A DNA stretch of 40,911 nucleotides, taken from the IMG/VR virus record IMGVR_UViG_3300021061_000014; one strand, given 5' to 3'. Under the pieces are notes generated by a model that made no database searches, had not been told where the DNA came from, and saw only the letters and a program-made list of their open reading frames with translations. Source of the stretch: a virus. Below, piece by piece: positions 1 through 40,911 of the stretch. Every line of letters begins with the position of its first letter. Position 1 is the first letter of the stretch. Both the position numbers and the translations under genes were made by a program.

Positions 1-127
1 ATGGTGGATGCGGGCCTGCCCGAAGCCGAGTGTATGAGCATGCTAACCAAACCCCCTAAGCGGAAGCAGAAGACCATATGCTGATGAAATCGAAACCAAT
101 CCGGAGCCAGAAGTTGCGGGATAGCGC
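1..127. repeat. Terminal direct repeat, copy 1 (identical to 40785..40911); overlap of a circular or circularly permuted genome
   Basis: Bases 1-127 recur exactly at 40785-40911. ORFs read through the junction (40666..40821; 40862.. equals 78..401). Confidence 0.95.
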
Positions 128-401
128 ACGCGGGGAAGAATGTACTTTCCAGATACCCGGTGTGTGCAATGGCAACCCGGAGACTACCGTGCTTTGCCAT
201 TTGCCGGATGAATCGCACGGGATGGGGAGGAAGTCTGATGACTTCTGTTCGGCCTATGGTTGTTCTGCATGCCATGACTTTTTGGATGGCAGAAATAGAC
301 CGAAAGGAATTCTTTTGGCAAATGTTGAGGCGTTTACGCTGCGTGCAATGGTCCGCACCTGGCGCCGCATGATTGAAAAGGGGTTGATCAAAATTGGATG
401 A
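78..401 (+). CDS. ybcO: YbcO-like putative nuclease (DUF1364, lambdoid nin-region protein)
   Basis: ARGEECTFQIPGVCNGNPETTVLCHLP...CSACHD matches the Cys-rich YbcO pattern. It lies directly upstream of a rusA-like gene, as in DLP12. Confidence 0.8.
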   Translation: MLMKSKPIRSQKLRDSARGEECTFQIPGVCNGNPETTVLCHLPDESHGMGRKSDDFCSAYGCSACHDFLDGRNRPKGILLANVEAFTLRAMVRTWRRMIEKGLIKIG

Positions 402-705
402 GAATCGAGATACCAATACCGCTCCCGACCTGGAACCAGCTTCTTCGGATGCATTACCACAGGCGGAGCTTTGTGAATTCGGTGATCAAGCAGTACGTAT
501 CCATATCCATTCAGTACGCAAGAGGCCAACTGACCCAGACGGGGTATCGGCTAAAGCTGCAATTGATGGAATCGTTGAGGCAGGAGTACTTGACGACGAT
601 AACTGCGAAATCGTCAAAAGCGTTACGTTCTCGCAAGAGCAAGGCGAGGAGGAGCGCACGGTGATAACGATACAACGCCTGAGAGAGCTGGAGGGTAAAT
701 GTTAG
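398..705 (+). pseudogene. rusA: RusA-family Holliday-junction resolvase with a broken reading frame (N-terminus in the 398 frame, C-terminus in the 394..705 frame)
   Basis: The ATG at 398 overlaps the ybcO stop (ATGA) and encodes MRIEIPIPLPTWNQLLRMHYHRR (RusA-like N-terminus). The RusA-like core VRIHIHS..RPTDPDGVSAKAAIDGIVEAGVLDDDNCEIV is in the -1 frame. The composite is about 20 aa shorter than typical RusA. Confidence 0.5.
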
Positions 706-1076
706 TTTACGACAAAGATTCTGCAATGCGTACCTGCAAAAATAGGTTCCAAGGTGACTACAAAAAAGTTCTTTGTATTTGCTCTGCTGGGTTACTGCGC
801 TCACCCACGGCGGCGCTGGTTCTTTCGCAAGACCCCTATTACTACAACACAAGGTCGGCAGGAATTGAACATTATGCCCTGATCCCTGTTAGCGATGTGC
901 TTTTGGAGTGGGCTGATGAAATCGTTTGCATGACCGACGATCAGCAGCAAAGGCTCCGCGAGCTGACAAAGAAGCCTGTTCTTTGCTTGATGATACCGGA
1001 TGATTTCAGCTATCGGGACCATGAATTGGTGGCGATGATCCATGCGAACTATAACAAGGCGACGCAAAGCCCGTGA
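699..1076 (+). CDS. Low-molecular-weight phosphatase family protein (LMW-PTP / ArsC-like fold)
   Basis: P-loop C-X5-R-S (CSAGLLRSPTA), downstream SAG, and an IPDD acid loop, laid out as in Wzb-type LMW-PTPs. Confidence 0.75.
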   Translation: MLVYDKDSAMRTCKNRFQGDYKKVLCICSAGLLRSPTAALVLSQDPYYYNTRSAGIEHYALIPVSDVLLEWADEIVCMTDDQQQRLRELTKKPVLCLMIPDDFSYRDHELVAMIHANYNKATQSP

Positions 1077-1137
1077 CCTCCGCCTACACCCGCATATTTC
1101 TATACCAGTTAGGTGATTATGAGCACTAAGGAGGTTT

Positions 1138-1536
1138 ATGAAAGGTTCCACGATTGACCATAAGTTCCACATCGGCAGAAAACGGATGCCAAAAGGAATG
1201 GGGTTGTGCTCAGGCTGTCACGCCCGCAGGGATCGCGGAATCCAAAGATACTGTAAAAAATGCCACGCCGAATATATGCGCGAGAATCGGCCGAAGCATT
1301 CTGAGTTAACAGATAAGCAGCGTAAAAAGGCCAACGCAAGATCGTATGCAAATGTTTATCTGAATAGGGGAAAGATTGATCGAAAGCCATGCGAAAAGTG
1401 CGGCTCCCCTGAATCTCAAATGCATCACGAGGATTACAACAGGCCAACAGATGTTACGTGGCTTTGCCGGGAATGCCATCTGGATCACCATAAAGCGGCT
1501 GCAAACGATCAACCACCAATAAGCGAGGCTGTATGA
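1138..1536 (+). CDS. Cys/His-rich zinc-binding protein with HNH-like C-terminal motif
   Basis: CSGCH..CKKCH near the N-terminus. C-terminal CEKCG...HHEDYNRP..VTWLCRECHLDHH. ATGA overlap with the next gene. Confidence 0.65.
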   Translation: MKGSTIDHKFHIGRKRMPKGMGLCSGCHARRDRGIQRYCKKCHAEYMRENRPKHSELTDKQRKKANARSYANVYLNRGKIDRKPCEKCGSPESQMHHEDYNRPTDVTWLCRECHLDHHKAAANDQPPISEAV

Positions 1537-2027
1537 AGAACTGGTATTGCGTACAGACTAAGATTAAGTCGGAAATTCCGGTATCGGTAAGCTTAAGGGT
1601 CCAGGGCTTCGAAACTTATTGCCCTTTGGTTTGGGTTGATAGGAGGAGATCGGTTGCCAAGGAAACAGAATGCATGTTTCCGCGATATGCCTTTGTGCGC
1701 CTTGCTCCAGGTGAGGACAACTTTCGACCGGTCCTGAAAGCTCCCGGGGTGGTTGCAATGGTTCGGGCCGGGCTTTGGCCTGCTGTCGTCCATGATTCAG
1801 TGATCGAAATGCTAAGGAAGCAAGAAGACAGTCTTGGCATCCATACTATCCCGAAGCGGGATTATTCTCCCGGCGATCCCGTGAGAATTAAGTCAGGCCC
1901 CTTCGAAGGGTACGAGGCAATTGTACAAGCAAAGAAGTTTGATCGAATTATTGTTCTGTTCAACATCATGGGGAACGCGGTTCCTACAGAGGTTCCACGA
2001 AAACAACTGGAGCCGCTAAGTGCTTGA
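1533..2027 (+). CDS. RfaH/NusG-family transcription elongation/antitermination factor (NGN + KOW)
   Basis: MKNWYCVQT.., FPRYAFV, PGVVAMVRAG..PAVV, and GDPVRIKSGPFEGYEAIV (KOW) align along the length of RfaH. It occupies the Q position upstream of the lysis genes. Confidence 0.85.
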   Translation: MKNWYCVQTKIKSEIPVSVSLRVQGFETYCPLVWVDRRRSVAKETECMFPRYAFVRLAPGEDNFRPVLKAPGVVAMVRAGLWPAVVHDSVIEMLRKQEDSLGIHTIPKRDYSPGDPVRIKSGPFEGYEAIVQAKKFDRIIVLFNIMGNAVPTEVPRKQLEPLSA

Positions 2028-2051
2028 TTTATTCTCAAACTCAATCATAAT
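2024..2051 (+). promoter_or_regulatory. Candidate late promoter (TTGATT - 16 nt - CATAAT)
   Basis: Sigma70-like hexamers at 2024-2029 and 2046-2051, at the start of the 264-nt gap before the endolysin. Confidence 0.45.
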
Positions 2052-2117
2052 TACTGAATTGTTACCCGCTCAGCCGCTCGGTAACGGCGGCGCTTCCAAA
2101 AAATTTCCCAATTCACC

Positions 2118-2165
2118 AACCGCGACCCCTCTTAACAATGGGCAACATTCGCGGTTTTTGTCTTT
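2118..2165 (+). terminator. Candidate intrinsic terminator in the late leader
   Basis: 8-bp stem AACCGCGA (2118-2125) / TCGCGGTT (2149-2156) followed by TTTTTGTCTTT. The loop is large (23 nt), so stability is uncertain. Confidence 0.4.
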
Positions 2166-2235
2166 GCGGCCCGTTACCGGTGAAACCCATGAGATGTATT
2201 TCAAGTGGGCGTAGGGCCGCTCCAATTGCGTTTCG

Positions 2236-2294
2236 ATTGTCAACCTTAAGCCGAAACATTGGCAACCTTAAGCGGGGTTATTGTCAACCTTATG
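2236..2294 (+). repeat. Three tandem copies of ATTGKCAACCTTAWG with exact 22-bp period
   Basis: Copies start at 2236, 2258 and 2280. Each holds the mini-palindromes TTGnCAA and CTTAAG. The third copy contains the amidase ATG. Confidence 0.9.
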
Positions 2295-2735
2295 CGCCCA
2301 ATAACCAAGATCGTTGTCCATTGCTCCGCCACGAAAGCCGACCGGAATATCGGAGAGGCCGAGATTACCCAGTGGCACAAAGAAAAGGGCTGGCGGGATA
2401 TTGGGTATCACTACGTTATCCGGCGTAATGGATTGCGTGAGAATGGCCGCCCTATTGAGATAGCAGGCGCCCATGTAGCTGGCCACAACACCGGTAGTAT
2501 CGGGATTTGCATGGTTGGCGGGGTTGGTCAGGATGGCAAAGCTGAATGCAATTTCACCTTCCGCCAATTCCAGGCCCTTGAGATTCTTCTGCGCGAACTG
2601 TTAACGCAGTTCCCTAAAGCCGAAGTTCTTGGACATCGTGACTTATCACCCGACATAGACGGTGACGGCACAGTCGAGCAAAGCGAATGGCTGAAGGACT
2701 GTCCGACATTCGACGCAAAGGCCTTTCTAGCCTGA
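2292..2735 (+). CDS. N-acetylmuramoyl-L-alanine amidase endolysin (T7 lysozyme / PGRP family)
   Basis: IVVHCSAT, EI.QWHKEKGWRDIGYHYVI, GAHVAGHN..SIGICMVGG, and CP.FD match T7 gp3.5-type amidases. Start is ATG 2292 (TTG 2259 also possible). Confidence 0.9.
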   Translation: MRPITKIVVHCSATKADRNIGEAEITQWHKEKGWRDIGYHYVIRRNGLRENGRPIEIAGAHVAGHNTGSIGICMVGGVGQDGKAECNFTFRQFQALEILLRELLTQFPKAEVLGHRDLSPDIDGDGTVEQSEWLKDCPTFDAKAFLA

Positions 2736-2775
2736 CCTAACCGGCCCATCGCTGTTGACGCAGCGGGAGGTAGCC

Positions 2776-2985
2776 ATGAATGTGTTTCACAAGACCTGGA
2801 TTTACGGTTTGTTGCTTCTGGCCCTTGCGGGTTGTGTTAGCTGTTCGATGGGCGGGAAGAAGGGCGAAGCTGAGGATCTTATTGAAACCGCTGGCGATGC
2901 TGGCTGCAATATCGAGTCGATAAAGTTCGAGGACGGGCAGGTTAAGCAGATCGATTGCCATGAGACGGTGAGGTTTGTTCGTTGA
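2776..2985 (+). CDS. Small lipoprotein
   Basis: GGGAGG RBS 6 nt upstream of the ATG. Signal peptide with lipobox LLALAGC. Confidence 0.7.
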   Translation: MNVFHKTWIYGLLLLALAGCVSCSMGGKKGEAEDLIETAGDAGCNIESIKFEDGQVKQIDCHETVRFVR

Positions 2986-3383
2986 GCTTTCTGTTATCTC
3001 ACCCCTCCATGTTGATCCTCGGGCTGTTGACTCACTTCCTGATGATCCTGAGCGAGATGTCTTCCGCCCGGAAGACACTTGTTACCCCTTGGGAGTACGT
3101 GAAGGAAAAGCCCTACAAGGCTGCGTTATCGGTAATCGGGTCGATTGTGGCCTATTCGCTCCTGCCGGCTGAAGCCGAGGCTTATGTGGTATTCGGGGCT
3201 GGGTACATGGCCAATGATGCCCTTGACCGCCTCGGGACCATAACCAACAAGTCCATGACCCGGACCATAGTTGTAAACGAGAAAGGGCAGATTCAGAAAA
3301 TCCGCGAGATGGATCAGACGATCATGACATCCGTGGATGAGAACGAAGCCCTGGACAGGCCGAGCGAGGTGCCGCGTGATTGA
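2982..3383 (+). CDS. Membrane protein (holin-like, 2-3 TM segments)
   Basis: Hydrophobic segments LILGLLTHFLMIL, AALSVIGSIVAYSLL, AYVVFGAGYM. TTGA overlap with the upstream gene. Start uncertain (TTG 2982 or ATG 3009). Confidence 0.6.
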   Translation: MSFLLSHPSMLILGLLTHFLMILSEMSSARKTLVTPWEYVKEKPYKAALSVIGSIVAYSLLPAEAEAYVVFGAGYMANDALDRLGTITNKSMTRTIVVNEKGQIQKIREMDQTIMTSVDENEALDRPSEVPRD

Positions 3384-3561
3384 TTATTCGAACGGCGTAA
3401 ATGTTCCGTTTGGTATCCCCGGTTTTAATGCCACTGGTTTTGAGGGTGATGTTCAGCGAATCGAGTATTACCCTGATGGCCGGGTGAAGACCGTGGAGCG
3501 TGTTGTGCGCGGCTTCGGTGGTGGCCTCATGAAGTTTATTGATAACTATCCGCCTAAATGA
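3376..3561 (+). CDS. Hypothetical protein
   Basis: GTG start preceded by GAGG. Overlaps the upstream stop. ATGA overlap with the next gene. ATG 3337 is an alternative start. Confidence 0.5.
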   Translation: MIDYSNGVNVPFGIPGFNATGFEGDVQRIEYYPDGRVKTVERVVRGFGGGLMKFIDNYPPK

Positions 3562-3992
3562 CAGTCGTAGCATGGGATGGCAAGACCTTAGCCACTGACA
3601 AACAGGCTACCAATTCAGGGCTGGCCTACACGGTTACCAAGTCAATGAAGCTTGAGACTGGAGAGGTTTTGGCTTGGACCGATAACGCTGACTCCGGTCT
3701 TATGCTTGTGGATTGGTACAAGAGTGGAGCCGATCCAGCCAAATGGCCTGAATGCCAGAAGAACGAAGATCGTTGGGCAAAGCTGATCGTTATCAAAGAT
3801 AAACGAATTCATGTTTACGAGCGCCAGCCAATACCAATCATTATCGAAGATAAGATCATGGCTTGGGGTTCTGGCCGGGATTTTGCATTGGCAGCTATGG
3901 CGATGGGCGCTGATGCCCGGAAAGCCGTAGAGATTGCATCCATTTTTGAGACTGGATGTGGTCGCGGAGTTGATGTTTACGAGGCTGTATGA
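3558..3992 (+). CDS. HslV / proteasome beta-type Ntn hydrolase-like protein
   Basis: MTVVAWDGKTLATDKQAT (Thr2 nucleophile position) and IMAWGSGRDFALAAMAMGADARKAVEIA parallel HslV TTIV..DGQAT and IAIGSGG.YA.AAA..L. Confidence 0.75.
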   Translation: MTVVAWDGKTLATDKQATNSGLAYTVTKSMKLETGEVLAWTDNADSGLMLVDWYKSGADPAKWPECQKNEDRWAKLIVIKDKRIHVYERQPIPIIIEDKIMAWGSGRDFALAAMAMGADARKAVEIASIFETGCGRGVDVYEAV

Positions 3993-4183
3993 GTAGAACG
4001 AAGAAAGGCGCAAAGTCTCCAGGGTATGAGCTTCAATCGAAAAGGCCGTGCGCTTATATCGATCACCATAAGTGGGCAAAACGCTCCACTCATCGAGCAG
4101 AGCGCCGCGAAGGGAACAAAGAACTGATTAGGGAAATCAGCGAAAAGTATGCTGATGTATTCAAGGCTTTGGCTGATGCCTAA
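3989..4183 (+). CDS. Small basic protein
   Basis: ATGA overlap with the upstream gene. Lys/Arg-rich (KRSTHRAERREGNKEL). Confidence 0.6.
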   Translation: MSRTKKGAKSPGYELQSKRPCAYIDHHKWAKRSTHRAERREGNKELIREISEKYADVFKALADA

Positions 4184-4263
4184 CCCAATTCTGCTGCCTA
4201 GCATCTGGTACTCCTCCAACACTAACGTAATGGGCAGCGCAGAGCTGGGCAGCGGAAACTAAT

Positions 4264-4491
4264 ATGATTGAACAGGTTGGAATTATCCTCACTGGCGTAA
4301 CGGCTGTTTGGCTAACTCAGGATAAGCGCCAGTCATGGCGTAGATGGGCGTGCATCTTCGGTCTTATTGGTCAACCGTTCTGGTTCTATGCTGCATGGAC
4401 TGCCGAGCAGTGGGGGATATTCTTTGTTTGCGTCCTATACACACTTTCATGGCTTCGCGGGATAAAAAACAATTGGCTCAGCAATGTATAA
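4264..4491 (+). CDS. Three-TM small membrane protein, holin candidate
   Basis: Three hydrophobic helices. Overlaps the start of the i-spanin gene by 8 nt. Confidence 0.6.
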   Translation: MIEQVGIILTGVTAVWLTQDKRQSWRRWACIFGLIGQPFWFYAAWTAEQWGIFFVCVLYTLSWLRGIKNNWLSNV

Positions 4492-4744
4492 AGCTCTGGC
4501 AATTCTGCTTATTGTTGCGGCTTTCTTCTTTGGCCGCAGTGTAGGGGTTGATTCGGTAAAAGCTGGCCAGACAGACAAAGCTGTTGAGGTTATTGAGAAC
4601 CGAACTGAGGCCGAGAAGGTAATTGTTCAGGAGCGAGTTGTATACCGTGACCGAATCCAGAAAATCCGCGAAGTGGTACATCAGTGCGATATGCCTTCTG
4701 ACCTTGTCGGCTTGCTCAGGGAATCCGGTGTATTCAGCCGTTAA
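4484..4744 (+). CDS. i-spanin (Rz-like)
   Basis: N-terminal TM segment (ALAILLIVAAFFF) followed by a charged helical region. A lipoprotein gene overlaps its 3' end in another frame. Confidence 0.7.
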   Translation: MYKALAILLIVAAFFFGRSVGVDSVKAGQTDKAVEVIENRTEAEKVIVQERVVYRDRIQKIREVVHQCDMPSDLVGLLRESGVFSR

Positions 4745-4853
4745 GTGTGATGTGCCGGCAACCTCAGATGAAACGGTTACAGGTCTGGCCGTGGTCGCAG
4801 TCGAGATGCGCCAAGCCCTGGAAGAATGTAACAAAAGAAATGGGTATAATTGA
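4638..4853 (+). CDS. o-spanin (Rz1-like lipoprotein), overlapped architecture
   Basis: Alternative frame across the i-spanin 3' end. Lipobox LTLSAC. AGGAG 5 nt before TTG 4638 (GTG 4647 also possible). Confidence 0.7.
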   Translation: MYTVTESRKSAKWYISAICLLTLSACSGNPVYSAVKCDVPATSDETVTGLAVVAVEMRQALEECNKRNGYN

Positions 4854-4857
4854 GCCC

Positions 4858-5049
4858 ATGATTAGTTTACCGCCGCTTTTAAATCCAATCTCCTATAAGG
4901 CAGATCCATTGCTTGAGGAATTATGCCGCAAAGCTGTTGAACAGGCTTTTAATGTAGAGGAAGTCTTTCTTGATTCCGAGAAAAAACACAAAGCTTTACT
5001 TGTAACCCTGAAGGCCGAACTTAATCCCGCTCCACCAAAATCCCAATAG
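4858..5049 (+). CDS. Hypothetical protein
   Basis: ATG-initiated ORF directly after the spanins. Confidence 0.5.
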   Translation: MISLPPLLNPISYKADPLLEELCRKAVEQAFNVEEVFLDSEKKHKALLVTLKAELNPAPPKSQ

Positions 5050-5248
5050 TCTCCCCCTCTTTAACTGGGGCGGATGACTGATGAACACAGAAGGCTTTGA
5101 TCGTGTATTTCTTGCGGTCGATTTGTATCTCTGGCCCGAAGCAATGCATAAGGGATTCATGGTCCCGATGGACTTTGAAGGGGCTTTTAACGGCAAATTC
5201 AATACCGTTGGGCCTTTCGTATTTGCCGATTGAGTGGAGTTTGAGCAT
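5021..5248 (-). CDS. Hypothetical protein, reverse-oriented within the late region
   Basis: It is the only ORF covering 5050-5233. Weak RBS. Confidence 0.45.
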   Translation of the reverse strand: MLKLHSIGKYERPNGIEFAVKSPFKVHRDHESLMHCFGPEIQIDRKKYTIKAFCVHQSSAPVKEGETIGILVERD

Positions 5249-5254
5249 ACCAAT

Positions 5255-5419
5255 ATGACAGCACTAACAAGCAACAGTCACCTGAAGAGACTTGATGAGC
5301 TTGCCATGTGGCATAGAGGCAAGGCAGCAACTACCAGACTCCTTAGGGAACGTGCCAAACATCGGCGGATTGCTGCTGACCTAGAGAAAGCCCATAAGAT
5401 ACTGCGCGGATACGAATAA
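5255..5419 (+). CDS. Hypothetical protein
   Basis: ATG 5255 within ORF 5234..5419. Basic, helical sequence. Confidence 0.5.
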   Translation: MTALTSNSHLKRLDELAMWHRGKAATTRLLRERAKHRRIAADLEKAHKILRGYE

Positions 5420-5433
5420 TGAGTGGAAAACCC

Positions 5434-5577
5434 ATGATGGTGATTAAAGATAACGTGCTTTACAAGGTTGTTAAGGGCCGTTATGTGCGCGTAAAGGCCA
5501 GCAAGAAGAGTCGTGAATCTATGGAAGAGACACGCAAGAAATATGGGGATGTGATGAAGGCTCTAGCAAAATGCTGA
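5434..5577 (+). CDS. Hypothetical small protein (47 aa)
   Basis: Below the ORF-track cutoff. I translated it by hand: MMVIKDNVLYKVVKGRYVRVKASKK... It overlaps the next gene by 7 nt. Confidence 0.35.
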   Translation: MMVIKDNVLYKVVKGRYVRVKASKKSRESMEETRKKYGDVMKALAKC

Positions 5578-5795
5578 ATGTTGTAAAGCTCGACAATACC
5601 AATTTGATGGACATTCCGGCCATGCTTCGGAAGCTGGCTGATGAGATAGAGCAAAAGCCAGAAACCGCCGAGCACGCCATTGTAGTCCTTGCGAGAGAGG
5701 ACGGCAGCGTAGAAGCAAGAGGATACGGCAAAGTAGGCGACCGAGCCCATGAGGTTGGAGTGCTTGAGTTCGCCAAGTTGCAGCTAATGATTTAA
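5571..5795 (+). CDS. Hypothetical protein
   Basis: ORF in the forward late-strand series. Confidence 0.55.
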   Translation: MLNVVKLDNTNLMDIPAMLRKLADEIEQKPETAEHAIVVLAREDGSVEARGYGKVGDRAHEVGVLEFAKLQLMI

Positions 5796-5931
5796 GCGCG
5801 GACTGAGGCCAGTGTTGACGCACCGGCCCCAGTCCTCCCAAACCCCTTATCCGTAAATAAGGAGCAGGTCAGTGATAGTACCCCTGAAACACAACCGGAC
5901 CCCCATACTTTTGACTGAGGGGTAAGCACGT

Positions 5932-6168
5932 ATGACTCAGAATGAGAGGTTAACGGCTTTGGAAGCAAAGTTCGACGCACACGCGCAGCACTGCGTAACG
6001 GACAAGCAGGAAAACAAGAGCCGGTTTGATTCCATCGATAACAAGTTATGGGTAATCATGGGCGGGATCATTCTCAACCTGATAGCCGCTTTTGGGTTCG
6101 CTGCCTACCACGGCTTTCCCTGGGAAAACGGCAGGGTTGAGATCGCGCAGACGGAGGGAAGGGAGTGA
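5932..6168 (+). CDS. Hypothetical protein with C-terminal TM segment
   Basis: GAGGGG RBS. Hydrophobic WVIMGGIILNLIAAFGFAAY. Confidence 0.6.
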   Translation: MTQNERLTALEAKFDAHAQHCVTDKQENKSRFDSIDNKLWVIMGGIILNLIAAFGFAAYHGFPWENGRVEIAQTEGRE

Positions 6169-6332
6169 TTGATTCATTCGTTATGGCGTACAGGATTTAT
6201 ATGGCACGACTGTATCGAAAGGATGGTCAAGATTTAGTTGATTACACGCCTATTGGGATGTTTGGCTATTTTGATTTCAGGCTAAAGGCGGCGAACTCAT
6301 GAAGAAGAAACCCGGTAAAGGCAAAGGCAAAC

Positions 6333-6668
6333 GTGGCTGCTGAAAACCGCATCACCTACCACGAGCCGGACAAGATCTGGATTAAAGATCCGGACGATGT
6401 AGAGAAGTATACGATTGACTGGACCAACTGGCTGGAAGGCGACACGATCAGCTCTACTGATTGGTACATGAACGACTCCGCCACCATTACCGGTCTGACC
6501 CTCACCGAATCCAACACCTCGACGAGCGCAAGCGCCACTATCTCGGGTGGTTATCATGGGGCTAAGTATGTCCTGAGTAACAGGATAGTCACAGCTGCCG
6601 GGCTCACCAAAGAGAAGAAGTTGATTATTCAGGTAGTTGATACCGAGTATCGGAGGATGTGTAACTGA
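6333..6668 (+). CDS. Hypothetical protein
   Basis: GTG start. Its stop overlaps the terS start (TGATG). Confidence 0.55.
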
Positions 6669-7153
6669 TGCCCGCCCCGGTAGGCAATCGCTTCTGGGAA
6701 GCCAGAACAACCCACGGCAGGGGCAAGATATTCGAAACCCCCGATATTCTGTGGGCGGCTTGTTGTGAATATTTCGAGTGGGTTGAGGGCAACCCCTTGA
6801 AAGAGGAAAAGGTGTTCTGCTCGCAAGGGCAGGTAACTAAGGCAGAAGTAACCAAAATGCGAGCCATGACCATTTTTGGTCTGTGCCATTTCCTTGGCAT
6901 ATCGAGACCGACTTGGGACGAATATTGCGGGCGGGAAGATTTTGCTTACATCTGTAGCGAAGCTGAGAACGTCATCAGGGATCAGAAGTTTACTGGGGCC
7001 GCCGCCGACCTCCTGAACGCTAACATCATAGCCCGAGACCTCGGCTTGGCTGACAAGCAAGAAAACAAACACGACGTGTCCGATACTCTGGCCCAACTCT
7101 TATCCAACATGGACGGAGCCGACACAGGCTTACCGAATGCCAACAGCGAGTGA
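6668..7153 (+). CDS. terS: Terminase small subunit, P22 gp3 type
   Basis: [35 protein letters not shown], and [23 protein letters not shown] closely follow the P22 gp3 family as I recall it. Confidence 0.9.
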
Positions 7154-8612
7154 TTTGGCCAACCCATACTGGCGGCTGAATAACCTCTACTACATCAAAA
7201 ATAAGCAGGGCGAAAAGGTAAAGTTTCGCTTTAACTGGGCTCAAGAGCTACTTTACAAAGGGATGTGGTATATGTGCCTCATCCTCAAAGTTCGCCAGTT
7301 AGGCATAACGACGCTGATTCAGATATTCATGCTGGATCGGTGTTTGTTCAATTCGAACATTAATGCCGGCGTCATCGCGCACAACAGGGAAGACGCACAG
7401 AAGTTCTTCAAGGACAAGATCAAGTTTGCCTATGACAACCTGCCTGCTGAGTTAAAGCAGCGCATACCGGCAAACAATGACTCGGCCGGCGAGCTTTCAT
7501 TCGCTAATGGCTCAAGTATTCGTGTCGGGACGTCCCTCCGGTCAGGCACATACCAATACTTGCATGTCTCGGAGTTCGGAAAGATATGCGCCAAGTATCC
7601 AGACAAAGCCAGTGAAATCATTACTGGATCGCTTAACACGGTAGCGGCTGGGCAGTTCGTATTTATCGAGTCCACGGCCGAGGGTGATTGGGGTCATTTC
7701 TATGACCTTTGTATGCAATACAAGAATTACCCTGAGAGTGAGCTCACAGAACTTGATTACAAGTTCTTTTTCTTCAATTGGATCAATCATCCAGAGTATC
7801 GGCTAAAAGCTGACGTAAAGATTCCAGCCGACCTTGAGGCGTATTTCATTGACTTAGAGCATCAGCTTGGAATTGAGCTGACATCAGAGCAGAAAGCCTG
7901 GTACACCAAAAAGAAGGGCACTCAGAAATCCAAGATGAAGCAAGAGTACCCCTCCACTGTTGATGAAGCTTTTGAGCAGATTTCTGAGTTCGCTGTGTAT
8001 GGGGAGCAGATCGGGAAGGTCTTGGAAGAGGATCGATTTTGCAAGCTTCCAGTTACCGCCAATCGCCCGGTAGATGTGTTTCTTGATATTGGTAAGAGCA
8101 CAAAGGCAGAGACGACCTGTGCCTGGTTCATGCAGCACAACGAGCCGTGGTATGACTTTGTGGATTATTACCAGAACCAATTAAAGCCGGTTGGCGTTTA
8201 CGTTAAAGAAATACGGGACAAGGGTTATAACCTCGGAAGGTGGTTCATCCCGCACGACGCTGACAATCAGCGGGATTACGACATGAAGACCTTCAAGGAC
8301 CGCCTCATTAGCGCAGGTGTGAAGGAAGACCGGATTGTAGTTGTTCCGAGAGTTGACCAGATCAAGACCGGTATCGACATGATGAAGGAAAAGTTTCCGG
8401 CGTGTCGGTTCGATGAAACCAAGACTAAAGATGGGTGGAAAGCTTTGAAAGCATATCGGTACGAATGGGATGAAAAGAAGGCTGTGCTTGGCGAGCCTGT
8501 ACACGATTGGGCATCACACCCTTCGGACGCCATCCGCCAAATGGCGCAGGGCTATAAGCCAGAAGACGCGGAAGATGAGGAGTTCGATATTCCCGCCGGA
8601 GTTGGCCTGTAA
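7137..8612 (+). CDS. terL: Terminase large subunit
   Basis: 491 aa, directly after terS. Walker-A-like [10 protein letters not shown]. Position and size fit. Confidence 0.9.
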
Positions 8613-10594
8613 TGGCAAGAACTAAGGCAGAGCCCAAGAAGAAGGACAAGCAGATCGAGGCCGTCGTTGAGCGGTGCAAAAAGGCTCGCACAGAGTCGTA
8701 TGAAGCCGACAGCGCAAACCGGAAGGAGATGGTTGACGACCTCAAGTTTGCCGCACTGGATCAGTGGCCGGAGGAGATCAAGAAGGAGCGCAACGGCCGG
8801 TTGATGCTCACCCTGGACAAAGTAGGGCAGGGCATCAAGGCTGTTATCGGAGACATGCGCGACAATCGTCCGTCTATCCGTGTAATGCCGGTGGACGACA
8901 ACGCAGACGTTGAGACTGCTAAGGTCATGGGTGGGTTGATCAACACGATTGAACAAACCAGCAACGCCACGGCGGTATATCTCCACGGCGCTGAGTTTCA
9001 GGTTAAGTGCGGCTTTGGTGTGTGGAGGATCGAGAACGAATTCGCCTCACACGATGCGTTTGAGCAAGACCTGTATGTGCGTAGGGTTAAGAATCCACTG
9101 AACTGGTGGTTTGATCCGCGAGCCAACGAAATCACCAAGCACGATGGACGTTATGTCCTTGGCCTCGTACAGATGCACAAGGACGACTTCAAGGCTGAAT
9201 TCCCTGAAGTGGAGGCGTCTGATTTAGACGAGCTGTTTACCGGTGAGGGCTTTGGAGATTGGGTGTCCGATGAGGACGTAATCTTTTGCGAGTACTACGA
9301 GAAGGTACCCAAGAAGCGCGCCATATGCCTTCTGTCCAACGGGCACACGATAGCCAAGGATGAATTAGCCGACGACGATAAGGCGATTATGGAGGCGTAC
9401 GGCCTCATGATCGTTAAAGAGCGGGAAGTCGAGTCTTACGAGATCCACTACTGGAAGGTCACCGGGAACACTGCGTTCGACCATCACGTTCTGCCATACC
9501 AGTATTTCCCGGTTATCCCGGTTTACGGTGAGGTGGATAACATCGAGGGCGAAGAGACTATTCGCGGCCTCGTGCGGCCGGCCAAAGACCCTCAGCGTTT
9601 GTACAACTATGTCAGTTCCGCTGATGTGGAACAGATGGCGCTCCAGCCTAAAGCCCCGTTTATTGGTACGGGGAAGATGTTCGCCAAGTGGAAGAGCCTT
9701 TGGTACAGAGCGAACAAAGACAATACCCCTTTCCTGCCATACACGCCTGACCCCAATGCTCCAGGGATGAAGCCCGAACGCTCACAGCCCCCTGTGGCTT
9801 CGAGCGGTTATCTCCAGCGCGCACAGATTGCCGGAGATGATATTCGGAGCGCAATGGGTGTTCATGAGGCTTCATTTGGCCAAGAATCCAACGCGATCAG
9901 CGGTAAGGCAAAGCTGATAGAGCAGCAGTCTGGAATAGTCACCAACAGCGTTTACATGTTCAACCTTGCCACGGCTATCGAGCATACCGGCCGTGTGTTG
10001 GTGGACATGATTCCGTTTTTCTACGACACGATGAGAGTGATCAGAATCACGGGGGAAGACGGTCAAGAAGACTCAGTAACGATCAACAAGCCCTATGTAT
10101 CGGCTGATGGCAAGCGCATTGAGCACGACCTGACGCGGGGCAAATATGATGTTCGTATCTCTGTCGGCCCTTCCTACAAGACCAAGCGCGCTCAGGCGGT
10201 GGATGCCCTTTACCAGCTTGCCCAAGCTGACCCGAGAGTCCTTCAAATTGCAGGCGACCTGATCGCCAAGAACCTGGATATCCCGCACGCTGATGAGCTT
10301 GAGGCGCGTTTCAGGAAGACGCTTCCTCCTGGCCTTGTGGAAGAAAAAGACCCCGAGAAGAAAGCCCAAATGGATCAGGCAGCACAACAGGCTCAGCAGC
10401 AGCAGCAGCAGGCCATGATGATCCAGATTCAACAGATCCTCTCAGAGATAGAGGAACGCAAATCCAAGACCCAGCTAAATCAGGCCAAGACCGCCGAAAC
10501 ACTGGAAGGTATTGATTCTGACAAGGTCCGGCTTCTTAAAGATTTTCTCGCCCAAGTGGCGTCTCCTTCGCAACCCGCGCAACAACAGAGGTAA
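8612..10594 (+). CDS. Portal protein (P22-like, with Gln-rich C-terminal helical extension)
   Basis: 660 aa following terL. DDLKFAALDQW...RPSIRVMPVD pattern. C-terminal QQAQQQQQQAMMIQIQQ region. Confidence 0.9.
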   Translation: MARTKAEPKKKDKQIEAVVERCKKARTESYEADSANRKEMVDDLKFAALDQWPEEIKKERNGRLMLTLDKVGQGIKAVIGDMRDNRPSIRVMPVDDNADVETAKVMGGLINTIEQTSNATAVYLHGAEFQVKCGFGVWRIENEFASHDAFEQDLYVRRVKNPLNWWFDPRANEITKHDGRYVLGLVQMHKDDFKAEFPEVEASDLDELFTGEGFGDWVSDEDVIFCEYYEKVPKKRAICLLSNGHTIAKDELADDDKAIMEAYGLMIVKEREVESYEIHYWKVTGNTAFDHHVLPYQYFPVIPVYGEVDNIEGEETIRGLVRPAKDPQRLYNYVSSADVEQMALQPKAPFIGTGKMFAKWKSLWYRANKDNTPFLPYTPDPNAPGMKPERSQPPVASSGYLQRAQIAGDDIRSAMGVHEASFGQESNAISGKAKLIEQQSGIVTNSVYMFNLATAIEHTGRVLVDMIPFFYDTMRVIRITGEDGQEDSVTINKPYVSADGKRIEHDLTRGKYDVRISVGPSYKTKRAQAVDALYQLAQADPRVLQIAGDLIAKNLDIPHADELEARFRKTLPPGLVEEKDPEKKAQMDQAAQQAQQQQQQAMMIQIQQILSEIEERKSKTQLNQAKTAETLEGIDSDKVRLLKDFLAQVASPSQPAQQQR

Positions 10595-10597
10595 TCA

Positions 10598-11461
10598 ATG
10601 AGTACTGAAACAACGGTCGTTGAGACCGCGAGCGCTCCTGCACCTGTCGAAAACGCAGCCCCGACAACTGCTGACGAGGGGAAAGCCCCTGATACCGGTA
10701 CTGAGTCTACCGACACTCCGGCCAGCGCCGCCGAAAACCCCGAGAAGGGCGAGGAAAAAGCCAAGCCATCTCCGGGAGTCCAGAAGCGCATAAATGAGCT
10801 GACGCGCGATAAGCACCAGCTTCGGGAAGAAAAGAGACAACTGGAGGAGGAGCTTAACAGGCTTCGCCAACAGGCCAGCCCGCAGGAACCCAAAGAGCCA
10901 AAGCTTGCTGATTTTGATAACGACGCTGACTTTGTGGCGGCCGTTCACAAGTATCACCAGGACAAAGCTGCTTACGATTCCTCGCAGGGTAAGCAACGTG
11001 AGACGCAAGAACAGGAAGCCCAGCGCAAGCAGGAAGCTCGGTTCAAAACGGCTCAGAAATTCGTTAACGACCTGAACAAAGAAAAGGCCAATTACGAAGG
11101 CATTGATGAGGTTATCGCAGACCCTACGTTTGCGTTAATAACCAAGGAGATGTCACCTGATTTGGTAACTCTTATTCAGGAATCGCCGAAAAACGTTGCT
11201 CTGTTCTATCACCTCGGCACCCATCTTGAGGAAGCCGAGCGGATAGCCTCCCTTTCTCCCGTTCAAGCCGCGCGTGAACTAGCTCTCCTGGAGTCTCGGT
11301 TGGAAATACCCAAACCGAAGACAGTTAGCAACGCGCCCCCTCCTGTAAAGCAAGTCAAGGGATCGTCAGTAACCGAAAAGGATATTTACGACCCGAAGCT
11401 TCCTTATTCTGAGTACGACGCTCTGCGCAAGAAGCAAAGAGCCGCTCGCAAGTGGAGGTAG
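10598..11461 (+). CDS. Scaffolding protein
   Basis: Lies between portal and coat. Acidic, helical, low-complexity sequence rich in E/K/Q/A. Confidence 0.75.
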   Translation: MSTETTVVETASAPAPVENAAPTTADEGKAPDTGTESTDTPASAAENPEKGEEKAKPSPGVQKRINELTRDKHQLREEKRQLEEELNRLRQQASPQEPKEPKLADFDNDADFVAAVHKYHQDKAAYDSSQGKQRETQEQEAQRKQEARFKTAQKFVNDLNKEKANYEGIDEVIADPTFALITKEMSPDLVTLIQESPKNVALFYHLGTHLEEAERIASLSPVQAARELALLESRLEIPKPKTVSNAPPPVKQVKGSSVTEKDIYDPKLPYSEYDALRKKQRAARKWR

Positions 11462-11484
11462 GGCCATGTTTGGAGTAATTCAAA

Positions 11485-12699
11485 ATGGCAAATTCCAATT
11501 TAACGATGGACATGATCACGAAGGAGGCTCTGAGTGTTGCTCATGAATCCCTTCAGTTCATAGCAACGACTGACCTTCAGTACGACGACTCGTACGGCAA
11601 AGTAGGGGCCAAAATCGGCTCCGCTTTGCGCGTACGCAAGCCCAACCAGTACAAACGTACCACGGGTTCCCGTGTTATGGATGTACAGGACCAGAACGAG
11701 CAGAGCGGCACTATCACGCTGGCCACCCAAGACCATGTAGATATGCGATTCAACTCTGCTGAACTGGCTCTTTCGATTGACGAGTTCAGCAAGCGTTATA
11801 TCGAACCTGCGGTGAAGGTTTTGGTGTCTGGTATTGAGGCGGATTATATCGCCGCTTCGACGAAGGCCACCTATAACCTGGCTGGCACGGCTGGCACTGC
11901 CTTGACTGACCTTGTAGCGGTAGGCGCGGCTCGTGCGAAGCTGAACCAGCAGTTAGCCCCGAAAGACGGTAATCGTTACATTCAGTGCGACTCAGTTGCG
12001 ATGGGTGGGATGGTTAACGGCTTGAAGGGTCTGTTTCAGGATTCCGAGCAGATTCGCAAGCAGTACCGTGAAGGCCTGATCGGTCGCACCGCGATGGCTG
12101 ACTGGTATGAAAATGACCGCATGTGGACGCTGACCAACAGCGCCGACGTTGCGGGCGAAATTAACCAGACCAGCTTTACCAGTGGTTTGAGCACTCTAAC
12201 TGTGGACGGCTTCACCGCCGCTCCGGCTGTCGGTTCCGTGTTCACTATTGGCGCTGGCTCTGGTGAAACCAAAGTCTATGATGTTCATCCTGAAACGAAG
12301 GTTGCTTACTCCCATCTGAAGCAATTCACCGTTGTTTCAGCGACGACCACAAGCATCACCTTTAGCCCAGCGATCATCTGGGACACGACCAACCCCCTGC
12401 AAAACGTATCCGGCGCGCCGACCGACAACGCGGACATTACTTTTGTCGGATCAGCTTCGACCAGCTACGTCCAGCAGTTGATGTACCACAAGGAAGCGTT
12501 CCAGTTCGTAACGGCCGACCTGCCGTTGATGGACGACGCCCACAAGTGTTCTCGCATCGCTCAAGACGGGTTGTCGCTGCGTGTTTGGCAAGCCTCGGAC
12601 ATTCGTAACGATGAGCTGCTGATGCGTATCGATATTTTGTACGGAATGGCTGCCCTTCGTCCTGAGTGGGCGTGCCGAATCATTGGCGCGGCTAACTAA
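11485..12699 (+). CDS. Major capsid (coat) protein, P22 coat family
   Basis: 404 aa after the scaffold gene. C-terminal ILYGMAALRPEW resembles the P22 coat C-terminus. Confidence 0.9.
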   Translation: MANSNLTMDMITKEALSVAHESLQFIATTDLQYDDSYGKVGAKIGSALRVRKPNQYKRTTGSRVMDVQDQNEQSGTITLATQDHVDMRFNSAELALSIDEFSKRYIEPAVKVLVSGIEADYIAASTKATYNLAGTAGTALTDLVAVGAARAKLNQQLAPKDGNRYIQCDSVAMGGMVNGLKGLFQDSEQIRKQYREGLIGRTAMADWYENDRMWTLTNSADVAGEINQTSFTSGLSTLTVDGFTAAPAVGSVFTIGAGSGETKVYDVHPETKVAYSHLKQFTVVSATTTSITFSPAIIWDTTNPLQNVSGAPTDNADITFVGSASTSYVQQLMYHKEAFQFVTADLPLMDDAHKCSRIAQDGLSLRVWQASDIRNDELLMRIDILYGMAALRPEWACRIIGAAN

Positions 12700-12712
12700 G
12701 GAGGAATGAACA

Positions 12713-13201
12713 ATGGCACTTTCTGCAAATCTTGAACGCTTGAACTACGGCTCGCCTGACGGCTGTGTTGCTACCGGCCAGCATCGAGAAATCGTCTCTG
12801 TCACGTCAAACACTACGCTGACCAAAGAGCAATCTGGAGCTTTGGTTCTGCTGGGTGTTGCCTCTGGCGCGACCTTGACCCTTCCGGCCCCGCAGGAAGG
12901 CATGTACTTCGATGTGGGTGTAACAGTCACTCGTACCTCCAACTCATACAAAATTATCACCGACGCGGCCACAACCTTCCTGGTTGGCGCTGTGATGGCG
13001 GGCGATGCAACTATCGCCACCTCCGGTGACGTGTTTGAGGCGGATGGCACGACCATTGTGGCGGTAACGATGGATGGTGATACCAAGGGCGGCTTTATCG
13101 GCACGACCCTTCGTTTCGTCTGCATCAGTTCTACCAAGTGGTACGTAAATGGTTTGGTCATCGGCACTGGCACGATGGTTACCCCGTTTGCTACTTCGTA
13201 A
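12713..13201 (+). CDS. Virion-module hypothetical protein (possible decoration/accessory head protein)
   Basis: GGAGG RBS. Directly downstream of the coat gene. Confidence 0.65.
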   Translation: MALSANLERLNYGSPDGCVATGQHREIVSVTSNTTLTKEQSGALVLLGVASGATLTLPAPQEGMYFDVGVTVTRTSNSYKIITDAATTFLVGAVMAGDATIATSGDVFEADGTTIVAVTMDGDTKGGFIGTTLRFVCISSTKWYVNGLVIGTGTMVTPFATS

Positions 13202-13211
13202 CCAACCCTCT

Positions 13212-13234
13212 GGGCCAAGGATGGCCCTCCTTCT
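13212..13234 (+). terminator. Hairpin GGGCCA-agga-TGGCCC followed by TCCTTCT
   Basis: 6-bp GC-rich stem in the 44-nt gap after 12713..13201. The U-tract is weak. Confidence 0.3.
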
Positions 13235-13245
13235 AAGGAGTTCTT

Positions 13246-13608
13246 ATGACAAGAACCGCCTCTATTGCTGAACAAATTGTTGTTAAACCTTCTGTTTCGC
13301 AGAGCCAGCAGGCCGACGCGAGCAGGTTGACGCATACTGAATGTAAGTACGCTGTTGTTAACGTCGCGGATAACACCACGACGGTTTATGACGGTCCGGC
13401 TCTATTGTTTGGCGTGTACGTTAATACAGCTCTTTCAGCCAATGCTCTACCCATTCAGGACGATGCAACGACAGTTGTCACTATCGCGGCCTCTGCTGCT
13501 GTTGGGACAAACATTACTTTCCCCGGTATTCGTTTTGAAACCAAGCTGATCGTAAACCCTGACGACGCGGCAACCGGGAGTATCACAGTTGCCTACAGGC
13601 CGATATGA
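13246..13608 (+). CDS. Virion-module hypothetical protein
   Basis: AGGAG RBS. ATGA overlap with the next gene. Confidence 0.65.
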   Translation: MTRTASIAEQIVVKPSVSQSQQADASRLTHTECKYAVVNVADNTTTVYDGPALLFGVYVNTALSANALPIQDDATTVVTIAASAAVGTNITFPGIRFETKLIVNPDDAATGSITVAYRPI

Positions 13609-14003
13609 CGACTGCTTTACAGGTTGTTACATCGGGTCTTGAGCGTGCCGGAGTTATTCCAACCGGTCAGACTGTCCCCAATGACAAACTGGTCAAGGGG
13701 CTGGAGCTGTTAAATGACTGGATTGCTGACCGAAAGAACGATGGTCTAGATTTCCAGCTCACTACTTTGGCCTCGTCTGATACGGTCTATTTGGACGCCT
13801 CGGAGATGTCTTGTTTAAAGACCAATCTGGCTGTTGCGATTGCTGATCATTGGAAGCTTCCGATACCCCAGACGGTAAGACAAGAAGCCGTAACGCTCCT
13901 GGATAACGTCAGAGATAAGTATTTACAGGCTGAGATTGAAGAAATGGAACTGCCTGACGTCCTCGTTTCTCAAGGCCGCTCGGATATTCGATCCGGATGT
14001 TAG
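13605..14003 (+). CDS. Head-to-tail adaptor candidate (P22 gp4 position)
   Basis: 132 aa, immediately upstream of the gp10-like gene and overlapping it. Confidence 0.5.
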   Translation: MTTALQVVTSGLERAGVIPTGQTVPNDKLVKGLELLNDWIADRKNDGLDFQLTTLASSDTVYLDASEMSCLKTNLAVAIADHWKLPIPQTVRQEAVTLLDNVRDKYLQAEIEEMELPDVLVSQGRSDIRSGC

Positions 14004-15403
14004 TCCCGATCAACTTAACCGGGCCAACATCGGAATCCCGGTCTAAATTTCTTTCAAACCAGAAAACGCTAAATCTCTACCCTGAGAGGGTTGGGAGCGA
14101 CTTCGTTTTAAATTCATTTCCTGGCCTTGCTTCTTTCTCGACTGGCACGGGACCGGATAGGGGAGGTTTCGAGCACCTGAACGTGTTCTATCAGGTATGC
14201 GGCGAAACGCTTTATACCATAGACAGTTCTGGGGCGAGGACGAGCCGAGGAACGATAGCAGGTTCCGCGAAGTGCATCTTTGCAGGGATTGGCAGCAGTG
14301 TCGTAATTGTAACGGAAGGTACTGCGTATGAATGGGACGGAGCAACCTTAACCGAGATAACGGACGCAGACCTTGAATCCCCGAACTCCTGCGACCACAT
14401 CAACAATCAAATTCTGTTCGACGGGGACGGCGGGCGGTTCGCCTCTTCTGATGTTGGGGACGCCTCCAGCATATCTGGACTTAATTACGGAACTGCTGAG
14501 TCAAACGCCGACGACCTGATCCGGGTTTTTGTATACGACAAAATCGTATGGATGATGGGCGATAAGACATTGGAGCCGTGGGAGAACCCGGGGACCGGAA
14601 ATCCTCCTTTTTCACCCATTTTGGGCGCGATTATTCAAGTCGGTCTAGCGGCTCTCCATTCTCCTGCGAAGAACGACAACGGGTTTTATTTCCTGGGAGA
14701 CGATAGAAGGATCTATTTTGTACAGGGTGTACAGGAAACCAACGTCACCCCGATACATTTAGCAAATATCATTGAGGGGTTTTCAGTCATCGATGACGCG
14801 GAAGGGAACTGTTTTCAGTTTCAAGGGCAGAATTTCTACGTTATCACCTTCCCAAACGCACAGAGAACGTTCTGCTTTAACGAAAGTGTAGGTATAGAGA
14901 ACGGATGGTTTGAGCTTTCCTCTGGGACCTCAGAGACAGAGCGTTATATCGGCTCCTCTTTCGTCTATTTCAACCACAAAAACTACGTCACCGACTACAC
15001 AAACGGGAATATTTACGAACTCGACAAAGATACTTTCGATGAGTTCGGAGAAGAAGTCTTAAGAATTCGAGATTCGGGCAATTTCCACGGCGGTTTGATT
15101 GGTCAACCGGGGAAATTAATCACCATGAGCCGGTTTGAACTCATCATGGAAACAGGCGTTGGCTCCACATCTCAGGATGAAGACGATGAGGGGCCGTTCG
15201 TAATGCTGCAATTCTCGGATGACGGCGGGAGAACGTGGTCAACGGAGCAATGGGCCTCCGCTGGGCGCGCCGGGGAGTTCATTTGGAAAGTCGAATGGTT
15301 CGGGCTTGGATCATTTTACAACCGAATTTTCAGAATAAAGATGTCGGACGCGGTTTACTGGTGCATTCACTTCGCCGCCGCTGACATTGAAGTTGGTCTT
15401 TAA
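13997..15403 (+). CDS. P22 gp10-like tail hub / DNA stabilization protein
   Basis: 468 aa (P22 gp10 is about 472 aa). LNSFPGL, YQVCGETLYT and the C-terminal SDDGGRTW...FRIKM pattern parallel gp10. Confidence 0.75.
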   Translation: MLVPINLTGPTSESRSKFLSNQKTLNLYPERVGSDFVLNSFPGLASFSTGTGPDRGGFEHLNVFYQVCGETLYTIDSSGARTSRGTIAGSAKCIFAGIGSSVVIVTEGTAYEWDGATLTEITDADLESPNSCDHINNQILFDGDGGRFASSDVGDASSISGLNYGTAESNADDLIRVFVYDKIVWMMGDKTLEPWENPGTGNPPFSPILGAIIQVGLAALHSPAKNDNGFYFLGDDRRIYFVQGVQETNVTPIHLANIIEGFSVIDDAEGNCFQFQGQNFYVITFPNAQRTFCFNESVGIENGWFELSSGTSETERYIGSSFVYFNHKNYVTDYTNGNIYELDKDTFDEFGEEVLRIRDSGNFHGGLIGQPGKLITMSRFELIMETGVGSTSQDEDDEGPFVMLQFSDDGGRTWSTEQWASAGRAGEFIWKVEWFGLGSFYNRIFRIKMSDAVYWCIHFAAADIEVGL

Positions 15404-15440
15404 CCCTCCTTTTCAATTTTTTTCAATCTGTAGGTGAATT

Positions 15441-16241
15441 ATGGGTTTCCTGGACGTCATAACGGGTTCTGATGCTGCGGACGCGTCTAAAGATGCTGCT
15501 AATTTGCAGAATGAAGCCGCGTTTGCAGGTATTCGCGAGCAGAGAAGGGCGAGAAACCAGCTTCGTGGAGATTTGTCTCCGTATCGCCGGTTTGGGGAGA
15601 GGCAATTATCCGGCCTTAATCGGCTAATCAATAACCCTCAAGCACAACTTGAGTATATTCAGAATAATCCCTTCTTCTCCGCTCTTGCAGATGATGCAAC
15701 CAATCGACTAATGAACATTCAGGCGGCCTCAGGTCGTCTTGGCACGGGTGATACGCCCGCCGCACTTCAGAATCAGCTCCTTTTGTTGGGGCAGGGACTT
15801 TTGCAGCAAGGAATTGATAATCGTTTTAACGCGGCTGGCATGGGTCAGAATTCCGCCGCTCAGTCCGGTATCGGCAGCATGAATGCAGCAAATTCCATCA
15901 GTGATTTACTTACCCAAGGCGGAAACGCGCAAGCGGCCGGTCTGGTTGGAGCTGCGAACGCACGCGCCGCAGGTTTCAACAATCTATTAAATCTCGGCAT
16001 GAACTACGCCACGGGCGGCAGTGGGGTCATGCTTTCAGACCGTCGCTTCAAAACTGATGTTGAAGTCTTGGGTGAGTTACCGTGTGGAATTCCGATCTGT
16101 CGCTTCCGGTACGCCTGGCATCCCCAAGTCATGGTTGGCGTCATGGCTCAAGATGTTGAAAAAGTTTTCCCGAGTGCTGTCGTTGATGTCTTTGGTGTTA
16201 AGTACGTCGATTACCCCGAGCTTGAGAGGAAGCTGCACTAA
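15441..16241 (+). CDS. Tail needle-like protein (gp26 position) with C-terminal S74 intramolecular chaperone domain
   Basis: Q/N/A/G-rich N-terminal 200 aa, then SDRRFKTDVEVLG...GVMAQDVEKVFPSAV...VDY, typical of the auto-cleaving chaperone domain. Confidence 0.6.
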   Translation: MGFLDVITGSDAADASKDAANLQNEAAFAGIREQRRARNQLRGDLSPYRRFGERQLSGLNRLINNPQAQLEYIQNNPFFSALADDATNRLMNIQAASGRLGTGDTPAALQNQLLLLGQGLLQQGIDNRFNAAGMGQNSAAQSGIGSMNAANSISDLLTQGGNAQAAGLVGAANARAAGFNNLLNLGMNYATGGSGVMLSDRRFKTDVEVLGELPCGIPICRFRYAWHPQVMVGVMAQDVEKVFPSAVVDVFGVKYVDYPELERKLH

Positions 16242-17326
16242 TGCCGATAAACGAACTTATCGCACTACAGTCACGTGTTCCGGATGTTGGGCAGACTATT
16301 GGGAATGCTCTAACTAATGTGGGGACTCTGCAACAGATCCGCGAGAACCAACAAACCTCCAGTGCCAGGAAACAGCTCGCTTTGACCGAGGCGGATTTAG
16401 CGCGAGTTAAATCCAATGCCATCATCTCGTCTCAAATCATCCCCATGTTGGAACAAAACGATATTGAGGGGACAAGAGCTACGCTGACGGCCCGTCGCGA
16501 TCAGATGAAAAAGCTTGGTCTTGATCCTTCGGACATGGACGACGCCCTTATTGAACTAGACCGCGATCCACAAAGACTCCTTGCTGGAGCAAACGGCTGG
16601 ATTCAGCGGGCGAGTATGTTTGATAAGTCTGGCAAGCCTGCTGGGTTGGTTGAGTTTGAGGAAATGACAAAGGGACTTAAACCAGACGAGAAGGAAAAAG
16701 CTCGAAAAATAGCACTTGGACTTGATGCGAGGGCAGTGGGCTCGGCTGCGTCTACAATCGCCGAAACTGGGAAGACGGATCTAGTTGCCGGTTCCGAGGC
16801 CAAAATATCAGGCGCTAAGGCGGGCGCAAGCGAAAGCGCAGAACTTGATGCCCAGCTTGAGAAGCTTCCCGGTGTTAAGGCTGCCGTCACCGCTGCTGAA
16901 GAGCGGATAAAACTTGAAGTAGAGGCCGAAGGCGTAAAGAAGAAAAACGCCATCGCTCTCGAAACCTACGACACCGCCATGAAGGGGCTTTTGGAGGCTT
17001 TAGCCGGCACCGAAACAGGACCTGGAGTTGGCAGGCTGCCAGCAGTCACGGCAGAGCAGCAAATTGCCGAAGGAGCAATAGCAGCAATTGCGCCGACCCT
17101 GAAATCTATTTTCAGAATAGCTGGTGAAGGGAATTTCACTGATTCAGATCAGAAGCTTTTGCTGGACATGATACCGACCCGTAAAGACCACCCCGCCGCC
17201 GTGAAGTCGAAAGTGCGCAATATTGACGCAATTATCCGGGCCAAGCTTGGAACGGGGGCTGTGGCCTCCGCTGCTCCACAACAAAACAACGACATAGACG
17301 CTCTGGTCAACAAATATGCCCCTTGA
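16241..17326 (+). CDS. Ejection/internal virion protein candidate
   Basis: Follows the gp26-position gene, as gp14/gp7 do in P22. Ala/Glu-rich. Confidence 0.5.
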   Translation: MPINELIALQSRVPDVGQTIGNALTNVGTLQQIRENQQTSSARKQLALTEADLARVKSNAIISSQIIPMLEQNDIEGTRATLTARRDQMKKLGLDPSDMDDALIELDRDPQRLLAGANGWIQRASMFDKSGKPAGLVEFEEMTKGLKPDEKEKARKIALGLDARAVGSAASTIAETGKTDLVAGSEAKISGAKAGASESAELDAQLEKLPGVKAAVTAAEERIKLEVEAEGVKKKNAIALETYDTAMKGLLEALAGTETGPGVGRLPAVTAEQQIAEGAIAAIAPTLKSIFRIAGEGNFTDSDQKLLLDMIPTRKDHPAAVKSKVRNIDAIIRAKLGTGAVASAAPQQNNDIDALVNKYAP

Positions 17327-19316
17327 TGTTCAAAGACTTGAAACCGCATTAAGAAATGCGGACGCGGCTGGAGATGTAGAGGCCGCCAAGAAACTGGCAG
17401 GCGCTATCAGAGCTGCCAGATCCTCAAGCTCTGGTATGGTTCAAGGCTCCGGTGGAGCTGTTTCAGGGGCTCCACAAGCTCCAGACATTTCTACGAGAGC
17501 AACCCGTGATCTCCCTGAGCTTTTCACGTCCGGAATATTGAAAGGAAAAGATCCAGCAAAGATCGCGCAATTCTCTGCGCTTGCCGCGATAACCCCAAAC
17601 GAACAGGAGTTAGGTCAAATCATGACCTCGATTTTTCCTGAAATCGGAATGCAAACCGATGAACGTGGGAACGTCCTGTTAGCTGACAACCAAACCGGAG
17701 TAAGAGCCGTCCTGAACCGCCCCGGAATTTCTTCGACAGACCTTGCGCAATTGTTTGGAATCGGCACTGTGTTTACTCCTGCCGCCAAAGTTGGGACCGG
17801 AATTGTAACCGGTGGGTTCAAGTCCGGATTAAAGCAGGCCGGGAAAGGCGCGGTCGCCTCTGGCGGAACTCAGGCAACTATTGAAGGGGCGCAGGCAGTC
17901 TCCGGTGGTGAGTTTAATCCTTCAGACGTTGCCCTTGCTGCAACATTACAACCTGGCGTGCAGGCTGCTGGCGAGTCCGCGCTTGTGCCTCTTGTCAGAA
18001 CCAAAATAGGCCAGCCATCACCAAAAGCTCAGCAGATTATAAAAGCGGGCGAACTCGCTGGAGTTCCTGTTAAAACAACTGACGTAGTTCCGCCTGAAAC
18101 TATTGTAGGAGGACTTACAAGACAGTTTGCAGAGCGTGTTCCATTCATTGGGACCGGGGGCGTACGTGGAAGTCAGCAGGTGGCGAGAAAGGACGCCATT
18201 CAGGAATGGGCCTCAAAAATACCCCCTGTCGATGACAAAGCGGTAATGGATAGCATCAAGCGCAAGAAGGACCGGATCAAAGCTGCTGCTTCGGAACGGT
18301 ACGAACGAATAAACGGAATTATGAATTCTGCCGGAGATGTGCCGCTAAACAACACGCTCAAGCAGATTGACGACACAATTGCTGAGCTTTCGGCGCCCGG
18401 GAAGGTGGTGGATCAGGCAACTATTAAAGACCTTCAAGAACTGAAGACTGCCCTACAGAATCCGCAAACCTTCTCTTTGCTTCGCGAGAATAGAACCTAC
18501 CTTTCAGACATTATGGAGCGCACTGACCCTGCCGGACGGTCCCAGCTTCCGACTAATAGCAAACGCCTGCTTGCCAAAATCCGTGGTGCCATGTCTCAGG
18601 ATATGGATGAATTCGTTAAGACGAACGCTCCGAATGAGTATTTCAAATACAAGCAGGCCGACGCGATTTATGCGGAGGAAGCCAGAACCTTAAGTAAGTC
18701 GCGCTTAAAGGGTGTTCTGGATCGCGGGGAGGTCACGCCGGAGCAATACAGAACTCTACTGTTTAGCTCCAAGCCTTCGGAAATCTCATTGCTTTATAGA
18801 TCCCTTGATAACAGCGGAAGGGCGAATGCTAGAAACTCGATCTTGAATCATGTTGTAGAGAAGGCGGGCGGCCTGGACAACATGACACCCGAGACAATCA
18901 ACCGTGAATTGAAAAAAGCCGGGCCTCAAATAGAGGCGTTTTTCCGTGGTGAGCAGAAAGAGCAATTGATTGGATTTCAAAGATTGCTTGAGGCCACAAA
19001 AAGAGCCGGTGAGGCGAAAGCGGTTACTCCTACCGGCCAAGCCGTACAGACGTCTATCGGCGTTGCCGCTGGTGCCGGAGCTGCTGTGCAGAATCCTGCC
19101 GCCATTGTTGCCCTGATGATTACTGGCAGTGTTGGACTTGGTGCTCGGGTTTACGAATCACGTCCTGTTCGCGCCTTGATGATTAGGCTTGCCAATGCTG
19201 AAAAAGGATCGAAGGCCGAAAAGATCATCGTTGACAAATTGTTAACCGAAATCTCAGCGGCCTCACAAGTCACCGAAACCCCGGCCGCAACATCGTCTGT
19301 AGCCAACAACCTTTAA
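17316..19316 (+). CDS. Ejection/internal virion protein candidate (large)
   Basis: 666 aa in the gp20/gp16 position. I recognised no enzymatic motif. Confidence 0.5.
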   Translation: MPLDVQRLETALRNADAAGDVEAAKKLAGAIRAARSSSSGMVQGSGGAVSGAPQAPDISTRATRDLPELFTSGILKGKDPAKIAQFSALAAITPNEQELGQIMTSIFPEIGMQTDERGNVLLADNQTGVRAVLNRPGISSTDLAQLFGIGTVFTPAAKVGTGIVTGGFKSGLKQAGKGAVASGGTQATIEGAQAVSGGEFNPSDVALAATLQPGVQAAGESALVPLVRTKIGQPSPKAQQIIKAGELAGVPVKTTDVVPPETIVGGLTRQFAERVPFIGTGGVRGSQQVARKDAIQEWASKIPPVDDKAVMDSIKRKKDRIKAAASERYERINGIMNSAGDVPLNNTLKQIDDTIAELSAPGKVVDQATIKDLQELKTALQNPQTFSLLRENRTYLSDIMERTDPAGRSQLPTNSKRLLAKIRGAMSQDMDEFVKTNAPNEYFKYKQADAIYAEEARTLSKSRLKGVLDRGEVTPEQYRTLLFSSKPSEISLLYRSLDNSGRANARNSILNHVVEKAGGLDNMTPETINRELKKAGPQIEAFFRGEQKEQLIGFQRLLEATKRAGEAKAVTPTGQAVQTSIGVAAGAGAAVQNPAAIVALMITGSVGLGARVYESRPVRALMIRLANAEKGSKAEKIIVDKLLTEISAASQVTETPAATSSVANNL

Positions 19317-19362
19317 CCCCCTGTAACCCTAGCCGCGCGAGCGGCCGTTCTTGGAGAACTGA

Positions 19363-20013
19363 ATGTCTTATTACCCTTTATCACAGACTCCTGTGCAATA
19401 TCATGTGAACGGGTCCCCTGCATCCGGCTATGTCATGAAGGCGTACCAAGCTGGAACCTCCACGTTGTTACAGATGGCAACCGACAGTACTGGCGGAACG
19501 CTTGTAAATACGATCACTCTGAATTCTGAAGGGTATCCGGCAGTCTCAGGGAATATCGTTATCCCACATATTAACGCTGCATATAAGATTGCACTTTATG
19601 CATCGCAAGCGGCAGCGGATGCGAATTCAGGGGCAATCTGGAATCCCGATAACTTAACGACTCAGGCGATCACCGGAAATATTTCAAGCCCTTCAACCCA
19701 GAATGCCGATTATACGTTCGTACTGGCTGACGCCGGTAAAACCATTGTTAAGACTGCTGCCGACACAACCACAAGAACATGGACTATTCCACTTGAGGCG
19801 AGCGTTGCATTTTCGAATGGGACAATTATTCAGCTTATAAACCTGGACGATAACAGCTTGACCATCGTTGCCAGTGGTGCCGCAACTCTGAAATGGCTAA
19901 ACGCATCAGCTCCGGCTGATGGGAATAGAACTCTTGCGCAAGGTGGGGTGGCGACCATTTATAAAGACTCTACGGATTCATGGTTAATCTGGGGTAATGC
20001 GGCGCTGACATGA
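19363..20013 (+). CDS. Tail fibre/spike protein with conserved N-terminal particle-binding-type domain
   Basis: The N-terminus (YHVNGSPASGYVMKAYQAGTST...ATDS...N.I.LNSEGYP) resembles podovirus fibre N-termini. Confidence 0.55.
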   Translation: MSYYPLSQTPVQYHVNGSPASGYVMKAYQAGTSTLLQMATDSTGGTLVNTITLNSEGYPAVSGNIVIPHINAAYKIALYASQAAADANSGAIWNPDNLTTQAITGNISSPSTQNADYTFVLADAGKTIVKTAADTTTRTWTIPLEASVAFSNGTIIQLINLDDNSLTIVASGAATLKWLNASAPADGNRTLAQGGVATIYKDSTDSWLIWGNAALT

Positions 20014-20795
20014 GCAGAGTTCACATTATAGGCACTCCGTCGGCCGAGAGAGTGATTCAAAAGTCGTGTACCTTTAATGGGACAGATGAATATATGTCCC
20101 TAACCTCAAGCATAACTGGGGATGTGACTAATCAATCTCTGAGTTTTTGGGTGAAACCAACAAACACGTCGTCAGGTGTTATATTTGAGTGTTACGGTAC
20201 AGCCGCCCCAGCAGATAACTTTTTCAGAGTGACCCATAGCAATCAAGATATTACGATTGCCCTTGAGTCTAATAACGTTGCCTTATATACCGCGTCAACA
20301 ACAGGCGATGTGGTCCCATCTGGCAGTTGGACACATGTTGTCTTAGCGCAGTCGGGCGCGCTTGGTTCCGCTGACAGCAAAGTTTTTATAAATGGCGTTA
20401 AACAAACACTTTCCGCCGCAACAACAAGAGACGGTTGGACAATTGGCGCTATTACGGGAGTTGCCAAATTTAGATTTGGTGCAAATCAAAGCGCGGCTTC
20501 GTTTTTTGCGGGTTCTCTTGCTGAAATTATTTTAGGGTCTGTCACCGGCTCTAATCCTGATGTAACTGTAAATCAATATGGAATCAGTGGAAGCGGAACG
20601 TGGAAGCCAAAGCCCTTCCCGAAGGGTTCAGTCTTAAGCGGGGCAGGAACTGCTTATACAGTGAATTATGACAACCACGGTTTCCATCTAAGATTTCTTG
20701 ATTCCGCTTCAATGGGGAAAGATTTCAGCGGGATAGGGCATAATTTCACCCTGACAAACATGGACGCAAGCAATCAGTCAACGTCTGTTCCCTAA
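20010..20795 (+). CDS. LamG/concanavalin-like lectin-domain tail protein
   Basis: SLSFWVKPT...SWTHVVL...VFINGV...FFAGSLAEIIL is the Laminin_G_3-type pattern. Confidence 0.65.
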   Translation: MSRVHIIGTPSAERVIQKSCTFNGTDEYMSLTSSITGDVTNQSLSFWVKPTNTSSGVIFECYGTAAPADNFFRVTHSNQDITIALESNNVALYTASTTGDVVPSGSWTHVVLAQSGALGSADSKVFINGVKQTLSAATTRDGWTIGAITGVAKFRFGANQSAASFFAGSLAEIILGSVTGSNPDVTVNQYGISGSGTWKPKPFPKGSVLSGAGTAYTVNYDNHGFHLRFLDSASMGKDFSGIGHNFTLTNMDASNQSTSVP

Positions 20796-21271
20796 ATATT
20801 AAGCCTGAGAATAGCCCCCGCTGACTCGTTAGAAATGTAATCTTTTGCCCCGTTATTCATGGGGTCGCTTTCGTGCTTAAGCTGCGCGTTGATCTCCCAA
20901 TACTCGGAGATTATGTATTCATAGCCCGCTGAAACGTGGGCGAGAGTATTGCTGGTTACACCCCAGGCGTCAGGGTTATAGAACAATCCGCCACCGATAT
21001 AAAAGCCGTCTGTTTTTGCTCTTATAAGAAACCCATAGGCCCGGAAAGCGATGTAGTCGTCTTCATTTTTATTCTTCGGGTCCTCCTCTATGCGGGCTTG
21101 TAACTCGATATCTAAATTTTCATTTAGATCGAATTTGTACCCGAAAGCCCCCTGGATTACCGAATTGCTCGTTACGCCGTAGGCGTCTTGATTATAAAAA
21201 ATTGCGCCTTGGACATAGGGACCTGCATAGGCGTTTGAGCAGACAAAAAAACAAATCAATAGCTTTTTCAT
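20792..21271 (-). CDS. Outer-membrane beta-barrel protein (Ail/Lom/OmpX-like moron)
   Basis: Signal peptide MKKLLICFFVCSNAYA, alternating aromatic beta-strand pattern, C-terminal ...ILRLNI. Reverse strand, and visibly more AT-rich than its flanks. Confidence 0.75.
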   Translation of the reverse strand: MKKLLICFFVCSNAYAGPYVQGAIFYNQDAYGVTSNSVIQGAFGYKFDLNENLDIELQARIEEDPKNKNEDDYIAFRAYGFLIRAKTDGFYIGGGLFYNPDAWGVTSNTLAHVSAGYEYIISEYWEINAQLKHESDPMNNGAKDYISNESAGAILRLNI

Positions 21272-21325
21272 ATTGCGCTTTCCTCCCTGATCAATTGTAT
21301 TTTACAACACACCTGAAGATTTCCA

Positions 21326-22069
21326 ATGGATTTCATACGATTTTTTAAGATGGTGCGCGGCCAATCTGTTGAAGGCTGGGCTGAAAAACTTATCACCTCT
21401 TTAAACGCGTTCGCCACCATCCAATACAGGTTTAGCCTTCGCGTGGTTACAGCCAGCGAAACATATTCTCCGGATGTTAAAACCCGGATGATTTTGTTTG
21501 TCGCTATCGGTGGCGGGGCTTCTGGTGGAAGTGTTGACGGGCAGGGCGCTGGAACCGCTGCCGCAAGTTCTGCCGGGTCTGGCGCTGGGACGGTTATTAA
21601 GCTCATCACTGAACCTGAAAAAAATTACACCATTACCATCGGCACTGCCGGTGCTGCTCCAGCAGCCGGCGCTAACGATGGTAATAATGGAGTTGCCACC
21701 ACAATAACCTCCAGCGGCGGATTAAACATAAGCGCCGGGGGTGGGCTGGCCGGAATGAGCATGACCGGGACATCGGGTAGCGGTGGGCAGGCCGGGTCCG
21801 CTGGCGGTACAGCCTCCGGAGGCGACATCAATATTCCGGGCAGCTCGTCATCTGCTTCTCGTGTTGTGACCGGATTGATTGCACAGGTCTCTACGGCTGG
21901 TACTTCAATTTTAGGCGGCGCTGTTAATGCGTCTTTAACAGACGCTAATGGGAATACCGCAACGACACATGGAGGCGGTGGCTCTGGTTGCAGAACTTCG
22001 GGCACGACTTCAAACTTTGCTGGCGGTGCTGGGAGCGCTGGTGTTGTGTACATTTTGGAAATCTACTGA
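21326..22069 (+). CDS. Glycine-rich tail fibre-associated protein
   Basis: Y.P....ILFVAIGGGASGG... with long G/A/S/T-rich repeats, ending GGAGSAGVVYILEIY. Confidence 0.7.
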   Translation: MDFIRFFKMVRGQSVEGWAEKLITSLNAFATIQYRFSLRVVTASETYSPDVKTRMILFVAIGGGASGGSVDGQGAGTAAASSAGSGAGTVIKLITEPEKNYTITIGTAGAAPAAGANDGNNGVATTITSSGGLNISAGGGLAGMSMTGTSGSGGQAGSAGGTASGGDINIPGSSSSASRVVTGLIAQVSTAGTSILGGAVNASLTDANGNTATTHGGGGSGCRTSGTTSNFAGGAGSAGVVYILEIY

Positions 22070-22602
22070 TGCTCTACGAAGATTTAGAAACCGAACGCTA
22101 CACCGACATCCCTGTTTTTGGGAACGATACGGCAGTTGGTTTTAATGATCCGACTTTCCCGTATGATCGGTGTATACGATTTATCGAAATGCCGCGCCCA
22201 TCCCTTGGAGATATTTGGGACGTCTCCTGCGAAGTCCACGCGACAAACGATGACCTGAGAGCAAGGGGTAACGGGCTTTATTTGACTACCGAGGTTTTGA
22301 TAGGACCCGGAAACGGGAACAGCCGGTTCTATACAATCAACAACGTTCCCCAGCCTCTTCCCATCGTCATCCGCGCAAACGGAAGCTACAACATCGGACC
22401 AGAAGCCCACCACGGCCTGATCGCTCGGAGAAGTTTGTACAAGTGGACCCAGGAAAGGCTGGACTACATCGCCGCTTATCCGGCTATTTATCTCAAGTTC
22501 ATGATCTGGTCCGGATCGACTCAGGCCCAGTCCGGGGACCGTTGTGTCATTACTCCGGGGCGTGGGTTGTTGGAGTGTTTGGTGCATAAAGCGCCTATAT
22601 AA
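22069..22602 (+). CDS. Hypothetical tail-module protein
   Basis: The ATG overlaps the upstream stop (TGATG). It is the last forward gene before attP. Confidence 0.6.
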   Translation: MLYEDLETERYTDIPVFGNDTAVGFNDPTFPYDRCIRFIEMPRPSLGDIWDVSCEVHATNDDLRARGNGLYLTTEVLIGPGNGNSRFYTINNVPQPLPIVIRANGSYNIGPEAHHGLIARRSLYKWTQERLDYIAAYPAIYLKFMIWSGSTQAQSGDRCVITPGRGLLECLVHKAPI

Positions 22603-22839
22603 GGTATCCGCCTAAATTCACTACGCCACTATAACGCCAAACATCGTGTAAATATCTGAAATATCACACATTTCACTTGCTCGCCCTGGGCACCAAGACA
22701 AACCCCACAGAAATACACAAGACTCCTCAAGAGTACACAAAACAACACGTTAACCAGGATCGCCAATCACAAAAGTCCACAGGAATACACGGAAGTACAC
22801 TAGAATCCGCATTGTCACTACGCCATAATTACGCCACTT
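22603..22839. other. Candidate attP region (arm-type repeats plus possible core)
   Basis: Non-coding 237 bp upstream of int. TCACTACGCCA..ACGCCA occurs twice (22618-22640, 22815-22837). Four RTACAC motifs. Inverted repeat TGAAAT-N7-ATTTCA at 22657-22675. Confidence 0.6.
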
Positions 22840-23781
22840 ATGGCGAGCATACGGAAGCGCGGGAAGAAATGGCGGGTAGAGGTTAGGACCAAATCATTCT
22901 ACGCGTCTGAGTCATTCATCCACAAGGAGACGGCTGTAAAATGGGCCAGGGACATCGAAGTCGCCCTTGAAAGGGATGAGTCCCCGGGCGGCTTAAAGCT
23001 CGTCTCAGACGCAATTAAGAAGTACCTGAATGAGATTGTCCCCACGAAAAAGGGTGCCAGGTGGGAGAGGGTACGGCTCAATAAATTCCTGACCTATCCC
23101 ATCGCAAACAAACGCCTCTCCAGCGTTAAACCTTCCGACTTTGGCGACTGGCGAGATGAGCGGTTAAGAGAGGTTGCCCCCGCGTCCGTCCGGCGAGAAC
23201 TGGCTTTATGGTCTGGACTCTTTTCGGTCTGCGTGACGGAGTGGCAATGGATACCCGAAAGCCCGCTAAAAAAGGTCCGAAAACCGCAGAATAGTAAGCC
23301 TAGGGATAGGGTTATCTCCCCCAAAGAAGAGGCGTTAATGATTGAGGTTTTGGGCCAGAACGGGCCTCACGGGGAGACGTTAAGGCTGATGCAACTGGCG
23401 ATAGAGACCGGGATGCGATTAAGCGAGATGATCGGGCTGGACGTTGAGCGGGATGTCTTTTCGGACTATGCGATTATTCAGGACAGCAAAAACAACGAAT
23501 CCAGGAAGGTCCCGTTAACCAAAAGGGCAAGGGAGTTGATAGGGAACGGCTTCACGATTACCACAGACTACGCCTCCAGGCTGTTCAGGGAAGCAACGAG
23601 AAAGGCCAAGATCCCCAATCTCACCTTCCACGACACAAGGCACACGGCCGCTACTCGTTTAGCTCGGAAACTGGATGTTCTGGACCTGTGCCGGATGTTT
23701 GGCTGGCGCGACCCGAGGCACGCGATGATCTATTACAACGCTCACGCGAGCGAGATTGCAAAACGTTTAGAAACTGCTTGA
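22840..23781 (+). CDS. int: Tyrosine integrase
   Basis: SAM-like N-terminal domain. HDTRHTAATRL and a C-terminal ..AMIYY catalytic region. Confidence 0.95.
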   Translation: MASIRKRGKKWRVEVRTKSFYASESFIHKETAVKWARDIEVALERDESPGGLKLVSDAIKKYLNEIVPTKKGARWERVRLNKFLTYPIANKRLSSVKPSDFGDWRDERLREVAPASVRRELALWSGLFSVCVTEWQWIPESPLKKVRKPQNSKPRDRVISPKEEALMIEVLGQNGPHGETLRLMQLAIETGMRLSEMIGLDVERDVFSDYAIIQDSKNNESRKVPLTKRARELIGNGFTITTDYASRLFREATRKAKIPNLTFHDTRHTAATRLARKLDVLDLCRMFGWRDPRHAMIYYNAHASEIAKRLETA

Positions 23782-23914
23782 TGTCCGATTCTTTGAATCT
23801 TCCCCGCACAACCGGGTGCGGCGCTTGCTCATCCTTCATTACACGTTCCCGGACATGCCTCATTGATCGCTTCATTATCTTTGCAATATCGTTGTAATCC
23901 AGTAAATTTTCCAT
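23651..23914 (-). CDS. xis: Excisionase/AlpA-like HTH protein
   Basis: LLDYNDIAKIMKRSMRHVRERV...KESDIKQFL is a MerR/Xis-type HTH. GAGGAA RBS. The 3' tail overlaps int by 131 nt. Confidence 0.65.
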   Translation of the reverse strand: MENLLDYNDIAKIMKRSMRHVRERVMKDEQAPHPVVRGRFKESDIKQFLNVLQSRSRERCNRSSRASGRASQTSGTGPEHPVSELNE

Positions 23915-23923
23915 ATTTATTCC

Positions 23924-24094
23924 TCACTCACTCCCCCGTCCCGCCTTCCCCGCGTCTAACTCTCTCAGGGCGTTATCGGCGAGCATTTCAATAACCCCCA
24001 AATCCGGCGGGATTTCTGTCGCTTCCTCGCAAATGGTCCTAATCTTTTTCAGGTAATCGATAACTCGCTGAATCTTTTCATCTGGTGTATTCAT
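23924..24094 (-). CDS. Hypothetical small protein (56 aa)
   Basis: I translated it by hand: MNTPDEKIQRVIDYLKKIRT... ATGA overlap with the upstream gene. Confidence 0.45.
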   Translation of the reverse strand: MNTPDEKIQRVIDYLKKIRTICEEATEIPPDLGVIEMLADNALRELDAGKAGRGSE

Positions 24095-24243
24095 GAAGCC
24101 TCCGAATTAAGATTCCCGCTTATAATCTCTGCCTTCAAATCCTTCAAAGCTATGATGGCATGACTGGGTGTTTCTTCGAGCCAGTATAAAATTTCCTGCT
24201 CAATCCAGTTCAGTAATTTTTGTTTATCAATTGTCTCGCTCAT
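24091..24243 (-). CDS. Hypothetical small protein
   Basis: Start at MSETIDKQ (ATGA overlap with 24240..24575). The ORF track extends to 24273. Confidence 0.45.
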   Translation of the reverse strand: MSETIDKQKLLNWIEQEILYWLEETPSHAIIALKDLKAEIISGNLNSEAS

Positions 24244-24575
24244 TCCCCCTCCATCTTCATAATCCTGACGCAATCAACCAGTGCCTCGGGGAGGGTGTTG
24301 TATTTGTGTTCCTCGGTTCCTGAGTTTTTTGCGTTTTGAAATCTACGGTACGCATAGCAATATTTTGAACCTGCTTTAAAGTTCCACCCTTTGGCCTCCA
24401 GCGCCGCACGCGTAGCGAGTTGGTCTTTGGTATTTTCAAGACTGAAATCCAGCATTCCGTGCTTCGATACAATGCGGCCGTCTGGCTCTGCGATCCACTC
24501 AATGTGCGGGTTCACAAACTTCGCCACCTCAAGCGTCATCTTCACCCACTCGGTTTTTGTGCGCGGGGGTTTCAT
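24240..24575 (-). CDS. Hypothetical early protein
   Basis: Part of a chain of 4-nt-overlapping reverse ORFs. Confidence 0.6.
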   Translation of the reverse strand: MKPPRTKTEWVKMTLEVAKFVNPHIEWIAEPDGRIVSKHGMLDFSLENTKDQLATRAALEAKGWNFKAGSKYCYAYRRFQNAKNSGTEEHKYNTLPEALVDCVRIMKMEGE

Positions 24576-24943
24576 TTGAACAATCTCCGCAGCAATTCTC
24601 TTAATCTGGCTCCAAACTTGAACGGCCGCTTAACTTCGGTGTAATCAAATTCTGGCATAGGAGCAATAATACTCATTGGTGACTTCATAAGAAGTATTTG
24701 AGTTATAAAAACCGACTTCTGCACGTAAGGCAAATCAGGCATGCCAAGCCGTCTCCACAGGAAGTCAGGCACAATCATCACATCACCTTTGTTCGGATCG
24801 AATCCGCGCTCGCGCATGTAGGCCGCGATTGGTTCGTTTCTCTCCATATCCTTGAGACGGCTAATCACTTCATCCAAGACATTTTTATCAAGTCCTGTGG
24901 GCTTGTCTGACGCTGTGCAAGTGCTTTCGTACATCCCCATCAC
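24572..24943 (-). CDS. Hypothetical early protein
   Basis: Overlap-coupled reverse ORF. Confidence 0.6.
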   Translation of the reverse strand: MMGMYESTCTASDKPTGLDKNVLDEVISRLKDMERNEPIAAYMRERGFDPNKGDVMIVPDFLWRRLGMPDLPYVQKSVFITQILLMKSPMSIIAPMPEFDYTEVKRPFKFGARLRELLRRLFK

Positions 24944-25251
24944 CCTCTCTCTCCTGTGTGCTCAAGGAGGGCGCAGATAGCAGCGGTGAGGATGTCTGGC
25001 TCATCGTTGCAACAAGCAAAGCAATATTTTTGCTCGGCGCATATTTTCTCGGCCGCCACAATACAGTCCAGCGCCTGCGCCCGTTCGCGCTCGGTGCCGG
25101 TGAGGGATGGGGCGAATAATTCCGCATCTTCGCCTTTCAGCGGCTTCAAGTATACCCATGTCTTGCCATTGGCTTCATGGCCAACAGCATGCCTGCCCGG
25201 ATAAACCTTCTCCGCCACTGCTTTCATTTGCTCTGCTGTAAATTCCATCAT
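24940..25251 (-). CDS. Hypothetical early protein
   Basis: Overlap-coupled reverse ORF. Confidence 0.6.
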   Translation of the reverse strand: MMEFTAEQMKAVAEKVYPGRHAVGHEANGKTWVYLKPLKGEDAELFAPSLTGTERERAQALDCIVAAEKICAEQKYCFACCNDEPDILTAAICALLEHTGERG

Positions 25252-25622
25252 TCCTCCAAATACACCGGCAGGCCGGTATCGAATGCGACACAGCGCATAG
25301 CCAGTAAGGCGGCTGATTCGTCACACATGTAAGTTGTTACCGGGCCGTCAATTTTACGAGCATGAAACTGCCCGCGTGCTTTGCCGAATTCCCAGTTGCC
25401 ATTCTTCTCATCCATCAACGCCAGCATGAGGGAATGGACAAAAGCCTGACCCTGAATGCTGTCCGATAATGGGCGGAACGAAACACCGCAGCCGTGAGTA
25501 ATCTTATAAACATCGCCAGCTGCATTTATTTTCCATCCACTGTTAGGCTCCGCCTTATTGGCTGCCTCTAGCAGGCACTCCGGATTAACCCTCCTTATTT
25601 CGAGTGGTTGGGGGTTATTCAT
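25248..25622 (-). CDS. Hypothetical early protein
   Basis: Start chosen at MNNPQPLE. The ORF track extends to 25760 but would then overlap the upstream gene in another frame. Confidence 0.55.
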   Translation of the reverse strand: MNNPQPLEIRRVNPECLLEAANKAEPNSGWKINAAGDVYKITHGCGVSFRPLSDSIQGQAFVHSLMLALMDEKNGNWEFGKARGQFHARKIDGPVTTYMCDESAALLAMRCVAFDTGLPVYLEE

Positions 25623-25818
25623 TTGATAAGTGCTCCGCGTTTTCATAGTGACTCGTGGCCGGCCGCCTTGGTGTACACGTCTCGGCTGTGTATGTCGTCC
25701 TGCCATCCGGCTGCTGGTATCGTCGATTGTAAACATCGCCGGTGCTGTAGCGGCACCCACAATCTACGCAATGGCACCAACCGTTACCCCGTGACCATTT
25801 ATGCCGTTTAGCCATCAC
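25615..25818 (-). CDS. Small Cys-rich hypothetical protein
   Basis: WCHCVDCGC motif. Overlaps the end of 25808..26578 by 11 nt. Confidence 0.5.
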   Translation of the reverse strand: MMAKRHKWSRGNGWCHCVDCGCRYSTGDVYNRRYQQPDGRTTYTAETCTPRRPATSHYENAEHLSNE

Positions 25819-26578
25819 TCTTCTCCAGTAGTTCGCTCAAAAGGACCTCAATCGCGTTCGTGTCTCCGGTGGCTTGGGCTGCGTTTAACCGTTCCATATG
25901 CTGTTGCCAATCGTTATTCACAATTCCAAAATCCGGATTTGGCATTGCGATAGTTTCGCGGTACGCTTTTTTCCGTTCCTCAATCATCCTAGCGGTCGTC
26001 TGGGTGAGATTCTCGCGTTGATAGATGTTTTTACCGGGCTCCCAGTACACAATCCCTGCATCGCTATCAAGAAGTACGCTCCCATACAAATACTTGAAAG
26101 GCTGCTGCATTACATGTCTTGCTACGTCCGCGCTCCGCTCCGGGCTCAGGGGTTCGGTCATAAAGCCTCCCCGCCGGTTGGCGATGGGGGGTAGGTGTTG
26201 CCAGCCAACTGGGGCCGGAATATCCGTCACCATTACTTGCTTTGAGTTTTCAGATAGTGGTGCGCATAAAGCCCAACATTGCTTTCCGAAACTCCACCTT
26301 CCTTTCCACGGAGATTCTGCCCATGCTCCGAATTCGGGGACGAGCAGTAGGATTAAAATGTTTTTAGGTGCCGTCTCCATCGACAGCCACACCCCCTCTG
26401 TGGCTCGGGTGTTCAGCTTCCGCTCGGCCTCGGCGAGTTGGGCGCGGAGTGTGCTTAGCTCCTGATTGAGCAATATCACCGTTGCCTCAGATGCCTGATG
26501 CTCAATTTCAAGTTGATGAGCATGTCGCGCCAACTCAAAGTGGTTCATCAGGTTAAGTTCTCTATATCGTGCACTCAT
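25808..26578 (-). CDS. Hypothetical early protein with coiled-coil N-terminus and DUF551-like segment
   Basis: GAGGAGA RBS before the ATG at 26578. WLSMETAPKNILILLL resembles DUF551. Confidence 0.6.
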   Translation of the reverse strand: MSARYRELNLMNHFELARHAHQLEIEHQASEATVILLNQELSTLRAQLAEAERKLNTRATEGVWLSMETAPKNILILLLVPEFGAWAESPWKGRWSFGKQCWALCAPLSENSKQVMVTDIPAPVGWQHLPPIANRRGGFMTEPLSPERSADVARHVMQQPFKYLYGSVLLDSDAGIVYWEPGKNIYQRENLTQTTARMIEERKKAYRETIAMPNPDFGIVNNDWQQHMERLNAAQATGDTNAIEVLLSELLEKSDG

Positions 26579-26604
26579 CACATCTCCTCGCATTCGCCAG
26601 GGGG

Positions 26605-27015
26605 TTAGGCTGCCGGCCCAAAGTCGGGAATGTCATCGTCTTTAAAGCCGGTATCTTCTGGCGCTGAATTCCCCTCAGGCTTCTTGCCAATCATCTGCAT
26701 TTCGTTGCCGATAATTTCAGTGGTGTAACGGTCCTGCCCGTTCTTGTCTTGCCACTTACGGGTTTGAAGCCTTCCTTCGACATAAATCTGCGATCCTTTT
26801 TTGAGATACTGGCCGCAAATCTCCCCGAGCTTTCCGAAGAACACCACGCGGTGCCATTCAGTGCGCTCTTGCTTCTGTCCGGTGGTTTTATCCTTCCAAG
26901 ACTCGGTTGTTGCGATACTCAGGTTTGCCACTGCCGAGCCTGATGTAGTGTATTTAACATCTGGATCTTGACCGAGGTGGCCAAGGATGATCGTTTTATT
27001 AACGCCCTTACTCAT
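26605..27015 (-). CDS. ssb: Single-stranded DNA-binding protein
   Basis: OB-fold SSB signature ([18 protein letters not shown]..., [23 protein letters not shown]) and an acidic tail, DDDIPDF. Confidence 0.95.
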
Positions 27016-27626
27016 TGAAATTTGCTCCTTAATGCTTCGCGTTCTTTATCTAACTTGTCACAAAATCTGTTTACCGCATCCCTTACCGCTGTTATCTCCT
27101 TCAATACGTCCTTCCGCTCCGTCCTAATGTAGAAGGGCTTTATGTCTCCGTGGTATGCAAAAAAATCCCAGTACTCTAAATCTGTTACTGCAAGACTCCC
27201 GATAACCTGCATTTTGTATTCCAGTGGGAGCACGGCTTTCCGGTGGTACTTGATAATGGTTCCAGAAAGCACGACCTTTAATTCACACCCGCCGCCATCA
27301 AGCAGCATGTCCGGGCTACACCCATACCGCTCATCATCAGTTACGCAGAACCCAACCGTCCGAGGCTCGCAATTGAAATTAAAGGCGTAGTAATCGCGGG
27401 CCTCTTGTTCATTCTCTTTGCCGTTCTTCATGTACTCCGACTGAAAAGTCTCATCCGGCTTGCCTCTAAAATACTCGCCCAAAAGCTTGTCCATGTACGC
27501 ATCGGCTGACGTGGACGGCTCCAGCTTGGCCGGGGTGATAATCCGGTCAAACTCTGAACTCGTAGGCTTCCCCAGCCTAGCGGCCCACCACTCAGGGCTA
27601 TATTGAGGGCAGTCAATGACTTTCAT
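27012..27626 (-). CDS. YqaJ-type (lambda Exo-like) recombination exonuclease
   Basis: [42 protein letters not shown], and Y.MQV match the YqaJ/PD-(D/E)XK pattern. Confidence 0.85.
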
Positions 27627-28369
27627 TTTTTCCTCTGGTTCTCCAGAGCCTTAACCGCTGACTGATAATGAGCCGCCGGGATGTCCTTAAACGCCTTGAT
27701 TTCCTTTTTGCATTTCGTGGTCAGGTATTTAAAGAAGCCATCCTTGTTTGCCTTTACTTCCTCAAGAAGCGCTTGAAGGTTGGCCGCCTGTTCCTCAGTA
27801 ACGTTCTGCGCCTGCTCCCCACCGTTCCCGTCATTGTCGAATTCGGCATCGGAGACAAGGCCAAGCAGGGACGCTAGGGTCATACGTTTTAAGTACATCG
27901 CAACAATACCAACCGATTGCAGTTTGTTAACCGCGTTATTGGTCATGGAGTAGGAGGGCGCCTCCATCGTTGCTTCTTCTGAATGCCCGCTCTTGTGGGC
28001 CAGAATGCAGGTGATGGACGTGATTTCTCCGGGTAGCGATTTTGGGACATGCCGCCAGGACAAACCATGCTGCCCCAGCGCCTCCCGCGTTGCTTCGTCG
28101 TAATCAAGCAGGGTGCTGTAATGACTGGTCAGGTGTTTGTTATAGCCTGTTTTCTTTGCGGGCTTAAACTTCGCCTTGGCCTCGGAAAATGCCTTGTTAA
28201 ATTCCGCCTTGGCGCGGCGGGCTTCGTCCCATTCCACCAAGCCTTTCATCTGCTCCATAACTTCAAGACTCGCGCCACCGGCAGCCAGCTTCGCCAATGC
28301 CTGAATGTGCGAATCCGATTCATTGACCGGCGCCATCTGTTGATTTTCAGGTTTCACAATCGCATTCAT
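27623..28369 (-). CDS. erf: ERF-family single-strand annealing protein
   Basis: FNKAF.EAKAKF..A.K...N.....YSTL, GLSWRH, ILAHKSGHSEE, and NKLQSVGIVAMYLKRMTLASLLGL...DNDG fit the ERF pattern. Confidence 0.75.
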   Translation of the reverse strand: MNAIVKPENQQMAPVNESDSHIQALAKLAAGGASLEVMEQMKGLVEWDEARRAKAEFNKAFSEAKAKFKPAKKTGYNKHLTSHYSTLLDYDEATREALGQHGLSWRHVPKSLPGEITSITCILAHKSGHSEEATMEAPSYSMTNNAVNKLQSVGIVAMYLKRMTLASLLGLVSDAEFDNDGNGGEQAQNVTEEQAANLQALLEEVKANKDGFFKYLTTKCKKEIKAFKDIPAAHYQSAVKALENQRKK

Positions 28370-28379
28370 ATATTTATCC

Positions 28380-28556
28380 TCAGTAATTAACTCGTAATTT
28401 TTCCTGCTCTTCCCGTTCCTTTTCCACGCTGTAATCCACTAGCGCCCATGCGGCCCCTTGGAACCAGGGATGCCAAAAGTGGTGCCTATCCAGGTTGAGT
28501 TCATGTATCAACGCTTTCGCCAGTATCTCGGCCATCTGTTCTTCAAGCGGACTCAT
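28380..28556 (-). CDS. Hypothetical small protein (58 aa)
   Basis: I translated it by hand: MSPLEEQMAEILAKALIHELN... It fills the gap between HNH and erf. Confidence 0.4.
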   Translation of the reverse strand: MSPLEEQMAEILAKALIHELNLDRHHFWHPWFQGAAWALVDYSVEKEREEQEKLRVNY

Positions 28557-29076
28557 CCCGCCCTTCCTCTTGTTTGTTGCGTAATTGGTCCCTGAACCTT
28601 ACTTTCTCAGCAATAGACAGGTGTCCGGCTTCTCTGTTGTGCGGTTTGCAGGCCAGCACAAGATTACTGATATGGCTGCTCCCGCCGTGCGCCCTTGCAA
28701 GCAAGTGCTCAACACTGTCTGTTTCCGGAGTAAGGCCAATGCCACAGTAAAAGCACACGTACCCATCGCGCTCGATAATGGCCTTAAACTTTGGCGACTT
28801 CTTTTTAACCTGATTTCCGGAGCTGATCTTATCCAGCCATGTTTCCATTGGGAGTTTGTCGCGCCACGCATGGAAGGCTCTGATTAAATGGTCGCAGCCT
28901 TGCCAGTTCAATTTGCCTTTGGCGTTCTTATAAACAACCTGTACAGCATCATTGATGATTACGCGCATCACCTCCCATTCGTTCGTCGGTGTCAAAACCT
29001 CGACCCCGTGAGCGTCAAGAAACGCTTTGAACTTGGGCACAGGCAGGCGCCCGATATGCTCAGGAAGGGTCGCCAT
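28543..29076 (-). CDS. HNH endonuclease
   Basis: CFYCG....DSVEHLLARAHGG...SNLVLACKPHN. Confidence 0.85.
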   Translation of the reverse strand: MATLPEHIGRLPVPKFKAFLDAHGVEVLTPTNEWEVMRVIINDAVQVVYKNAKGKLNWQGCDHLIRAFHAWRDKLPMETWLDKISSGNQVKKKSPKFKAIIERDGYVCFYCGIGLTPETDSVEHLLARAHGGSSHISNLVLACKPHNREAGHLSIAEKVRFRDQLRNKQEEGRDESA

Positions 29077-29392
29077 GTAACACCTTCCTCACCCAATCCG
29101 ATTCCCGCTTTTCCAGAAAGGACGATTCAAGGAGCTGTGCGTGTACGTCCCGGAAGTGGGCGATTGCCATATCCTTGTCGCCACCGCTCAACGCATCTGC
29201 CGCATTAACCAAACCATCCTTAGCTTGCGCCAGGGCTGCAACGAGGTTCGTCCGTTCCTCAAGCAGCGCCTTGAGATGCCACTTTGTGGCGAGCTTCATC
29301 GTGTCACCGCTGACGATCCTCATAGCTTCGTAGATCAGCTCTTTCATCTGGTCGTCGGGCAGGGGTTCGCTTTGTTTCAATACGGCGTTCAT
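29060..29392 (-). CDS. Hypothetical early protein
   Basis: Start at MNAVLKQ (ATGA overlap with the upstream gene). The ORF track extends to 29422. Confidence 0.55.
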   Translation of the reverse strand: MNAVLKQSEPLPDDQMKELIYEAMRIVSGDTMKLATKWHLKALLEERTNLVAALAQAKDGLVNAADALSGGDKDMAIAHFRDVHAQLLESSFLEKRESDWVRKVLHGDPS

Positions 29393-29589
29393 CTGTTCGG
29401 GTCTCCAAAGGATTTCATCCAATAAGATAAAATGCTGCTTGCCTTATCGACGCTGAGCCCAAATTTCTGGATAAGGTAACGACCTCCACTAGACATGTTC
29501 GTAACCCCGCTTTCCCGCAGATCATCCAAATACTTAAGATGCTCGTCGGTTACGTATCCCGGTCTCACACCCTCTCGTTTCTCGGTCAT
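29389..29589 (-). CDS. Hypothetical early protein (DUF5049-like)
   Basis: The YLDDLRESGVTNM....YL...F.L pattern is common in small phage proteins. Confidence 0.55.
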   Translation of the reverse strand: MTEKREGVRPGYVTDEHLKYLDDLRESGVTNMSSGGRYLIQKFGLSVDKASSILSYWMKSFGDPNR

Positions 29590-29828
29590 TTGACCTCCTC
29601 AATCCGGATACGGACTCGCTTGCATTCGCCGGGCTTGAGCTTGAAGCCCGTTACCGCTTCAACTTGTTCAGCGCAAAATTGCGCATTCGCTGATTCATAA
29701 AAACCATTTTCGTAAAGCCGCGGTTTTTTGTGATACATTCGGTAATCCGGGTTTCGGGTGTACAAGGAGATAACATTCCTTGCAAACCAAACCTTTTTGG
29801 CCTTTCGTTTCTGTTCACTCATCCTCAT
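29586..29828 (-). CDS. Hypothetical early protein
   Basis: Overlap-coupled reverse ORF. Confidence 0.55.
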   Translation of the reverse strand: MRMSEQKRKAKKVWFARNVISLYTRNPDYRMYHKKPRLYENGFYESANAQFCAEQVEAVTGFKLKPGECKRVRIRIEEVK

Positions 29829-29834
29829 TCCCCA

Positions 29835-30353
29835 TCAGTAAGGGTGGTGTTGGGTTTCGCACAGTTCCGGGTTGGCGATTTGTGCCGCCAGCTTGCGGAC
29901 CTGATGCCGCACATAACCAAGGGCTTTGTATGACTCGAACTCATGGCGGCGGAACTCGCGCCCATATCGCGAATGAGCAGGGCAGTAGTCGCCAGAGTGG
30001 GCGCAATCAAACCCTAGCCACCATACTTTCTTTTCTTCGCCTTCGTCCGGCAGGTGGCAGATACCGTGATTGTCAGCATTCTCGTGACAGAAACCCGAGA
30101 AGGTCAGGCCGCCATGCACGTCTATGTATTCATCATCATCGTTCTTGAGGCGGCAGCCGTCATACTCCTGCTCATAGAAAGGATGGCCAGGATTCACTCC
30201 AACGTAACCGCACAGCGCGCCAGAAGGGCCGCGAACGATCAGGCAGGGCATGCCGGTCTTTTCATCCTGAAACTGAATTTTGTCCGGTTCGCCGTCCCAC
30301 TCGCCGCGCTCCCAATCCGCTTTATCAACATATTTGTATTCAATGGTTTTCAT
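29835..30353 (-). CDS. Conserved-looking hypothetical protein (His/Cys/Asp-rich)
   Basis: GALCGYVGV..GHP, VHGGLTF, WWLGFDCAHSGD suggest a metal-binding fold. I could not name a family. Confidence 0.6.
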   Translation of the reverse strand: MKTIEYKYVDKADWERGEWDGEPDKIQFQDEKTGMPCLIVRGPSGALCGYVGVNPGHPFYEQEYDGCRLKNDDDEYIDVHGGLTFSGFCHENADNHGICHLPDEGEEKKVWWLGFDCAHSGDYCPAHSRYGREFRRHEFESYKALGYVRHQVRKLAAQIANPELCETQHHPY

Positions 30354-30526
30354 TTGCCATTCCTCGAATCATTAACCAACTGCTTCCTAATCCACTCCCG
30401 CGTCCTTTCGTCTCCGGCCTTTTCGGCTCGCTTCAATCCACGTATCAACAGCAATCTGTGGTACTGAATTGGGTCGTACTCCAGGAGTAAACCCTGTCTC
30501 GAGAGTTCGGTGTAAAGTGCACTCAT
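30350..30526 (-). CDS. Hypothetical small protein
   Basis: Start at MSALYTEL (ATGA overlap with the upstream small ORF). Confidence 0.45.
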   Translation of the reverse strand: MSALYTELSRQGLLLEYDPIQYHRLLLIRGLKRAEKAGDERTREWIRKQLVNDSRNGK

Positions 30527-30699
30527 GCGGGCCTCCTTGAATTCACCCATCTCTGTGCTTCTTCAAGTGCGTGCCATTCTTGGCAGTGGTAGCTGCAAAA
30601 TGGCTTGTAACGCTCGTAATTCGCTTGTGCTTCGGCGCCTTTGCGGATTAATTTTCCGCACCTGTAGCGAGCACACCTTTGTCTAAGATCGAGCTTCAT
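30523..30699 (-). CDS. Small zinc-ribbon protein with PFCS..C motif (TRASH/FCS/YacG-like)
   Basis: I translated it by hand: MKLDLRQRCARYRCGKLIRKGAEAQANYERYKPFCSYHCQEWHALEEAQRW... Confidence 0.5.
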   Translation of the reverse strand: MKLDLRQRCARYRCGKLIRKGAEAQANYERYKPFCSYHCQEWHALEEAQRWVNSRRPA

Positions 30700-31104
30700 T
30701 CACTTCGCCTCGATTTGGGGTTGGGAGAGGAAAGCTTTGGCTTTGCAGAGAACAGACTCAGCGTGCGGAAAGCTTTCGTGAGGATGCTTTTCCTTGAGCA
30801 CCTGAAGCAGGTAATCTAATGCGCGCTCCGAGTTCTCCACGAATTCCAGCAGTGCTTTGTTCTGCTCTACCAAGGCCACCGCTTGTTCTTGGCTCCCATA
30901 AAGCCCCGGCAATGTAGCCATTGCTTCCAGGGTTTCGGTTGGCACATCAATGCACGCATTCCAGGCAGCAACGAGGCGGCGACCATTCGCCTTACCTTCG
31001 GCAGTGTTGTAGGAGTTCACGGTCGCGACCGGATAGAATTCACTAACGATCTTCGGCCCGTCGAATCTCAACAATCCCTGCGTATGTTTCTGCTCATTAC
31101 TCAT
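30700..31104 (-). CDS. Hypothetical early protein
   Basis: Start at MSNEQKHT, preceded by GGAGAG. The ORF track extends to 31218 but would overlap the upstream gene. Confidence 0.55.
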   Translation of the reverse strand: MSNEQKHTQGLLRFDGPKIVSEFYPVATVNSYNTAEGKANGRRLVAAWNACIDVPTETLEAMATLPGLYGSQEQAVALVEQNKALLEFVENSERALDYLLQVLKEKHPHESFPHAESVLCKAKAFLSQPQIEAK

Positions 31105-31129
31105 GAATACATCTCTCCGCATACGGGGG

Positions 31130-31459
31130 TTAAACTTGCCAACCATGCGCCCGGGCGGCGGCAAGGTGGATATTCCTTGTGCTGACTTCGCCAGTGCTTT
31201 GCCACGAACACAGGGCATTAGTAATGCCGACGCTCGGCAATCTGCGCCCGCTCAGCAGGTCGCTCACATGTTGCGGACTACATCCCAAGTGTTCAGCCGT
31301 CTCTGTCTGGTTGATGCCGCAGCGTTTTATAATTCCCTTCAGAAGTACCCGAAACTCTGCCTGCTTTTCTTCATCCCTCAAGAGCTGCTGCCCGCGCTCC
31401 AATACTTTCTCCGGGTCACGCAGGCTCATTGGTAAACGCTTATTGATCGTGTCGCTCAT
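31130..31459 (-). CDS. XRE/HigA-like HTH DNA-binding protein
   Basis: INQTETAEHLGCSPQHVSDLLSGRR is a helix-turn-helix. Confidence 0.7.
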   Translation of the reverse strand: MSDTINKRLPMSLRDPEKVLERGQQLLRDEEKQAEFRVLLKGIIKRCGINQTETAEHLGCSPQHVSDLLSGRRLPSVGITNALCSWQSTGEVSTRNIHLAAARAHGWQV

Positions 31460-31662
31460 GAAATAATCATCCTGACCGGCTGCAATTTGCTGGCATCAAT
31501 CTTGTCGCAGATCGCCTGACGCTCCGCCAGCGATACGCCAGTGATTCGTTTTCCAGTCATGTCAAACAACCGCGTGCATTCAGCGGATACACCCTTGCAA
31601 ACGAAATACACCGGTTGTCCTTTGTACTCGACCTTATATTTCACGCCGTGAATTCGGTTCAT
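31456..31662 (-). CDS. Hypothetical early protein
   Basis: ATGA-type overlap with the downstream HTH gene. Confidence 0.55.
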   Translation of the reverse strand: MNRIHGVKYKVEYKGQPVYFVCKGVSAECTRLFDMTGKRITGVSLAERQAICDKIDASKLQPVRMIIS

Positions 31663-31695
31663 ACATCCATCTCCTCTCTGTTTCGTTGGGGGGGG

Positions 31696-31992
31696 TTAGG
31701 CCAACCGTTTAACCGCTTTAATTAAATGGTTTGCCATGTCGCCAAGCGGCGTGTTTGCCCCCTCAAAATGTTTTGCCACGCGTTCGGCAAAATCAACGAA
31801 TTGGGGAACCATGCTAATCACGTATGCGTCCTCCAGGCGGTTCACAACGCAAACCTGCGGAGAAGCTTTCTTTTGAATCTCGCCAGGAAATTGATGCATG
31901 CCGCTGGCATGAATCTCGAACTTGCTTGAGCCTATCGGTAACGGGTCGCTCCATGGGCCACCTGTAAAGCTGAATTTTTGTTTGCTGCTCAT
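31696..31992 (-). CDS. Hypothetical protein, first gene of the leftward early operon
   Basis: First ORF downstream of the PL-like promoter. GGCGGGGA RBS. Confidence 0.6.
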   Translation of the reverse strand: MSSKQKFSFTGGPWSDPLPIGSSKFEIHASGMHQFPGEIQKKASPQVCVVNRLEDAYVISMVPQFVDFAERVAKHFEGANTPLGDMANHLIKAVKRLA

Positions 31993-32024
31993 CTCAATCC
32001 CCGCCTCGCTGGTGTGTATGGGGT

Positions 32025-32053
32025 AAGTGTAAGCAAGCTTACAAGTATTATCA
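32025..32053 (-). promoter_or_regulatory. PL-like promoter (TTGATA-17-TACACT) overlapped by operator TGTAAGCAAGCTTACA (32027..32042)
   Basis: Good sigma70 hexamers on the reverse strand. The 16-bp dyad sits in the same register as at the PR-like promoter. Confidence 0.6.
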
Positions 32054-32139
32054 AGTATCCTTGGAAATATTTTTTTACAACGTGGTCGTGGTATGTTTAC
32101 CGGTGCCTGAAAAGGCCGGGCTTATAGCTGGAGGGAATA

Positions 32140-32475
32140 ATGAAAAGGGAGACCTTGGAGTCTGTTGGCGCTGCGATAGGGAGCTTTATTGGGGTTGTGT
32201 TCGTTTGGCTGTGCTTAGGTGCTGCCATAATATTTGGTTATCAAGTCATTGTGTTTCTAATGGATGGGGTGTGGCCGGAACTCTCATTCTTGGTGGCCAT
32301 TGAATACGTAAACCCAGAATGGGTGGAAAACCCTCAATCCTGGAAAGGGCTGCATAAGTTATTTATGGCTCTTCCCCTGACTCTGGGGATGGCCATGGGC
32401 GGGCTTTTGTTTGTTGCTCTATGCTTGGTCGTGGTGCCGACTATTGTTGTCGAATTCCTGCGCCCACGAAAATAG
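32140..32475 (+). CDS. Multi-pass membrane protein in the immunity region
   Basis: GGAGGG RBS. Three to four hydrophobic helices. Confidence 0.7.
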   Translation: MKRETLESVGAAIGSFIGVVFVWLCLGAAIIFGYQVIVFLMDGVWPELSFLVAIEYVNPEWVENPQSWKGLHKLFMALPLTLGMAMGGLLFVALCLVVVPTIVVEFLRPRK

Positions 32476-32630
32476 CACCATTTCAGGTCAGAAACTTTCC
32501 ATTAATGCTGGACTCCTATGCATCATAGGACGAAGCCGACACGTTTTCCCTTATAGCGTAAATACGCTACGCATTGTAAATTTTACAAAGTGGGCGGGGG
32601 AGACGGGCTTTAGCAACTTAGGAGAGGGGA

Positions 32631-32852
32631 ATGGTCACGGAAACGTTTAGGGAGGATGTGCGCCGCATCCTATCTGAGGAACTCGACAAGAACGCCATGG
32701 TAAACATGGCAAACGGCATTATTGATGATTTGGCATGCCTCAAGACCGCCATGATCCGTGAGGACAAGCGGTCTGTTGGAGATATGCTGGATAGTCTAGA
32801 TAAGCGGACCCGAATTCTGCGAAACAAGTTGCACCAAGCGGACAACGTTTGA
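32631..32852 (+). CDS. Small helical hypothetical protein
   Basis: GGAGAGGGG RBS. The 3' end overlaps the 3' end of the repressor gene by 57 nt (convergent). Confidence 0.6.
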   Translation: MVTETFREDVRRILSEELDKNAMVNMANGIIDDLACLKTAMIREDKRSVGDMLDSLDKRTRILRNKLHQADNV

Positions 32853-33254
32853 CGGTTTTTCATCAGAAATATACATCTCGTAAAGGGTAGCAATTAGCTC
32901 GCATTTCTTTTCAAGCGTGGGCTTCCCTGTAACCTTCTGAGCGGCCTTTTCGAAGTCCAGGATAGCCTTCTTTAGGGTTTCCGGATTGATCGCCCTGTTC
33001 ATTTCTGGGGCCTTAGGGCCATTCCCAGTTCCCAGCCACCTGGCGTTTACTTCCAAGGCATCTGCTGCCTTGAATAGGTTCTCCGGGGTCATGCTTTTTG
33101 TATCCCCTGATTGGACCAAGTAAATGGATTGGGGACTAATCCCCATCGCCTTAGCCAGCTCTGCCGGCTTCCAGCCTTTGCCCTCTAGGGCCTCATTAAG
33201 TCTATCTGCGAACCTGCTCATGTAAGGCAGGTTACAAATATTTTTTGTTTGCAT
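32796..33254 (-). CDS. CI-like repressor (XRE HTH, no S24 peptidase domain evident)
   Basis: FADRLNEALEGKGWKPAELAKAMGISPQSIYLVQSG. Divergent from the cro-like gene. Start is either 33254 or 33221 (MSRFADRL, possibly leaderless). Confidence 0.85.
   Translation of the reverse strand: MQTKNICNLPYMSRFADRLNEALEGKGWKPAELAKAMGISPQSIYLVQSGDTKSMTPENLFKAADALEVNARWLGTGNGPKAPEMNRAINPETLKKAILDFEKAAQKVTGKPTLEKKCELIATLYEMYISDEKPSNVVRLVQLVSQNSGPLI
33221..33236. promoter_or_regulatory. Operator dyad TGTAAGGCAGGTTACA
   Basis: Third copy of TGTAA-N6-TTACA, abutting the 33221 ATG of the repressor gene. Confidence 0.55.
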
Positions 33255-33256
33255 GC

Positions 33257-33285
33257 TTGATTCCGCCTGTAAGTATGCTTAAACT
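33257..33285 (+). promoter_or_regulatory. PR-like promoter (TTGATT-17-TAAACT) overlapped by operator TGTAAGTATGCTTAAA (33268..33283)
   Basis: Same -35 / 5 nt / 16-bp dyad / -10 register as the PL-like promoter. The -10 ends 7 nt before the cro ATG. Confidence 0.6.
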
Positions 33286-33292
33286 CGTTGGT

Positions 33293-33511
33293 ATGAATAC
33301 TTTCGAACGAGTAAAGCAACACTTTGGCGGATACGACGGCCTTCGCAGGGCTTTAGGTATCACGTCAGTTCAGGCCATCTACATGTGGGATGGGAAGATC
33401 CCAGAGAAGAGGGCCTACCAAATTGAAATAATCACTAAGGGCGAGATAACCGCCCAGTCGATTATTGACGCTTGGCCAAAGAAAAAGAAAAAGGCCAAGA
33501 GATCACATTAA
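33293..33511 (+). CDS. cro: Cro-like (YdaS/Cro family) DNA-binding protein
   Basis: G....LRRALGITSVQAIYMW.GKIPEKRAYQIE..T.G. Divergent from the repressor gene. Confidence 0.8.
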   Translation: MNTFERVKQHFGGYDGLRRALGITSVQAIYMWDGKIPEKRAYQIEIITKGEITAQSIIDAWPKKKKKAKRSH

Positions 33512-33597
33512 CCATGTTTTGTTTCTCCCATTTACTCCCCCTTGGCCGCGTTAATCGCGGCCCTTCTTATTCAACAACCACAAAGGACGTTATTTAA

Positions 33598-33834
33598 ATG
33601 CGTGACAAGTTGCATACAGAGCCTGTGAAGATCCGCCTTTCGGAGGACGACAAGGCGTACTTCGAAAACATCGCTCTTGCGCGAGGCATTCCACCTGCTG
33701 TTCTTGCGCGCACTCTCATTAAGCAATTCCTCGTACTGGCTAAGTTCGAGGCAAGTATACAAACGGGCGGAAACGGGGCAAGGGGCCAAGAGTCCCTCGG
33801 AGTGAAACTACATGGAACTCGAAGTGCAGCTTGA
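33598..33834 (+). CDS. Ribbon-helix-helix (CopG/MobC-like) protein
   Basis: VKIRLSEDDKAYFENIALARGIPPAVLARTLIKQFL has the beta-alpha-alpha pattern. Confidence 0.6.
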   Translation: MRDKLHTEPVKIRLSEDDKAYFENIALARGIPPAVLARTLIKQFLVLAKFEASIQTGGNGARGQESLGVKLHGTRSAA

Positions 33835-33967
33835 TAAAAAGACGATGCAGGCATTGAAGAAAATAGCGAAAAAGGAAGGAAAGTCGGTGGAAGAAATCGC
33901 CGCCGACTTGCTTAGCAAGGGGATGAAAAATTTTTTGGGTTACAGAGGGCCTCTTAGGCCTAACTGA
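33812..33967 (+). CDS. Small ribbon-helix-helix protein (51 aa)
   Basis: I translated it by hand: MELEVQLDKKTMQALKKIAKKEGKSVEEIAADLLSKGM... Confidence 0.5.
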   Translation: MELEVQLDKKTMQALKKIAKKEGKSVEEIAADLLSKGMKNFLGYRGPLRPN

Positions 33968-33977
33968 GGGACTGAGC

Positions 33978-34913
33978 ATGATACCACTGACTGAAATTCA
34001 GATAGGCGAGCGTGTGCGCAAAGACATGGGCGACCTGAACAGCCTGGCCGAATCAATCAAGCGCCATGGGCTACTTCACCCGGTAGTTATCACCAGTGAA
34101 AAAATTCTTGTTGCTGGCCACCGTCGCTTAGAAGCCGCAAAGCTTCTGGGGTGGGAGCGCATACCTGCAACTGTTATCGATGTTGCTGACCTGCTTTCCG
34201 CTGAGCGGGATGAAAACGAAGTTCGAAAGAACTTCACACCTACCGAGGCCGTGGCCATTGGGAGAATGATTGAGGAGAAAGAAAGGCCAAAAGCCGAGGC
34301 GAATAGAAAGGCTTCTCAATTTGGCAGCGGTGTTGACCAAATATCAACACCGGAGAAGATAAATCTTAGAGAGATAGCCGGCAATGCTGTGGGGATGGGC
34401 GGGACGACTTACGCCAAGGCTAGGCAGGTTATTGAGGCTGCTGAATCAGACCCAGAAAAATTCGGCGACCTGCCAGAGCAAATGGATGAAACAAATAATA
34501 TCCACGGCGCACATTTAGAAATGAAGCGTCGTATGGCCGGAGTCGAGCCAACCAAAGTTACAGGCAGACTGGGGCGCAAGGGCATAAGGGCAAACAAAGA
34601 AGCGCCCTATGAGCCAAAAACCGAAGGCCAAAGAATTAAGGCCGAGTCTCAAAAAAGCAAAATGGTTAATTCTCTTTCAATTGTTACAGGCCACTGCCGG
34701 GGATTAGAAGAACTGGATGTTCAAATGGCTTTGTCGGTTTGCAGCGACGAAGAAATCAAGGTTTGGAGGACGCGGGCCAGCGATATAGCCAAGACCTTCC
34801 GTGAACTATCTAGAAAACTACAGAGAGGATCAACAAATGGCAATGCAGAACAACTCGAAGCTGGTGAAGATGCGGGCCGACACACTGGCGATTCATCCGC
34901 ACGCGCAGCGTGA
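33978..34913 (+). CDS. ParB N-terminal domain (ParB/Srx-like) protein
   Basis: I.IGERVRKDMGDLNSLAESIKRHGLLHPVVIT....LVAGHRRLEAAKLLGWERIPA. Confidence 0.85.
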   Translation: MIPLTEIQIGERVRKDMGDLNSLAESIKRHGLLHPVVITSEKILVAGHRRLEAAKLLGWERIPATVIDVADLLSAERDENEVRKNFTPTEAVAIGRMIEEKERPKAEANRKASQFGSGVDQISTPEKINLREIAGNAVGMGGTTYAKARQVIEAAESDPEKFGDLPEQMDETNNIHGAHLEMKRRMAGVEPTKVTGRLGRKGIRANKEAPYEPKTEGQRIKAESQKSKMVNSLSIVTGHCRGLEELDVQMALSVCSDEEIKVWRTRASDIAKTFRELSRKLQRGSTNGNAEQLEAGEDAGRHTGDSSARAA

Positions 34914-35643
34914 TTTAGTCCCCTCGAAGCTGAAGAAGCTTCTTTCTAACTTTGATTTGGATGCAATCGGTGTTTTGCATGCCGTTGAGTATCCAATTAA
35001 CGGGGTAAGCAAAGTCTGGGTAATTGATGGCCAGCACCGGCTGCGGGCATTGCTGGATCATGGGTTTGGAGAGTGGCAGGTTGAGGTCAAAATCCATACC
35101 GAGGCAACCGATGACGTCCGGGCGGCTCAGCTTTTCCTGAAACTCAATGATCGCGCATCGGTGATGCCTTATGACAAGTTTGTCAACGAGGCCAAGGCGA
35201 ATAATCCTGACGCATTGGGTGTTCTGGCAATCACCAACCGGCATGGGCTTGAGATTGCCAAAGCGAATGCTGACGGAAAACTTACCTGTGTTAGCACCCT
35301 CAAGAGCCTCTATAAAGTAGACCAAGGCAAAACCCTGAATTTCGTACTCGGGCTTATCAAAGAAGCCTGGGGGACCAAAAGCACGGCCTTGGAAGGAAAA
35401 TTGATTGAAGGCATTGGCGCTGTAGTTGCTCGCTATCGTGAGTCCATTGACCGCGATTCTCTGGTTAACAAGCTTTCTAAGTACCCTGGTGGAGCATCTG
35501 GCCTTGTTGGTGACGCCAAAGGCATGAATCAATACCGCCGCACCACGTTGAGCAAATGTGTTGCCGAGCGTGTCATCGAAACCTACAACACTGGGCGCCG
35601 CAGCGGAAAACTTGACCCGATGCAGTTCATTGAGGCTGCATGA
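34837..35643 (+). CDS. DGQHR-motif ParB-like/DndB-like protein
   Basis: L.IHPHAQRDL...VWVIDGQHRLRAL. GAGAGGA RBS before ATG 34837. Overlaps the preceding gene by 77 nt. Confidence 0.8.
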   Translation: MAMQNNSKLVKMRADTLAIHPHAQRDLVPSKLKKLLSNFDLDAIGVLHAVEYPINGVSKVWVIDGQHRLRALLDHGFGEWQVEVKIHTEATDDVRAAQLFLKLNDRASVMPYDKFVNEAKANNPDALGVLAITNRHGLEIAKANADGKLTCVSTLKSLYKVDQGKTLNFVLGLIKEAWGTKSTALEGKLIEGIGAVVARYRESIDRDSLVNKLSKYPGGASGLVGDAKGMNQYRRTTLSKCVAERVIETYNTGRRSGKLDPMQFIEAA

Positions 35644-35837
35644 ACCCCACAATCCAAAAGCTCGGAATCCTGTTATCCGTCATTGGCATTATCTCCTGCC
35701 TATCCCTCTGGTACATCGAGAGCAACAAGCCGGAGCCGATGACGAAAGAAACCCAATGCATGGTCTGGAATAAATTTTCCATGAACGGCGAGACTGGGGA
35801 GTGTCCTGATGACAAGCAAATGGCGGTGTACCCATGA
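35640..35837 (+). CDS. Small membrane-anchored protein
   Basis: ATGA overlap. N-terminal hydrophobic LGILLSVIGIISCLSLW. Confidence 0.55.
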   Translation: MNPTIQKLGILLSVIGIISCLSLWYIESNKPEPMTKETQCMVWNKFSMNGETGECPDDKQMAVYP

Positions 35838-36124
35838 AAGCTGTTCTTGGATTGCTCCACCACTTTATCAGGGTTGTGAGATTCGTTACACCACACCTGA
35901 TTTATGCCAGTGCGTTTTTCTGTGTCGGAGTTTACGCAAGTTTCTGTCACACCCAAATGGTGAAGTATGAGCAGATGGCGGTAGCCACAAAAGCGAAATA
36001 TGAGGCTCAGCGCACGGCTGACATGGTTGGATTATTGAAAAGCACAAAGCCTGATCTTGGATGCCCGGTAGAAGAGGTCAGGATGCCGCTGAAGAAAGGC
36101 AGATCCAAGAAGGTCTGCGGTTGA
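35834..36124 (+). CDS. Small membrane protein
   Basis: ATGA overlap. Hydrophobic LIYASAFFCVGVYASF. Confidence 0.55.
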   Translation: MKAVLGLLHHFIRVVRFVTPHLIYASAFFCVGVYASFCHTQMVKYEQMAVATKAKYEAQRTADMVGLLKSTKPDLGCPVEEVRMPLKKGRSKKVCG

Positions 36125-36306
36125 TGGCGGTTTGTTCGAAGGCGAAGAAGATTTGTTGATATGCGCGGTGAAGACTGTTCCTTGCTCCAGACTCGGGGCA
36201 GTCGCCATAAAGCTACGGCGCTCAGGCTGGATAGCGTATCCGTAGAGTCGGTGGAAATCCGGCCACCGCCCACCAATTCCACACCCGTGAGACGGTAGGA
36301 GGGGAT

Positions 36307-36708
36307 ATGAAATTTTCTAAAGGCGAGATAGTAATCATGCTGCCAGCAAAGAACCCTGCGGCTATAGCGAAATACGGCAGCGGCCATATTGAATGCGAAA
36401 TATTTGAAGTCGGGCCATTTAAGGCTGGTTATTTCTGTTCGGCTATGGGTGACTCTGCGGCAATTGATACTGATTACGTCGTAAAGATGAGCGATGGCGA
36501 CTTATGGTTTTGCGGAGAACCAAATCTTCGCAAACGCCCACAACCCGGCCAATCAGACACCGAGTCACGGGAGAGGTATCTGAACAGCTTGAAGCCCTGC
36601 GACCCTGAGTTCCGTGAGGACATGGATAAATATCTGAATCCGGTAACGGAAGAAACCATGCGCCGCGTTGTTGACGGTATGCGCGAATTCTACACGAGGG
36701 ATTTTTAA
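36307..36708 (+). CDS. Hypothetical protein
   Basis: GGAGGGG RBS. Follows a structured 183-nt gap. Confidence 0.65.
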   Translation: MKFSKGEIVIMLPAKNPAAIAKYGSGHIECEIFEVGPFKAGYFCSAMGDSAAIDTDYVVKMSDGDLWFCGEPNLRKRPQPGQSDTESRERYLNSLKPCDPEFREDMDKYLNPVTEETMRRVVDGMREFYTRDF

Positions 36709-36790
36709 CTATGCGCCGAGTCGCGCAGAACATGTCCGATTTCACCACCCCCACGAGCGGAAGGGGGCGGGGGTGAGGAATCCGGATTGT

Positions 36791-36949
36791 ATGTGGGTAG
36801 CTCAATATCGGCTGAAAGGCAAATGGAGATATTGCTTCCACACTGTTGGCATGACCAAAAAGGAAGCGTCAGTAGTAATGAAAAAGTTACGCGAGTTATT
36901 CGGCATTGAGTACGAGTACCGCCTCCGGAAATACATAGCGAGTGAGTGA
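36791..36949 (+). CDS. Hypothetical small protein
   Basis: ATG 36791 (GTG 36773 also possible) within ORF 36668..36949. Confidence 0.45.
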   Translation: MWVAQYRLKGKWRYCFHTVGMTKKEASVVMKKLRELFGIEYEYRLRKYIASE

Positions 36950-36950
36950 T

Positions 36951-37151
36951 ATGAGCGACAACGTTGTAATCCCTGGTTCTGAATATGAATCACTCAAAAG
37001 TGATCTTGACGGCGCTTACCAAGAAATTGATGAGCAGGCTGAGCGTATTGCCGACCTCGAAGAAGAAAACAAACTGCTCAAGGCGAGGGTGGTGGAGTTA
37101 GAAGACCAGATTAAAGACGCCGGCCTGGAGCGTCGGTTTAACGACCGGTAG
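36951..37151 (+). CDS. Small coiled-coil protein
   Basis: Heptad-like acidic sequence EEENKLLKARVVELEDQIKD. Confidence 0.55.
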   Translation: MSDNVVIPGSEYESLKSDLDGAYQEIDEQAERIADLEEENKLLKARVVELEDQIKDAGLERRFNDR

Positions 37152-37156
37152 AGCTT

Positions 37157-37798
37157 ATGAATTGGATACCAATTAACAGTCCATACGGGTTGCAGAAGTA
37201 CGCGTTGATTGATGACGAGGACTATGAATTGGTTCATCGCTATCGGTGGGGCGTGAGGACGCATCGCCGGAAAGAGGGCTGTTGGGCGTATCCGTTTGCA
37301 TATGACCCAAAAACCCTGGATGGGCATTATCTGCATCGCCTTGTGATGAGAGCTACCAAGGGCCAGGTGGTTGACCATATTAACGGCAATCCCTTCGACA
37401 GCAGAAAGCAGAACCTAAGGCTTTGCACAACCGCCGAGAACTCAAGGAATCGGCCCAAATACAAGGCTGAGACCACCAACAACTACAAAGGCGTTTTCAA
37501 GACGAAGTCCGGTAAGAAATATATGGCCTTGCTCCGGATCAATCGTGAGCATTTCAAGTTCGGACCATTTGAGAACGAGGTATTTGCCGCTCTTGTGTAC
37601 GACATGGCAGCACTCCATTACCACGGAAGATTTGCCAACACTAATTTCACGGACGAACAGCGAAGATTCTTGTTGTGCCTCGTTAATTTTTATGACTCTC
37701 CGGAATTTGAATCATTGTCCGGAAATTTTGTTGTACCCAAAAAAAATTTCGCAACTCAATGTAATTCTTACACTTTGAATGAAAGAGTTACCGGGTAA
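37157..37798 (+). CDS. HNH endonuclease with AP2 DNA-binding domain (homing-endonuclease type)
   Basis: HRLVM....GQVVDHINGNPFDSRKQNLRLCT..EN (HNH_3), then YKGV......KY.A.....EHF..G.F..E..AA..YD.AA..YHG (AP2). Confidence 0.85.
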   Translation: MNWIPINSPYGLQKYALIDDEDYELVHRYRWGVRTHRRKEGCWAYPFAYDPKTLDGHYLHRLVMRATKGQVVDHINGNPFDSRKQNLRLCTTAENSRNRPKYKAETTNNYKGVFKTKSGKKYMALLRINREHFKFGPFENEVFAALVYDMAALHYHGRFANTNFTDEQRRFLLCLVNFYDSPEFESLSGNFVVPKKNFATQCNSYTLNERVTG

Positions 37799-37801
37799 AA
37801 A

Positions 37802-38581
37802 ATGCACTACTACAAACGCAACATCGGCGACTACTCCAAGAAGGCTGGAAGACTGTCCATCCTTCAGCACGGCGTGTACACGCTGTTAATCGATGCCTGC
37901 TACGACCGCGAGAGATTCCCGACCAGGGCTGAGGCTTTGGATTGGGTATGGGCTGGAACCCCAGAAGAAATTCAGGCGGTTGATTTTGTGTTGAGCAAGT
38001 TCTTCACCCTGAAGGACGGCGTTTATGTTCAGAAAAGAATCGCTGAGGAGATCGAGGAGTATCACGTCTTCTGCGAGCAGCAGGCGGCCAAGGGAAAAGC
38101 CGGTGGCCGCCCAAAAAAACCCGCCGGGTTACCAATGGGTTCCCAAGAAAACCCGGAGGAAAGCCACAGCCAAGCAGATGAAAGCCTAACCACTAACCAT
38201 GAACCACTAACCAAAATCCCTTCGGGGGCTGACGCCCCGACGCTCTGGGATGTCTGGCTTTCAATTCCTGGGGTCGGTGACGAAAAGCACGCACGTTCGC
38301 ACCTTGGCAAACTGATCAAGCAATACGGGGAATTCGCTGTAGCGCAGGCCGTGGCAGTTACCGCGCTGAAAAAACCCGCAGAGCCAAATGCATTCATCGA
38401 AGGCCAGCTAAAAGCCAACCCAAAAACCGGCAAGAAGCCCGATTGGGCTGTGATCCCGCAAGACGACAACAAGCTCTGGGATTGGGCTAAGAAGCACAAC
38501 TACTCGAACCCTGGGGGGCTGGATTTTTACCAGTACCGGCGAAAGCTACAGGTCGAGGTCGAGGTTAGGTTGAACCAGTGA
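37802..38581 (+). CDS. DUF1376 (YdaU-like) replication-associated protein
   Basis: MHYYKRNIGDYSKKAGRLSILQHGVYTLLIDACYDRE is the DUF1376 N-terminal signature. Confidence 0.85.
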   Translation: MHYYKRNIGDYSKKAGRLSILQHGVYTLLIDACYDRERFPTRAEALDWVWAGTPEEIQAVDFVLSKFFTLKDGVYVQKRIAEEIEEYHVFCEQQAAKGKAGGRPKKPAGLPMGSQENPEESHSQADESLTTNHEPLTKIPSGADAPTLWDVWLSIPGVGDEKHARSHLGKLIKQYGEFAVAQAVAVTALKKPAEPNAFIEGQLKANPKTGKKPDWAVIPQDDNKLWDWAKKHNYSNPGGLDFYQYRRKLQVEVEVRLNQ

Positions 38582-38590
38582 GGAATCCAA

Positions 38591-38953
38591 ATGAGATCAA
38601 ATAAAGCGTTTTCGGAAAATCTAGAGTTTCTCATGCGATTTCACAAGTTGTCTCAAATGCAGCTTGCGGAGGCAACCGGTCTTTCTCAGCAGTCAATAAG
38701 CAACATGGTAAGAGGAAGGGCGACTCCATCGGCAGAGTCTGTCTGCAAAATCGCTGAATTTTTGGGAGTGTCCCCAGAAGGATTGTTGTTCGGTCTTGAC
38801 GTCCCAAAAAATGCACAAGTATCAAAGTATCGTCGTACGAACATGTCGCCAAAAAAGGAAAAATATTTACGTCGAATTTTTGGCTGGATTTTACGTGTTC
38901 TTGGAGTTAGCGCTGGGTACGTGGTTAGCAAACAGATTGGTGATTTTCAATGA
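38591..38953 (+). CDS. XRE-family HTH protein with C-terminal hydrophobic segment
   Basis: LSQMQLAEATGLSQQSISNMVRGR, plus the C-terminal IFGWILRVLGVSAGYVV. Confidence 0.75.
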   Translation: MRSNKAFSENLEFLMRFHKLSQMQLAEATGLSQQSISNMVRGRATPSAESVCKIAEFLGVSPEGLLFGLDVPKNAQVSKYRRTNMSPKKEKYLRRIFGWILRVLGVSAGYVVSKQIGDFQ

Positions 38954-39291
38954 CCCCCCAACACCGCCTAGCCATCGAAATCATGTACCAGGAACTCGGA
39001 ATGAGTCCGCATGAGATTGTGGCCAATGGAGATTGGTTGGAGCCCCCGACGCTGGAGAGCGTTGAGAAGGTTATTGAGCCATTCAGGAAGAACACGCGGT
39101 TTAATCCGGAGGCACAGGTGTCTCTGCGCCGGAATGCGGTTAGCCGGTTCCTCGTGTTTGAGGGCCAGCGAAAGACACTCGCTGAATGGGCGGTTGTTGC
39201 TCGAATCTCAAGACAAACCCTCCATTCCAGATTGCGCAGAGGGTGGAGCGTTGAAAGAGCTTTATCGGAAATTCCGAAGGAGCGCGCATGA
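38950..39291 (+). CDS. Putative DNA-binding protein (C-terminal HTH)
   Basis: KTLAEWAVVARISRQTLHSRLRRGWSVERAL. Confidence 0.6.
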   Translation: MTPQHRLAIEIMYQELGMSPHEIVANGDWLEPPTLESVEKVIEPFRKNTRFNPEAQVSLRRNAVSRFLVFEGQRKTLAEWAVVARISRQTLHSRLRRGWSVERALSEIPKERA

Positions 39292-39449
39292 ACTGCGAAC
39301 ACTGCGGAGCCAAGAGCATTGTTATTGATGTTCGGATTTATTCATCCAAGCGGCTGCGTGATTCCTACAACATCCGCCGCAGACAATGTGCCAATGGGCA
39401 CAGATTTACAACGTACGAGACATTGAAGAAGCCGGAGGAGACGAAATGA
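39288..39449 (+). CDS. Zinc-ribbon protein resembling Ogr/Delta activators and the NrdR Zn-ribbon (53 aa)
   Basis: I translated it by hand: MNCEHCGAKSIVIDVRIYSS...IRRRQCANGHRFTTYETL. ATGA overlaps on both sides. Confidence 0.6.
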   Translation: MNCEHCGAKSIVIDVRIYSSKRLRDSYNIRRRQCANGHRFTTYETLKKPEETK

Positions 39450-39697
39450 ACCACGACCGCATTATGGCAGTAGCCAAGAAACGCAGAGCTATTATCCCGA
39501 AGCAAGGGACTGATACTCACCGGATGTTAGAGGCCATGTTCGACGGGCACAAGATAACGGTGTTGTCCGGCCCGAAGGTTTGCGGGCTGTGTTCAGTATC
39601 TCAGCGTGCTGGAGACCTGATCCGCTACGGCTGGCCGGTGAAGAAGAAGTGGAAGGATCTGCCGAACGGAAAGCGCGTTAAAGAGTATTCACTATGA
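39446..39697 (+). CDS. Winged-helix DNA-binding protein (HTH_39-like)
   Basis: G.DTHRMLEAM.DGHKIT.......GLCSVSQRAGDLIRYGWPV....K.L.NGKRVKEY. Confidence 0.65.
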   Translation: MNHDRIMAVAKKRRAIIPKQGTDTHRMLEAMFDGHKITVLSGPKVCGLCSVSQRAGDLIRYGWPVKKKWKDLPNGKRVKEYSL

Positions 39698-39894
39698 ATC
39701 TATACAACTGCAAAGTAACAAGCGGTTCGCAAGATGCAGTTTATGTTTGGGTGGTCGCCAAAGACGTGGCTAGGGCCGAGGAAGTTGCTTTGAAAAGAAT
39801 TTCTGATGCAGGTCTATTTTTCGAGGTTGTCGAGGAAATAAAGCTAATAGCAACCACGGGGAATAGAGGCGGGATTCTGGCGATCGATGAATGA
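39694..39894 (+). CDS. Hypothetical protein
   Basis: ATGA-coupled ORF. Confidence 0.55.
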   Translation: MNLYNCKVTSGSQDAVYVWVVAKDVARAEEVALKRISDAGLFFEVVEEIKLIATTGNRGGILAIDE

Positions 39895-40091
39895 CCTGGC
39901 ACGAACGAACAGACTCACACGGGAAATATTTAATCAGTGAAGACGGAAAATTCAAAATCACGAACGAGGGGCCGAAGGGTGGTAGGCGCTACTGCCTTTG
40001 GGGAGAGCATGTATGGATGGGACCTGAGGGGCGGTATTCTGCACATGTACGTCTTGTCAGGATCGGCACGCTCGAAGAATGCAAAGGTTAA
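39891..40091 (+). CDS. Hypothetical protein
   Basis: ATGA-coupled ORF. Confidence 0.55.
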   Translation: MTWHERTDSHGKYLISEDGKFKITNEGPKGGRRYCLWGEHVWMGPEGRYSAHVRLVRIGTLEECKG

Positions 40092-40106
40092 GGAGAGGAG
40101 GAAGTG

Positions 40107-40274
40107 ATGAAAGTCAATTTTCATGCTGGCAGGCATCCAGGGGACGGCGAGAAAGCGGTTCTTCCGGCCCTTGTTTACGTCTCGGGGGAGGATGCTGCTT
40201 TCAAGGGATTCCTTATTGCCCTTGGTTGGTGGGATTGGTCAGTTTCGGTTTCGGTTTGCTGGGCAGATAAATGA
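40107..40274 (+). CDS. Hypothetical small protein (55 aa)
   Basis: I translated it by hand: MKVNFHAGRHPGDGEKAVLPALVYV... GGAGAGGAGG RBS. ATGA overlap with ninB. Confidence 0.45.
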   Translation: MKVNFHAGRHPGDGEKAVLPALVYVSGEDAAFKGFLIALGWWDWSVSVSVCWADK

Positions 40275-40669
40275 CAGTCCACTTCGTCACCAACCACCGC
40301 CAGAAATCCGAACTCGTGGAGCGAATCCTTGAGACTGATAAGCCGCTGAGGATCGAGATAGAGGAAGGAGACCAGCGGACCATAACCCAGAACGCTCGCC
40401 ATTGGGCGCTGATACAGGGAGCATGCCAGTACTTGCGGAACGCCGGGATATACGAATCTACGCCCGAGGCTTTGCACGTGTACTGCAAGCGGAAGATTCT
40501 GGGGACTAGAGCGGTAACGATTGGAGAGGAGGTTTTTTACTTGGACGCCGCGAGCCGGAAGATGACCAAGAAACAATTCAAGTTATTTGATGAAAAGCTT
40601 GAGCCGTTTCTGTTGGATGAATTGGGCGTCCCTGTTGAATATTTGTTACCGGGAGGGGTTGGGGGATGA
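40271..40669 (+). CDS. ninB: NinB-like recombination protein
   Basis: LRIEIEEGDQRTITQNARHWALIQ... and ASRKMTKKQFKLFDEKLE parallel lambda NinB (RSLDQN..LWA; STS.M...EF). Confidence 0.8.
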   Translation: MTVHFVTNHRQKSELVERILETDKPLRIEIEEGDQRTITQNARHWALIQGACQYLRNAGIYESTPEALHVYCKRKILGTRAVTIGEEVFYLDAASRKMTKKQFKLFDEKLEPFLLDELGVPVEYLLPGGVGG

Positions 40670-40821
40670 ATTATAAGCAACGACTTTGGATTGGCTGGCT
40701 TGTTGGCTCTGCCGTGTTTCTTTCGCTCACGGCATGGTGGGCGCATACGGGCTGGCTGGTGCTTGGCGAATTGGTTCTGGCGATATGGTGGATGCGGGCC
40801 TGCCCGAAGCCGAGTGTATGA
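40666..40821 (+). CDS. Small two-TM membrane protein (51 aa)
   Basis: I translated it by hand: MNYKQRLWIGWLVGSAVFLSLTAWWAHTGWLVLGELVLAIWWM... ATGA overlap with ninB. It extends into the terminal repeat. Confidence 0.5.
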   Translation: MNYKQRLWIGWLVGSAVFLSLTAWWAHTGWLVLGELVLAIWWMRACPKPSV

Positions 40822-40911
40822 GCATGCTAACCAAACCCCCTAAGCGGAAGCAGAAGACCATATGCTGATGAAATCGAAACCAATCCGGAGCCAGAAGTTG
40901 CGGGATAGCGC
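40785..40911. repeat. Terminal direct repeat, copy 2 (identical to 1..127)
   Basis: Exact 127-bp match to the window start. Confidence 0.95.

What the first reader, a model, noticed from the sequence alone, without database searches (positions are those of the whole stretch)
1533..2291. An RfaH/NusG-family protein sits in the Q-antiterminator slot, followed by a promoter / hairpin / T-tract leader
The gene order NinB, small TM protein, YbcO, RusA, phosphatase, Zn protein, X, lysis genes copies the lambdoid nin-Q-lysis layout (ybcO-rusA precede Q in DLP12). However, X (1533..2027) is not Q-like. It has the NGN + KOW architecture of RfaH (MKNWYCVQT, FPRYAFV, GDPVRIKSGPFEGYEAIV). The 264-nt gap before the endolysin begins with TTGATT-16 nt-CATAAT (2024..2051, overlapping the stop codon of X). 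An 8-bp stem AACCGCGA/TCGCGGTT (2118..2156) then runs into TTTTTGTCTTT. This is the PR-prime/tR-prime logic, apparently served by a paralogue of a host elongation factor. No exact ops element (GGCGGTAGnnTG) is present. The nearest features are a GCCGC/GCGGC hairpin (2073..2091) before the terminator and GGGCGTAGGGCC (2207..2218) after it, so any recruitment signal would be new.
Basis: partly seen in the sequence, partly recalled or inferred. Interest (0 to 1): 0.7.

Follow-up and report, generated by a model that had tools for sequence, protein, structure and literature searches.

The report
Phage RfaH-like late-gene antiterminator switch
A temperate P22-like phage has a relative of the bacterial elongation factor RfaH where lambdoid phages keep their late-gene switch Q, followed by a conserved promoter, an ops-like DNA signal (GGCGGCGC) and a terminator, which suggests a host-derived factor has taken over the Q job.

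Summary
X (1533..2027) is a NusG/RfaH-family protein: Pfam NGN domain, a full-length match to the RfaH model that falls below its cutoff, and an AF2/Foldseek NGN plus beta-barrel KOW. It is the last early gene of a circular ~40.8-kb P22-like temperate phage in which I found no Q homologue.

In ten related metagenomic leaders (X homologues of 45-100% identity) the same layout recurs:
- a -35 overlapping the stop codon, a 16-nt spacer and a TAnnnT -10
- a hairpin
- an invariant GGCGGCGC (window 2086..2093)
- a G-poor CA-rich tract
- a terminator hairpin of at least five unrelated sequences
- the lysis genes.

One sister lineage has near-canonical ops (GGCGGTAGCG) at the same position, and it alone keeps the Arg73 equivalent that reads ops.

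More distant RfaH/NusG-like genes sit directly upstream of terminase genes in other phages, including Sinorhizobium phage phi3LM21. The closest characterised parallel is the plasmid PrfaH system.

Function is inferred, not shown. I rate it a new variant of a known kind, interest about 0.6.

The parts
1533..2027 (+). Gene X: a 164-aa RfaH-like NusG paralogue (NGN + KOW). It is the last gene of the early-right (nin) operon, and its start overlaps the stop codon of the upstream gene.
   Evidence: Pfam NusG 1.2e-13. TIGR01955 RfaH 6e-30, full length but below cutoff. PHROG 6386. AF2 NGN plus beta-barrel. Foldseek to NusG/RfaH. Synteny.
2024..2051 (+). Predicted late promoter: -35 TTGATT (2024-2029, overlapping the X stop codon), 16-nt spacer, -10 CATAAT (2046-2051). 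Predicted start near 2057-2059.
   Evidence: In nine further leaders a TTGnnn -35 and a TAnnnT -10 recur. The spacer is 16 nt in all of them except L330 (17 nt), although the spacer sequence diverges. In L330 the -35 lies outside the coding sequence.
2061..2085 (+). Hairpin A: GTTACC (2061-2066) pairs with GGTAAC (2080-2085). It ends right at the motif and has the geometry of a pause hairpin for RNAP halted about 11 nt downstream.
   Evidence: In seven leaders, stems ending 0-2 nt before the motif sum to 36 bp, against 23.1 +/- 3.2 in shuffles (0 of 2000 reach it). Arm sequences differ in a compensatory way.
2073..2093 (+). Alternative hairpin B: an upstream GCCGC-type segment pairs with the motif itself.
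   Evidence: All nine distinct leaders carry an upstream segment complementary to the motif. Summed duplex energy is -108.2 against -68.9 +/- 7.4 in shuffles (0 of 1000). In L330 the 5' arm matches that leader's own GGGCGGTA variant.
2086..2093 (+). ops-like element GGCGGCGC (extended form AYGGCGGCGCWT, 2084-2095) on the non-template strand. Proposed recruitment site for X.
   Evidence: Invariant in the leaders of the X clade, P0015 and P0017. The sister lineage P0016 has GGCGGTAGCGCC at the homologous place. The first five bases match E. coli ops, GGCGGTAGCGTG (sequence as quoted in PMC11880322).
2094..2117 (+). G-free, C/A-rich spacer (TTCCAAAAAATTTCCCAATTCACC). A possible rut-like or unstructured tract.
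   Evidence: Across eight leaders the spacers hold 5% G, against 26% in the window, with 34% C and 39% A (binomial P about 8e-21).
2118..2165 (+). Intrinsic-terminator-like hairpin (8-bp stem plus an inner 3-bp helix) followed by U5GUCU3.
   Evidence: dG -12.9 kcal/mol. L062 and L064 keep the same hairpin with one compensatory A-U to G-C change. At least four other, unrelated terminator hairpins occupy the same place in L063/L068/L332, L065, L330 and L334.
2166..2235 (+). Segment mostly absent from relatives.
   Evidence: Missing from all related leaders except a partly similar stretch in L063 (A1). Sequence.
2236..2301 (+). Three tandem 22-nt repeats (ATTGkCAACCTTAwGC...). The third contains the amidase ATG at 2292. 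No Shine-Dalgarno sequence precedes this start.
   Evidence: The repeats are present in three independent assemblies. Relatives have GAGG or GGAG at that position.
2292..20795 (+). Presumed target: an ~18.5-kb plus-strand late operon. It runs from the Amidase_2 endolysin through the lysis genes, small and large terminase, portal and coat to the tail genes.

Best explanation
X is the phage's late-gene switch. It is a phage-encoded, operon-specific elongation factor of the RfaH type that does the job Q does in lambda.

Shown here:
- X is a NusG/RfaH-family protein made from the early operon.
- It is always followed by a conserved promoter, hairpin, GGCGGCGC element, G-poor tract and terminator, and then by the late genes.

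Inferred:
- RNA polymerase starts at the promoter that overlaps the X stop codon, or arrives from the early operon.
- It halts a few tens of bases downstream, with GGCGGCGC exposed on the non-template strand of the bubble. Hairpin A in the exit channel may help hold it there.
- The X NGN domain binds the exposed element and the polymerase clamp, as RfaH does at ops.
- The modified polymerase reads through the terminator at 2118..2165 and through later intrinsic or Rho-dependent stops across the 18.5-kb late operon.
- Without X, transcripts end in the leader.
- The KOW domain may also recruit ribosomes. This would matter here because the first late gene lacks a Shine-Dalgarno sequence.
For: Family:
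- Pfam NGN and PHROG 6386.
- The RfaH model is the best NCBIfam hit: 104 bits, against UpxY 70, NusG 43 and LoaP 30.
- The alignment with E. coli RfaH is colinear, residues 1-154 to 1-154.
- The AF2 model and Foldseek agree with an NGN plus KOW fold.

Position:
- X homologues of 45-81% identity are always the last nin-region gene.
- They stand before a 140-265-nt gap and then an endolysin whose type varies (Amidase_2, VanY, GH108).
- No Q homologue was found.

Leader:
- The promoter keeps a 16-nt spacer in nine of ten leaders.
- GGCGGCGC is invariant.
- At least five unrelated terminator hairpins occupy one position.
- The motif starts between about +16 and +46 from the predicted start, as expected for an elongation-phase signal.

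Link to ops:
- The P0016 lineage has GGCGGTAGCGCC at the homologous site.
- Among these phage proteins it alone keeps the Thr72-Arg73 equivalent. The GGCGGCGC lineages have P, I, T, H or Q there.
- Arg73 is one of the four side chains that read ops G5/T6 (PMC5995543).
- Lys10 is kept in every phage lineage aligned.

Precedent:
- Plasmid PrfaH uses its own ops-like non-template stem-loop, and a stem-loop termination signal lies ahead of virB1 (PMC11880322).

Recurrence:
- Distant RfaH/NusG-like genes lie directly upstream of terS/terL in L324, L325, L326 and L328.
- The same holds in Sinorhizobium phage phi3LM21, whose leader has GGGCGGTAACC and then a terminator.
Against: - There are no expression or biochemical data.
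- The promoter and terminator are consensus-level predictions.
- In L062, L064, L068 and L330 the U-tract after the hairpin is short (3-4 U), so intrinsic termination may be weak there.
- Three of the four ops-reading residues of E. coli RfaH (H20, R23, R73) are absent from X. H20 does not track the motif type, because P0017 has H20 with GGCGGCGC.
- The motif is always paired with an upstream complement. This is not a feature of the E. coli ops mechanism as described in the structural paper read here, and it leaves room for RNA-level recognition.
- The X KOW loop reads I-M-G, closer to the Rho-binding I-F-G of NusG than to the L-I-N of RfaH. Loss of Rho binding therefore cannot be assumed.
- The AF2 model has only moderate confidence (pLDDT 67.6, 13-sequence alignment).
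- The effective number of independent leaders is about nine, from a few metagenome projects.
Confidence: 0.65

Rival explanations
1. X is the late antiterminator, but it is recruited by the nascent RNA hairpin that contains GGCGGCGC, not by non-template DNA. That would resemble LoaP with its leader RNA hairpin, or lambda N with nut.
For: In all nine distinct leaders an upstream segment is complementary to the motif (sum -108.2 against -68.9 +/- 7.4 in shuffles, 0 of 1000). L330's 5' arm is complementary to that leader's own GGGCGGTA variant. X lacks H20, R23 and R73. That LoaP needs a leader RNA hairpin is from my own knowledge; I did not check it here.
Against: The pairing register and loop length differ between leaders, so no single RNA shape is conserved. 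The motif shares GGCGG with ops, and a sister lineage replaces it with near-canonical ops and keeps Arg73. X scores far better against the RfaH model than the LoaP model (104 against 30 bits). The characterised PrfaH system is reported to use a non-template DNA stem-loop.
Confidence: 0.2
2. X and the leader are not a matched pair. X would be a general elongation or anti-Rho factor, or a factor acting on host operons. The leader would be an ordinary late promoter plus the terminator that ends early transcription, with late genes switched on by something else.
For: Nothing directly ties X to the leader. Two contigs (L066, L067) end 3 nt after the X stop codon, which may mark a recombination or assembly junction between X and the leader. 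The KOW loop is NusG-like. L065 has a Sigma70_r4 protein just upstream of its X homologue.
Against: X and the leader stay together across 45-100% protein identity while both flanks are swapped. The motif type changes together with the protein lineage. No other candidate late regulator was found in the window. X is translationally coupled to early lytic genes, which does not fit a lysogenic-conversion gene.
Confidence: 0.1
3. X keeps NusG-like Rho binding and works the opposite way. It would load at the leader to promote Rho termination on the G-poor tract and hold late genes off, for example during establishment of lysogeny.
For: The I-M-G loop resembles the I-F-G Rho contact loop of NusG. The tract after the motif is rut-like: C-rich with 5% G.
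Against: X is made together with the lytic early genes, just before the late genes are needed. The known specialised NusG paralogues covered by the papers read here, including plasmid PrfaH, are antiterminators. The other RfaH-like phage genes found sit directly before terminase operons.
Confidence: 0.05

Closest known systems
E. coli RfaH with the ops element (GGCGGTAGCGTG)
   Same: X has the same two-domain NGN + KOW protein of about 162 aa and aligns colinearly with it. Lys10 and Gln24 are kept. The cis element begins with the same GGCGG, lies on the non-template strand of a 5' leader, and precedes a long, horizontally mobile operon.
   Different: - X scores below the RfaH equivalog cutoff (104 against 144.5 bits).
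- It lacks H20, R23, R73 and the HTT motif.
- The element reads CGC where ops has TAG, so the flipped-out T6 is a C.
- X is encoded next to its single target, not as a stand-alone gene acting in trans.
- AF2 predicts a beta-barrel CTD, not the autoinhibitory helical hairpin.
- The element is embedded in a conserved hairpin.
PrfaH (ActX) of IncX conjugative plasmids (PMC11880322)
   Same: It is an RfaH paralogue encoded on a mobile element. It has its own divergent ops-like element just downstream of a promoter and a stem-loop termination signal ahead of the operon it activates. Its DNA-reading residues also differ from those of E. coli RfaH.
   Different: PrfaH is on a plasmid and controls a type IV secretion operon. 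Its ops-like site lies upstream of prfaH itself, so it autoregulates. Its element has a different sequence, and its crystal structure shows a helical CTD. Structural similarity to the X model is modest (9ik0_A, E 2.6e-3).
Lambda Q with PR', qut and tR' (also Q21 and Q82)
   Same: The genomic slot is the same: last gene of the nin region, just before the lysis genes. The logic is the same: promoter, promoter-proximal loading site, terminator, then a long late operon.
   Different: The protein fold is unrelated. Q binds duplex DNA between the promoter hexamers and loads at a sigma-dependent pause at a fixed distance. Here the element lies at a variable distance (+16 to +46) and looks like a signal read during elongation.
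LoaP, UpxY and other cis-encoded specialised NusG paralogues
   Same: They are encoded next to the operon they antiterminate. LoaP promotes read-through of intrinsic terminators and needs a leader hairpin (from my own knowledge).
   Different: HMM scores are much lower (UpxY 70 bits, LoaP 30 bits). Those systems are found in Bacteroidota and Firmicutes polysaccharide or polyketide clusters, not in phages.
NusG-like 'antitermination proteins' annotated in Sinorhizobium phage phi3LM21 (p27) and Rhizobium phage PPF1 (gp91); PHROG 6386
   Same: These are phage-borne NusG-family genes at the boundary between replication and late genes. The phi3LM21 leader has GGGCGGTAACC followed by a terminator.
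   Different: They share only 25-27% identity with X, are longer (about 220 aa), and come from phages of alphaproteobacteria. They are annotation only; I found no functional study in the searchable library.

Membership tests
NusG/Spt5 superfamily | N-terminal NGN domain | tested here: met
   Pfam PF02357 at 51.8 bits against a cutoff of 22.2, covering residues 2-94. Foldseek matches NusG, RfaH and Spt5 with probability 1.0.
NusG/Spt5 superfamily | C-terminal KOW beta-barrel | tested here: met
   Pfam KOW is below cutoff (15 against 22.3 bits). However, AF2 gives five strands over residues 116-161, and these match the NusG CTD 2jvv (TMt 0.79) and the RfaH CTD 2lcl (TMt 0.71). Model confidence is moderate.
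RfaH (TIGR01955 / PRK09014 equivalog) | Score above the curated equivalog cutoff | tested here: not met
   104.2 bits against 144.5, and 71.8 against 124. RfaH is still the best-scoring model, and the match is full length.
RfaH (TIGR01955 / PRK09014 equivalog) | ops-reading side chains K10, H20, R23 and R73 | tested here: not met
   K10 is kept. Position 20 is S, position 23 is V, and the R73 equivalent is P71. The residue roles are taken from PMC5995543.
RfaH (TIGR01955 / PRK09014 equivalog) | Target carries the ops consensus GGCGGTAGnnTG on the non-template strand | tested here: not met
   There is no exact ops in the window. The conserved leader element is GGCGGCGC, which shares 5 of the 8 core bases. 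The sister lineage has GGCGGTAGCG.
RfaH (TIGR01955 / PRK09014 equivalog) | Autoinhibited helical CTD that refolds on recruitment | tested here: inconclusive
   The best AF2 model has a beta-barrel CTD. A shallow alignment and the known AF2 bias on fold-switching proteins mean this does not settle it.
RfaH (TIGR01955 / PRK09014 equivalog) | Loss of the NusG Rho-contact loop (NusG I164-F165-G166; RfaH L145-I146-N147) | tested here: inconclusive
   X has I145-M146-G147, with M146 and G147 invariant in its clade. This is closer to NusG. Loop roles are from PMC7593976.
Lambdoid Q antiterminators | Q-family protein (Pfam or PHROG Q models) | tested here: not met
   X hits only NusG-family models. 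No ORF scanned in the early-right operon hits a Q model.
Lambdoid Q antiterminators | Position and logic: last nin-region gene, then promoter, loading site, terminator and lysis genes | tested here: met
   The order is NinB, YbcO, RusA-like, then X, leader and amidase. Promoter and terminator are conserved in ten leaders.
Lambdoid Q antiterminators | Loading at a sigma-70-dependent pause at a fixed promoter-proximal distance | not testable with these tools
   The distance from the -10 hexamer to the motif varies from 21 to 52 nt between leaders. This argues against a fixed promoter-linked site, but pausing itself cannot be measured here.
LoaP | Score above the NF033641 cutoff | tested here: not met
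   30.1 bits against a cutoff of 125.
Mobile-element RfaH paralogue with its own ops-like site (PrfaH type) | RfaH-like protein encoded beside a divergent ops-like leader element and a termination stem-loop ahead of the target operon | tested here: met
   The architecture is met in silico. That read-through depends on the protein was not tested.

The most novel reading that the evidence does not exclude
A lineage of temperate phages has replaced Q with a captured RfaH-like elongation factor. That factor has evolved its own recognition code: GGCGGCGC in place of GGCGGTAG, read without His20, Arg23 or Arg73. The element is embedded in a conserved hairpin, so the factor may sense both the non-template DNA and the nascent RNA. 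Together with the near-canonical-ops sister lineage, this gives a natural pair of matched protein-site variants, from which the specificity rules of NusG paralogues could be read and re-engineered.
Probability: 0.3. Interest if true: 0.75.

Novelty: new variant of a known kind. Interest (0 to 1): 0.6.

Why it matters
Q-type proteins are the textbook late switch of lambdoid phages, and RfaH is the textbook operon-specific NusG paralogue of their hosts. If X works as proposed, a host-type elongation factor can be slotted into the Q position. The architecture recurs in unrelated phages: alphaproteobacterial phages and IMG/VR contigs carry RfaH-like genes directly ahead of terminase genes. It would therefore be an overlooked general class of phage late regulator, currently annotated only as 'NusG antiterminator'.

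The two matched variants also offer a compact natural experiment on how NusG paralogues choose their targets. GGCGGCGC goes with a non-Arg residue at position 73, and GGCGGTAG goes with Arg73. A small, portable promoter-signal-terminator-factor module would also be useful as an orthogonal switch for long synthetic operons.

Tried and rejected
1. Pattern scans with GTGCTTGA-N(38-64)-GGCGGCGC in viral and metagenome contigs returned about 240 loci. None encodes an X homologue by tblastn.
2. The exact 20-mer GGCGGCGCWTVCAAAAAATT gave no hit in IMG/VR. X as a single-protein query also found no IMG/VR relative.
3. Rfam at gathering thresholds found nothing in the window.
4. No phage in GenBank resembles the region at the DNA level. 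Only the terminase genes matched, at about 66% identity.
5. I first thought His20 covaried with the motif type. I dropped this when P0017 turned out to have H20 together with GGCGGCGC. Only the Arg73 equivalent tracks the motif.
6. GGGCGTAGGGCC (2207-2218) is rejected as the signal. It lies in a segment mostly absent from relatives.
7. GGCGGCGC is not enriched in the window: 4 copies against 2.0 expected. I draw no conclusion from the other copies.
8. MAFFT did not put the 5' hairpin arms in register (A5). I therefore did not use the count of structure pairs, and scored the hairpins with my own scripts and shuffles instead.
9. The whole-leader MFE z-score is unremarkable (-1.16).
Full report
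**What the window is.** The window is a complete, circularly permuted genome of about 40.8 kb. Its last ~60 bases repeat window positions ~67-126, and two 40,925-bp ENA contigs carry the same sequence. It is a P22-like temperate phage, with these genes:
- P22 portal, P22 coat protein and gp3-type small terminase
- an integrase at 22840..23781
- a cI-like repressor at 32796..33254 and a P22 Cro-type gene next to it.

It has no close relative among 50,697 GenBank phage records. Only the terminase genes matched, at about 66% identity.

**Checking the observation.** Every coordinate in the finding is correct.
- X is 1533..2027, and its ATG overlaps the stop codon of the upstream gene.
- TTGATT (2024-2029) overlaps the TGA stop of X. 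CATAAT (2046-2051) follows after 16 nt. This is the only plus-strand sigma-70-like site in the first 8 kb.
- The 8-bp stem 2118-2125 / 2149-2156 has an inner 3-bp helix and folds at -12.9 kcal/mol. It runs into TTTTTGTCTTT.
- No exact ops sequence is present.

X belongs to the NusG family:
- Pfam NGN, 51.8 bits against a cutoff of 22.2; Pfam KOW is weak.
- PHROG 6386 'transcription antiterminator', 1.3e-25.
- The best NCBIfam model is RfaH (TIGR01955): full length, 104 bits, below the 144.5-bit equivalog cutoff. UpxY scores 70, NusG 43 and LoaP 30.
- X aligns colinearly with E. coli RfaH, 1-154 to 1-154.
- AF2 (13-sequence alignment, pLDDT 67.6) gives an NGN domain plus a five-strand barrel.
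- The best Foldseek matches in the PDB are NusG and RNAP-bound RfaH.

- NinB (phrog_72)
- YbcO, a RusA-like protein and an HNH-type zinc protein.

The 'phosphatase' has no HMM support. None of the early-right-operon proteins I scanned, nor the precomputed Pfam hits on the identical contig L001, hit a Q family.

**Relatives.** The protein database holds 13 close homologues (71-81% identity), all from metagenomes. An exhaustive search adds three more distant lineages: P0015 (57%), P0016 (48%) and P0017 (45%).

Wherever the contig extends far enough, the homologue is the last gene of a nin-type region. Its upstream neighbours vary: NinG, YbcO, RusA, Dam, HNH, and in one case a Sigma70_r4 protein. 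A 140-265-nt gap follows, and then the first lysis gene, which also varies: Amidase_2, VanY-like or GH108. The protein and its downstream leader therefore travel together while both flanks are exchanged.

**Anatomy of the leader.** I compared ten leaders, nine of them distinct.

(a) Promoter.
- A -35 of TTGAnn overlaps the stop codon. In L330 a TTGCAC lies outside the gene.
- The spacer is exactly 16 nt in nine leaders and 17 nt in L330, with little sequence conservation.
- The -10 is TAnnnT (CATAAT in the window).

(b) The invariant 8-mer.
- GGCGGCGC is at window 2086-2093, with extended consensus AYGGCGGCGCWT.
- It is present in the X clade, P0015 and P0017.
- It begins 21-52 nt after the -10, about +16 to +46 from the predicted start. 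It is therefore not tied to the promoter as a Q-binding site is.

(c) The sister lineage.
- In P0016 (L329-L331) the homologous position reads GGCGGTAGCGCC.
- That is the first ten bases of E. coli ops, GGCGGTAGCGTG.

(d) The spacer after the motif.
- It is a G-poor, C/A-rich tract of 24-55 nt.
- It holds 5% G against 26% in the genome (P about 8e-21).

(e) The terminator.
- A stable hairpin is followed by a T-run.
- The hairpin is the same in the window, L062 and L064, with one compensatory A-U to G-C change.
- Unrelated hairpins take its place in L063/L068/L332, L065, L330 and L334.
- T-runs are strong in the window, L063, L065 and L334, and short elsewhere.

Replacement of the terminator sequence with its position kept is the strongest sign that termination at this point is selected.

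**Hairpins around the motif.** Two overlapping structures are supported.
- Hairpin A ends 0-2 nt before the motif (window 2061-2085). Its arm sequences differ between leaders in a compensatory way. Summed stem length is 36, against 23.1 +/- 3.2 in shuffles (0 of 2000).
- Hairpin B pairs the motif itself with an upstream GCCGC-type segment. Such a complement exists in all nine leaders (-108.2 against -68.9 +/- 7.4 kcal/mol, 0 of 1000).
- In L330 the 5' arm (UGCCGUCC) is complementary to that leader's own GGGCGGUA variant.

With RNAP halted about 11 nt into the element, as at ops, only hairpin A could have formed. Hairpin B could form only after RNAP escapes. This two-step picture is my inference.

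**Protein-site covariation.** In the RfaH-ops structure, K10, H20, R23 and R73 read G5 and the flipped-out T6, and a C3:G8 pair shapes the non-template hairpin (PMC5995543). The residues in the phage lineages are listed below.

| Lineage | Motif | Pos. 10 | Pos. 20 | Pos. 23 | R73 equivalent |
|---|---|---|---|---|---|
| E. coli RfaH | GGCGGTAG | K | H | R | R |
| X (window) | GGCGGCGC | K | S | V | P |
| X-clade members P0010, P0012 | GGCGGCGC | K | C, W | M, N | I, T |
| P0015 | GGCGGCGC | K | N | R | H |
| P0017 | GGCGGCGC | K | H | R | Q |
| P0016 | GGCGGTAG | K | H | N | R (T72 also kept) |

Only position 73 tracks the motif: Arg goes with TAG, and a non-Arg residue goes with CGC. This rests on one phage lineage plus E. 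coli, so it is suggestive, not proof. GGCGGCGC could still form a mini-hairpin (G2:C8 and C3:G7, with a G4-G5-C6 loop). This is by analogy with ops and with the PrfaH site, and was not tested.

**Wider recurrence.**
- A profile search of IMG/VR found 18 viral contigs with RfaH-like genes of 26-35% identity.
- In L324, L325, L326 and L328 the gene lies directly upstream of the small and large terminase genes.
- L324 has GTCGGTAGATTG (11 of the 12 ops positions, counting nn as free) in the 17-nt gap before terS.
- L328 has GCGGTAGCC followed by a terminator.
- L326 and L327 have GCGGCGCACGAGATAA and GGCAGCGCACGAGATAA followed by terminators.
- Among cultured phages, only Sinorhizobium phage phi3LM21 and Rhizobium phage PPF1 carry a relative, annotated as a NusG antiterminator. 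In both it sits at the boundary between replication and late genes.
- The phi3LM21 leader contains GGGCGGTAACC and then a GGCGGCC/GGTCGCC hairpin with TTTTT.

**Literature.**
- Wang et al. 2020 note in one sentence that rfaH-like genes occur on plasmids and prophages (PMC7593976).
- The phrases 'phage-encoded RfaH', 'phage-encoded NusG' and 'prophage-encoded RfaH' occur in no paper of the searchable library.
- The closest characterised system is PrfaH of IncX plasmids. It has its own ops-like non-template stem-loop downstream of a promoter, and a stem-loop termination signal ahead of virB1 that PrfaH overcomes (PMC11880322).

**Interpretation.** The most likely reading is that X is the late-gene antiterminator of this phage: an RfaH-type factor in the Q slot. 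It would be recruited at the ops variant GGCGGCGC and carry RNAP through the leader terminator and the 18.5-kb late operon (2292..20795).
- Shown: the family, the position, and the conservation of the cis elements.
- Inferred: the transcription start, pausing, binding to non-template DNA, and antitermination.

Points against:
- Three of the four ops-reading residues are missing.
- The motif always has an upstream complement, so recognition of RNA is possible.
- Several relatives have short U-tracts.
- The KOW loop I-M-G resembles the Rho-contact loop I-F-G of NusG more than the L-I-N of RfaH.

**Verdict.** The system is a new variant of a known kind: RfaH/ops-type control, already known on chromosomes and plasmids, serving as a phage late switch. 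Interest is about 0.6. It is not a shock to specialists, but it is uncharacterised, it recurs, and it can be tested directly.

Noticed in passing
window 2236-2301: Three tandem 22-nt repeats (ATTGTCAACCTTAAGCCGAAAC, ATTGGCAACCTTAAGCGGGGTT, ATTGTCAACCTTATGCGCCCAA). The third holds the amidase start codon at 2292. The window has CAACCTT where relatives have a GAGG or GGAG Shine-Dalgarno, so the first late gene lacks an obvious ribosome-binding site. The repeats are present in three independent assemblies.
   Followed up: partly
window 2166-2235: This segment after the terminator is mostly absent from relatives. It carries a 7-bp inverted repeat, GCGGCCC (2166-2172) / GGGCCGC (2214-2220), with a 41-nt loop. 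It also has GTTACCGG (2173-2180), which echoes GTTACCCG at the start of the leader (2061-2068).
   Followed up: partly
window 2094-2117 and the equivalent tract in L062-L065, L068, L330, L334: The tract between the motif and the terminator is almost free of G (5% against 26%) and rich in C and A. Many copies contain AAAAAATT. It could be a rut-like site, which would add Rho-dependent termination to the leader.
   Followed up: partly
window 1965-1973 (X residues 145-147): The X KOW loop reads I-M-G, with M146 and G147 invariant in the clade. This is closer to the Rho-contact loop I164-F165-G166 of NusG than to L145-I146-N147 of RfaH.
   Followed up: partly
window 808-817: CGGCGGCGCT, identical to the leader element over 10 nt, lies on the plus strand inside the early ORF 699..1076, upstream of X. 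It is within chance expectation (4 copies of the 8-mer against 2.0 expected), and it fails the extended consensus at its last base.
   Followed up: partly
window 35977-35988 and 40030-40041: GGCGGTAGCCAC (an exact 8-mer ops core) and GGCGGTATTCTG (1 mismatch to GGCGGTAGnnTG) lie on the plus strand of the early-right operon. Overall counts are at chance level.
   Followed up: no
It has no Pfam, PHROG or NCBIfam hit.
   Followed up: partly
L066 and L067 (contig ends): Two contigs from one sample end exactly 3 nt after the stop codon of the X homologue. This suggests an assembly break where a conserved gene end meets variable leaders, that is, several co-occurring variants.
   Followed up: no
L065 4267-4842: In one relative, a 191-aa protein with a Sigma70_r4 domain sits immediately upstream of the X homologue. 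It might be a second transcription factor in that phage.
   Followed up: no
L334 154-906 (P0015): This 57%-identical homologue is 250 aa long, about 86 aa longer than X. In the alignment (A4) the extra residues appear as insertions late in the KOW region. It still has the same promoter, GGCGGCGC and terminator layout.
   Followed up: partly
L311-L318 (IMG/VR): A group of RfaH-like genes (about 34% identity) is followed by a terminator-like hairpin and then by an ORF whose translated start (MSTEHQQYST) looks to me like a serine recombinase; this was not checked with a family search. If so, these sit in another kind of mobile element, not before late genes.
   Followed up: no
L324 3486-3507; L328 1449-1520; L070 4610-4730: Distant phage RfaH/NusG-like genes are followed by ops-like strings: GTCGGTAGATTG, GCGGTAGCC and GGGCGGTAACC. 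In L328 and phi3LM21 an intrinsic terminator follows, ahead of the terminase or late genes.
   Followed up: partly
window 1-126 and 40785-40911: The end of the window repeats its start, so the sequence is a circular or terminally redundant assembly of about 40,784 bp. The nin region runs across the junction.
   Followed up: yes
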